Shown: positions 1 through 64,000 of the stretch, piece by piece
How the letters are laid out: each line of letters starts with the position of its first letter
How positions within the stretch are numbered: the first letter of the stretch is position 1
Assembly: GCF_037042905.1 (NCBI RefSeq)
Contig: NC_087251.1
Location: 12,464,001-12,528,000, forward strand
DNA from: Lytechinus pictus
Taxonomy: Eukaryota
DNA: 64,000 nt
Direction of reading: 5' to 3'
Program-made: the position numbers and the translations under genes
The notes under the pieces: model-generated
Told to the model about the DNA's origin: nothing
The model's input: only the letters and a program-made list of their open reading frames with translations
Databases searched by the model: none

Positions 1-560
1 ATTTCCGACAGTAAAACTTGACATTCTAAGCACTCTTTGTATGAATACTATGCCTATATAACTTAGATTTCGCATATGTAATTGAACAAGCTGTGTATCT
101 AATTAATAAACATAATGCGAGCGCGAAGAGCGAGCTGATTTTTTTTGTATAGTACTGACCCGAAAGGGAAATTTTAAGCACTGTCCAAACAGATGAAGGA
201 GAGAATATTGATCTCACTGAATATATGGCGCGAAGCGCGAGCTGATTTTTTTTAGATTTAGACTTTAGACCATTACGTTCTTATCACTGTCGGTACAGAA
301 GCGCGAGCTGACAACTTTTGATATTTTGACTTGACAACTTAACATTTTTTTACGTTTTTATATAAAGAACAGAGTCAGATGCGGCATATGCAATTCAACA
401 AGCTGTGTATCTTAATGCGAGCGTGAAGCGCGAGCGGAAAATTTTGACATTCTGATGGAAATTTAAGCACTGTCCAACATAAAGGAGAATTGTGGAGAGG
501 GTATGGATCTCACTAAATATACGATGCGAGCGCGAAGCACGAGCTGAACATATTTTGACA
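1..560. repeat. Interspersed repeat with periodic GCGAGCGCGAAGCGCGAGC motifs
   Basis: The motif or close variants occur at ~117, ~228, ~417 and ~525; the same motif in reverse orientation fills 56760-58050. Confidence 0.7.
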
Positions 561-2136
561 CTTAGACCTTAAACCGGGATTTTCTAATCATTAATTGTCG
601 GTACCCCGGTCTGTACAGAGAGCTCCCCACGTTCGCATTGCGCAAAATAAATTACAATTTAACGATAACATGTGCAATTTGACATTATTTTACCGACAAA
701 GGTAAAGGTACCGAGCAAGAACAAGGTACATGGAGAAGTTTGAACAGTCCTGCGTGACCCGACACATGGAAAGTTTGTCATTTTCCCGACAATCGTCAGT
801 TCAACAGCCCTAGGCTTGCGTATAGCAGACAATTTATCATTTTTCCAACATCTCAGACTCCGCACCTTTAATTACACCGACAAACAGGCATATTTACTTT
901 AAACCTTGTCTCTTCTCTTACTGATTTCCTCCTTTCTTTTGTTTTCCTCTTTCTCTTTGTCACTTTATTTTTTATTTATTTCTTCCTTCCTCCCTTTCTT
1001 TCTTTTTCTTTATCTCTTTCTCTTCTTTCCCTTTTTCTTTTCCCTTTCTCCCTTCTTTTTCCCCCTCTCGTTCCTTTTCTTCATTTTTCCCAACGGCAGC
1101 ACTGATTTACCGACGATATCCACATTACTAGGGGGCGTCGCACCCCCCCCCCCCCCTTAGCGGTGGCCCTGTTTTCACGTTGTGTAAGGTGAAGAGGCAA
1201 AAATCAACTGACCGTGCTGTAAATTTCTCGTATACTCTTTATATATTTTTTTTCATTTTTCATCAATGGAAATAAAACGGATATCTTGTCTGCTTCCCGA
1301 ATTAACATTGAAACCCTAGGTAAACAAAACTTTTTAAGATGGACAATGTTACTTTCCAAACATTACTGTCGTCAATGTATGTACCAGCTGGTTCTGAGGA
1401 CACAAAATGAAACAAATTAATATAATCAAGCGTTCATTCCAGACACCTCCAACATTTTTAAAGTAATTTTTGTCAGTTAAAAGGGGTTTACATTTCATAC
1501 TTCATTTCATATTTGTTTCTCCACACTTTCCTCAGGCATGACAAAAAAACCGGAGAAAAACAAGAAAAATCAAACCCATGCGAATCAATGCTACATACAA
1601 AGTAAATATTATCGCAATGGTCTTGGTTGGTGGGAATTAAGAGCAGTGGCGCACTATGAAGTGTTTTGGGCAAAGAAACGAGTTAGAAAGGAAAAGGATA
1701 TATTTAAATCAATTTTCTCCACATGGGCGTCGATCAATGTTTCTGATTAGGTGGGGACAAATGTGAAAAAATATCAAAATTTTCCTCCCTCTCTGCGCGC
1801 CCGATAATAATACAGAATCGCCTCCAAAAATTGAAACTTTTGTGAGTTTAAAAGAATTTTATAGTTTTATAGTACTTTCCAGTGCTTTTTTAAACATACG
1901 TGGCATATCTAAGTGAATACAAATATTTCAAGTTGCCTATTATCGGGGGGATCAATATGTCTGACCGCCAATATATTGGGGATCACCCCCTCCCTCCGAG
2001 GGTCGACTCCTCTGGCTCTTTGTGATAAACGTCTACGTTTATCCAAATAACTATTTCTAAGTCTTGCGCAAATCATTTTTCATGAACTTGTGCTGCTCAC
2101 TCAAGCGGAAAGTATTTATACTGTCATCCGCTTTAA

Positions 2137-3072
2137 GGACGTTCCACAGTTAAAGTGAAATCCATGTCATTTTCACCAAACTTTGCACATAGATTCTTTA
2201 GAACCTTACTATTTGAAATATGCAAAAATTAACATAGGTCCATGTGCTTGATTTTTTGCTATAGAGCTTCAAAGTTCACCCAAATTGATGTTCTTAAGAA
2301 TTGCGCATTCAAAAGAATTTGGCATTTTTAGACCGCCCAAGATTACTACAATGAGTTTAAACCTCCATTACTCAGTCAAAATACATGAAAAAGTCATCAA
2401 ATTTCGCAAGAGAGTTAATAATTGTATCGTTAGAATGGAGAATCTATTAATAGTGCTATTTGTTTGCAATTTTAAGTTTAACAGCACTGTCAGTTCTTAA
2501 AAATGGCGTAAAAGATAACACAATCCCAATCTAAAAAATGTAAAATTTCAGTAACAAACTACAAACGTACAATAAATGCTGTACTTTATTCAAAATCCAT
2601 GTCATTTTCACCAAAATTTGCAGAGTTGTAGAGGAAGGTATACTTAAGAGGTACAAACATTAAAAAATAGGGGTTCATGTGCTTGTTTTTAAACTATCAG
2701 CATTTTTATTAGAGCAAATGTGCTTTTTAAAACACCAAAAATGGGCCGAATGCTTTGTATCTATGTGAAGAAAAAATCAAAACCACTCTACCATTTATTC
2801 AAACTCGGGGTAGTATTCGTGATTCTTGGCAGCACTGCAGAGTAAAGTATTTTGAAATTGTAGAGAACATTTTTTTGAATGGTCCATGGAATAATTCATT
2901 TTTTTAGCTTCATCAAATAACGCATCGGATCTGTAGTTAAAGTGCAGAAGATGAGAAAAATCAGCTCATACCCGCAGCTAATTAATCACCTGTTCATCCA
3001 TTGTGACGTCAGCGCGCAGAGTGTAAACTATGCGCAGATCATAATGCGCACAAATATAACTGTGGAACGTCC
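2137..3072. mobile_element. Non-autonomous DNA transposon with TTAA TSD (Kolobok-like)
   Basis: TTAA|GGACGTTCCACAGTTA ... TAACTGTGGAACGTCC|TTAA; a second, inverted copy lies at ~40737-41550. Confidence 0.75.
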
Positions 3073-3774
3073 TTAAGAGACCTGTGCCAGTATTTTAATG
3101 TGGAAAAGGCTTCAGGATGATACAAATTGAAACAATTTGTTATTTGAAATTAATATATGAAATAATTGCCATCATAATTATTATCATTATTATCATGATG
3201 ATGATCATTATCAATGATGATCATTACCAATGGCCTCTGTTGGCTCCCCCATATTCTTGGTATTTATATTCATATGTTTTCTTTTTGTAAATATTTGATT
3301 GTATTTGAATGTTTTTTACCAGAAATGGAAATAAATGAAATGAAATGAAATGAAATAACGTCACCTTCATCACCATCGCTACCTTTACTGCTTATACAAT
3401 TATCATAACTATTTTTCTTATCTTCTCTTCTTTTCTTTTTCTTCTACAGTCTGTTGTATTTTTTCAATATTAAAAAAAATCAAGTTGTTGCTTGATCTGA
3501 AAATTTTGAGTGTAATTCAATTCAAGAATTTATTCAACTGTTGAATAATTACATTTGAATTACATATTTATATTACCTTGGAGCTCTGTTTTATTTTGTA
3601 ATTAATGATTATAAGAGTAATTAAGGCAATAAGTGCGATGATGATGTGATGATGATAATAATGGTATATTAAATAATACAATTGTTATGATAATGACAAT
3701 TATGATAAATATAGTGAGGATAATAACAAATATGTGAATGATGACGATAAGAATAATGATGATAATAATGGCTT

Positions 3775-3970
3775 GTTTTCCTTTAGCAGGAAATTTGCCT
3801 TCATTGTGTTGCACTCAACCCAGGTGAGGTGAATGGCTACCGGCAGAAAGTAATTCCTCAAAAAGCAGTGAGCACTGGAATCGGTAGACTAGTTTAGCCG
3901 GGGTAATATAGGAGCACCTTTGAGCACCTAACAAGGTGGATACTTGTGCTTTACAAATCTAATATTATTA
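3775..3970 (+). mobile_element. 5'-truncated SINE
   Basis: The core gcactcaacccaggtgaggtgaatgg is shared (reverse) with 62250-62280; the element ends in a TAT-rich tail. Confidence 0.55.
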
Positions 3971-4007
3971 TTCATAATAATTATGATGATGATAATAATG
4001 ATAATAA

Positions 4008-4320
4008 TAAACGGCTCAAGTATCAAGACCTAAGGATTGAGATCGAGAGGATGTGGAACGTGAAGGCAAAGGTCACACCAGTCATCATTGGTCACTCAGG
4101 AATGGTGAAGAAGGGAATGGAAGCCTGCATAACCAAGATCTCTCCTCATCTTCGGATGTACGACATTCAGAAGGCAGCTATCTTGGGCACAACCAGATTG
4201 ATAAGAAAGACTCTCGGACATTAGTAGTGTAAAGTTCTTAGTTGCACTTGAAATTACTTGGTGCTTTTTGTTAGAGCAAAGTTATTCAAGAAAAAATACG
4301 GACTTGATCCTGTTTAGAGG
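4008..4320 (+). mobile_element. 3' fragment of an RLE-bearing non-LTR retrotransposon (R4/Dong- or NeSL-like)
   Basis: KxxKYQDLRIEIERMWNVKAKVTPVIIGHSG...IQKAAILGT is the typical C-terminus of a restriction-like endonuclease. Both flanks are (AAT)n-rich. Confidence 0.75.
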
Positions 4321-4389
4321 AATGATAATAATAATATCAACAATAATAATAGTAATAATAATCACATTGATAAAAAAATTAAATTATTA

Positions 4390-4645
4390 CCCCGGTCATA
4401 TGATCCATCACTGTTCCACACATAAAGTGCACCATCTCCACTCCCTGGAGAGTATCCTGGCCAGGCAACCGTTTATCTGTGCACTGGACACTCACATCCT
4501 ACCGAGTACCCATTTAACACATGGGTAGAGAGTGACAAACAGGGGTAAAAGCCTTGCAAAAGGACATTAGCGCCAGGTGGGATTCGAACCCTCAACTCTT
4601 GGTTTAAGAATCAAGTGACTAAACCACTACACCAAGACACCTCCA
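4390..4645 (-). mobile_element. tRNA-derived SINE
   Basis: The minus strand has an A-box (TGGTGTAGTGG) and B-box (GGTTCGAATCC) followed by a SINE body (...ctacccatgtgttaaatgggtac...). Confidence 0.7.
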
Positions 4646-4739
4646 CAGTAAAGTAGATGGGGAAATGTGGGGATTTTCATATGTGCATTTCATATGGGCA
4701 TACCCAGCTTATTCCCACCTGGTACCCATTTGATTTGTC

Positions 4740-5114
4740 CCGGCAAATTGCCAATTCGTCTACTGCCAACTCGTCCACTCACCACATGGTCTACCGTCAT
4801 TTAGTCTAATGTAATTCTGTCCATCGACATTTCGTCTAATAGTCATTTGGTCCAATCATCACTTCGTCTAATCACCATTTCGTCTCATAATCACTTGGTC
4901 TAATATCCATTTCATTTTCATTCATTTTGCACAATTAACACTTAGTCCAATTAGACGAAATTGTATATGGACTAAATGGCTATTGGACCAACTGGTTATT
5001 GTACGATATGGTGAGTGTACGTATGGCAATTAGACCATGTGGATAGTGGACGAGCCGATGATAGACCATATGATAGTAGACGAGTAGGCAATTGGACGAA
5101 TTGGAAATAAACCG
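4740..5114. mobile_element. MITE with internal ttcgtcta/tagacgaa subrepeats
   Basis: Imperfect TIR ccggcaaattgccaattcgtc ... gacgaattggaaataaaccgg. Confidence 0.55.
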
Positions 5115-5377
5115 GGCTGTATCCCTAAAGAGTTTTCTCTCAGATTTTCACCATTTGTTCGTGTTCAGTTGGGGAAATGGGTAACAGATCCATATGGAGA
5201 ATATTAATATTTATTCGTACTGATATGTCCATTACTCCCATCAGGTACCAATGTGGTCGAGATATATCCAAACTTTCAACCGGTATCTCCCTGGCCATTG
5301 TGTTAACCATCCACGTATACTCTACCTCCATCTTATTCAAATAATTGACCCAAATATATGTTCCGTTTAGTCTTTAA

Positions 5378-5970
5378 AGGTCAAGTCCACCTCAGAAAAA
5401 TGTTGGTTTGAATCAATAGAGAAAAATCAGGCAAGCACAATGCTGAAAATTTCATCAAAATCGGATGTAAAATAAGAAAGTTATGACATTTTAAAGTTTC
5501 GCTTATTTTTCACAAAACAGTAATATGCACAATTTAGTCACATGCATCGATGATGTCCCTCACTCACTATTTCTTTTGTTTTTTATTGTTTGAATTATAC
5601 AAAAATTTCAATTTTTACAGATTTGACAATAAGGACCAACTTCACTGATCTATAAAATGTTAGACAATGTTAATTCCACATGTTCAGGGAGAAATAAAAC
5701 TTTTTTACACAGGACATTGGGGAGAAAATTAGAATATTTCATATTTCATATAATAAAATACAAAGGAAATAGTGAGTGAGTGATGTGATCAGTTTCCTCA
5801 TTTGCATACCGATCGGGATGTTCTATAACTATTTTGTGAAATTAAGCAAAACTTAAAAATGTCATAACTTTCTTATTTTACATCCGATTTTGATGAAATT
5901 TTCAGAGTTATGTTTGTTTGATTTTCCTCTATTTATTCAAATCAACATTTTTCTAGGGTAGACTTGTCCT
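5378..5970. mobile_element. Palindromic Kolobok-like MITE
   Basis: TTAA|AGGTCAAGTCCACC ... GGTAGACTTGTCCT|TTAA with long internal inverted repeats; a related copy lies at ~32094-32671. Confidence 0.75.
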
Positions 5971-6455
5971 TTAACACAGGTTATCACTAGCTGTGTTACC
6001 CTTGTGGGCATTTTCATATTCTATCCATGTGAGTATGCCCAGTCATCTGGTACCCAATAAGGTTGACCAAGATTTACCCTTAAGGGTCAATCCACTCCAG
6101 ATTCATGCACCAAGACCCCCCCCAAAAAAAAAAACCCCAAAAAATCTAAATCATGGGCATATATTCTTCTCATTGGATATCCCTGTTGCAAACCATAAGA
6201 GCGTGTCCTGAGAGATCCCATGTGTCATTAAATATGGCTCCATATGAGATACATATATGGTTTCCTTACGAACAGAGGCCCCTGTTGGCCTACGAGACTT
6301 TACTAAAACGGGCCCCGGCCATGTGGGTAAACAGATAGATTAAAGTATAGGCCACCAGTAGACTAGCTACTCTTAGATAATTTACCCAATTTGAGAAATA
6401 TATCTCATATTTTGGAGCACCTAAAATTTGGAAATATCAAATTTGGTTTGATATA

Positions 6456-7190
6456 CTGAAACTGAAACTGAAACTTTATTCTGTCGACCCCTTTCGGAGT
6501 ATGAGAATATACACAGTTATACATACATCATACATAGTATGCATACGTACATAAATACATACATAACAAAACATGAATAAATATAAAAAGCTATAACGTA
6601 AGATGGCAAAAAAGGTGAAGGAAGCCTTGAATGCAAAAGATAATACTGTTGAACACATGAATAACAAAAAGAGATAGAAAAAGGATATAATAACAGGTTA
6701 ATATACAGGTATATACATTTGGTACTTATCTACGAAACTGTGTCATAATAATATTAACAAACTTGGCAAGTTTTGACAGTGTTTTGGGAATTTTAGTATT
6801 AAATAGACTATGCATTTTAAAGTGTTTGGATGTTTGGCAAACTGAGAGGGAATATATTTGCTTCTGTCTAATTTGAAGTAAGAACACTCAAATAAATAAT
6901 GAAATTCATCACCAATCTTACCCAGGTTACAAAGATTACATAATCTATTCTGTCTAGGAATACCCCTTCATAACCGTGACGACCCTTGACGCAAGGCAAA
7001 TAATGACTGCCACATCTAAATTTACAGAGATATGTTCGATCTTTTTCATTAAGTTGTATGAGATAAGGCTCTAAGTTATGGGTGTCCTTGAAAATCCTGT
7101 AAATTACACATTGTTTATTTTCAAAAATGTCGTTGTGCCAGTCTTGAAAAGCCATATCATTTTGGCGTAACTCTAGAGCAGGCTGCACTG
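6456..7190 (-). mobile_element. 3' fragment of a non-LTR retrotransposon (RTE-X-like ORF2 C-terminus), frameshifted
   Basis: YRIFK...EPYL...LCKFRCGSHYLPCVKGR, then in another frame CNLCNLGKIGDEFHYLFEC (C-terminal Cys/His motif); 3' tail AATAAA followed by (GTTTCA)n. Confidence 0.75.
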
Positions 7191-7287
7191 CCCCCTTGCA
7201 TGTTTTTCATTTAATTTTCTTTTTATTTGTATAGTCCAATTCACCGTACCGGTACCAATACCTGTTCTATCCTTGACATTCACAAAA

Positions 7288-7403
7288 ATGGGAAGGCTCA
7301 ATATTATGCATTTGCTCCGAAAGCAGACTTGGGACAGATGTTTTCCGTTGTTAGCTTCACCAAATGGTTCTCTAAGTTCTGTTCGGTATTCTTCTAAAAA
7401 TAG
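7288..7403 (+). CDS. L2HGDH: L2HGDH exon 1 (probable mitochondrial transit peptide)
   Basis: ATG at 7288 encodes MGRLNIMHLLRKQTWDRCFPLLASPNGSLSSVRYSSKN, which is Arg/Ser/Leu-rich. It ends AAT AG|gtttgt (phase 2) and joins exon 2 in frame as AG|A = Arg. Confidence 0.8.
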
Positions 7404-7489
7404 GTTTGTGGTGGTATTTCAGTTCTCAGCTGCGCCTTTGCGAACGCTGTCGCTAGTCATGCTAGTCTAGTCGCGAGCCGGGCCCGGTC

Positions 7490-8024
7490 TAACCCAGAGA
7501 GCTCCGAGCTCCCGCCCGCTGCGCGGGCGGGAGCCCAGAAGCTTACCGTGTATTTTACCATTGTCACCGGACTAGGGTGATTTATGGTCTAAATATTTCT
7601 CCAAATGAATTGTGAAAACAGAAAGTATACAATTACCACGATTATATGGATGAAGGTCTAACGAGTGGCAGATTCCTGACATCTGGGCACAGTCTGGAAC
7701 CTCAAAAAAACGAAAAGTTCTCTCCTTCTACCCCGTCTCGATCGGCCATTTTTGTTAAAAATCGTAACAAAATGGCCGATCGAGACTGGGTAGAAGGAGA
7801 GAACTTTTCGTTTTTTTGAGGTTCCAGACTGTGCCCAGATGTCAGGAATCTGCCACTCGTTAGACCTTCATCCATATAATCGTGGTAATTGTATACTTTC
7901 CGTTTTCACAATTCATTTGGAGAAATATTTAGACCATAAATCACCCTAGTCCGGTGACAATGGTAAAATACACGGTAAGCTTCTGGGCTCCCGCCCGCTG
8001 CGCGGGCGGGAGCTCTCTGGGTTA
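7490..8024. mobile_element. Near-perfect 535-bp palindromic MITE with 9-bp TSD (MULE-like)
   Basis: TAACCCAGAGAG...CTCTCTGGGTTA; ~265-bp arms with a short loop near 7760; GGCCCGGTC at 7481-7489 and 8025-8033. Confidence 0.85.
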
Positions 8025-8060
8025 GGCCCGGTCCAGAGTAGAGCCCGCCACTAGAGGCAT

Positions 8061-9104
8061 GGGGCCCGTTTCTCAACACATGGACAAGTTAGTCATATCT
8101 TACTATATCCACCAACCACAGAGTTAGTTCCAATCTTACTAAACCTGTTTCTCGAAAGGCTTCCTAACTAGAATACCTTGATATCGATACTATCGGTAAA
8201 AAGAGCAGACGAGACGTAGCCTTAGTCACAAAATTGCATAATTTTCAAAAAGAAAAATTATGACAAAATTGCAAATATTATGATAGATTGGGAAATAAAT
8301 CTTTTCAAAATAATAGCACAGGTGAATTATGCATCATACATACTTAGACCATGAAGACTGAAGCATTCAATTGCAGAGAAAATTAAATTATGAATAATTC
8401 ATTTCATGACTAAAAAATCACTTGTGGACGTTGAGATGGGTACCCCCGGGATACCCAATTTTAATAGTTTACGAAAGTAAACCATAACGATTTTCTTTGT
8501 AAAATGATGATAATTATACGGATTTTTACGATTTCAAACGTCATCAAAATATAGATTAACGATACATTTTTAATCATTGATACCGAAAGATACGATATTG
8601 GACAAATTATATGCATGCATAAATTAGAGATAGAATTCATCCAACTGTTAATAGGGGTCTGAAAACAACAAATACGAGTTCAGTTATGGATGGCCTGACG
8701 TGGTAGAATCTTTATCGATTAAATCATTTTACTATTTCAAAATGAATGGTTTTGTGGCATTTACCAACAGTTTTTATAGTTTCTTTGTATTACAATTATC
8801 ATTGAATGCATTAACCCACTTGTTTTGTGATGTAATTTCAACCTCTATGATTGATTATGTAAGATTGTAATTTTAAAATTTCTAGGCACTTTCGCATGTC
8901 ATAGACATAGTCTACCCACGTGATGCCACTACGTCATTAAGAAAGAAGTTATGACAGGTTCGGAGGTGTCATAAATATTTAGTGAGGTTGTTGTACCCGA
9001 TCTTGGTAAAGAAGGCTTCGTGAAACGGTTAGCGGACAAGTAGCTCACTATCTCCGATTTAGTCAAGAAGTTAGACTTATGACGGTGTTGAGAAACGGGG
9101 CCCC
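8061..9104. mobile_element. Non-autonomous DNA transposon (PIF/Harbinger-like TIR)
   Basis: GGGGCCCGTTTCTCAACAC ... GTGTTGAGAAACGGGGCCCC. Confidence 0.6.
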
Positions 9105-9205
9105 AGGGTTTTGGCGGCGACAGCTCCCTGCCCCCTGCATGCCCTGGGGCTGGGTTATTAGCCTACTAACCTTGTACTAGTACTACTAGTTTGAGTGGGT
9201 TAGCC

Positions 9206-10099
9206 TAGACAGCTGGCACTGGCAGCCGTCTGTTTCGAGGAGTTTTTTAACATTTTTATTTTTTAATTTCTCCTCGTACACCGACGGCTCGCTATCGTGC
9301 AGCCACCATTAGGGGGTTAACAATGCAAAATCCCCCCAACGGGGCTCATCGATTTTTGTCTTTATTTCATAAAAATAATAAATATATATAGTGAGTGATT
9401 GTATTACCGACCGGCCTTGTAATTCCGAACGCGCGCATCAGAAAATAATTTCATACGCTCAAAATTTTGCAACATCCAAAGAGAACTTGAATAGAAAGAT
9501 GATAAAAAATGGTCAAAAACACATTTTCAAAGTCTTAATATTCTAAAAATAATAAAATATGGTCATCCGTGATTTTGTTGTTTTCTCAACTTTTCCCATA
9601 GAAAACACACGTTCGGTAATTATGACCAAAATATTTCACATGCGAAGAGGGGTCCGATTGGAAGCTAATAATGTAAAACGGAAAAACGATTTCGGCAAAA
9701 TTTTTACATATTTATATTTTGTAGGTAATTGTGTATTTATGGTGAAAGTTTGGTGAATTTTATGAGAATAATGTGTTTGATATGATTGAATTCATGAAAA
9801 GTGTTCGGTAATACGATCCACTACCATAAAAAGAACTACCAAAATAAAGATTATTATTCTGTTTTGGCCTGAAATGCACCAAAACGGGGAAAATAAACTT
9901 AAAAGGGGGAAAAACAGTGACTTATTTCGGCTGTCGCGCAACTTCACTTCCCTGTTTTATCCGAACTTGATACATAAACATATGGCCATTGAGTCCCCTG
10001 TACAGATCGAGTTAGAACTTTGGTCTCTGTATTTGGTGAGTGGAGCCAACGGAGTTCAGCGGAACAACCAACATAACAGAGACCGAAGCTTTTGGTCTA
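9206..10099. mobile_element. Non-autonomous DNA transposon (TAGAC...GTCTA ends) with a nested MITE at ~9389-9827
   Basis: Homologous, inverted, to 36277-36722; flanking duplication GGTTAGCC; the nested element has TIR core gtattaccga/tcggtaatac. Confidence 0.75.
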
Positions 10100-11579
10100 G
10101 GTTAGCCTAGCCAGGAGGGTCCTGGAGATTAATGTCATATCACTGACATACTTAATCTCCACGGAGCCAGGGATGGGATGCCATTGCTCTACATGCACCA
10201 AGTATTTTGCCAACAATAATGTTGCTCCAAAATACTCTGATTACTGTACTCGTTTTCTGATGGTTTTGAGCCCAAACTTATGTACATGTAGAATAAATCA
10301 TGGGCTACAATACCATTTAGACCTTTTCGCAGTAAAGAGTCATATTTTAAAATAATATTCTAAAAAAACTATTAAAAATATTAAAAGTAAAGGAGCGTTT
10401 ACTCACAGTCTGTTATTGTCGCCATCTTGCCGTCTTTGTTATCGTCGCCTAGCTACAAAACGCGTATAGAGGGTGACAATATCATGAGCAGTGCTAACTT
10501 AGATTTTTTTAAATACTTGCATCAGCCAATAAATATCATGAATCTTACCTTAAATTTTATTTTAAGCTAAGAAAAAGAAGAAGAAAAAAAAAAGAGAGAC
10601 ATTAAACCAGCTAGGGTTGTAAGTGTTTGCACTGTTATAGTTTGCACACTAAGCATTTTGATGATTACTCACAACTAGCCTAGTTATGTACTGTAGGGAA
10701 ATGGGACTTCCGGGAAAGGCTAGCGCTACAGCTATGGTTGTGTCTGAAGAGTTCTACTATCATAAGTGTTATATTTGTTGTTTACCTAAAACTATCCTGT
10801 TTGAAGTCTTGTTGTTTCTCCTGGTTAATTCTGGCCTTTTCAGGGTATCTTAGTTTGCTTCAGACACGATGTTTGTTGTTTACTTATCAATTAATATTGA
10901 AAGATTCATCTCTTAAAACCAATAAAATATTGTGAAATGCACAGAGTTAAACCTAAAAATGCAAAAGAACAAAAATCCTAATTTGACTTAAATTGACAGT
11001 TTGAGAGAGGGGTCTTTGGACACGCCCGAGTGCTTTCTGAAATGATTTTTCATCTTCAAACTGAAGTCAGTTTGAAGCCTTATAATTACCCTTTATTTTG
11101 ATACTAATTTGTCACTGTGTTTGAAGAGCATTTAAGTGAATAAATTATAAATGATTGTAAAAAATCAGTTCTGATTACAGGTGTACCCAAACTTTTGACT
11201 GGTACTGTATATTCACAGAAAAGGGGCACTACGTTGACTTGGGGTACCATACCGAACAGTGCCACTTTTTTTCAACAGGAGACAAATCTGTGTAAATCTC
11301 GTTTTGCTAACTCTTTTCCTTGGACCTGGTCCTGATCATTGGGATAGCTTTCATGCTTTTTTTGTAGCTTTTGAAGAGTAAAAATAATTCATGAGGTCCT
11401 TGTCTATTGCTTGTAATACCACCTAACAATATTGCCAAGGTTTGCCGATAAAACACACCCACCAAATGTCACCTTCTCTGAGATTTCTATTGTATTATTT
11501 TCTTCAAACAAGTGGTAATTGGCACTGGGTTGAGTATCATCCTGTTTTAATCAAATATTTGTTGAATTAATTTGACAAA

Positions 11580-11840
11580 CAGGGGCAGATCCAGGATTTT
11601 CCCAAAGGAGGGGGACACATTTTCCTGAGGAAAATTTGACAAGCAAAAAAAAAAGGGTTTTCAGAATTTAAGGTCATTTCGTCCACGAAAAATTGTAAAA
11701 GCAAAAAAAAAGTCCTCGCTTTCAAAGGGGGGGCACACTTGTGTTAAAACGGCAAATTTACATTACAAATTTTGATCATTCCTCTAAAGGGGGGGGGGGG
11801 GGGGGTTCACGGGCCAGATGTGCCCCCCGATCTGCCAGTG
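11580..11840. mobile_element. hAT-like MITE
   Basis: caggggcagatcc ... gatctgccagtg; flanks ttgacaaa/ttgaaaaa match 7 of 8. Confidence 0.55.
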
Positions 11841-12088
11841 TTGAAAAATATGTTTGTTATGGAAAATGTAATGATTTTTTTTAACCATACACCCTGCTGA
11901 ATGAATATATTTTGACAAATCGTATCTTCATTCACGTCACATTTTCATTCATATTATAATTGAAGGCTTGAATATTTGCATTGATCAAGTATTCATTGAT
12001 ATTCAACATATTTGTTTTTCCCATATAATTAGTGCTTACAATAGGCACTCCCCCTGATTGATTTTATTGTGTCTGATTTTTTTATCAG

Positions 12089-12231
12089 ATCATACGCCAC
12101 ATCCCAAAGAAGTAATGATTTTGATGTGTGTATCGTTGGAGGTGGGATAGTTGGTCTTGCAACTGCTCAGGAGCTGATCTGGAGGCAGCCGAATCTTAAA
12201 CTTGCCGTAGTGGAGAAAGAGTCTCAACTTT
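12089..12231 (+). CDS. L2HGDH: L2HGDH exon 2 (FAD-binding GxGxxG motif)
   Basis: tttatcag| acceptor; SYATSQRSNDFDVCIVGGGIVGLATAQELIWRQPNLKLAVVEKESQL; T|gtaagt donor. Confidence 0.96.
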
Positions 12232-12251
12232 GTAAGTATCACTTATATCAC

Positions 12252-13265
12252 TTTTTTATTATATGCCCGACCTGGATGGGAAGTATCATGGTATCACGCT
12301 CGGTGTCCGTCCGTCTGTCCGTTAACGTTTCCTTGTAAGTTTTTATGCAATAACTTAAGTTTGACTTAACCTAGGCTTATATAATTTGGTATGTATGATA
12401 CTAGTATGGATTCCAGGAAGCCTACTGATTTGTGGTCCAAAGGTCAAGGTCACAGTGACATGTTTTCATCTTACCCTTCTGCAGTCCTTGTAAACGCGAT
12501 AACTTTAGTTTGACTTATCCTAGGCTCATATAATTTGGTGTGTATGATACTAGCATAGATTCCAGGAAGCCTATTGATTTTGAAGTCAAAAGGTCAAGGT
12601 CACAGAGACATGTTTTCATCTTACCCTTCTGAAGTCCTTGTAAACGCAATAACTTCAGTTTAACTTAACCTAGGCTCATATAATTTGGTGTGTATGATAC
12701 TAGCATAGATTCCAGGAAGCCTTTTGATTTTGAGGTCAAAAGGTCAATGTTCAAGGTCACACATTTTTTCCTCTTACCCCTCTGAAGTCCTTGTAAACAC
12801 GATTACTTTAGTTTAACTTAACCTAGGCTCATATAATTTGGTGTGTATAATACTAGCGAGAATCCCAGGAAGCCTATAGATTTTTAGGTCAAAAGGTCAA
12901 ATGTCAAGGTCACACTGACATGTTTTCATCTTACCCTACTGAAGTCCTTGTTAAGTGATAACTTTACATGTGGTTTGACTTAACCTAGGCTCAAATAATT
13001 TGGTGTGTATGATACTAGCATAAATCCCAGGAAGCCTTTTGATTTTGAGGTCAAAGGTCAAGGTCACGGTGACATATTTTCATCTTACCCTTCTGCAGTC
13101 CTTGTAAATGTGATAACTTCAGTTTAACCTAACCTAGGCTCAAATAAATTGGTGTGTATGATACTAGCATAGATCTAAGGAAGCCTATCGATTTTGAGGT
13201 CAAAAGGTCAATGTTCAAGGTCACACTTACATGTTTTCCTCTCACCCCTCTGAAGTCCTTGTAAA
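12252..13265 (+). mobile_element. Helentron-associated (HINE/Tsp-like) element with ~6 tandem ~150-bp units
   Basis: T-rich 5' end and GTCC/GTCT microsatellite (12304-12322). Units are marked by taggct at ~12372, 12521, 12671, 12824, 12986 and 13135. Confidence 0.7.
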
Positions 13266-14375
13266 CCCTATGGAATTTCAACAACACTACAACAGACCTC
13301 CCAACATGTTTAATATGATTGATTGATTTGAATTTGATATATTTCATTTCTCATGATAATACACAATGCAAAATGAATACATTCAAACAAACAAAAACTT
13401 AATGGATTTAATCACATAGTAAACAGGTATATAAATGTGAAATTATAAAAATGATAAGAAAAATATGTGAAAAAACAAAACGCTAAAAGGAGCTTGAAAG
13501 AGGTTATCCCAGTTGTACATTATAATTACAGAATACATATGCATAAAGAAGCATATAGAAAAGCACAAATAAAATTTATGAAGTAACTTGCCCAAGAAAA
13601 ATCCTTAACAACTACCCCACCCCCCCCCCCCCATTTACATAACCAAACATTGCATTACTTCCATCTAAAATGTAGCTGAAATTATATCTTTTAATTAACT
13701 TTTGAATGCCGATAAAAATAAGCATTGTTTCATCTCCCTGGGAAGTTGGAGGAAAGAATCTGTGTTTTGACAGTCAAAGCATGGTTTCTCTGAATTGTCT
13801 TGCTTATCCCACTGCAAATTCCTATTAGAAATGCTGATTTTTTTTCTTTGTGTATTTTTTAAAATATAGATAATCCTTAATTATCAGTTTGAAAGGTTGG
13901 GAACTCTAACATATAGTACCAATACTTCATCTAAAATTGATATACCGGTACTCAAGAGAAGAGTTCTTGAAGAAAGAATTCATAGCAGATGAGTCTTCTT
14001 ACAACACTCTTTCTTGAGAACACTTCTCTTGAAAATGTGCATTGTAGATGAAGTACCGGTACGGTGACACTATGTATCTTAAATTTGGGGGTTAGAGACA
14101 AAAAATCAGTTTAAATTCAAAGGTAATAGATCAGTTCAAAATCATGTCTTATTTCGAACGCTCTTCTTGAGGAAAAGAAACCACTGTGTCATATCAATTG
14201 CGAGACATTCTCACAAGATAGAGATCATTTGCTACCATGATCATTTCTCACTCATAATACTTCTTCTTTGTCATCTAAGTAGCAACGTAAATCAGTGCAT
14301 ATCCTTTATTTGCAAGGTTACTGACGGTATGCCAAATCAAAACATTACTTTTCTATATTTCAATTGATCATTTAA

Positions 14376-14958
14376 AGGAGAATGAAACTCTTGGAGCAAG
14401 TTAGCTTTTGTGAAAGCAGAAAAATCAAAGAATAAGATCAACAAAACTTTGAGTAAAATAGGACTAGCAATAAAAGAGTTATGAGCATTTGAATGTCGAG
14501 ATCACTAATGCTATGGAGATCCTCCCATTGGCAATGCGACCAAGATCTGTGATGTCACACACGTACAACTCTCCCATTCGGACACTGAAAATATACCCCA
14601 AAACATCTCTTTTTGCTCATTCTAATCATATGACAAACGATTCATCAATGATATAATGTTGTGAAACCTCTGTACTTGTCATCTCATAAAGAAAACACCT
14701 AACCTTGTGATAGACTCTATAAAAGTGAGAATATAAGTGAAATAAGTACTAAAGTAATGAAGGAGTTGTACGTGTGTGATATCACAGATCTTGGTCGCAT
14801 TGCCGATGGGAGGATCTACATGGCACTAGTGATCTCAATATTCAAATGCTCATAACTTTCTTATTATTCATTCAATCTTCCTCAAACTTTCAACAATATG
14901 TTTCTTTGATTTTTCTCTTTGATATGGATTCAGCTAGTTTCGAGGGTTTCATTCTCCT
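14376..14958. mobile_element. Palindromic Kolobok-like MITE
   Basis: TTAA|AGGAGAATGAAAC ... GTTTCATTCTCCT|TTAA. Confidence 0.75.
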
Positions 14959-15276
14959 TTAATTCAACCATTTTTTGACAGGGCTTTATCAGTTTTTATC
15001 ACTCTGAACAAAACTTTTATTGGTGTATTAAAATTGATCATGCAAGTGAATTGTTCCAGGTATCAGTCAAGTTGTTTTTTTGTAATATAGATAGTGGGTT
15101 CTAAAAAAAGGGAAACTAGATTTCCTGGCAAATATGTCACATTAATTCCTTCATGAGATATCAATGTTATTAGGTAAAGATTTGTTTCACTATTTTTATT
15201 CCATTCACATTCTATTCATATTATACTCAGTACGATTTAATTGTAGAAAATTGTGAATGCACAGATACGCACTATA

Positions 15277-16051
15277 CAGTGCGTCCCACAGAAAACGAAA
15301 CCGAGATTTACAGATGATTTATCATGCCTTAATCGCAATAATAGACAAATGACCTGTCATTGTAAAGTATAGGATCTCCTCTTTCATTTGAAATAACTTA
15401 GGTTATTTGTCATTCATGCATGAGTGAGCAAAAACAATTTGAAGAAAGGAAACCAAAATGTTTTTTCACATTTTTAAAAAGTTCAATATCTGTTCTTTAA
15501 TTTGATACCTGAATTACAGAAAACGGTCAAGAAATAAAAAAGTTTTTGTTTGTTTGAAATAAGGCTTGAATTCCAATAATTTCATAAAGTGAAGAGGTTT
15601 TACAGGATAGCTTTTAGACTTACCACTCCGTTTTGTTGACGATCAGCCATGCAGAAAGTCTTGTTAACTATGCGATTGCTTCAGTGGGGAACTGGTGAAA
15701 ACACGTATGTTTCTTGAAATTATTGAAATACAAGCATTGTTTCAAAGAAACATAACTGTTATTTCTTGACCATTTTCTGCGATTTGGCTATCAAATTAAA
15801 GAGCAAATAGAACTTTTTAGGCATGTGATTTTCTTTTTGAAATTTTGATACCCCCCGCCAAATGACTTATTGCTATCATTTCTTCATATTGTTTTTACTC
15901 ACTCATGCGCGGACGAAAAATCTTGAATATTATACCAGCTAAAAGAGGACATCTAAGCTTTAGAATGATAGGTCATTTGACTATTGTATTTGTGATTAAG
16001 TTATGATAAATCATCGCTAAACCTCGGTTTAGTTTTTTGTGGGATGCACTG
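15277..16051. mobile_element. Tc1/mariner-like MITE with TA TSD
   Basis: TA|CAGTGCGTCCCACA ... TGTGGGATGCACTG|TA with long imperfect TIRs. Confidence 0.75.
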
Positions 16052-16235
16052 TATAATAATGACTTTTCTCTTGATATGACACCTCAATGTGACAGCACAG
16101 AAAGTATGCACAAACCAGTAAAAATGAATGGATTTTCCAGTATTAAAAAGCCAAATAAGAAATATTTAGACTTCTTGGGAGAGGAGACAAAAAAATGATA
16201 ATCGTATCTCTTTTCATGAATTTTGAACTTTACAG

Positions 16236-16387
16236 CTTTGCATCAGAGTGGTCACAACAGTGGTGTTATCCATGCTGGGATTTACTACACCCCTGGGTCT
16301 CTGAAGGCTAAACTCTGTGTAGAAGGTTTAGAATTGGCCTACAAGTATCTAGATGAGCATAATCTTCCCTACAAAAGATGTGGAAAG
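16236..16387 (+). CDS. L2HGDH: L2HGDH exon 3
   Basis: tacag| acceptor; [50 protein letters not shown] contains the hallmark HNSGVIHxGIYY motif; AAG|gtatac donor. Not in the ORF track. Confidence 0.97.
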
Positions 16388-16703
16388 GTATACTGATGTT
16401 AATTGTTTGAGCTAAAATAAATTTGTAAATTAGACTTCATGGTCCAATTATAGAAAACTGCCCCCCAAAATGAAAGACTCAATTGCTTCATGTGATTTAG
16501 AATGTATTCTATAATTCTTTTACAAAAAATATACTGTAAAGCTGACCCATTCTAAATTGATGTTTTAAAAAAGAAAATTTGATCAAAATGGCTATACCAG
16601 AGGCTTTTGATTATAAGCTGCAACAAGGTACTGAATCATGAAGCTACATAGTGCTATTTCAATTCCATGAAATTATTTTACTCAAAACTTTGTTCCTGTC
16701 CAG

Positions 16704-16835
16704 CTTATTGTGGCACGTAATGCAGAGGAAATACCAAGACTAGATGCACTGCATGAAAGAGGACAGAAAAATGGTGTGAAGGGACTAAGGATCATGAATT
16801 CAGATGAGATCAGAGAAGTGGAACCATATTGCAAG
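16704..16835 (+). CDS. L2HGDH: L2HGDH exon 4
   Basis: tccag| LIVARNAEEIPRLDALHERGQKNGVKGLRIMNSDEIREVEPYCK |gtacaa; 132 nt, phase 0-0. Confidence 0.96.
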
Positions 16836-17755
16836 GTACAATTTTCTACAATGCTATGAATCCTGCATTTCAACAAGAATCATTTATCATAGTGTTGGTG
16901 ATGCAATACAAGTAATCTTAGGGCCCTCTTACACACTTGTTGAAAGTGGATTGAGGCCAGCCTCACTCCACTGTCAACCTGTGTGTAACAGATCTCTCTT
17001 ATCAAAATGCAGGACTGAGGCCAGCACAAAAAATTTGGACACCTTTTTATGTGGTGTGAATCCGGCCCAAGATGAGAGGGGGATGGGGTAGGGGCATTAT
17101 GTATATGTTTAAGAGGAATGAAGATAATATGTTGGTTTTCAAATTCAAATTCAAATTCAATTCGGTTTTATTAAACAATACTCATCAAAAAGTCAGAAGA
17201 CTAACAATGTGAGTTTACATTTTTTTTAAATACATAACAAAGAAATAAATAAATACATAACATGCAGTGACCATTAAAGAAGAAAAAAAATATACATTAT
17301 GTTTAAAATGCAATAATAGTATTAGAAGAAATAGAATGAGCAGATGCATGTAATAAGACAGATTAAATTTATATATAGGGGCCTATATAAAAAAAAGCAG
17401 GTGAGGAGCAAGAAAGGGGAGCAAGAACGGCAAGAGTAAGCCTGTGAAAAGGTGAGAATAGAGAGAGGGTGTAGCAAAATATAAAGGAAAGAGGGGAAAA
17501 AGGAATGAAGGAGGAAAAAAGAAAGACCCACTAGTAAACAATAAATTGCAGATTACAAATATAATAATTATGTGTAACAAAAAAAAAGTGTAATTATTTA
17601 ATTGTTTTTCAACAGGTAACATGTAATATGGAATAATGGAAGGTTTCTATACATGTACAAATGTGCTATATGTGCTTTTGCATGTTCTGTATGAAAGGGA
17701 GGGTATTTATATGTGTGTTTATTAAACTGATATGAATTTTCTGCTTTTACTTAAG

Positions 17756-17918
17756 GGTGTAAAGGCCATCCATTCTCCAAACACTGGGATAGTTGACTGG
17801 GGCCAGGTTGCACAATACTATGGCAAGAACTTTGAGAGGCTTGGAGGCAGTATCTTCACCAACTTTGAGGTTACAAACTTTGCCATGACAACAGAAGGCA
17901 AAACTGGCTCAAAAGAAG
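17756..17918 (+). CDS. L2HGDH: L2HGDH exon 5
   Basis: ttaag| GVKAIHSPNTGIVDWGQVAQYYGKNFERLGGSIFTNFEVTNFAMTTEGKTGSKE G|gtaaca. Confidence 0.95.
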
Positions 17919-19749
17919 GTAACAAGTATTATTTATATAGAGCATTTTAGCGATACATTAAAAATGAATATCCCATAGGCTCCTGTACAAAATTTGCCAT
18001 TGAATATGAGACCGTATTCAACAGTCTAGTGCGCATGCGCGAATGTATGAAATATACAATGCGTACAACAATGACAGCAGTACGATGCGCAGCATAGAGC
18101 ACAATTACACTTAAACTTTGGTAAATTAGAAATCTGCCCCCTCCCCCTTTGATTTTCCTGATTTTTTTTTCATTGCAACTATTCTGCTTTCAAGATTCCT
18201 GCTGGTATAATTCAATATTTATTATTTTGTTGTTTCCAAAAGTAAAAGGTTTAACAGTCACTTTTTTCTAAATTATTTAAATGATTAAAAAATGTTTACT
18301 CTTTATTCATATTTTCCCCTGACAAAAGTTTTTATCTTTCCAGGCAATCATACTTTCGCAATGATCAATAAATGCATGTTTGAATTGTTTCAAAAATCAG
18401 TTATAGATGATGGTTCAAAGTTTTGGTTCAATTTGAATAATATTATACTATCTTAGAAGGCTGTTGTAGTGCTCTTTGGCTACACTGTCACCTAAACTTA
18501 TAAATGCCAACCAAGGAATTTTTTCTGCCTAAAATTGGTCACTTTTATTCTTTAACACAAATCCAAACCTATTTCAAGGCAATGTCGACTTTCTCTCTCA
18601 CATCGCTATCATAATTTCATGAAGATTTCATCTTGAATGGGAGAGGCTCACTTCATTATAACATGAAGGTATTCATTCTGCCTGTGATAGAATTCACTGA
18701 AAGAATCTATCTGGGTCGGCTTTTATGATTAAAAAATCTGAAGTTAGCGGGAAATTAAATCTGATAAAACAATATTCATAGCAGGATAATATATCTGTTG
18801 TATTTTAATACCACATTGCCTACTGGATTTGGATGGTCCCTAGACAAAGCCTTTGGGAATGACAGAATTCACCAGTCAAAGGGTGAATGAAGATGCAATC
18901 AATTGCATGCCTACTCTCCTCATATCATGAGGGAATTATTCAATTCAATCTTTCTTTCAATTTTCTCATTGCGATTTCTTTCAAAACTCCCTTGAATCTT
19001 CGAGATGATCTACTATCAACCTATGAATTACCAATAGAAAGGGAGAGAGGGGGTCGATTTATAAAACTTGAAGGTTGATAATATAATGATTTTACAAACT
19101 TTGTATTTTCTTTCATAAAGCAGTTATACTTGAGAAAAAAATTAGCAGTAGATATTAAACAGTGGGTACTATGGATAATTCTTGAATATCTCATATTCTA
19201 TTTTGCTTTTATTCATAGCATGTTAACCCAAGGAATAGTATCGTCATTAATTTTTGGGTTGAAGTGTTATGATGAACTTGATATTCATGTATTTCTGTAA
19301 TTTTGAATATCACTTTATGTGGCAACTTCCTTCCACCCTGCTAACTTATAATTTTGGACTGTAGACTATTGCGCTGTTGTAATTCAACAAAATACAAGTG
19401 ACAAAACTAATATTTCTTGTGAAAATGTAAGTACATTTTGTCAGTTTACTCAGAAATTAATGCAAGATTGTGATATTATATCTGTCATAGGTGTTGGATG
19501 CATTTCAGGTTCAAAGATAATATACAATATGCCCCGTGTAAAAAGTATGGAGAAGATACTATACAAGTATATTGATTCATCCCATGATCTGGACCAAATT
19601 TAGATTGTCCTAGCTCTAAGTTTGACCTATCATCAGAGCTAAACGATGTCTGGATAGGCTGCACATGGCTGAAACTAATTTGATATCTTAATATCTTGCT
19701 ATCTACTAATTGTACTTATTATTGTTTTTGTGTTTATTTATTTGTCAAG

Positions 19750-19787
19750 GTTTACAACATCCCGTGACCCTGCAAGCCAAGTCTGGT
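19750..19787 (+). CDS. L2HGDH: L2HGDH exon 6 (38-nt micro-exon)
   Basis: gtcaag| GT TTA CAA CAT CCC GTG ACC CTG CAA GCC AAG TCT GGT |gtaagt = (G)LQHPVTLQAKSG. It bridges phase 1 to phase 0 and resembles vertebrate GMQYPIVIKNTKG. Confidence 0.85.
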
Positions 19788-19829
19788 GTAAGTATACAGG
19801 AGATGTAAAGAAATTTCATTTTTTGCAAT

Positions 19830-20360
19830 ATTTATACCCATTCCAAACAAAGTTTGAAGGGGGTATTTTGGAATGTGGACGGTTGTTCAGTCAGGTGGTC
19901 TGGCAATTGGTCCATTCCAAAATCTTGCAGTTGGAACGACTTCCTCAGTTTGTATTTTTAACTAATTGTCATGAAATGTGGAACACACATTGTTTTGGGG
20001 GTAAAGATGTGCAAGACACATTTTTCACATGTGTCAGAAATTGCATTGCCATGGTAACAATACTTTGGCCAAAATTAGGTTAAAGTTTTACAGTTCAAAT
20101 TACTTCCTCAGTTTTTTTTTACTCAATTCTCATGAAATTTGGCACATACGTTGGTCTTTAAGAAAAAATGTGCAAGACATATTTTTCACCTGTCTTGTAA
20201 ATTGTGTTGCCATGGTTAGAATATATCATGGCCAAAAAGCCAGCAAATTCATTGCAGATCAAACTGCTTCTGTTTTTGGCCAGATTTGTCAGAAACTGTG
20301 TTGCCGTGGTAATGACAGTACGGGGGGGGGGGTCTTAATCATCAATGATCTTTTAATTAT
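19830..20360 (+). mobile_element. HINE-like element with gttgccatggtaac-type subrepeats
   Basis: tttataccc 5' end, short tandem units each ending in ttgccatggt, and a G-run near the 3' end. Confidence 0.5.
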
Positions 20361-20636
20361 TTTAAACAACCTTGCATGAGTTTTGCCATAAAGCTCGAAA
20401 CAAATCTATTCAAGTAGCTCTCCATTTTTCTGGAAGTACAAAGAAACTACGTACAGCTGCATTGGTGTGTTCTAACTGCCAGGTTCATGGATAACTTGAC
20501 AAGTGATTTTTTTTTTAACTACTGTTAGTATTTCTTTCTGAAGGTTTCCATGGCGAAGAAGAATAGTGTAGTAGGTTTCACGGTACACCATGTATTCTTT
20601 CTTGGGCATATGTTGGTCCTGAAAAGGACCACCCAA

Positions 20637-20678
20637 TCTCGACGTTTCGACAAGTGTGTTCTTGTCGTCCTCAGGAGA
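20637..20678 (-). ncRNA. Second copy of the minimal hammerhead ribozyme (inverted arm)
   Basis: Exact reverse complement of 23533-23574. Confidence 0.85.
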
Positions 20679-20953
20679 ATGAGCAAAGTTTGTAAAAGCA
20701 GGCCTTATATACTCTGTCGAAGTGCCGTATACACGGTATCTCGCAGGGTACATGTCTCTGATTGGCTAGATAGGTCACATGACATCCACATGTGCGGACG
20801 TGGGTGACAACACACAAATTGGGCGCGCAAAACCAGCGACGACCGGAAATTGCTGTCAGTTATCATTCCCGCTAGGATTAGCATGAATGACAAAAGTCAC
20901 CACTTCCGCCCATACACTGCAGTGCTCACACGTGTGTGGAATGTCCGGGTAGG

Positions 20954-21370
20954 CTAATTAGGCAAATTAGCCTCTTTGTCTAGAACGGTGAGCCAGATAT
21001 TGCTAAGTTGGAGGCCGCTGTCTTGAGGAACAGTGTTATGTTCCTCAATCTCCAACGCTTCTCTGACTCTCCGTTGATACCAGTAGGGGACACGGGTGAC
21101 CAGTCTACTCTCATCCCAAAGAATCCGGTGATCATGTGTATGGGCATGATCGATGATTGCAGATTTCTCCCTCTCGTCTCTCCTACCATGGGCCTTGTGT
21201 TCCTTAATCCGAGTGTTAAAGGAACGACCCGTCTCTCCGATGTAAACTTTACCGCATTCACAAGGAATTCGGTAAACTCCAGGGAGGTCCTTGGAGTTGC
21301 GCTTGTCCTTATGTGTAGTGAGGGCAGATTGAAGCTTATTTGAGGAACTATGACGAACCTCAATGTCGGC
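20954..21370 (-). CDS. Intact PLE GIY-YIG endonuclease domain (138 aa, no start codon) in the inverted arm
   Basis: My translation: ADIEVRHSSSNKLQSALTTHKDKRNSKDLPGVYRIPCECGKVYIGETGRSFNTRIKEHKAHGRRDEREKSAIIDHAHTHDHRILWDESRLVTRVPYWYQRRVREALEIEEHNTVPQDSGLQLSNIWLTVLDKEANLPN*. It has the GVY...YIG motif and candidate catalytic R (TRIKEH) and E (REALEI). Missed by the ORF track. Confidence 0.92.
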   Translation of the reverse strand, partial: ADIEVRHSSSNKLQSALTTHKDKRNSKDLPGVYRIPCECGKVYIGETGRSFNTRIKEHKAHGRRDEREKSAIIDHAHTHDHRILWDESRLVTRVPYWYQRRVREALEIEEHNTVPQDSGLQLSNIWLTVLDKEANLPN

Positions 21371-22975
21371 CGAGACACAACCGCCAGCCGAGACACAACC
21401 GCCAGCCTAGACACAACTTGCATCCTAGCAAAACTGTTGTCAACCTCAGTCAACGTCAGTTGTCGGAGAATGAACATCAGGTCCTCTCATTGGGACTTAA
21501 TTTTGCTATGGCTCCTAAGCAAGTAAACCGAAAAGAATTCATCCAGAAGATTGAACCCAACCTCAGACATCTTACTCGGTCTCAATCAGACACAGTGCGT
21601 ATCCAAATCTCACAAGTACTGACTTCGGTTAACCCACCTCGGCCTAACCTCACCAAAGCCGAGAAGTCAGGCCTTGCTAGTCTCCGAGAGGATAACTCCA
21701 TTCATATTCTCAAGGCAGACAAGGGTAATGCTACTGTTGTGATGGACAGATTGGATTATGAGACCAAGGTTCAAAGACTACTGGATTCGGGGACCTATAG
21801 GAAACTTCCTAGAGACCCCACACCGGCCATCGAACGTAGGGTTAATGATAAGCTCCTCTCTCTCCAGAGGAAGGATGTCTTGTCTAGACCCATTTACCGA
21901 CAACTCCGGAGCTCGTCTGGTCTATGTCCCATAATCTTTGGGCAACCGAAGATTCATAAACCAGACACTCCACTCAGACCTATTGTGTCTACTAGAGGAT
22001 CTCCCACGTACGCACTGGCTCAGCATTTGACTTACATCTTACAGCCTCTTGTTGGTCAGGGCGTGCATCACGTGAGAAACTCTAAACATTTCGTTGAGCA
22101 GATCTGTCAGATGAACGTCTCTAACAATGACCTCCTCATCAGCTTTGATGTTGAGTCATTGTTCACAAGTGTACCAGTTAAGGATGCTTGCGCCATCATC
22201 CTTGAGAGATTGAAATTTGACAGAACTCTCCCTGACAGGACACAGTTGTCTCCTCTAGAGATCCATGACTTGCTTGAGATGTGCCTCAATTCCACCTCTT
22301 TCAGATGGAGAGACACATTCTACAGGCAAACGGAAGGGGCTGCCATGGGGTCTCCCCTGTCCCCAGTGGTAGCCAACATGTTCATGGAACATTTCGAGGA
22401 GACGGCTCTCCAGTCAGCAACCCACAAACCCAAAGTGTGGCTTAGATATGTGGACGACACTTTTGTGGTTTGGCAACACGGTGCTGAGGAAACTAGCAAT
22501 TTCTTACAGCACCTCAACTCTCAACACGAGTGTATCAAGTTCACCATGGAAATGGAGAATGAGGGGTCTATCCCCTTTCTTGATACAAAGATTACGAGGA
22601 CGGCACAGGGATCCCTATCCCATCAGGTTTATCGGAAACCTACTCACACTGATCGGTACTTGAACTATCGTTCATTCCACCACCCATCAGTGCTGAGATC
22701 CATCAACAAGACGTTAGTCAAACGAGCGCATGAGGTTAGTGACCAGATCCACCTGAGAGGTGAGCTTGAGCATATCAAACGTGTTTTGAAATGTAACAAC
22801 TACCCCTCACATAAGATCTGCACTGAGCTTCCCCCCTCGCGGAACCCTCGTGTAGGACAACCCAAGGCGAGAGTCGTTCTTCCATATCTGGGAACAGCCT
22901 CTCACAAAATTCAGAGGATTTTGAGAGAAGCCGACATTGAGGTTCGTCATAGTTCCTCAAATAAGCTTCAATCTG
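21371..22975 (+). CDS. PLE reverse transcriptase (N-terminally truncated; frameshifts at 22975/22976)
   Basis: Open frame with the PLE motifs VVNLSxRxLS...GLNFA, ADKGNATVVMD, FGQPKIHKPDTPLRPIVS, SFDVESLFTSVP, GAAMGSPLSP, RYVDD, IPFLD and VYRKPTHTDRYL. Confidence 0.93.
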
Positions 22976-23446
22976 AGAGACGGGTCGTTCCTTTAACACT
23001 CGGATTAAGGAACACAAGGCCCATGGTAGGAGAGACTAGAGGGAGAAATCTGCAATCATCGATCATGCCCATACACATGATCACCGGATTCTTTGGGATG
23101 AGAGTAGACTGGTCACCCGTGTCCCCTACTGGTATCAACGGAGAGTCAGAGAAGCGTTGGAGATTGAGGAACATAACACTGTTCCTCAAGACAGCGGCCT
23201 CCAACTTAGCAATATCTGGCTCACCGTTCTAGACAAAGAGGCTAATTTGCCTAATTAGCCTACCCGGACATTCCACACACGTGTGAGCACTGCAGTGTAT
23301 GGGCGGAAGTGGTGACTTTTGTCATTCATGCTAATCCTAGCGGGAATGATAACTGACAGCAATTTCCGGTCGTCGCTGGTTTTGCGCGCCCAATTTGTGT
23401 GTTGTCACCCACGTCCGCACATGTGGATGTCATGTGACCTATCTAG

Positions 23447-23534
23447 CCAATCAGAGACATGTACCTGCGAGATACCGTGTATACGGCACTTCGACAGAGT
23501 ATATAAGGCCTGCTTTTACAAACTTTGCTCATTC
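23447..23534 (+). promoter_or_regulatory. PLE pLTR Pol II core promoter (CCAAT, TATA, Inr)
   Basis: CCAAT 23447-23451, TATATAA 23500-23506 and Inr-like TCATTC with A at 23531 (TATA at -31). A mirrored copy lies on the - strand at ~20677-20765. Confidence 0.6.
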
Positions 23535-23574
23535 TCCTGAGGACGACAAGAACACACTTGTCGAAACGTCGAGA
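23533..23574 (+). ncRNA. Minimal type I hammerhead ribozyme in the PLE pLTR
   Basis: TCTC CTGAGGA C GACAAG aacaca CTTGTC GAAA CG TC GAGA: CUGANGA and GAAA core, 6-bp stem II, loopless palindromic stem III (ACGT), UC cleavage after 23570, stem I TCTC/GAGA. Confidence 0.85.
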
Positions 23575-23967
23575 TTGGGTGGTCCTTTTCAGGACCAACA
23601 TATGCCCAAGAAAGAATACATGGTGTACCGTGAAACCTACTACACTATGTTAGTATTTCATTCTTTATTAGAAGAAATAAACTGAAATTTAAGCGCAGGA
23701 TGAACTATCAGTACTTTATTTGTACCTTATTTTTGCAAAGGGATTCAACTAGATTGCAATATATCAGTTGTAAAAAGGAGAAATTATTATATTTTTACAT
23801 TTCTAATAACCAGATTATGAACCTCTTCTGATTGCTTGTGGTCAATGAAAACTGTAAATCCAATATTTAAAATATAGTTATTCAGGGGTATTCAAGTAAA
23901 TTTGGTTAATATTTCAAGAAATATTTGTACAGATTTTTGACCAATGATCCTTGTATCCTCTAAACAG

Positions 23968-24132
23968 AAATCACTGAGATGCAGGTATGTGGTGACCTGT
24001 GCTGGTCTTTACTCTGATCGTGTAGCAGAGATGTCTGGCTGTAGCAAGATTCCAAGGATTGTGCCTTTCAGGGGCGACTACCTCCTACTCAAATCAGAAA
24101 AAAATTACCTCGTAAATGGCAATATCTATCCA
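23968..24132 (+). CDS. L2HGDH: L2HGDH exon 7
   Basis: aacag| [55 protein letters not shown] |gtaagt. Confidence 0.97.
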
Positions 24133-24806
24133 GTAAGTTCATTTTTGTTTCTGAAGTATAAGAAGGTATAGAGGAAGAGGTCGAGAGAGGCAGAGATGGG
24201 CGGATATGGAGGAAGAGATAAAGAGAGAGAGAGAGAGATAAAAGACAGAGAGAAGACTGTTGAGAAGAGAGAGACAGTAAGAAACATGAGACTGAGTGTG
24301 TGTGTTAAAGTTTCATCATATGCTATCTGTTAAATATCCATGTATATCCAGCTACACACAAGCCCAGTTGGAACTATTCAGAGAAATATTATTCAAAAAT
24401 GATACAAATAATTAAACAAAGTTGATGAGAAAATATTCATTATTAAACAATGAGGTAAACTGCCATAAGTATTTATGGAGGCATGCAATAAACTTGCATC
24501 CAAGACATTAAATGTTTGTTTATTTAAGCCAATTTTTCTGAATGAAACCAAAAGACAGATCTATATTTGTCTATTGAAAAATCTACATTGTAATCATTTC
24601 AATGGTATCCCTGTAGAAATTTAGAAAAAAAAGACAAGTCAGATTTAAGGGATCTTTTCATTAATATTGTGACCTATCCCAGAAAAGAATTGATAGAACC
24701 TTCAGCTTTATGAAGGTTTGTGATGAGATTTATATTGTCGTAGTGGTCATTTGTTTATCATTTTCATTACATCAGTGGTATTTCAAAATGGCTTTTTTTT
24801 CAACAG

Positions 24807-24964
24807 GTTCCCAACCCCAAGTTTCCATTTCTCGGTGTACACTTCACTCCTCGAGTTGATGGTAGTATATGGCTGGGTCCTAATGCTGTTCTAGCACTGA
24901 AAAGAGAAGGTTACAACCTTCTTGATTTTAGTTTGAAGGACATGATAGATGCTGCCTCATTTAG
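24807..24964 (+). CDS. L2HGDH: L2HGDH exon 8
   Basis: aacag| [54 protein letters not shown]|gtaagg. Confidence 0.97.
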
Positions 24965-25972
24965 GTAAGGATGTAATTATCTTTTCTTGAATTGAGATAA
25001 TCCATTAGGGCTATATGATGTATATGATATATTTGAATTTACACCCGCCCAATCACAAACATACCCACAAGATATTAAGACAGGGTCAAACCTCAAAATG
25101 CCTTTTAAGTCATTTTATATGTGACCTGTCACCCCAAAACGAACAATAAGTCACCCAAAATGAATTTCGGTATTTTTATCGAGCTTGATCTAACACACCA
25201 TTTAAAATTATGTGTAACTTGTCAAAATTGATAAAAAGATAACCCCCTCAAGTGATTGACTGAATGTAGAAGAAATTCAGAGAGATTCAAAGAATAAGGA
25301 GAAAACAAGGTTTAGAGTCTGGGTTCACTCATGCATGAGATGTTCACACTGTGCAATCTCTTAAGAACTTCCAAGCTGTCCTGAAAAAAAACTCTTGTGA
25401 ATCATCTTTTCTTTACAACTTCAAATTATAGCAGTATGAAGAACAAGAGCACTCTTTCAGATGAGCTAATTTTCAAATTTTTACTTTTTAGAGACGAAGT
25501 TATAGTTAAGCTTTTTACAGAGAACCTCCTCTGGCAACATAGTGATGCCAAAGTTACAGATTGGAACCACATAAAACATCCCATGGAACTGCCATTTAAC
25601 TGACATTGTAAGAGTTATTGTTGGTCATATAAAGATCAACAATAAGAATGATCATAAATTTTCTGACAACAATCACCAAATGCTATTTCTAAGATGATTC
25701 TGGGTCCATTCAGAGTGAAATGACTCTTCAAAAGTTAGAAAATTGTATTCCTATGTAAAAATACAGTAATATTTCTGTGATACATAACGAAGACAAAACA
25801 TCTTATTCTGTGCAATGTTGTTGTTGATGTGACTTATTGTATGTATTACTCTATGTGTTTCATGATTTTATTTCTTTACTTTGGAACTGAATGTATTTCA
25901 GCCAATGGGCTGTCATGATCAGTGAGTAAAACCATGCTTCTACTATTTTTAATAATAAATTTATACCTCCAG

Positions 25973-26104
25973 TGGTCTGAGAAAACTTGCCTTCCGCCAT
26001 CTTGGATATGGACTTGGAGAGATGTACAGAGGATTCAACTATGCAGCTCAGGTCAAACTTCTTCAGGAGTACGTCCCTGATCTCAAAGTCTCTGATGTCA
26101 CAAG
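25973..26104 (+). CDS. L2HGDH: L2HGDH exon 9
   Basis: ctccag| T GLRKLAFRHLGYGLGEMYRGFNYAAQVKLLQEYVPDLKVSDVT AG|gtgagt. Confidence 0.95.
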
Positions 26105-26816
26105 GTGAGTGATAGAATGATGGGATAAATGAATTAATGAATGAATGTAGGGAGGGATAGAGGGAGTGAATCATTAAATGATAAAATAATTCAGTGTAAG
26201 GAGGGAAAGGATATTTGATGGATGGATGGATGGATGAATGGAGGGAGGAAAAAAAATGGATCATTAACTGATAACAGCACTGATCTAGCTCCTTGAGTCC
26301 GTGATCTCGAAATTATCTGATGCCATGAGGTGAGTAACAGATTAAAGTGATAAATGGATGGACAGATGAATGGCAACTTGTCTCATTGGCAAGATGGTTA
26401 GATGGATTAGATTGATGGAAAGATGGGTAGGTAGATGGTTAGATAGAGGAAGAGGGATGGAGGGATCGAAAGATAAATCAGTGAATACATCACCCGTCAA
26501 GCTCTTTGAAAATTATTTCCGTGACATCAAAGTTTCTGATGCCACATGGTGAGTGATAGAATGAAGGAATGAACATATGGATAAATGTAAGAACGGTAAG
26601 ATGTATAAATGGATCATACAAATCAATTGAACAGTCAAGCACTAAGCTCTAATCTGTTTTGGGTCCCAGGTCACCAGCTGTGCTTAAAGTCATGCACATC
26701 TTTTGAACATATTTGTGAAACACCACCCTATTCTTAGTTTTCAGATGTGGCAACTGGTCTCATTGGCAAGATTTCAAATTTTCCCTGCTCTTTAATTGTA
26801 TGTTCTTCCTTTACAG

Positions 26817-27012
26817 GGGTCCCTCTGGAGTCAGAGCTCAGGCACTGGACACAGACGGCAACTTGGTGGACGACTTTGTCTTTGACATCGGAGTTGGTGG
26901 AATAGCATCTAGGGTACTTCACGTCCGGAACGCTCCTTCCCCTGCGGCCACCTCCTCTCTCTCCATAGCCAAGATGGTTGTTGATAAGGTGCAGGACACC
27001 TTTAAAATATGA
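26817..27012 (+). CDS. L2HGDH: L2HGDH exon 10 (last coding exon, TGA at 27010-27012)
   Basis: tacag| [65 protein letters not shown], with the conserved GVRAQA and [11 protein letters not shown] motifs. Confidence 0.97.
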
Positions 27013-30000
27013 AGCCCGGAGGAGACAGCATGACAAGATATGCAAATTTATATTGTTCAGACATGATGAGAAAATTTGCCTATCAACTATAAGAGGCTTT
27101 TTCCAAAAATTCATGGACAAAGTGATGGAATCATATGAGTATTTTTATGATACTGAAGAGATTCTCCAACAGAGTTTTGAACATGTCATATTTCATATAT
27201 TTTAAGGTCAAATGTGTTGATTCTTATAAAGGGATCCTTATCTCATGATGTAGAGATAGTACAGGTAAAATTAGGCCCAAAGACAAAGTCATTTTCATTT
27301 TGCAAGGCTTTTTATGGGAAAAATAGTCAAGTTGAGGACACTAAAATGCGACATGCTCAAACAGGGTATACATGTTATGCAACTAATCAACATATTTCAT
27401 ATGTATTTTGCTCTCATTGTTGTAATTATGTTGCTACTGTGTCAAGTATGCAGGGAATAGCAAAAATTGCAAATACATTGTAACTAAAGGTTTCAAATTA
27501 CTCATTTCCAAAGTGGAACATGCGTTACTCTTGGTGTCCACCTTGTTTTGGGGTAACAAATGTTCCAAAGTGCAGCTAGAATGTGGACTAGCAAATGAGA
27601 TACCTTAGTAAAACTTCTTCAATTTGAAGAACTCCTTGAATAATGGATAAACAATGAGAAATTGCTTTCAAAATCTACTAAATGTAATAAATTCTGGGTA
27701 CTAAATTAGGGGAAATATTTGGTGTCCATGGTAACACGTGTTCTGCATCCATATACAGAAATCTGTATAGCACAAAGTTCTATAAAAACAGATTAATAAA
27801 ATCAATCCAAAATAGATTTTTTTAAATGTGGCAGCCATTTTCATTTTGGTGTCCACGTTTGGACACTGTTTAACAAATGTTCCACGCATTTTCAGAGGTA
27901 GAAAAAATCTGCGAAGAAATTAACACAGCCATGGTTTACTGGCAGAATACAATCATATGTAACCACAAACTAAAAACTTTGAAATGTTGAACTTTTGCAT
28001 GAAGAAATTTAGCTAATTCTCTAACTCATGTAATATTTGTTATGGTGGACACCAAGCATAATTCATAAAAATGCAAATAGAAACCCATACATAAGAAAAA
28101 ATTCAAAATATGTTCATATCATTGGAGACCGCTTGAACTACCTCCCCTGGTTATATGGATATCTCATGAATGTTTATTGATAAATTAGTGTGTTCAGAGC
28201 ATTTTATGAAGGAATTTATATTTTTAGTCTGAGGTTACACTTTCCCTCTCCAGTATTGTAAAACTACTCATATTTGTGCAAACTTTATGACAATGTAAAT
28301 GGGTCTATATATGTTTTTTTTTTTTTTTTTTTTTTTTAGCCAGATGACAAAATCATGTCTCTTGACTCGGCAAACTATTGTAGCCACATATCCTATTTAC
28401 ATTGTAAATAATATGTTGCTTGGCTTTGTTGATGATATCATATCATGTCTGAACATGCCTTCCGGATCCTCAGAGAGAGAGAATTTAATGCTTTGTATTT
28501 ACACACCTAATGTAATCTTGATTCACTTGCAATGTAGATGAATCAATTTTACATTTATTTTTGCAAGCATATTTTCAGCTTACCGGTAATGAACAGAAGG
28601 ACTTAAACTCAAATACTATGATTTGAGAAAAGTGATGTTCATTCATTTTCTACCATGCAAATGTACCTAGATGTGATAAAGTGATATTATGCCTTTAAGA
28701 AAAATTGATGGATTTATGATTTTCAGAATCTGTAGGTAGGTGTTATAGATTATATTGGTAATAGAATTGCAGTGGCCAGAAGCTGAGTTTCGTCCTGTGT
28801 GCCAACATTTGATTTTTTAGATAGAAAAGTTACACACTGCCATACAACTCAAAATATACATTTACTCCACGTAGATATGGATGAATGTTTGATATTTTAG
28901 TGTAATGCTAATTGTTTTTCTTTTGTCTGCCTTGTCCATATTGATTCCATGGATAAACAGAAAATAGGAGAAATTTGTCTGTTGTCAAAGGTGATTTATT
29001 TGGAATATGAATGTCAACAAAAGTCATGAATCATTTGTGGCAACGTTTTTATTTTTGATAAAATATAGAAATGGTTTGCAAATATTTTGTGAATCCTGTT
29101 TATAATTGACCTTCATAACCACCTTGTATACAAGGCAAAAATTTGAGCCTAAAGTATGATGGAGATATAGTGTTTGAAGACCATTTTATAGCATTTACAT
29201 CCTTTAAAAATTATTTGCCTCTGGCCATATCAGATATGGCTGAATTCTGATTCCATCTCTGTGTCTCACTATGAACTAAGATAATGATATTGGGCAAACA
29301 ATATGAATTTCATTGACAATAATAGGTGAAAAAAATCTCAAACTCAATCTGAAATACAAATGAATTTCATTAAATGAAATGTTTTTCTTTTGTGAAAGAA
29401 ATGAAGTGAAATATATCTATAGAAGTCTTCTTTGAGTCTTAGACTGCTCTGACTTGCAGGAAGACGAAAAAAATTGTGGCAAAATTTTATTGTGGCATTG
29501 GTAAAAAAAACTTACCTACATATAGTCTTACAAATACAGATGTAAGCTGTACCTCATGAAAATGGAAAATGCACTTAATATTATTAAACAATTGTATTTT
29601 ATACTGTACATTAAATAGCTTTTATCCGATGTATGTTAATTTGTATAGAGAGTTTATACAGGTTGATTTCTTGTTTTGGGGTTCAGTGTGTGATTTAGTA
29701 AGACGGGTGCACTATGATATAGAAAAAGGAGTGTAGATAGATTAGTCATTCCAGTACATCGAGAAGTGAAATTCTATTTCATTAATGTTTGTACAGTATA
29801 CATCATGTAAATTGCAATGAATTCGTGGAAATGTCTGAAATATTTATAATTAGATTTAAATGAAATTAATTGTCATTATAAGGTCAAGAAAATTATGCAA
29901 AGATGAAATATAGATGAATTAGTTTAACGGTGCAAATCCGGGATTGTAAAAACATGTAGTTGTTTGAATCATAGACTATTCAAATTTGATTGGGATCACA

Positions 30001-32093
30001 TAAACAATGACCTCTCAACCATGATCCATGTTGCGTCCGTGAAGGTGTAACAGGGGCTTAACCCAGGGCCAATCCCCTCATCTCCCCTCTCAATCAACCC
30101 CCTACAGTATAACATTTTTGAGTGATGCCTTGCTTTTTCAAGGCAGTAATAAAAAAAGGAAAATCTAGATGTTGATGAAGAGGGGAGCCAGGGGATTGGC
30201 ACTGGGTTAGGGATAAGTAGTCAAGAGGCCCTCTATGTTAGCTTTGGGATAGATGGCTTCTGTACTACTGTATTGGGGGCACTTGATGGATTTGGATGAA
30301 CGTAGTCACCTTATTTTATTATTGTTACTGCACACTGTTGCCATATATTAACACATATTAACTGTATTTGAGAACACAGTACTATAAAACAAATATATAG
30401 GTAATAGCAATGTAAATGATTATATATATATATTTCTCTACATCTGTGTTTAAGGCAAATTTTTTCGTCTTTCGTTGTTCGTAATGCGCCTTAATGCCCT
30501 CTACCTTCGTCTTTACGTCTATATGTGTATTATGACGGAATAAACACATTCATAGACTTCGCCCTTACGTAGGATGCAGGCATATATTTATATATATACA
30601 TATTTACACTATTTTGTGTCATTTGCATATTGGTGTGAGGTTGAGTGTGTGTATTATATTAGGATAGGTACTTGAAATGTCTACAAGAACAAGAATGTAT
30701 TTCCTTTGATTCAAACACACATGCACAAAAGTATTTAATGTTATTTTATTTAAGGAATGTTATGAAATTAGAAAATGTGACCTACATGTGACTGTCTCAG
30801 AGCAATGATAAATTAATTTTGTTGACAATCGTAATATGTTTCTTTAAAAAAAGAAATTTCACCAACTAATTTCATGAAAGATAAGCCTGTAGAAATATCA
30901 TCAAATGATTTTTGGGACTATGTATTTGCATAAGGTAGTAAACTTTGTATGAATTTTGTAACTTTATGCATCACTGTATAAGTTATTGATGTAATGTACA
31001 CTTCTTTTATCAATGTCACATTATTTGAAAAAGAGTGAATTCTGGTAAAATTATGTAATGTTATTAATATGATGCTCTTCTTTAATGAATTACCTTTATT
31101 GTTTCCATTATATATCTTCCTATAGTATCAGAAACTAAATGGCATTTGATAGCTAGTTTACAAATACACACTATGTTCCAGTACAAAATATATAATTGAT
31201 TATGACTTGACTTAGGACTAATCGAGCTCAAAGATATGTAGCCATCTTGTGAAATTGAAACCAAAAACTATGCAGCTCTCTTGTTGAAAAAAAAATCATA
31301 TTTTGGCTGTGTAGATTTATTTATGGATTTGAAGCTCATAATAGCTGTGCCACTTTATTTGTGAAATTTAAGCTGGCAATAGCTGTGTAGTTCTGTGGTA
31401 TTTCAAAGATTCAAGCTCATATATCACTTTTTAGTGATGTATCCATTTATAAGCTGGCTTTATAGTCTTAAGCCAACTCATCATCAATGATGTGTTCGTA
31501 CCTAATCAATCTATTCAGACAACGTGGTCTGGACAAGCCTGTGTATTAAAATTCACAAATGAATATTCACTGAAATGATATTTATGAAATAGATCTAGTA
31601 TTTTCATAAAATCATGTTATTTGAAGTGTACTATAAAGGTCTTGATTTTTTCATGTATGGAATTATCTATGTGCAATGTGTAACATTGGGTCTAATATTT
31701 ATTTCAGGGATAGTACTGCTATTTCCTTTTTAAAATTTGAAATTCAAACTTTAAATTTCTTGTGAAGTAACAAGCACATTCAGTCAACATTTTCTGTGTG
31801 ACACTACTTGAAGTCTTTGTGATTATTATGTGACTTTTGTCATGGTTTTTACACAATGTCATATTGAAATCAGACATTCATGATTGTATATTTATACTGT
31901 GAATGTTACCCACAATTATAATCAGTACTAATTTCCATAATTATAGAAGGGTTGAATTTTATTCAATCATGAAATATAAAAAAACATTGAAAGAAATTAT
32001 TATTTTCAGTGAAGTGCATGATGCAGCTTAATATGGTTATGCTCTGATACTTGAGAAAACATATTTTGAAATTCCTTCCTTTTTTTTACTTAA

Positions 32094-32671
32094 ATGACAA
32101 GTCCACCCGCAAAAAAAGTTAATTTGAATGAAAAGAGAAAATTCCAACAAGCATAACACTGAAAATTTCATCAAATTGGATATAAAGTAAAAAAGTTATG
32201 ACTTCAGTTTAGCTTAGTTTCACAAAAAATTATGCACATTCTGATTGGTGTGCAAATGAGGGGACTGATGATGTCACCCACTCACTATTTCTTTTGTATT
32301 TTATTATATGAAATATGAACTATTCTAATTTACTCCTCATTGTCCTGTAAAACAAAGTTTTATTCCTCCCTAAACATGTGGTATTACCTCTTATGGTTCA
32401 GTCAAGTTGTCCTAAATATCAGATCTGTACAAATTGAAATATTTTGTAGTTCAAACAATAAAAAGCAAAAGAAATAGTGAGTAAGGGATATCATTGACTC
32501 TCATTTGCATGTAACTGTGTTGTGCATATAACTGTTTTGTGAAATGTAAGCAAAAATTCAAAATGTCCTAACTTTCTTATTTTTCATCCAATTTTGATGA
32601 AATTTTCTGCATTTTGCTTGTTTGATTTTTCTCTATTCAAATCAACATTTTTTCTAGGGTGGACTTGACCT
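32094..32671. mobile_element. Kolobok-like MITE, same family as 5378-5970
   Basis: caagtccacc ... ggtggacttg, with shared internal sequence. Confidence 0.7.
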
Positions 32672-34739
32672 TCAAAATATAGCTCATATTCAATACAGGA
32701 AAACTCTTTTCTTGATTTCTGATTGAATATCAGAATAAAATGAAAGCACCGAACATTGGTATTTCATTTATATGTTTGCATGGCAGTTTTTGCTTTTTAC
32801 TCTTCTGTTCCATGTAAATGAATAGAATCGTGTGTTTAAATAATATTGGTAAACCTAGTTGGTAAATGATTTGTTTGGAATTGTACATTATTGTCTTGTT
32901 CATTTTCTACTTTTATACTCAATGAAATTGATTATTAACAAACAGGACTTCATCATTACATTGCAACCAATAATATAAGAAACATTTATTTGATGTATAA
33001 ATATAATCTCACATCTTAGTATCACCTTTTGAAGAATTTGTGCATTTCAAAGTAAATGTAAATTTCTGCTTAATTTTTATTCCAAATAAAGAGGTCTTAC
33101 TACTTTTTGTTGTTGTTTCATTGCATGCTGAGACAAAACATATATTTGTTATGTTTTTATGCCATTTAATGATGTGATAAAAACATCTAACATGACTCAC
33201 AAGTAACTACCTTTAACATTATACTGGAATGAAATGGGCAGTTTGAGTTTTCTAGACATTTAGAAGCAGGGCTATTCTCAGACAGGAATAACAGTGAAGT
33301 TTCATGTTTGTTGTGAAAGTTTGTTCTCCTTTTTTTCTTTTTTTTTTGCATTTAATTTTACATCTGATTAAATATTGAATGCTCTTAAGGTTTATCCAGT
33401 GAGGTCGCTCTATATTAATAATGAAAAACAGAGAAATCATGAGAATAAAATTTTGTGTGCTTCCAAATGTGCTGTGATGTCTCTTAATTCTGTTCGAGTT
33501 TGGTTTCATTTTCCCACTTTGCATTAGTGCTTTATCATGAATACTAAATGAACTAGATATTTATCTGCGCCACTACTTTCTAAAACATGTTGCAGATATT
33601 GTGACTTTGTCTTACTCTAATTGCTAACTACACATTTGCAACAGGTCCAAAATGTCAAAAATACAGACAAAAGTTTACATGTAGACAGTTGGGACTTCAT
33701 TACTAATGATTTGCTCATGTTCTAGATTGGAATTCTTTTTAAAGTATAGTGATTGAGAGGAAAGCACAGTTGTCAAGACAACATTTACAATACAAAGTCA
33801 AAGAAAGTACCCGATTGAGAGGGGGAAGAAAATAAGGAGAGGATATTAGAAAAAGGATTCAGGAGAGAAGTGATAAAAGATCGGGAAAAAAAGAAAAGAA
33901 AATGATAATGGACAACAAAAAGGAGAACAGATGAGAGAGAATAAATAAAAGAAAGTATAAAAGAATAAATGGATAGAAAGGGGAAAGAAGAGAAAATTAA
34001 GAAATAGAGAAGATATTTTTTTTTTAAAGAAAGGGGAAAAGGTGATCGACAAATAAGGAAAAGAGTAAGAAAAATATTAAAAGTGAAAATAAAATGGAAA
34101 GTTTAAGAGAGCCCGGAAGAGAGATAAGAGGAAACTGGATTGATAACAGTAATCTTTTCATACTCCTCAAAATTCATTATTCTATATGACCTCAGGCTTT
34201 GCTCCATCATAAAAAAAGTTATGAAGCTTCGTACAATTCTTATCCCGTATTGAATTATTCTAATCCCGTATTGAATTATTCTAATCTACAACTCACTTTT
34301 TTCTTGTAATACTAAATCTTCCATACTTTGACAAACTGCAGTTGGGGCTCCGGAGTTAGGGATTGTTGGCAAATATGACATTTACCATAAGATTTACGCT
34401 CCTCTAGCCAATCAAAAGGGATCAAAACAAAATATTGATGAAACGCCCCCACTGGTATCTGCCCCTTCACGATCTTGCTGAGGCAGCTAGGGATTTCCCC
34501 TCTTTCAAGTTTTTCCCAGATACGCCGCATAAATCTTTCAATGGAGAGCCGAATCACTGAGGACTAAAAAAAAAATCGTGGTCACTCTGACTTTTTCAAA
34601 TGAGTGAAAAACACATTAATTGGATAAGTATAGACAAAATATTATCTTCGCATTAAGGTAAGCAATTCATACTATAAAAATAGAGAATGGAGGGCGAAAG
34701 CACAGTTTCTTCGATAACTATATCATTAACAGCGTATGA

Positions 34740-34864
34740 ATAATTACAATCACACGTCAGTGGGTAGGGCGAAAGTGAGTAATTTGTCCGATTTAGCTCA
34801 CAGCAACAACAGCGCAAGATCACGGAGTTCAAATTCTAGCAGCCTGAATTTGTTTTAACGTTTG
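34740..34864 (+). promoter_or_regulatory. Candidate promoter / non-coding first exon of BTBD9
   Basis: CpG-containing stretch with no obvious repeat, ending in a strong donor tttg|gtaagc (~34865). The BTBD9 ATG exon is preceded by a polypyrimidine/AG acceptor (~38540-38563), which implies an upstream non-coding exon. Inference only. Confidence 0.3.
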
Positions 34865-35362
34865 GTAAGCATTTTGCAACATTTTTGAAATACTAAGAGG
34901 TCTAACAGTTAGCCTGACGTGTCATATTTTCTCATGTCGTTTTACACTACAGAAATAATTCATTCATCATTGATTTCTCTCTGAAATTGAAATTGAAAAA
35001 GACTCAAAATTTTGCCGAGCAAGTGCGAGCCGAGACGAGTTGTTCAGTCCGTCTTTGCCGGGCATGTCGTGGGCCGCATTCGGACCGGGGCCGCGAGAGG
35101 AATTACACTCCAGCCTAACACAGGGAGCTCCGGCCCGCTTCGGGCCGGAGGCGGAGCCCAGGACCTGTCCGTGTATTATACTAGGCAGACATTTAGGGGT
35201 CGCAATAGCACTCCAAATAAAAGGGGCACAAATAAATTATGCACTTAATTTTAACCATGTTAACGGTACGGTACCGTACTTTGAGTTTGATTACGGTACT
35301 GTATCATGATCATATGATGGCCTATGCCTAGGCTATGGACAGTAGAGCCTAGACTCTAGTAG

Positions 35363-36044
35363 TAGGGTGTCTGGAGAAAAAAATTATTTTTCTTATTTCA
35401 AGAAAATATCACATTTTCTTTGTGAATTTGAAGAGAAATTACCTTCAGACTGACAGAAATGTAACATTTTTGAAAAAAATCCAATTATTGGCTGCAAAAA
35501 AGAAGAATGAAATTAGGTAAATTTTCAGCATTTCTCTGCCATAGACTGTGTAGTTAAGAAATGGACACACACAAATCCAAATTTTTAGCTTTCGAGAGCT
35601 GTTATAAATTTATTATTAATGCCAAAAACTTGTCCATAAAGAGTCCAATAGGATTTTTCATGCTCTATCTGATGGTATGATTTTTATAAAGATTTGGAAA
35701 CCAGATCACAATGAAAAATTGCGACAAAGTGAAAAAAATTGTGCAAAACAGAAATTTTATTTTCCCATAGAAAACGCATGGAGAAATGGCAATTTCAACA
35801 CACACAAAATTAAGGGTTTGCAATTTATCTCTAAATCCTTATTTAAAATGATCATATAAACTTGTCCTTACTGTCAAAAGAAGCCCCTGAATTTTCTCTT
35901 TCCATACATGCCAAACACAAGTTAATAATCAATTCAGATCACATTTTTCTAGTAGCCTGAACTTCCCCGAAAAAATGTGCCATATTTTCCCCTAAATTAG
36001 CCTGTTTTATGCTGACACTTTTCAGTGTGGCTTCAGACACCCTA
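35363..36044. mobile_element. hAT-like MITE
   Basis: TAGGGTGTCTG ... CAGACACCCTA; flanking CTAGTAG duplication. Confidence 0.65.
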
Positions 36045-36276
36045 CTAGTAGTAGTACTACTACTAGTAGTAGAGGCGCACGGCCAATATGGGAGACTCCA
36101 ATACCGGGAGACAATCTTCCACATTGGAGACTTGCTTTGCAAAAGGACAAAAGAAACCACACCAACAAAAGCATGATTTTTCCACCCAAAATTTTGTCTC
36201 ACTGAGGTCAGAAGTAGCCTGGAGGCTTCTGGGGAGTAAAACTAAAAGTCATCTACTGACTACTCTACGACTACGT

Positions 36277-36722
36277 TAGACCAAAAGCTTCGGTCTCTGT
36301 TATGTTGGTTGTTCAGCTGAACTCCGTTGGCTTCACTCACCAAATACAGAGACCGAAGTTCAAGCGCGATCTGTACAGGGGACTCAATGGCCATATGTTT
36401 ATGTACTTATGATCGGATAAAACGGGGAAGTGAATTTGCGCGACAGCCGAGGTAAGTCACTGTTTTTGTTCCTTTTTACTTGATTTTTCTCAGTTTTTTG
36501 GCAATTGATGCCAAGAGGGAATATTAATTTGCATTTTGGTCGCGTGAATTTTTAAAATTTTTACTCATTAAAGACAAAAATTGAAGAGCCCCGACGGGGG
36601 GATTTTGCATTGCAAGTCCCCTAATGGTGGCTGCACGCTAGCGAGCCGTCTGTGTATGAGGAGAAATTAAAAAAAAAAAATTGTTAAAAAACTCCTCGAA
36701 ACAGACGACTGCCAGCTGTCTA
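36277..36722. mobile_element. Second copy of the TAGAC...GTCTA element
   Basis: Reverse complement of 9206-10099 minus its nested insert; CGACTACGT duplicated at 36268-36276 and 36723-36731. Confidence 0.75.
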
Positions 36723-36927
36723 CGACTACGTAGGCCATGAAGCCTGGGACACTAGGCATAGTCATGCACGTACGGCCACAAAACCTGAAACTTTCGCCCC
36801 CGAGATTTCTACTTTCCCTCTAAAAGATCTAGCCCTAAATCATGTACATGAGGTTCAACTTCATTTCCGATATTTCTGCGATATTGATTTCATTTTTAAA
36901 GAAGAATTCATTTAAAAAATGATATGA

Positions 36928-37666
36928 AAAGATGGGAAGAGCTTACGGCCGTGTTTACGTCGCCATCTTGATTTCTTTGTCTTCCGCTTGTCTTCCAATT
37001 TGCCAACTAAAAGACTTATTTCCCCTTAACTCTCAGATACACAATTACAATACACGTCAACATAACTTTATCCACCGACCTTATGTAAGAACTAATGTAT
37101 CCTTAAATTCTTTCATAACAACCTGTATCAAGGAGTGGAACAGGTTACCTTCTGATATTAGGAACTGTACAACTCTTATCGGTTTAAAGTGCAATGTAAA
37201 AAATACCTCTTTGACAATCTATTATCTTAGTTAATTTAGAAAGTTTTTCTTCCATCTCGTAGTTGGCCACCCTAGTCATATGTGTGTGTGAGTGTGTTTG
37301 TGCTGACACGTTGTTTAATGTACATTTTGTACATATTTGTAGTCGATATATCTGTTTATTATGTATTCTCCTTTGTCATTTTATACATTTAAATCTACAT
37401 CTTATTTAGAGGTATAGGGCCCCACTCACAAGCTGTGCTTCTTCGGGGTCCTAGAAAACCGTTCATATTGTATCATGTATTCTTTTGTACCATCTGATCA
37501 TGAATTGATTTGTACTCATAATATGTCTGGTTTTTTTAATAAATTGAACTTGAACTTGAACTTGGCGACAGTACGGAAATCGCGCGGTTTGCGTGCTGTC
37601 GCCAAGCGGAAGACAAAGAAATCAAGATGGCGACGTAAACACTGCTGTAAGCTCTTCCCATCTTTT
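36928..37666. repeat. Short palindromic MITE split by the LINE above
   Basis: aaagatgggaagagcttac...tccgcttg (36928-36990) is the reverse complement of caagcgga...ctcttcccatcttt (~37602-37665). Confidence 0.7.
36991..37564 (+). mobile_element. 3' fragment of a CR1/L2-group LINE
   Basis: HNYNTRQ...RTN...SF...IKEWNRLPSDIR is a typical ORF2 C-terminus; tail AATAAATTG(AACTTG)n. Confidence 0.75.
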
Positions 37667-38633
37667 CACAAACATTTGTAGTTCTGAAGCCCATCCCAAG
37701 GACCCTCCTTTTTACAATAAGCCTGTTCCAAAGCCCCCGTTTTATGTCTTGCCCGCGGCACATACATGTACTTTGTGGTTGAGTGCCCCCCCCCCCCTTG
37801 AATTTCAAGACTTTTTGATATCCAGGCCAATCTATGCGAGCGACAAGTTCCGAACGCACGTAAAAGACAATTAATGATATGAAGACAAGCAATTTGCGAT
37901 ATATTGTAAAGACGTCTATAAGTAGGCATGTCACTGTTGCGCACCCAAAATTCAGCTGACACAAAGTCTGAAACAATGCGAATGGTCTTCTGCTTGTTTT
38001 GTCAACAATTCCTTAGATGTGAGAGAATTGATTCTGAAATCATAATTTTTCATCAAATGTTTTGAATATTTAGAAATAAAATCAGCAATTTTATGGAATA
38101 AAGATATTTCATTAATTATGTAACAAAGGGTATATCATAAATGAATTGAAATCGATACTCATTGATCAAATAGGAAAATATGCAAAATACATGTAATTAT
38201 ACCTAATGTGTTACCATGATCATTTTAGATTTTCTCGTTTGTCAGAATTATGTCAATTTAAACTCGATATTACATGTAGATTGTAAAAAATGATACAAGA
38301 ATATAACTTTTGAACGAAAACTCGGATTTGTGGGTGTGGGTTCTAACTGAACAGGGGGTGGGGGGCCTGGGAAGTTGAAAAAAAATAAAATGTTCTCTCT
38401 TTGTCTATTCAATGAGATTTGGAACTGTTTCTAAATAATAAATTTAGTGAATTCACAAAGCAATCAAGGTATTCTGTCTTTAGCCAGTGGTTCCCCATAT
38501 TATAGCACATTTCACTTATCATTATGTCAGGAATTTTTCTTCCTTTCTTTTCAGTCTTTGCAGTAATGAGAAGAAGGATCATTTTCCTATTCCAAGACAC
38601 ATAGAGGAATAATTTTGATCTCTTCTTTGAGAC

Positions 38634-38712
38634 ATGAGTGATACACATCGTATAAGTCCATCCACCCCGATGGGGGAAGTAGAACACACCAATATTCTGT
38701 CACAAGATATAG
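38634..38712 (+). CDS. BTBD9: BTBD9 first coding exon
   Basis: MSDTHRISPSTPMGEVEHTNILSQDI G|gtaagt, similar to the vertebrate BTBD9 N-terminus (MSNSHPLRPFTAVGEIDHVHILSEHIG). Confidence 0.88.
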
Positions 38713-39393
38713 GTAAGTCAAACTGCCCTGGTACAAATGCAGGTTTTATTATACCCTGTAGTAAATGGAATATTTATAAGACATGCTATACATTTAGATT
38801 GTACATGTACATCATATACATCTGCAAATCGTAATTTATTTATGTGGTTTAAGGATAGTCTGTGTTTCCATTTTCTATGAAATTAGAGCTACATGTAATG
38901 GTTCAATCCGGGGGGGGGGGGGGTACTCGCATACGGGGATGTGCCGCTCCAGTGGGTCATTTTTTTAGAAAAAAAATCCTTAGACATGGGTCTTGCTATT
39001 GCAAGAAGTCCTTAGCCATGGGTCCTATTTGTCAACTGAATAATCCTTAGACATGGGTCCGTTTCTGAAAAAAAAACTTTATAAGTGTCCCCAGGAAAAG
39101 CACTGACTTCATAATGTATTTTGTGATGGTCTCATTGTTTAAAAAAAGCAGAATTAATCTGGAAAATGTGTCTATATTTTGAAAGAAAATCCTTAGGCAT
39201 GGGTCTGTATTTTGAGAAAAATCCTTAGACATGGGTACTTGTTTACGGTCAAATGACCCTTAGAAATGGCTAAGGGTTTCAAGCCCCGAGCCTCACACCC
39301 CTGTCCAATGAGAGCACATTTTTATGGGAACTTTTATCGGATCATGTTCAGCCTGCATGCATGCTGAGAAAAAAAAAACAGGAGGGCATTTAA

Positions 39394-40060
39394 AGGTAAA
39401 AGACAGTAGTTGAAGCAAACAATCATTTCATAAGAAAGTCTTTTAAATCAAGGTTTATTACCACCACATTATCATACATCTAGATCTGGGCCCCGTCTTA
39501 CAAAGAGTTGTGATTGATCCAATCAATCGCAACTATGGAAAGCCAGCAAAGTCAACATATAAAATGCAATTTTATTTTTCAAAATTCTATATATGAATGT
39601 ATATCCGTAAATTCATTGATTTCTTGACAATTTGGTGCGATGTCCTTTGTTTACAAAGGACATTTTGCAAATTTCCTGTAGAAAAAATTATGATACTGAT
39701 GGATTTCCATGGAGTTAAGATTGATTGGATCAATCGTAACTCTCTGTAAGACGGACACCTGGTACATTATTGTAAACTTATCTTTGTAAAATCATGAAAT
39801 CTTAGCTCAAAATCGATAATACTGATGATCACTAACACAGAAAAGCATATGTTGGACAGTGTATTGATATTGCTTCGAAGAATACCCCACATTTGATGGA
39901 ATTCTATGCTTATTTTGCTCATTTCTCAGCAATAACACATTTTCTTCCAGAGCAGTTTGGCACATATTTTTTATTTATATATACCAACACTTAAGTGGTA
40001 ATTTCATTGGATTCTGTTTGAACTTATTTTGAGATTGTTACCACAACTGGTATTTATCTT
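39394..40060. mobile_element. Kolobok-like MITE with a nested Harbinger-like MITE (39489-39758, CTG TSD)
   Basis: aggtaaaagacagtagttg ... caactggtatttatct; inner TIR ccgtcttacaaagag / ctctctgtaagacgg. Confidence 0.6.
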
Positions 40061-40451
40061 CAATCCGTGTTAGTGTTTTCTATGTTTACATTTGCTTAAA
40101 AATAGTTTTTATGATGATAGATGTTTATTTGGAATTTTGATACTTTTTTTTTATTTTGTGTGATTTTTTTTGTTCGATATTTTTTAATCAATCTATATTT
40201 TCTTGTATTTTTTAATTTTTATGGGGTAGTATGTAGTTTATCTTCTATCTTTGATATTTTGTAATGTAATTGTACACATGGTTTAGACATATAACTTTAT
40301 TTAATTAGTCACATCCCGGTACATGGAAAAAGATGGGTTTTTATATTCAATATTCAAATCAAGATTGGGAGGTTATATTTCCCTAGGAATCACTTTATCT
40401 CATACCTGTTCATGTGCCATTAAAAAATCATTCAACTTATGTCCATTTTAG

Positions 40452-40557
40452 GTCATCTTTTTTCCAATGAGGAATACAGCGATATAACTCTTGTTGTGGA
40501 AAATCAGAAATTCCATGCACACCGTGTCATCCTAGCTGCAAGATGTCAGTATTTCAG
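40452..40557 (+). CDS. BTBD9: BTBD9 coding exon 2 (BTB domain start)
   Basis: ttttag| GHLFSNEEYSDITLVVENQKFHAHRVILAARCQYF AG|gtgaga; canonical BTB SD-x-T-L...HRVILAARxxYF motif. Confidence 0.95.
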
Positions 40558-40736
40558 GTGAGATGCAAAAATTTAATTTTAGGGCTGAGTCAAGTCAAAT
40601 TTTTCTTCCCGGTTTCTAATGGACCGGTCACCGGTCTGAATCCGGTATTCAGAAAACTGAGGTCAGAAAAACTTAGGAAAAGTCCGAATTTATAAATTTC
40701 TTGTTGCTAACAATTGAAATTTTTCATAAATCTAAG

Positions 40737-41550
40737 GATGTTCCCCAGTTATGTTTGTGCGTATCTTGATCTGCGCATATTTGCGCAGTGACATCAAATC
40801 AGCTTCACGTATCATCTTTTTTTTTTTCCCGTGATATGCTCTCTAACTGCAGATCTAATGTATTATTTTATGAAGCTATTAGCTGAAAATAATCCATGGA
40901 CCAACTTTCAAAATTTCTCTACAACTTCATAGTACTTTCTTCTGCGTTTTGGTGTGTTTTAAAATCACATTTGCTTCAACAAAAGTGCTGATACTTTGAA
41001 AACAAGTGCATGAACCCCCATTTTTTTAATGTCCACACCTCTTAAGTATACTTTCCTCTACAACTTTGCAAATTTTGGTGAAAATGACCTGGATTTTGTA
41101 TTAATTGCAGCATTTATTGTACTTCTCAAATTTGTTACAGAATTTCAAATATTTTGGATATGATCTTGTCGTTTTCACCTCATTGTTTTAGAATTGAAGG
41201 TGCTTCTAACCTTAAAAGTGCAAATGGATATATCAATATAGATTAATTTGCCATCTTTGGTATACAATCCTGAACTAAATTGTAAAATCTGATGAAATTT
41301 ACATGGATTTTATTTGTGAGTAATAATGGTTTAAACCCAACATTGTGATCTTGTTAGGTCTAAAAATTCCCAGTGCTTTTGATTGCATAATTCTCGAGAA
41401 CTTTCAATTTGGTGAACTTCAGAGCAGGATAGCAAAAAATCAAGAACCCATGTTGATTTTTGCATTTTTTTTAAATATTTAGGTTCTAAAGTAACTCTGT
41501 GCAAAATTTGGTGAAAATGACTTGGGTTTCATTTTGACTGTGGAACATCC
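40737..41550. mobile_element. Inverted copy of the 2137-3072 family
   Basis: ggatgttccccagtt ... gactgtggaacatcc|ttaa, with internal homology to 2137-3072. Confidence 0.7.
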
Positions 41551-43089
41551 TTAATATTTAGGAAAATGCATTTAAGCATCAATTATCAGAAAATATTCAT
41601 GTATGAAATTTTTTATCATGATGCATACGTGTTTTAAAGAAAAAAGACAAATTGCACACATTTTTGGAAGCACACAGAATGCCATGTTGAGTTTTCATTT
41701 ATTTTTATCTCACAGCATTACTTTAATATATATTTTTCCACAAAACACTTGCAAGCATCATACATGTACATACACAGTACAGTACATGTACATGTGTCAC
41801 TCACCCAGTGCTATAAAAACAGTGCTCCTTCATGTATTAAAAAAACCTTTCTTTAAATTAAATAGTTTGCCTACATGTAAGTTCCAAAATTAGTCATATT
41901 GGCAAGCAATATCCCTCAGTATCCCAGTTTGATTGCATGTGACCTTATGACATCATCATTGTTACATGTATCTTCTCACTCAATTTTAAATCAATAGGCC
42001 ACATAGTTACATGTAACTCCTTGATAAAACATGTTACAATGACAAATTTGCAATAACACTACTACTGAAATGATGAAATCACTTTGATTGGCTTTAACTT
42101 ATAGAAATTGTGCATAAATAGGAAGTCTTTATGAAACAGGACCGTAATCAAGATTAATCTGCTTTCCTCAAATTGGCAACAATTATTGATTTTCTATTTA
42201 TTTTCATACTTTGAAAAAATTGCATATCATGATATAACAATAACAAAAGTTGCCAATTTGTAAACAGTGGTGTTATATTTCGTTGTCAATTTAGAAATAG
42301 TACCATGTTAGAGGGGAATCTAACCCAAATTAAACTTGTTTTTAGAGGAAAAAGAAAAATCTGACAAGTTTAGCAATATCGGACAAACAATAAAAATTTA
42401 TGAATTTTTACAAGTTGTAAATATTGGTAATAACCGATATCCATGAAGACTTCAAATTGGCTGCAGTGATGTAAGGCAAGGAGTACTCTTCCATGTACTT
42501 CGATACATAAAATGGCTAAAATGTCATTTTTTTCTTATTGATTGTCTGATTTCTTTCAAATTTTCAACATTCTGTTCTACTTATTTTTCTCCTGTCCAAC
42601 ACTACATTTTATGACCAAGCCTGGATTCCCCTTTAAATGACTTTTATAATTTACAAATCAACAAATAGCATCACTTTCAGTATGTTTTTTTTTCATATTC
42701 CACACATATGATTGAAACATGTACATGAATAGGATAAAGAGATACTGCAATATTTTTTGCATGTAGATGTATCCATGTGTAGATTATATTTTGTACAGTC
42801 TAACCCAAGCATCTACTCAATTTTTTTGCAATATATGCCCATACATGTACATGTAGACATGCACGTACATGTATGTGGGTTAATTTGACTCTCCAGGCAG
42901 CAAACAATGTATAAATTACAGAAAATTGACAAATTTCTATTGGAAAAAAAAAAATCCTCTTTATTCTATTCTCAATCACTAAAACAAAATTGTGAATTTG
43001 TTTTCCCTTTTTTAAAGATTTACTTGCCCTTTTTTTTGCATTTCTGCTGTAAAATTAAAGCTGAACTCATCATGTTTGATTGTCCCTTT

Positions 43090-45672
43090 AGAGGATGCAC
43101 TGGGCTGAAAATATTTCCGTCTAAATAAATAAAGTAAAATTCACAAAGCAAAATGCTGAAAATTTCATTGTAATCTGATAATAGAGAGGGAAGATATGGA
43201 TTCCATGGAATTTAATAAAAGTTTAGTAATATATTGTGAAAAACAGTTATATGCACGTCATCATGAATATATTCATTAGATGGGCTGATGATGTCACATT
43301 CCCACTTTCTTTTTGTCATTACAAGAAATCATAATTGTTTAATTTTTTCATACATGTACATGTGTGAATAATATGTCTCCCCTGTAATGAAATAAGTTGC
43401 AGTGGCGTACCAGGAAAATTTAAAAAAACGAGAAAAGGGAGGGAGAAAAAAAGGGAAAGGCAGAGCTGCCAAGTAGTACGATTTTTCCGTATTTAGTACG
43501 TTTTTGCAACCAAAATACGGCAGTACGTTTTTTTTTATTTATTTTTTTACAAAATCGAAATTTATTGAGAAAAATCATCTCTATATGTCTCTATTTCATA
43601 AAACGTACACAAATATGGTGTTTTTTTTCAATCATTTTGTAAAAACCAGGGTGAGATATACACAAGTTTCAATGTTGTTTTTTTTTTCATCTGCAAGAGC
43701 AGTGCACATTTTAGCTTGCATGCAGCTTGAGCGCCGTGATGGGCGAGTGCGCCAAGCATTTTATTATGAAATACACTTTTTGGGGGGAAAATACAAAATA
43801 TTTATCTCACACGGTAAAAATACTGATTTTTTTGTCAAAATACTGATTTTTGGGGATAAGAATACTGAAAATGCTAAATACAACTTGGCAGCTCTGGAAA
43901 GGGGAAGGAAAGGGGGAAAGGAAAGGGGAAAGCGAAAGGAGGAAAAGGAAAGGGAAAAGTGAAAAGAAAACGAAGATAAAATATTTTTTTTAATGGAAAA
44001 GGAAGGAAGGAAAGCAGGAAAAGGAACGAAAGAAGAACATTTGAGAAACAACGAATCATTCCGAGATAGGCCTTACCTATGTAAATAAAAATGCAATAGC
44101 ATGATGGGAAATAAATTTAAAGATAGCGGGAAATGAAGTTAGAATGGAATTAGTCAAAAGCTAAATTGGAAAACGAAGAAAAGGGACAAGAAAAAAAAAC
44201 TTAATAACATGACCGGGCTGCCGTGGATTGAAAATAAAGAGGGGGAAGAAAGATGGACTGCATACAACATTGCATGCTATAAGCTTGCTAAATTTTATGC
44301 AAATAAGCTGCCGGGGCTTTGCCCCAGACCCCACGCAGTAGGGGCTCTTCATCTATAACCTTCAAATGGCTTTATAACTCCCCCCATAGGGACCCTTCCT
44401 ACATAAGCTTTACATTCAATCACTGGCGTACAGGCGTGGGGGGGTCTTGGTTCCACACCCAAGAGGAAATAAAAGAAATTATAGGAGACAACGTATAATG
44501 AAAGAAATGGAAACAATGAAATGTATATTTTGCTGAATAAAAAAATCTATCATATAATTAGAATTTAATTTCAATAGGCAATCTTTTTTTTCAGTTCGCT
44601 TTGCTCGCTGGCAAGCATTGCTATGTTGCTACATGTATGTTGTGTCCCCTCAAAATATTTGGTTCATTACGCAACTGGGTTGAATAAATGTGTTGTGTAA
44701 AAGCTGTATTCTGTATATACCCGCGATATTTGATTAAAAATAGTGGCAATCTGTGAGGTTTAAATGGCTTTGATTACAAGAAGTTCCGGGGGCCCCGCCC
44801 CGGACCCCAAACGCATAGCGCACTGTCGTATATGAGTATGGTAGGGTTGGGCCATGGCCCCCAAAAGTTCTACAACCAAGAACAAAAAACGAGGAGGAAA
44901 GGAAAGCAAAGGAAAAGTGTAGGATATGAGTTTTTACTAAATATGATGTCAAAACATATCTCAAAGTTAGATTCTCATGAAAAGGTGATTTTTTTCTCGC
45001 TCGCTTCGCTCGCTCAGGATTTATATATTAAGCAGCTTTTATAGCACATGCGCCATACTGCGCCCCTTTTTTTTTTTTTTCCTTTTTTTACTCTTCACGC
45101 TACTGCCGCAAAGAATCCTGTTCACAGTGGCGTACAGACCACAAAAAAGGGAATGGAAAGAGAGAAGGGTGAATATATTATTCTCTGGATATCACAAAAT
45201 TGGATTTTTGTATTAAAAATGTATAATTTAAAAAGATAAATTCCGCCCGATATGCAATATCTGGCCCTGCATTACACCATTACGCCTGTTCATACCATGA
45301 TATGACCGGGAAATTTTTGGCTCTTGCCCCCCCTGGCCACCGACCCCTGTTACGCCGCTGATAAGTTGCAGCAATTAATATATACATGAAGTGCACTTAA
45401 TCAGTTGTTATTCCAATATTTTTGGTTCTTGAAGGAAAAATTGAATAAACCTAATTTCATATGATAAAATACTATAAATTCAAGTTGGGATATGACTTCA
45501 TCAGTTTGCTCATTGAATATTCATGAAGACATGCCTACATGCAGAACTGTTTCACCGGAATAATGAAAATCTGTTTTTCCTTGTTAGATTTTGATCGAAT
45601 TTTTAGTGTTTTGTTTGTCTTATTTTTCTTAATCTGTTCAAATCATATTATTTTCACCCTGGAGTACCCCTT
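43090..45672. mobile_element. Three-level nest: Kolobok-like MITE > hAT-like element (43400-45360) > inner MITE (43461-43896)
   Basis: ATAAGTTG duplicated at 43392-43399 and 45361-45368 around CAGTGGCGTA...TACGCCGCTG; inner TIR CAGAGCTGCCAAG/CTTGGCAGCTCTG. Confidence 0.7.
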
Positions 45673-47146
45673 TAAGGTAATCATAATTCATACAGGTCTA
45701 CATTGTGACAATATTCAATTACCAATTTGTGTGTATACATGTACAGTAAAACAAAATACATGTACATGTACACAATATCATTTACTGAGCAGTAGAATAG
45801 TGGTACTGCATTTCATGAATATATAGAAGCTGCCCTCCTGAATTACGAGTTAATCTGAACATAATTATCAATGCTGCCACAATGTGGTCAGAAGTTATTT
45901 AAGGTTTATCCTTCATTAATTGTTGTACCTCTGAGCTTCTAAATTTTACTTACGGTAGTTGATTGTACTTCGTGATAAAACATGAGACTACATTTTCCTC
46001 AAGAAACCCCTTCAAATTATGATGCTGGAACTACAATGTACAAATATAATTTTATTTTTTAAATTAAGGTTAGTATTATTTACAGAATTATAGTAGGCCT
46101 ACATATGTACATTCAGTTATTTATGGTAAGTTCAAGTATTGAATGTCATGTGACAGAGATTAGTTGGCAGTAAACCTGGGGAAACGAGAGTATGCATTGC
46201 ATCTAAAATTCTTAATATAAATATAACTTTAATTCAATAATAAATGTCATCCAATATTTGTCCACATCGAATGTTCAGTTTCATGCATTGCATTGTCAGG
46301 CTTAAGATGCATTTGTCTCTTTATTGCACATCTTTTATATACTAGAGGCCTACCTAGTCTGCTTGATGTGAAACAATGAAATGTAAAATTTCTGCCATAT
46401 TAGTGTGTGTGATTTATTGCCAGCCAAGAGCAGATGCTATAAAATCAATCTTGACGTCAATCGATGTATTATTTTAGCACCACAGGGAGATGGCTTGCAA
46501 CCTATGAAATATTTTAAGGATAGATCTGTGGTTTTATGTGCTTTCATTCTTTGTCAAGATTTGAATTTTAATTAATATCTTGATTGTTATGTCTGTTTGT
46601 TTCTTCCCTGCATGTTCATGAACATTTTATTGATCCAACAATATTAATTAAAATGCTCAATTTAGTTTTTGTTATGAGGAACAATGAGAACTAAGAAAAA
46701 CAAATAAAAAGGAAGAAAGCAAAGAAAAAAAATTATAAAAAGGGAGAAAAATAGGGAAGACAGGAACAATGAAAAGAAAGAAGTATACAGCTTGGGAAAT
46801 AATTATTACACCGGTAGTCCAGACTGGATCTGAGACCTTTTAATAAGTAGGAAAGAGATCTGATTATTCATTAACTATATATATGCATACATGTACATGT
46901 ATGATACTCATATTTTACTGACCTACATTTTTACATGTAGGCCTACCTGTCATACACAAAATTTGCAAGAGTTACAACTTACAAAAATATAAAACACAGT
47001 GTACAATTATCTACATGTACAAGGGTTCTTGAAATAAAAGTTAAGGAAGTTTCAATGAATTTTGATGTTAACAAGTACATTGTAAATTGATCATTTTGCA
47101 ATTGAAATGGGCAATGGGATTTGTTCTTTCTTCTTGATCACAATTA

Positions 47147-47868
47147 CTGTAAAAGTGGAAGTTTTTGCGGCAAGATCGGTGAGCGCGAATTTAAAAACAC
47201 ACAAATTTATGAGCATCTATTTTTATAATGCAAGTTTTGAACCGCGGTTCAATTGTGTGTATCGTTTTGGCAAAGAGACTGCATAATTTGACCTGTATAG
47301 AGGGTAACATTTAAGCAAGCAAGCTTGAGCTCCAAAATCATATGCATCGCGAGAATTTGTTCCAATGTGATCATTTTTTTTCAGTATTCAAATTATGATT
47401 TTGCTCGAAGTATAAGTTGCTTTTGCTGTTTGATTGGTAAGTGTTTAGATCTGTTTAGTTTTTAAGAAGAGGTCTTGTGGATTGCCCAGATTTGTAGATT
47501 GATCCCATGCACTTTAAATAGCCGTAATCCCACTGGTCTTTACCCGGTCCTCGGCCATCCATACCAGGCCAGCAGCGCCTCCATTTTGCCTTCCCCGATG
47601 TCCACCCTGCAAAGAAAATTTGTGCTATATGTCACAAAAGCTCATGATTGGATCAAAACAATGCTGAATTGTGCCGCTTTAGAGATAGAATTATGATCAG
47701 AAAATACAATTTCGTTACTAAAATGTTAACTAAAACCATTGACAGATGGGCAAGAAGGAAGTGACTTTGTGATTATGGAGTGTACAGCGCAAATTCAAGA
47801 ACCCGAGAATATGTTTTGAAACCGCCAAGCACGAAAAACTAATTCCGTGAAAATAACAGTGTTTACGG
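47147..47868. mobile_element. TA-flanked MITE
   Basis: tactgtaaaa ... gtttacggta, imperfect TIR. Confidence 0.45.
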
Positions 47869-48072
47869 TATGTCTCTTGTTGCCAAATACATTTATTTCA
47901 TTTTTATCTATCATTTATTTTGAATAACACAATGGGTTCAACTAAGTATGAAGGTTAGGAAGGACATCCCATTCTAAGTGTGAATTCTTTTGTAGTTCCT
48001 CAGATACATGTATACATGTACATGTAGGGCAGTAGGCATTTATAGTCTTTATGATATATACCAGCAATTGGA

Positions 48073-48528
48073 GGGGAAGTTCACCCTGATAATATTAAAG
48101 TTGGTTTTAATAATTGCAGAACAATTCCATTAATTTGTCAGGCAAGGTTCGATTCTTGAACTGTGTGATTCACATGTATTGTGATGTCTCAGACGAGCAG
48201 CTCCTCCATGTGTGTTGTGTGATATGAATTCCCCAAAAAGCAATTTTCTCAAAAATTTGAAAGTGATTTCATTTGATTGGTGGATATGTCAGATCTATAC
48301 ATTTTATATCAGCTTTGATAAAAAAAAACTTGTATTTATCATATTCCATTAAAAGTTGGAATTTATGGAATTTGTATTATATAATAGGTAAGCTGCTAGC
48401 ATATGACATCACAAATCTGAAATGATAAAAAATCTCAAGTCTCTTTAATACGCATTGATGGATTTCATCAGATCTTCAATATTCTGCTTTCATGGAAACC
48501 AATATATTTTCAGTGTGAACTTCCCCTT
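48073..48528. mobile_element. Kolobok-like MITE (related copy ~54356-54773)
   Basis: aggggaagttcaccctga ... gtgtgaacttcccct. Confidence 0.6.
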
Positions 48529-49376
48529 TAGTGCATCAGGTTCATGTACCTTTTTCTTTTTGTTTTGGGGTTGACATGTTACCATGTAAATAAAAAGCAA
48601 TTATCTGAAGGATGGTCACTTTCAAGTATCAATTTAATGATAAGTTTAGTGGTCATTTTACACCAAGTGTGGTTAATGTTTGACTGACTGAAGCACTCTC
48701 CTATAAAAGGTTTATATACACTGTAGGAATGCTAATAGATGCAAAGTGCACATTGCCCTTTCATAATAATGCATTTAAGTAGGTCATGTCTGAATGCTCA
48801 GAGTGTAACGTGTACATTGTATGAACCTAAACGTTCAATAAGGTATGATGTACATGTTCATCTAGGTTTCTCGTGAATATTAGATACACTTTTACGAAGT
48901 CTGTTATCAACCACTATTTATGAAATCAGAATATCATTAGTATTAATCGGGCCTGTAAAATTTGTTGAAGTTATTGATATTTAAGTGTATTTTTTTTCTT
49001 CATAAGAACACATTATTTTAAAGATACATGTACATGTACATGTATATAATTAAAAAAAATCAAGACTCAATACAATATTGGATTCATGGGCAGCCCCACA
49101 TGGGGAGGGAGTCTAGATCTGGATGTTAGTAGTTATTTGATTTGAAAATCCTACACTCACACAACAACATCAGTCCTCCCTCTTTTCACCTTCTCCTATA
49201 GGTGAAAAGAGAGAGGACTGATGGTGGTGTATGAGTGAGTGTAGGATTTTCAAAACAAATAACTACTAACATCCATATCTAGACTAGGGGGAGGTGAAGG
49301 GGGTGATTGTCCCCTGAGATGTTCCACTTTGAAGAAAAAAAAGAAGAAAAGGAACGAAAGATGTGGTTTTGATCTT

Positions 49377-50191
49377 TAGGGACAGTGATTTTCCGCGATC
49401 GCGGAAAACGGACGGAATTCACGGAAAGGGCCTTTTGAAACGGAAAGTGGCATTTCAAACGGAAAATCACGGAAAACGTATTTTCCCTCAAAATACACAG
49501 AATAGCAACAGAAATTACTCCAAAATCACAGCAAAATGAGAATATTAAATGGCCAAAAAAACCCAGAAAACACGATCTCACTTCGCTACTATCATGACAA
49601 TTCACACATCGTGACTGCACTCGACATCAGCACACTCGTTTGTACCCCGCACCGTAGCCGTACCCGGCCGGCCGGCCGGGTTGGGCTTCACATATGCACA
49701 CATATCGTTCAACTACATGTACACGGTCGTGTGTTGCTGCCCTCTACGTTTGAAGATGTAACAGCACGATATCGTGGTCTTAAAATCCAAGATGGCGGAT
49801 TGGGGAAAAGCCGTTGACTGATGATAACGATGTCCAAAAACCCCCAAAATTATCGATGAAATATCATTTCACCGTGAAATAATGCTAATAATATGAAAGG
49901 TGAGGATGTATGCATGCAAAATGGGTGTGTAAAAATATTTTATGCACCCGCATAGATCCGATTAGAACGGATTTTATTGTGTTGTTGGTACAGTAGCAGA
50001 TACAAATTTTGACCAGTGCGAGTGTGCGTGTTGTGATTTTGCTATTCAATGTGTAAACGGAATTGTCACTTTTCCGTGTGTACAAAGTCTATGGGGAAAC
50101 GGAATTTCCGTTTTCTGACATGCTGAAACGGAATTTGAGATTTTCTGAAACGGAAAAGGCAATTTTTTTAAACGGAAAATCACTGTCCCTA
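49377..50191. mobile_element. hAT-like MITE with acggaa subrepeats
   Basis: TAGGGACAGTGATTTTCCG ... CGGAAAATCACTGTCCCTA; GATCTT duplicated on both sides. Confidence 0.75.
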
Positions 50192-50430
50192 GATCTTGTA
50201 TTGTCTTGGGACTGAATAAATTAGTTAAAAGTGATAAGATCAGTCACATGTTACAGTGTTAAAGGAGATTTAATGGTACATTTAATAGTTACAGTGTATT
50301 TTTATATAAAAATTGAAATAAGAGAGATGAAACATACATTGAAAATGTGATTATAGTTTCTTCTTCCTCTTTCTCTCCATCCTCTCCCATCCCCTCCCCA
50401 CCACCTCTCCCTCTGTCTCTCATCCTACAG

Positions 50431-50566
50431 AGCCCTATTCTACGGTGGAATGCGAGAGTCCGATCCTGAATGTTGTGAGATTGAGCTCCAAGACACTACA
50501 TCACAGGCCTTTGAGGCGCTCCTTAAATACATCTACACAGGCTGTCTCAATCTACTAGACCTCAAG
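50431..50566 (+). CDS. BTBD9: BTBD9 coding exon 3
   Basis: ctacag| A ALFYGGMRESDPECCEIELQDTTSQAFEALLKYIYTGCLNLLDLK |gtaaga. Confidence 0.96.
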
Positions 50567-51369
50567 GTAAGAAGGCGATCATTTACACCCTACATGTAGA
50601 ATCATAGTTTACAAAGACGTTTTATAGTACAAAGCACAATATTGAATAAAAAAATTGTTGCCAGTCATAAAAATAGTTCAGCTAAAGTACAATGGGTGTC
50701 TGGAAGCTGCTATACCTCAAGGTAAAAATAATCCAAGGAAGAATATTAAGGGTTGGGTTCAGAGCACATATTCCACCTTAAATCATTTTTTACAAAGATG
50801 TTTAGTCTAAAACTCAGTTACAGTCATGCAAACAAACAGTTAAAAACATGTGTCTTCAAAGTTCAATGTGATAATGCAGAACTATTGGTTACTGAAAATA
50901 GATAACAGAGTACATTACAGAGATCGCAATCATGATTTTATGATATAATTATATTGTACTACTTTTGGTCCAGGTATGCATTGTATTATGTACTCCAGGT
51001 TACTGCCATGGTCTTGATATGAGGGAGAAAGCGCATTGATGAAAAATTGCTTGAATTCTCTCCTTCATTGTCATTGGCCATGTTTTTTGTGTTCCTATTG
51101 ATATCTGATTTACATTGTGATTCTAGCTTAGAAAAATTGCAGGAATGTACCCCCAAGCTCCTTTGGATCAGAGTCATCCAGGATATGTTGTTTTGTAGAT
51201 TCATTTTCATTTCTATATTCGTAAATGTGGTGACTTGCAAAAATGACAATTGTATAACATGTAGGTTTGCTATTAATCCTTTGCTCACCCGAACTAGTTG
51301 ATCCCTGTACAAAATATATAGGTATTACATATTTCTATTGCAAACAGGCTAATTATATCTCTGTGTTTT

Positions 51370-52632
51370 TGTCTCACCTGCATAGCAGAGTGAGACTATA
51401 GGCGCCGCTTTTCCCGCGACGGTGGCGGCGGCGGCGGTCAACACCAAATCTTAACCGAGGGTTAAGTTTTTGAAATGACAGCATAACTTAGAAAGTACAT
51501 GTATATGGACCTAGTTCATGAAACTTGGCCATAAGGTTAATCAAGTATTACTGAAGATCCTGCCTGAGTTTCAGGTCACATGACCAAGGTCAAAGGTCAT
51601 TTAGGGTCAATGAACTTAGACCATGTTGGGGGAATCAACATCAAAATCTTAACCTAAGGTTAAGTATTTGAAATGTCATCATAACTTAGAAAATATATGG
51701 ACCTAGTTCATTAAACTTGGATATAAGGTTGATCTGTTGGGGTATCTGTTGAATTACCATCATAACTTAAAAAGTTTATGGATCTGTTTCATGAAACTTG
51801 GACATAAGAGTAATCAAGTATCACTGAACATCCTGTGCAAGTTCCAGGTTCATGATCAAGGTCAAAGGTCATTTAGGGTCAATAATCTTTGGCCAAATTG
51901 GGGGTATTTGTTGAAATACCATCATAACTTTGAATGTTTATTGGTCTAGTTCATAAAACTTGGACATAAGAGTAATCAAGTATCACTGAACACCCTGTGT
52001 GAATTTCAGGTCACATGACCAATGTTAAAGGTCAATAAACTTTGGCTATGTAGGGGGGTATCTGTTGAATTACCATCATAACTTTGAGAGTTTATGGATC
52101 TGATTTATGAAACTTCGACATAACAGTAATCAAATATCTTTGAAGATCCCGTCTAAGTTTCAGGTCACATGACCAAGGTCAAAGGTCATTAAAGGTCAAT
52201 GAACTTTGGCCATGTTGGGGGTATTTGTTGAATTACCATCATAACTCCGTAAGTATATTGGTCTAGTTCATAAAACTTGGACATAAGAGTCATCAAGTAT
52301 AACTGAACATCTCATGCTAGTTTCAGGTCACATGACCAAAGTGAAAGGTCATTTAAGGTCATTGAACTTTGGGGCCATTTTAGTGGTAATTTTTTTCTTG
52401 CTGTCATAACTTTCAAAGTTTATAGTGTATAAAATGTGGATAGAAGGGTAATCAAGTATCACTGACAAGTTTTAGGTCACATGATCAAGGTCAAATGTCA
52501 ATGAACGTAGTATTGTATCATGTGAATGGTGTTTTTTGTGAATAATTATTTTAAAGTAGTTTTCAAAGTCAGCACTGCTGCTATATTGAATCACGTGATG
52601 CAGGTGAGACTGCCAGAGGCATTCCACTTGTT
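51370..52632 (+). mobile_element. Helentron-associated (HINE) element with ~160-bp tandem units
   Basis: 5' subTIR GTCTCACCTGCA with nearby GTGAGAC; 3' subTIR TGCAGGTGAGAC; GGC microsatellite; T-rich ends; atcaa(g/a)tat recurs at ~51540, 51813, 51975, 52129, 52292 and 52451. Confidence 0.75.
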
Positions 52633-53642
52633 GGAGGTATGTTTGCATACAGATGGGGTAGCTTGAAAGAACTTCAGGATTTTTTTTTTTTTTTCATTTT
52701 GTTACTGAATGAGTTTATGTTGGATTTTCTATGTGTAGGCCTATAGTTTGCAGGCAGAAAATATATCTTTACTCTTTTCCCTTTCTCCTGCATGTACATG
52801 TAGAGTAGAATAGTACTTAGATAATACATTTTCTGTTGTAATGATTAGACAGTGGACACTTTTTAAACAGATATGGATCAAATCATCATTTGGTGTAGAT
52901 TGAATAATAGCCACCCCACCCCCACTACTGTTTAGAATTGAAAATATTCCAATGATCTCTACACCAAAGAAGATTGAAATGAAAATGATATGAGAGTACA
53001 TGTAGATCTCAACCTCACTTCCCAGCTGCTGAGAGCTACATATAATACACGTTATACACATCAATGTTTGAAACCCCCTCCTATCATCATATATGTTTGG
53101 TCATTTGAGTCCCAGCAGGCTGCTCTATACTGTACATGTAGGTGTGCTATTTAAGTCCTGGGAGGAACTATCCCCTTCCAAACTGCAAGGGATGCCATGC
53201 ACATGCCAGTCACTGACATCTCATTCATCAATGACCTGTTCACACACAATATGTTTATCAAACATTTGCATTAAAAATCAATATATCCTGTAGGAATATA
53301 TTTCATGTATCAAAGGGATTGTGCAGATAGTCCATTCTTACAACGTTCGCAGCAGACTGTGGGAGTGTTCTCAGTGACTTAAGAGTTTCACAAGAAAGAG
53401 CATGGGTGAATATACTGTACAGCAGGGCAAAACCTTTGGTGCAGCATCATGACTCCTGGATGACTTTACTGTGAAATGGCATCATGCATAATGCCTCAGG
53501 GGTGAAATCCCATGTTGTGCATTATTACATGTAGATAAAAATTATTTTATTGTAATCACACACAAAACCCCAAATTTACACCACTTATTTTTCTTTCTTT
53601 CTGTTTTTATATCTCCATAATTTTGTGTGGTCATCCACTCCT

Positions 53643-53856
53643 GGGGGTGTTTCATAAAGATTTAAGTATGACTTAGTGTTGCTCCTAAATGTCTATAGTA
53701 ATTGAAAGGCATCACCACATTGGTCACATCATGCCAAGAGGATGCGCACTACTGCATATTGATCAACAAGTTTGCGCGTTGCATATCATGTACGCGTCGG
53801 CATTTACATTGTAAGTGCGACTCTGAGTCATACTTAAATCTTTGTGAAACACCCCC
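53643..53856. mobile_element. Short palindromic Harbinger-like MITE
   Basis: gggggtgtttcataaagatttaagtatgact ... agtcatacttaaatctttgtgaaacaccccc. Confidence 0.65.
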
Positions 53857-55469
53857 AAATAAGCCAGCCAAGAAAATCTACACAGAAGCTCGTATTTTTG
53901 CATTTTTGATATTCAGTAATGTAATAATACATGTAGCATGTTCACTGTCTTGCCATCTGCAGTATCCCCTGCCAATACTACTCAGCAGCATTCCATCACT
54001 GAACCGAGGCAGATTGGGTGGCTGAGTTCTCCCGCAAGCACGAGTGTTCTTATTATAGCATCATATCACATGTAAACATCGGTTAAGGACTAAGGAGTCC
54101 ATATTGTAGCCTCCCTCTTACATGTACACTCGTGTTTGTGTTTGAGCTATTTGTGGTAATTTGGATTAATGGTCTCTTCCTCAAAGGCATCAGTGGCATG
54201 GCTAGGGATATTTAATCTTGAATAGAATTATCATGTATTGGTGATTTATTCACAAATATGCCTGCTAATAAAAATATGAACATGTTGATAGATCAAATCA
54301 CATGATAGATTCCGTAATGCAATTCAATTATTTTTGTTTTGCATTGTGGAATGAAAAGGGAAGTTCACCCTGACAATAAGTCAGTTTAATAGAATCATGA
54401 AAATGAGAGAAAAATATTGGTGATGGTTTGATGAAATAAAGGACAAGAGAGTTCTGATTTCTGAATATCATGTCATTTTTAATGGAGTATAATAAATGCA
54501 AATATTTGTGTTATGAGTATGACATGAATGATTTGTCCAATGATATATCCATGACACAAATAAAATCACTTTCAATTTTTGAGAAAATTTGATTTTTGGA
54601 ATTGTTGAGGAGCTGCTTGTCTAGGATGTCACAGAATCTAAACTTTAAATTTGTACAATTCATGTACTGTACATCCATTGTTCTTTGACAGATTTTCATC
54701 AAGCATTCACTAATATATTTCTCTTAATTTTCTGCCTTTATCAAAACCAACTTATTAGAGTGTACTTCCCCTTTAAATCAAGATTAACTTGAACGTGTAC
54801 ATTATTACAACTTCAAAGGATTCAATCTACAGCTTGCTCTCTACAACAAAATTTAAATACAATATTTTATATTGAAATCCAAAAGAAACAGTATGTTAAA
54901 TTTTTAGCTCACATATTTGCTTATCATTTGTGTTGTGAATGATAACTTTTTTTTTACATTCAATTTTGGATGAATTTTTCAATACCATACTTTTTTGTCA
55001 TATTTTATTTATGTCAACTTGTTTTGGAGTGGATTTTTCCTTACATTTGTTATGATTTGCTTTTGGGGGAGGGGCAACCAAATTTCAATATTGGGACAGA
55101 AAAAAAGCAATATGATCTGATGGCTTTGCCTTCACCATACATTAGGGGAGGTCGGGGTTAGTTGAAACATTGTAATTTTCTTTAACGCCTTCAAATTTTA
55201 AAATTTATGCAATACTGCCCTCAATTTATTGCTATTATCAACAGCCATCCACCATATTACAGACAACACATGTGCAACAAGCCTGGTGAAGTTAGAAAGG
55301 AATTTTTGTTTTTTCACCTTCTGAGTAATTTTTTTCTCTTTCAGAAATCGTTTATTATCTCAGAGAAGTTTATAGATCAAGTTGGCCTGTTTGGGGGTAT
55401 AATGGACACCTGTACCAAGCTACAAAATAAGGTTATTAGTATGCCATGGCTGTAAGCTTATAAATGTCA

Positions 55470-58450
55470 AATGGACCTCTGGGGTTAGTTGGAACAAAAT
55501 TGAAGGGGCTAGTTGGAACATGTTCCAACTTACCCCCAAACATAATTATGAATACAAATTTATACAGTATTTCACACTCTTCTAAACTTGTATTGTATAC
55601 CATGCTTGTTTTGTTTCTCAGTTACATGTAGGTCTGAGTGTGCATTTAAGGCCTATTGTAGGCCCCTAATGCAAACTTATCCCTTATCAAACTGGAGGGG
55701 GGTCAATTTTACCCCCCCCCTCGACAAATTTCATCACTACGCCGTCGCGCGAAATTTGTTGACCGCACCACTTGCTGGATTTTTACTTTCAAGTCTTGCA
55801 CATCATTTAAGACCAAATTTGTAATGCCTGGGTGTGCGGTTTCGAAATTACGCAACATTTTGTACGTACATGTACATGTTGGACCCAAAATTGCTCAAAA
55901 ACAGGATTCCACGTACAAGGTCAATGCAAATTGTGTTTTTCAACCAAAAATCATAAATGATTATTTTTACTTTTGTTGGTTCAAATGGATTTAATTTATG
56001 CTATTTATGATCGCAAAAGAGGCCCTGACAAAGTTCATCGGAAAAAACAATAAAAAACAAAGGTTCGAAAAAATAAGAAATACAAATTTAAAAAACAAAA
56101 AATACATAAGAAATTTTTTTGATATTTTTTTGATATTTTTTATAAAGGTAAAATTTGATATTCTCACCAAAAATTTGCATTCTACTAGCTTAATAGAGTT
56201 AAAGGCAAAAACATACCAAAAAAATTAGGGAAAATTTCATATGCTTATTTGCATAATTAATTAATTAAAAAATATAAACAATTAATTTTTGTCATGTAAA
56301 TTTGATGCAGAAGTACATGAAATTGCTGATAGTACACTTAATTGCATGAAAAATTAAACGCACACAAATAAGCGGAATTCTACTACACAGACAGCTTGCG
56401 TGAGTGGCTGTATAATAGAAAACATAAAGTTCAACAAATCCACTTTTGATATTTTGAACTTGAAAAAAATAAAGCAAATCGGCTAAAACCATGTAATTAG
56501 TTTTTACATGTTTTTACATGTAGTATAAATCTTAATTGACCATTCAGTGTTCCAACTTACCCCATACCACGTTCCAACTTACCCCGTACGTGTATATGGC
56601 ATAGGCGGATCCATGGGGGCCCCCCTTATTGGTGGAGCAAAAAAAGGAAAGAAAGAAAGAAAAAAGAAAGGAAAAGAAAAGAGAAAAAAGAAGAGGAGGA
56701 AGACGAGTGAATAAAATGAGAGGAAGACATGGAAGAAAAAAAAAAATTTCATGTCACTATATAAAATTTTTGCTCGCGCTTCGCGCTCGCATTGCCTATT
56801 AAGTGATTCACATATCTTGTTCAACATGGAGCTTAAATATCAAGTTTGGAAGTCAATATACAAAACATAGTTTTCCTCGGAAATTGAACTATCATTATTT
56901 TGTGTGATTTACAAATTGATTTTTAAAAATGTCAGTTTTATGGTCTAAATATTAACATTTTCTGCTCGCGCTGCGCACTCTCATTAATGGTTAAAAATAT
57001 ATCAACTGATTACTGATGCATCCTATTCATAATAATAAAAGTGCTTGAAATGTACAGTGTTCGGGCCATAATATCATCAGATTCCGCGCCCTCATTATGC
57101 ATTAATAAATAAGATATCAATTTAGTAATTAAATTGTCCCGTTTGTTTAATCTCACGCTAAGCAAGAGGAATAGGAAGATAGTCATCATATTCATATGAT
57201 AACATGTCCTAAGGATGTCCCGGTCCTATGTCTCAAAGAAATGATAATATTATATCCACCTTACAATTTTCCTACAGAGTGTTTGAAATATAAAGCTAAA
57301 AATGACCCCCTTTTCAGATCGGAATATCAAATATTTTAAGTTCGCACTTCGCGCTCGCTTTTATTTTCATGATAAAAGATATATTTAGAATGCCTAGATT
57401 CTAGGTCTAAATCTGAAACACGCGCGCGCATGTTCATTCAGTTATCCAGTTTCAGATAACAATATCAAAAATTTTCTGCTCGCCCTTTGTACTCAAATTA
57501 TTAATGTAGGAAGATTCCCTCTTTCTCATCCTTTTCATGATTTACAAAACATGAATAGAGTGTCCCGTTCTAGGTCTAATTCTCGAACTTTTCCGCTCGC
57601 GATTCGCGCTCGCATCAATTGTTTAGTTATATAGCTATCCTGTTCACGATTACAAAAATTGATTAAAAATTTCCATTCTTTATGTAGAAATGTCAAAATT
57701 TTTCAGCTCGCGCTTCGCGCTCGCATTTGATTGTTGAAATATGTAACATTTTCATGGCTAACTGCAAGCAGTCATTAACAGGTAGGTCTAACAGGTTGTC
57801 CTTTTCAGGACCAACATATGCCCAAGAAAGAATACATGGTGTACCGTGAAACCTACTACACTAGGTCTACCTTTTCGATCAGTTCAAAACGTGTATCAAA
57901 AATTTCTGCTCGCGCTTTGCGTTCGTAGTTATTATTTAGTTGCAGGCACATCTTTTTCAGGATAAAAACTTTGCCCAGAATGTTCAAATTATAGGAAAAA
58001 ATACATACAATTTCAAAAAAAAAATTGCTCGCGCTTCGCACTCGCATTACAAAATAAGGATTATGATATTATATATTTATGTTGATTTATAGAATAAAGC
58101 TAAGAAGTGACTCATAGGACTACCCCCTTCAAAGAAAGAAACAAAAAAATCATCTTCGAGCGGCCGATCGAGGAAAATATGGCTGAAAAAAAATTCCGGG
58201 CCCCCCCTATTGGCAAAGGCTGGATCCGCCCCTGTATGGGGTAAGTTGGAACGCTTGCGATGGTCTTGTTCAAGGTGGATTTTTTCAGTAACCATCATAA
58301 AGTTAGAAATTTTATGGGGTACATTTGAAACCCTTACGTTGTAGATATATGCTTCAAGCTGATATATTGATTGTTTCTCAAATAAAATCTATTTGGATTT
58401 TACAGCCATTTTTGTCTAAAAAATTTTCCAACTAACCCCGATCTCCCCTA
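55470..58450. mobile_element. Nested MITE cluster (gttggaac-repeat host, piggyBac-like insert ~55681-56530, GCGCTTCGCGC-array element ~56600-58233)
   Basis: Host subrepeats ggggttagttggaac/ttccaactaacccc; ~55690-55960 is homologous (inverted) to ~62640-62900, which ends ggg|ttaa; aggcggatcc ... ggatccgcccctg TIR. Confidence 0.55.
57798..57863 (+). mobile_element. 66-bp solo 3' tip of the same PLE
   Basis: gtccttttcaggaccaacatatgcccaagaaagaatacatggtgtaccgtgaaacctactacacta is identical to 23582-23647. It is flanked by TAGGTCTA at 57783-57790 and 57862-57869. Confidence 0.9.
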
Positions 58451-60396
58451 AGACTGAACAATGTATTATATTTTGCTTATGTGTTAACTCCAAGTAGCTT
58501 GTTTAGAATATACAAAATTATTAGATGGATTGAAAGATTTATGGGTCCTTGCGATAATTCATGCACACTATACATCATGTGAAGCATATTAAGTACACTT
58601 CAGCTGGTTTTTGTGCAAAAAACATGTGTACTGCAAATTACAGTGATCAGTTTCTATGCTGGTTGAATAAGATAACAAATGCGGGAAGTTGCCCAATGAA
58701 TCGCATTGATTTTTTTCAGCTGAATCTTTTCTATCCCTTTGTTTATTAACCTTGCTTATAATTTTATCTGGCAGTTATGATATCTATGAAAAGTTTTCTT
58801 AAGGTTTAAATAGCAATGTACATTTGTTTGCTAAACATGTGAAAGAATTTGGTCATAAAATATGGTTTGTTTTCAATTATTAGTACATGTATGCATGCAC
58901 TATTCTTATTTCAGTTGCTTTCTATTATTTTATTGACCCTGCTAAAAATTGATGATGTCATTATGTTTACTCAACAAGATTTCTACAATTTAGATAATAA
59001 TAATTATAAAAAGATTGTTACTTTCACAGTGCTTGTATCTGCTTTCAATTAAAGGCAAGCCAAGCATTATCAAAAAGACTAAAAACTAACTTAAAACTTG
59101 AGTCCAGTGAAAATTTCCAAACAATACAATAAAAAAAACATGTAGATACATTCATTGATAAAAGCCAGATGAAAAGAAAATTGTAACGTGGCAGAATGCC
59201 ATGGTGAATTTGTTGTACATGCATGTTGATAATCAATACTTATTTGCTTTGAATTTGTCTTTAATTGTGAATCTCATTTCTCTTCTAAATGTGTTGAAAA
59301 TTAAAATACAGTATGTTTCTATAAAACAATTCTTAGAATCAGGTTTTATGATTTGTAAATATGGGCAAATCACGAAGGATACATACAAATCCTGATTTAC
59401 TTTTTGAGAACTTTATTTTCTGGGGGAGCAATACACCATGCATCTGTCAGTGATTTTTTCTGGATTTTTCTCAAAGTCAGTCAATTGTAAGGAATTTAGT
59501 AGCTTACAGTAGAACTGTTGTCTGTGAAAATCATGTCACACAAATCACTTCTTGAAAGTTGAAACTCTCCCCCTGAAGGAATTGAAGGAATGACTTGTGT
59601 CTATTAATGTTGCTTCAAGACTTCCTGGTATTACAAAGACATACAGATATCCAGGGTAACTTTGTGGCTTTAATCCTTCAAGAATTGATCTGTCAAAGAT
59701 CACGTGATAATATCATACATTGTGCCCTCAATAGTTTAATGTCATCGCCCAATACTACATTTGCCCCCCCCCCCCCTCCTCCTTGAAATTCCTGGAGCCA
59801 GACTGACAATATGTAAAGATTTCAAGCTTTGAAAAAATGCCCTTTAAAGATAACTTTGTCTTTATTTTCTTTTTCTATCAAAAGTTTATATCATACTGCA
59901 GAGACAAAACTCCACTTCCAACTAACAAAATGTGAAGTCTTTGCTCAATTGTTGTTATGATACCCCAAGGAAAACCCAACTGAGATGTAAATTGTATACA
60001 TCATCAAAAAAAGCATAACAAACAATAAATAAGAGAAAGGTAGAAAGAGAGAATACAAATGCACGAAAAAAGAATAAACAAAAGTTTAATGAAATAAGAT
60101 ATTGGTTTATATTGTGGGTGCAGAATCTATAGGCCTATCCTCCTGAGGGGTAGGGTCTGTTTGTAAACATTCCGTTCTTGAAGTAAGGGTTAATGAAAGC
60201 TCATAACACCCAGTATTTTTTCCCAGTGACTTCCTGTTGAAATGCAAGGTTATTAATAGCCTTGGAAAGCAAGGGTGGGTAGTATCAGATATCTTGTAAT
60301 AATATTACATGTATTTGTAAGGAATGAATATCAGATCCCAATGAAGATTAGTTGTCAATATTTTTACAAGTTGTATCTCTCTTCACATGATACTTG

Positions 60397-61180
60397 GACC
60401 CCTGTTACATCTGAAAGTTTCCTACCCGAGACCCGACCGAGTCCACTTGCAACCTTGATTGGAATATTGGTGGATTAGCTTCGCGAACGGACCGAGTCCG
60501 AAATGTAGTCTGTTTTACATCACAGCGTTCATTTCCTCCCCTATCGATACGGTTTCGAGCGGTATCCAATTGTTGACACCAAAGGGCGCTCTCGATCTAG
60601 GCTCTGAATAATTTGCGCGCGCTAATTGAAGTTGTTTACATTTCGTTACACTCGTCGGCTGCTACACAGAAATGACAGGGTGGGACATGTGCCGATCATT
60701 TCCAGAGAGAGTCGAAACGACTCTTTACCTTTACCTTTACCTTTACCCGAGATTCTGGAAGAATGCTGATGATCCCAGCAGTTGTTAAAGATATGATCGA
60801 TTTGAAAAGGATACGTTAAAAATGCTTCCTTCTTTCCACTCAAATCAAAGACTTTATCAATCGCAATTCACATGTCGCATGCTGCAAAACATTCAAAGAA
60901 CGACGGGGCTGGGGAGGGGATAGCGCGCACTATGACGTAATTTGACTGCTGGCGAACGGACCGAGATAGGTTCAAAAGCTTGTGTGCATTTACATCTACG
61001 AATCGGTGGACCAGGGCCGGCCCGATACCTACCCGAGACTACCTCTGGATGTGGTCTCAGGTAGGTTCGCTAAAAGGTGGCCCGGGGTAGGTTTGGGATG
61101 TTTTCATCTGATTTCTTTCCGACCCGAGGTAGGCCCCGGGCCAGCCCGAGGTAGGGAATCTCTCAGATGTAACAGGGGTC
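60397..61180. mobile_element. PIF/Harbinger-like MITE with 3-bp TSD
   Basis: TTG|GACCCCTGTTACATCTGA ... TCAGATGTAACAGGGGTC|TTG. Confidence 0.7.
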
Positions 61181-61479
61181 TTGGAGAGAGACTTTTTTAA
61201 AGCTCAAGTTTCATTGCTATTAAAGTTGAAGTAATGATCTTGGGAACAAATGATTTGCTGAAGTTTGCTCTGGTTTCCAGCCAGCTCTTGTTGTATACAT
61301 GTAGTTTTTCATCATAAATATGGCTGGTAGAATGTAAAGCTGGTCACAAAAGTTTTGGACCATATGCCCCTTTCTTCATAGCCTTTATTAAGGTCTTTGG
61401 CTGTTTAATTAGATTAGTTTAATTAGCTTAAACAGAATATGATAAATGATAAAAATCCAATCACCCTGTATTTACCCCT

Positions 61480-61859
61480 AAACATAGTCATAGACAACCT
61501 TCTAGTATTACCATAATGTACTAGTACATGTAGGCCCGGTGTTCAGTGAGCTTGAGGCTTCCATCTATGATTACCTCTGAGCCATCCTCAATATCCGCAA
61601 TGTTTGCCTGATAATGTGGCCAATCTCTTAAGTTTGCCAAAAAGAGATGACACCAATATTTTCTTTTCCCCTTATACAGGAGGACAACCTTCTAGACAAG
61701 ACATCTTACTTCTTAGGCCTGGCCAATAAGTATGGCTTCAGTGAGCTTAAGGCCTCCATCTCAGATTACCTCCTTGCCATCCTCAGTATCCACATTGTAT
61801 ACCTGATCTGTGATGTGGCAATTCTCAGTACCCTCTGGTCCCCCCAAAGAGAAAATTGA
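61480..61859 (+). pseudogene. Two tandem partial duplicates of the BTBD9 exon 4 acceptor plus 5' exon part
   Basis: ~200-bp units. Copy 61680-61859 has a cttatacag| acceptor and reads EDNLLDKTSYFLGLANKYGFSELKASISDYLLAILSIHIVYLICDVA..., with a stop at 61857-61859. Copy ~61490-61630 is more degenerate. Confidence 0.85.
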
Positions 61860-61883
61860 CCATTGTCTTTTTCCTCTACACAG

Positions 61884-62114
61884 GAGGACAACCTTCTAGA
61901 TATCTTAGGCCTGGCCCACCAATATGGCTTCAGTGAGCTTGAAGCTTCCATCTCAGATTACCTCCGTGCCATCCTCAGTATCCACAATGTGTGCCTGATC
62001 TATGATGTGGCCAGTCTCTACACCCTTGGTTCTCTGAAGGAGACATGCTATCAGTTCATGGATCGCTATGCCACAGAGGTCATGAACAGTGAGACCTTCC
62101 TCACTCTGTCTAAG
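61884..62114 (+). CDS. BTBD9: BTBD9 coding exon 4 (BTB end / BACK domain)
   Basis: cacag| EDNLLDILGLAHQYGFSELEASISDYLRAILSIHNVCLIYDVASLYTLGSLKETCYQFMDRYATEVMNSETFLTLSK |gtaagc. Confidence 0.96.
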
Positions 62115-62187
62115 GTAAGCCATAAGTAATTTTAATACATCCATTTTTATAGTTACTATGTGCATATACTCAACTGCGCTTTGACAC

Positions 62188-62396
62188 TTGATATCATATT
62201 AATTCTTCAGCCATAGCTGAGCCGCCATATTGGCGCTAAAGCGTCAAGGGTACCCATTCACCTCACCTGGGTTGAGTGCAGCACAATTTTTTGATATCAT
62301 ATTAATTCTTCAGCCATAGCTGAGCCGCCATATTGGCGCTAAAGCGTCAAGGGTACCCATTCACCTCACCTGGGTTGAGTGCAGCACAATTTTTTG
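62188..62396. repeat. Perfect 103-bp tandem duplication of a SINE fragment
   Basis: ttgatatcatattaattc...gcacaatttt starts at 62188 and again at 62291. Confidence 0.85.
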
Positions 62397-63927
62397 CTGA
62401 AGGAAAACACGCCACGGCTAATTTTTTGTACACAGACACTTCATATGAATCTGATCAAATGTACAAAAAAAAAATTCAAAATCACATTTATTTTCTTATG
62501 TATTTTATTGTTTTCTAAATTTCTTTGTTTTTCGACTTTGTTTTTTCAATGGAAATTGTCGGGGACTTTATTTTTACCATAAATGAGATGGAATTAATTG
62601 ATTTCAATCAGTAAAAGGAAAAATAATGATATATTTATGAATTTTGGCTAAAAACACTATTTGCATTGGATTTGTACACAAATTCACATTTTTGTGCAAT
62701 TTTGGGTCTGCATGCACTTACGAAATGTTGTGTAATTTCGGAACCACGTACCCGGGGGTCGCAAATTTGGTCTCAAAATTTGCGCGAGACTTGAATGTAA
62801 AAAGTCAGTGAGCCACGCGGTCAAAAAATTTCGCGCGGCGGATTTATCACGAAAAATGTCGAGGGGGGGGGGGCTGAATCAGCCCCCCCAGTCTTCTTAG
62901 GGTTAAAGCTACTGAGCAATTTTGTCGAAAAGATTATTCAATTTTATTATTGTAGCTTTAAACTTCCTTCAAAGCCGTGCTTTGAATGGCTTTTGTAAGC
63001 CCATCTAAAGCTTTGGTAAAGGGTCAGAAATGTACTGAATAATCATCTAACATTCCAATATTACTAAAGTGTAGTGGTCATTGGATGTTTTTTCAGCCAT
63101 CAGAGTTCTAACTTGGCATTTTTTTTTCACTGTTTGGAATCAAGTGCCCTCAGTCTGTAATGTTTTTTTTTTCATTTAAAATTATCCCTTTGAACACTTA
63201 CTTTACAAATTTAGTTTGGATATTGGAAGCTTCATTAATAGCAGAGCTGATATTGATTGGAAGGTTTGTGTATTAAGTTTAAGTGGGTAAAATTCAACTC
63301 CATTTGTTTTTAGTTCAGATAATCATTCATTCCTATGAGATATATATAATCTTCTTTTATATTTGCTGATGATACTCTTTTGTTTTACAAGTTCATCTGT
63401 ATTCAACTTAAGAATATGTTAACCTTGCAGATTGGATTTCATATAATCCTCTCAAAGACAGATTTTTATAAGTAAATCTTTAATCTTATTATCAAAGATA
63501 GGATTAATGTAAAGACCAATGCATGCAATATGATGTCTTTGTGATTTAAAAAAAAAATGTAATGGCATGAGTACTTTTATTGAAGTTACAGACTATTTGG
63601 AGCCTCCCTGTAGAAACAAAAGTGAAATCAATTCCAAATCATAGATATGTCATAGCCATCTTGTCGTAGGCTTGGATTTGAAGCCAATTTACCCCCACCA
63701 TAAGGCTTGCGGTAAAGCACAATTTTAATTTACTGTTCCTGGGATTATTCTGAACTGTAATTATGTTGATTTTACTGTACAGTTGCAAATTTGATGCAAA
63801 ATGAGATTTGTAGCCTACATAGTCAGGTTGCAATCGGATCATATAGCGAGCTGTGAGCTTAATTCGTCAATCTCACCATGCTATCTTTCTTTCCCCGCAT
63901 CCATGTTTCCACCTATTCTTGATTCAG

Positions 63928-64000
63928 GGTGCCCTGAAGGAGGTGATCTCAAGGAATTCCTTCTATGCTAGTGAGATTGATATCTTCAGAGCTGTTCAGA
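63928..64000 (+). CDS. BTBD9: BTBD9 coding exon 5 (runs off the window)
   Basis: ttcag| GALKEVISRNSFYASEIDIFRAVQ..., matching the BACK-domain segment ALxxxxxRDSFxAxExDIF. Confidence 0.92.

Follow-up and report, generated by a model that had tools for sequence, protein, structure and literature searches.

The 64,000-nucleotide stretch of the Lytechinus pictus genome that was analysed, referred to here as the window, contains at positions 20535-23648 two 3' arms of a Penelope/Poseidon element, which lie head-to-head and are framed by a 12-bp target duplication. The locus is a copy of an active family, and the explanation that we favor, with a probability of roughly 0.65, is an insertion that was dead on arrival, its forward arm having been damaged during or after copying. 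The copy never had the N-terminus, the start codon or an upstream promoter, and on this account the insertion would have been without function from the outset.

Structure of the locus

The forward copy occupies 21369-23648, and in front of it lies its own 3' end in inverted orientation (21370-20535); the GC content of the whole locus is higher than that of its surroundings. The original prediction of a Penelope-like element (PLE) with an inverted second end is correct. The AT-rich target-site duplication is an exact 12-mer at both ends, with its left copy at 20523-20534 and its right copy at 23648-23659 (where the first T may belong to the element), and the chance of such a match is ~8e-6 over 49 offsets.

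The left arm, on the minus strand, ends in a 28-nt tail (20535-20562) that is found in this arm only. The tail carries the ORF start codon (20551-20549) and the codons METFR, and matches the N-terminus of the sibling protein P0125. Beside it lies the inverted 3' untranslated end or pseudo-LTR (pLTR; 20563-20953), in which a TATA motif and a minimal hammerhead motif, with CUGANGA at 20668-20674, were recognized by eye. The remainder of the arm (20954-21370) encodes an intact C-terminal part of 138 aa with the GIY-YIG endonuclease (EN; GVYRIPCECGKVYIG), with no start codon and no promoter 5' of it. Where the cDNA ends of the two arms join, they share 2 bp (21369-21370), and this overlap falls within an 8-bp palindrome (21366-21373).

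On the plus strand, an 18-bp repeat of three units (21369-21422) lies at the 5' truncation point. The 5'-truncated reverse transcriptase (RT) frame (21371-22975) runs up to the junction of an 88-bp deletion (22975/22976) and is followed by an endonuclease remnant (22976-23258) with a nonsense codon at 23037-23039. The forward 3' end or pLTR (23259-23648) has a TATA motif at 23500-23506, a minimal hammerhead motif at 23537-23570 and a 1-bp deletion near 23464, and it stops at the short end of the family, without the tail. A stub of 70 bp elsewhere in the window (57794-57863) stops at the same short end. The TATA motif is legible in both directions.

The arms align in three blocks (21370-21326/22930-22974, 21237-20749/22975-23463 and 20747-20563/23464-23648) that leave three differences: an 88-base gap (21237-21324, or shifted by one, with a 1-nt microhomology, G), a single mismatch (G at 21175 versus T at 23037, which turns GAG into TAG) and a 1-base gap near 20748/23464. 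Beyond these the arms are identical, with 1 substitution in 719 bp. The original prediction had named exactly these differences, including the loss of the GIY-YIG motif and the shift of frame caused by the deletion, and the alignment reproduces all of them. Its arm lengths of 808 and 719 bp are right for the right arm; the left arm measures 836 bp, given the 28-nt tail. The start points of the arms lie 1.56 kb apart within the element, and both arms begin with an identical pentamer, as do 1.6% of GC-start pairs.

Reading frames and domains

The plus-strand frame (21322-23232, 636 aa) matches RVT_1 with an E-value of 9e-12, and the minus-strand frame (21406-20954) matches GIY-YIG with an E-value of 4e-05 and contains no Met; the domain check on both frames thus gave the predicted RT on one strand and an intact endonuclease lacking a start codon on the other. 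The RT of the forward copy has no frameshift over 535 codons. Its full-length sibling P0125, a protein of 801 aa with 99.4% identity over 530 aa, has RT and GIY-YIG in one frame. By comparison, ~148 N-terminal residues are absent from the frame in the window, which begins at residue ~149, extends to residue 678 and has its first in-frame ATG (21508) at residue 190 of the family protein. The RT predicted to be open is therefore uninterrupted but truncated at its 5' side. Neither a complete ORF with a start codon nor a direct 5' pLTR in front of it is present in the locus copy.

The endonuclease of the inverted arm has 0 amino-acid differences from the siblings P0122, P0124 and P0126. The forward RT departs from the sibling majority at 3 residues (frame residues 64, 495 and 509) and at 2 silent sites; since the source lineage differs from the sequencing runs at a similar density, these RT differences need no second donor. 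The 18-bp repeat has 3 units here versus 2 in both siblings with an intact N-terminus (P0121 and P0125). In another sibling, P0131, the first 14 residues correspond, at the level of the gene model, to an antisense pLTR frame fused to the same 18-bp repeat.

Two cysteines lie between GIY and YIG, as in the CCHH motif (GVYRIPCECGKVYIG), and conserved His residues follow downstream in the alignment; in the available excerpts of PMC8557442, the CCHH motif with two cysteines defines Penelope/Poseidon EN+ elements. P0125 has no CX2-5CxxC zinc-finger linker between RT and EN, which sets the family apart from Neptune and Nematis. By the family-level features tested, the element would be classed as a Penelope/Poseidon EN+ PLE. 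The candidate hammerhead elements at 23537-23570 (CUGANGA, a 7-bp stem II and GAAAC-GUC) were read off the sequence by eye. Rfam yielded 8 matches, none of them a hammerhead and none near its gathering score. Hammerhead motifs in pLTRs have been described (PMC7761336, excerpts). A PDB sequence search with P0125 returned 0 matches.

Host gene and family

The element lies in a stretch that separates exons of a plus-strand L-2-hydroxyglutarate dehydrogenase-like gene. Matches to the host protein lie at 12120-12251, 16226-16390 and 16701-16829 before the element and at about 23986-24133, 24807-24962 and 26821-27009 after it, all on the plus strand; one further exon may lie inside the intervening stretch (16830-23985).

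The nearest named proteins come from Lytechinus pictus, at 98-99% identity, and the family siblings are 98-100% identical, a degree of likeness by which we judge the family to be young. P0128, a member of cluster 1, probably comes from a sister species. Tandem arrays are likely in this family: the locus numbers of P0131, P0130 and P0125 follow one another on a single contig, and the three are probably members of one array.

Family ends in sequencing runs

Four of the 24 listed runs were aligned, over positions 19900-22929 only. Among the loose ends listed (24 of 533 rows), the short family end is represented by 88 and 72 RNA reads and 16 contigs that come loose before 20564, with AT-rich and poorly agreeing sequence; this breakpoint is the position where the right arm ends. 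Further reads (208 and 225) and contigs (18 and 67) run on before 20536. Beyond 20536 the consensus of each of the four runs retains ~9 further ORF letters before it fades, which would place the long end of most family copies up to ~9 nt past the end of the locus copy; the tail of 28 nt found here would be up to ~37 nt in the family. Many of these reads belong to related subfamilies and show a likeness of no more than 90-95%. Depth over the left flank (20405-20505) is 0 in all four runs.

Summed contig depth, which is no measure of copy number, is 4400-21800 over the last 170 bases versus 5-220 over the RT, a contrast that fits heavy 5' truncation. RNA depth over the RT body is 0-3 in run X22 and 0 in run X23, versus 120-150 over the 3' end, in 6% of each run; at this read depth the RT body gives no sign of expression, a result that has no bearing on the locus itself. 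Six alleles common to both arms are rare in the reads, at 20731, 20773, 20854, 20897, 20990 and 21137 (among 40 of 420 rows listed), and point to one source lineage for the two arms.

Search for the deletion in other copies

The original prediction raised the prospect of an EN-deleted, RT-only subfamily. Cluster 1 has 24 members, of which 15 were listed and 13 span the linker; P0121 and P0129 stop before it and were left out. All 13 are undeleted at the breakpoint and 12 of them keep GIY-YIG, so that the endonuclease described as the only intact one is so within the window but not in the family. P0123, as well as P0016 and P0135 from another cluster, are broken by other lesions. The peptide across the deletion junction was found in 0 of the 143 fetched proteins, and targeted searches for the frameshifted tail (69 and 28 candidates, leading to 2 and 5 proteins) returned no protein with the junction, only undeleted or differently broken relatives. 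The locus's own frame, looked up exactly with four start sites, is itself absent from the protein collection, and other deleted copies could therefore be missing too.

The aligned runs likewise show the undeleted form. In run X1, a 308-nt contig with a depth of 50 continues from the RT into an undeleted endonuclease, reaching 73 nt into the stretch deleted here, and depth over that stretch shows no dip in X1 or X3. No 88-base skip occurs among the 15 of 47 joints listed. The joint in X3 extends for 34 letters only, short of testing the breakpoint; the X1 contigs carry a stop at 22723 at full depth and may represent one copy, and contigs in general lose rare variants. An exact search for the junction 28-mer in JGI metagenome contigs gave 0 matches and is uninformative, the collection being unlikely to contain this animal. 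Judged by titles and the beginnings of abstracts, with subscription literature and older work on Drosophila Penelope thinly covered, we found no description of an EN-deleted PLE subfamily or of conversion between arms, which is weak evidence. The proposed subfamily is thus unsupported, and the endonuclease damage looks like a one-off lesion and not a new kind of element.

Formation of the insertion

An inverted truncated copy combined with a one-sided tail is a usual Penelope structure, and a tail at one end that reaches the ORF start is a published signature of this class of PLEs (PMC8557442 and PMC3846280, excerpts). Against the pattern of an inverted truncated copy, a one-sided tail of 30-40 bp and a target duplication, the locus has an 836-nt arm, a 28-nt tail and a 12-bp duplication. 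The tail on the left arm only indicates that the two ends were primed separately. A bottom-strand cDNA begun at the short site cannot template the tail, and an 836-nt top-strand cDNA cannot template the RT body, so two syntheses are needed; self-copying of one cDNA by fold-back is excluded by this anatomy. The original proposal that two templates were joined in one integration accordingly stands as far as two priming events and one integration are concerned.

The favored dead-on-arrival explanation would run as follows. A single integration by a member of a young Penelope/Poseidon family would account for the locus. The element protein, supplied in trans by a full-length copy, would have cut each strand of an AT-rich site in the intron, with a spacing of 12 bases to judge from the duplication, and each nick would have primed reverse transcription on element RNA, presumably of one source lineage. 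Synthesis from the long start site would have produced the tailed left arm of 836 nt, and synthesis from the short start site the forward copy of about 2280 nt. Both cDNAs would have ended early and been joined head-to-head over the 2-base overlap. The 88-bp deletion, the nonsense change and the 1-bp deletion would be lesions of the forward arm that date from copying or repair, or from a later time, and the split of RT and endonuclease between strands would be a functionless by-product. According to excerpts of PMC3846280, internal deletions and stops commonly disable copies, and one derivative described there combines a stop and an internal deletion with inverted pLTRs and a target duplication.

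What speaks against this account is that 3 of the 3 lesions appear to lie on the forward arm (p = 0.25, two-sided), with the polarity of the 1-bp indel only hinted at by the 12 of 30 table rows listed; were these lesions and the differences of the forward RT from its siblings all post-insertion, zero changes in the left arm would have a p of 0.09-0.22. The strongest competing explanation, which we regard as unlikely, takes this asymmetry at face value: the forward arm would have been copied from a donor that was already damaged, for example a unit within a tandem array, and the donor of the left arm would have been clean, with the protein again acting in trans. The concentration of lesions and amino-acid differences on the forward arm is in line with two donors, as are the separate priming that the one-sided tail demands in any case, the likely arrays suggested by P0131, P0130 and P0125, and the predicted dimer that extends both strands in the anole system (PMC11167929), which could hold two RNAs. 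It has to contend with a junction seen in none of the 143 proteins, with targeted searches that yielded only undeleted or otherwise broken relatives, with the lack of such a joint among the 15 of 47 listed and with arms that differ by 1 substitution in 719 bp and have six uncommon alleles in common. The strong form of this explanation, in which the damaged donor spread as an EN-deleted subfamily, has only a very slim chance of being correct.

A second possibility, which we find improbable, follows the proposal made for Adineta Penelope elements and derives the inverted arm from self-priming, or template switching, on an antisense template instead of from priming at both nicks. The 8-bp palindrome at the junction is the feature that underlies the model in the excerpts of PMC3846280, and the shared initial pentamer and the TATA motif that reads both ways could be taken in the same sense. 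Yet arm starts 1.56 kb apart allow no simple fold-back, neither arm holds what the other needs (the tail in one case, the RT body in the other), and in later in vitro work both strands were extended on sense RNA (PMC11167929).

It is highly doubtful that the deletion or the small differences reflect an assembly or consensus error in the 0.7-kb inverted repeat. A CC/CCC difference is a typical long-read error, and the runs neither cover the flank nor span the locus. Such structures are known to trouble assemblies (PMC8557442, excerpts). On the other side stand the exact 12-bp duplication, the family-typical ends, an RT without frameshift and host exons in order, and a collapse of the repeat would tend to make the arms identical.

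Equally doubtful is a more elaborate scheme in which the forward arm derives from an EN-deleted donor spread in trans, a dimer copied two different RNAs, one per nick, and joined them head-to-head in a single integration, and the 18-bp repeat is a recurrent stop-and-join point with P0131 as a second locus. RT skipping during copying, also put forward originally, finds no support as a skip over a hairpin: the deleted stretch with its flanks folds at -29.3 kcal/mol (z -0.88, with 39 of 200 shuffles as good), the predicted stem ends miss the breakpoints and the microhomology is 1 nt. Splicing was rejected since the ends of the deleted piece, CC..GG or GC..CG, represent no intron on either strand.

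Returning to the dead-on-arrival explanation, gene conversion between the arms had been suggested to restore an RT-EN frame. A homogenized copy would still be without the first ~148 residues and the start codon, and so would not be autonomous. The forward end, having neither tail nor ORF start, makes re-mobilization from host pre-mRNA appear unlikely, by analogy with the anole system. A transcript of the locus would be expected to form about 0.7 kb of double-stranded RNA.

Comparison with known elements

Twin priming in LINE-1 offers a parallel, in that both target strands prime and the products form a head-to-head joint over microhomology. A LINE-1 inversion contains an inverted, non-overlapping 5' piece of one RNA, whereas here the 3' end is duplicated.

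A close parallel is PAc, a Poseidon element of Anolis carolinensis, which has the same order of N-terminal helix, RT and C-terminal GIY-YIG, a hammerhead motif upstream of two end sites and an AT-rich target (PMC11167929). In vitro, the anole protein was found to cut as well as extend each of the two strands and to begin synthesis at two sites delimiting the tail, and its use of an RNA requires sequence past the start site (PMC11167929); its long N-terminal helix is predicted to form a dimer (PMC11167929, excerpts). An anole protein, P0097, which is possibly PAc, is 39% identical to P0125 over 804 columns. Its residues 37-40 align with P0125 residues 5-8, where the tail ends, and in PAc an RT start is placed at +111-118 of the ORF, i.e. 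codons 37-40 (PMC11167929). Unlike PAc, the urchin family has its start codon within the tail, on the downstream side of the hammerhead motif, and the locus copy is without the putative dimer region.

An inverted pLTR with a tail is likewise found in Adineta Pen2/Pen2a (PMC3846280, excerpts) and in PLEs generally (PMC8557442, excerpts). Compared with the available description of Pen2/Pen2a, the inverted arm here (836 nt) is long enough to contain the endonuclease in full, a direct upstream pLTR is missing and the microhomology at the deletion is only 1 nt. The EN-minus PLEs Athena and Coprina (PMC8557442, excerpts) also have an RT frame that is not accompanied by a functional endonuclease on its strand. 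As far as that part of the source describes them, they are deep, telomeric clades without EN, whereas this locus is an interstitial, intronic copy with a target duplication, an EN remnant and an intact EN arm, 99% like its EN+ siblings. Non-LTR retrozymes, which are non-autonomous PLE derivatives (bioRxiv 10.64898/2026.07.22.740005 and PMC7761336, excerpts), similarly have a hammerhead motif of the pLTR type and are mobilized in trans; as described there they are short, non-coding and tandem, while the present copy is single and coding and gives no indication of spread.

Significance

The insertion pattern, a truncated copy with an inverted second end, is already described, and the locus, a copy that is young yet dead, belongs to a new member family within the Penelope-type elements. 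As one damaged copy of an active family, it matters little as it stands. Two small leads are the third 18-bp unit at the junction and the antisense pLTR residues of P0131 joined to the same repeat. The locus is useful as a clean genomic case for studying the way in which Penelope inversions arise: its arms are marked, with the tail on one and the lesions on the other, and show two separate syntheses joined. Should a donor with the same lesions be found, this would be direct in vivo evidence that two nicks were primed on different RNA molecules. The family is well suited to a genome-wide test, as it is apparently young, has a full-length 801-aa copy and has a 3' end that is far more abundant than its body.

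Other copies of the Penelope family

At the inversion junction of the main Penelope/Poseidon element (21369-21422), an 18-bp unit is present three times, and the sibling proteins P0121 and P0125 each carry two such units. The extra unit is either a polymorphism of the family or the product of slippage where synthesis stopped. Another sibling, P0131, begins with 14 residues identical to the antisense frame of the pseudo-LTR (23601-23560), and its sequence passes from there into the ORF, likewise at this 18-bp repeat. Judged from the protein itself, P0131 is probably a second head-to-head insertion with the same truncation point as the main element, and it probably precedes P0130 and P0125 at the front of a tandem array.

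The window also holds a 70-bp stub of the family's 3' end (57794-57863), which is identical to the main element at 69 of 70 positions and terminates at the short site, the family 3' end that lacks the 28-nt tail. An 8-bp duplication flanks the stub (57783-57790 and 57862-57869). At its 5' junction, an 8-mer from the left flank (57776-57783) is repeated, in a manner that resembles templated filler.

Among the four sequencing runs mapped, run X1 has a C>T change at position 22723 in all of the contig depth (56/56), which creates a stop in the RT; the dominant family copy in X1 is itself damaged.

Surrounding repeats and host gene

Left of the Penelope insertion, diverged direct repeats of ~161 bp (19919-20312) belong to another multi-copy repeat, since their depth is high in all four runs. 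By blastn, MITE-like self-inverted elements lie at 7480-8034 (93% self-complementary), 49110-49285 (86%), 5374-5974 with 32090-32676 (73%) and 15273-16055 (67%). Tandem arrays with units of roughly 100-160 bp occupy 12330-13266, directly past a host exon, 51438-52508 and 61542-62396.

For residues ~147-197 of the bacterial query, no matching exon was found within 16830-23985; one unrecognised exon of the host L-2-hydroxyglutarate dehydrogenase-like gene may lie in this interval.

Position of the RT start

PMC11167929 places the RT start of the anole element at +111-118 of the ORF. If the anole protein P0097 is PAc, the Poseidon of Anolis carolinensis, its alignment with the full-length sibling P0125 would bring the anole RT-start codons opposite the end of the tail in the urchin element.
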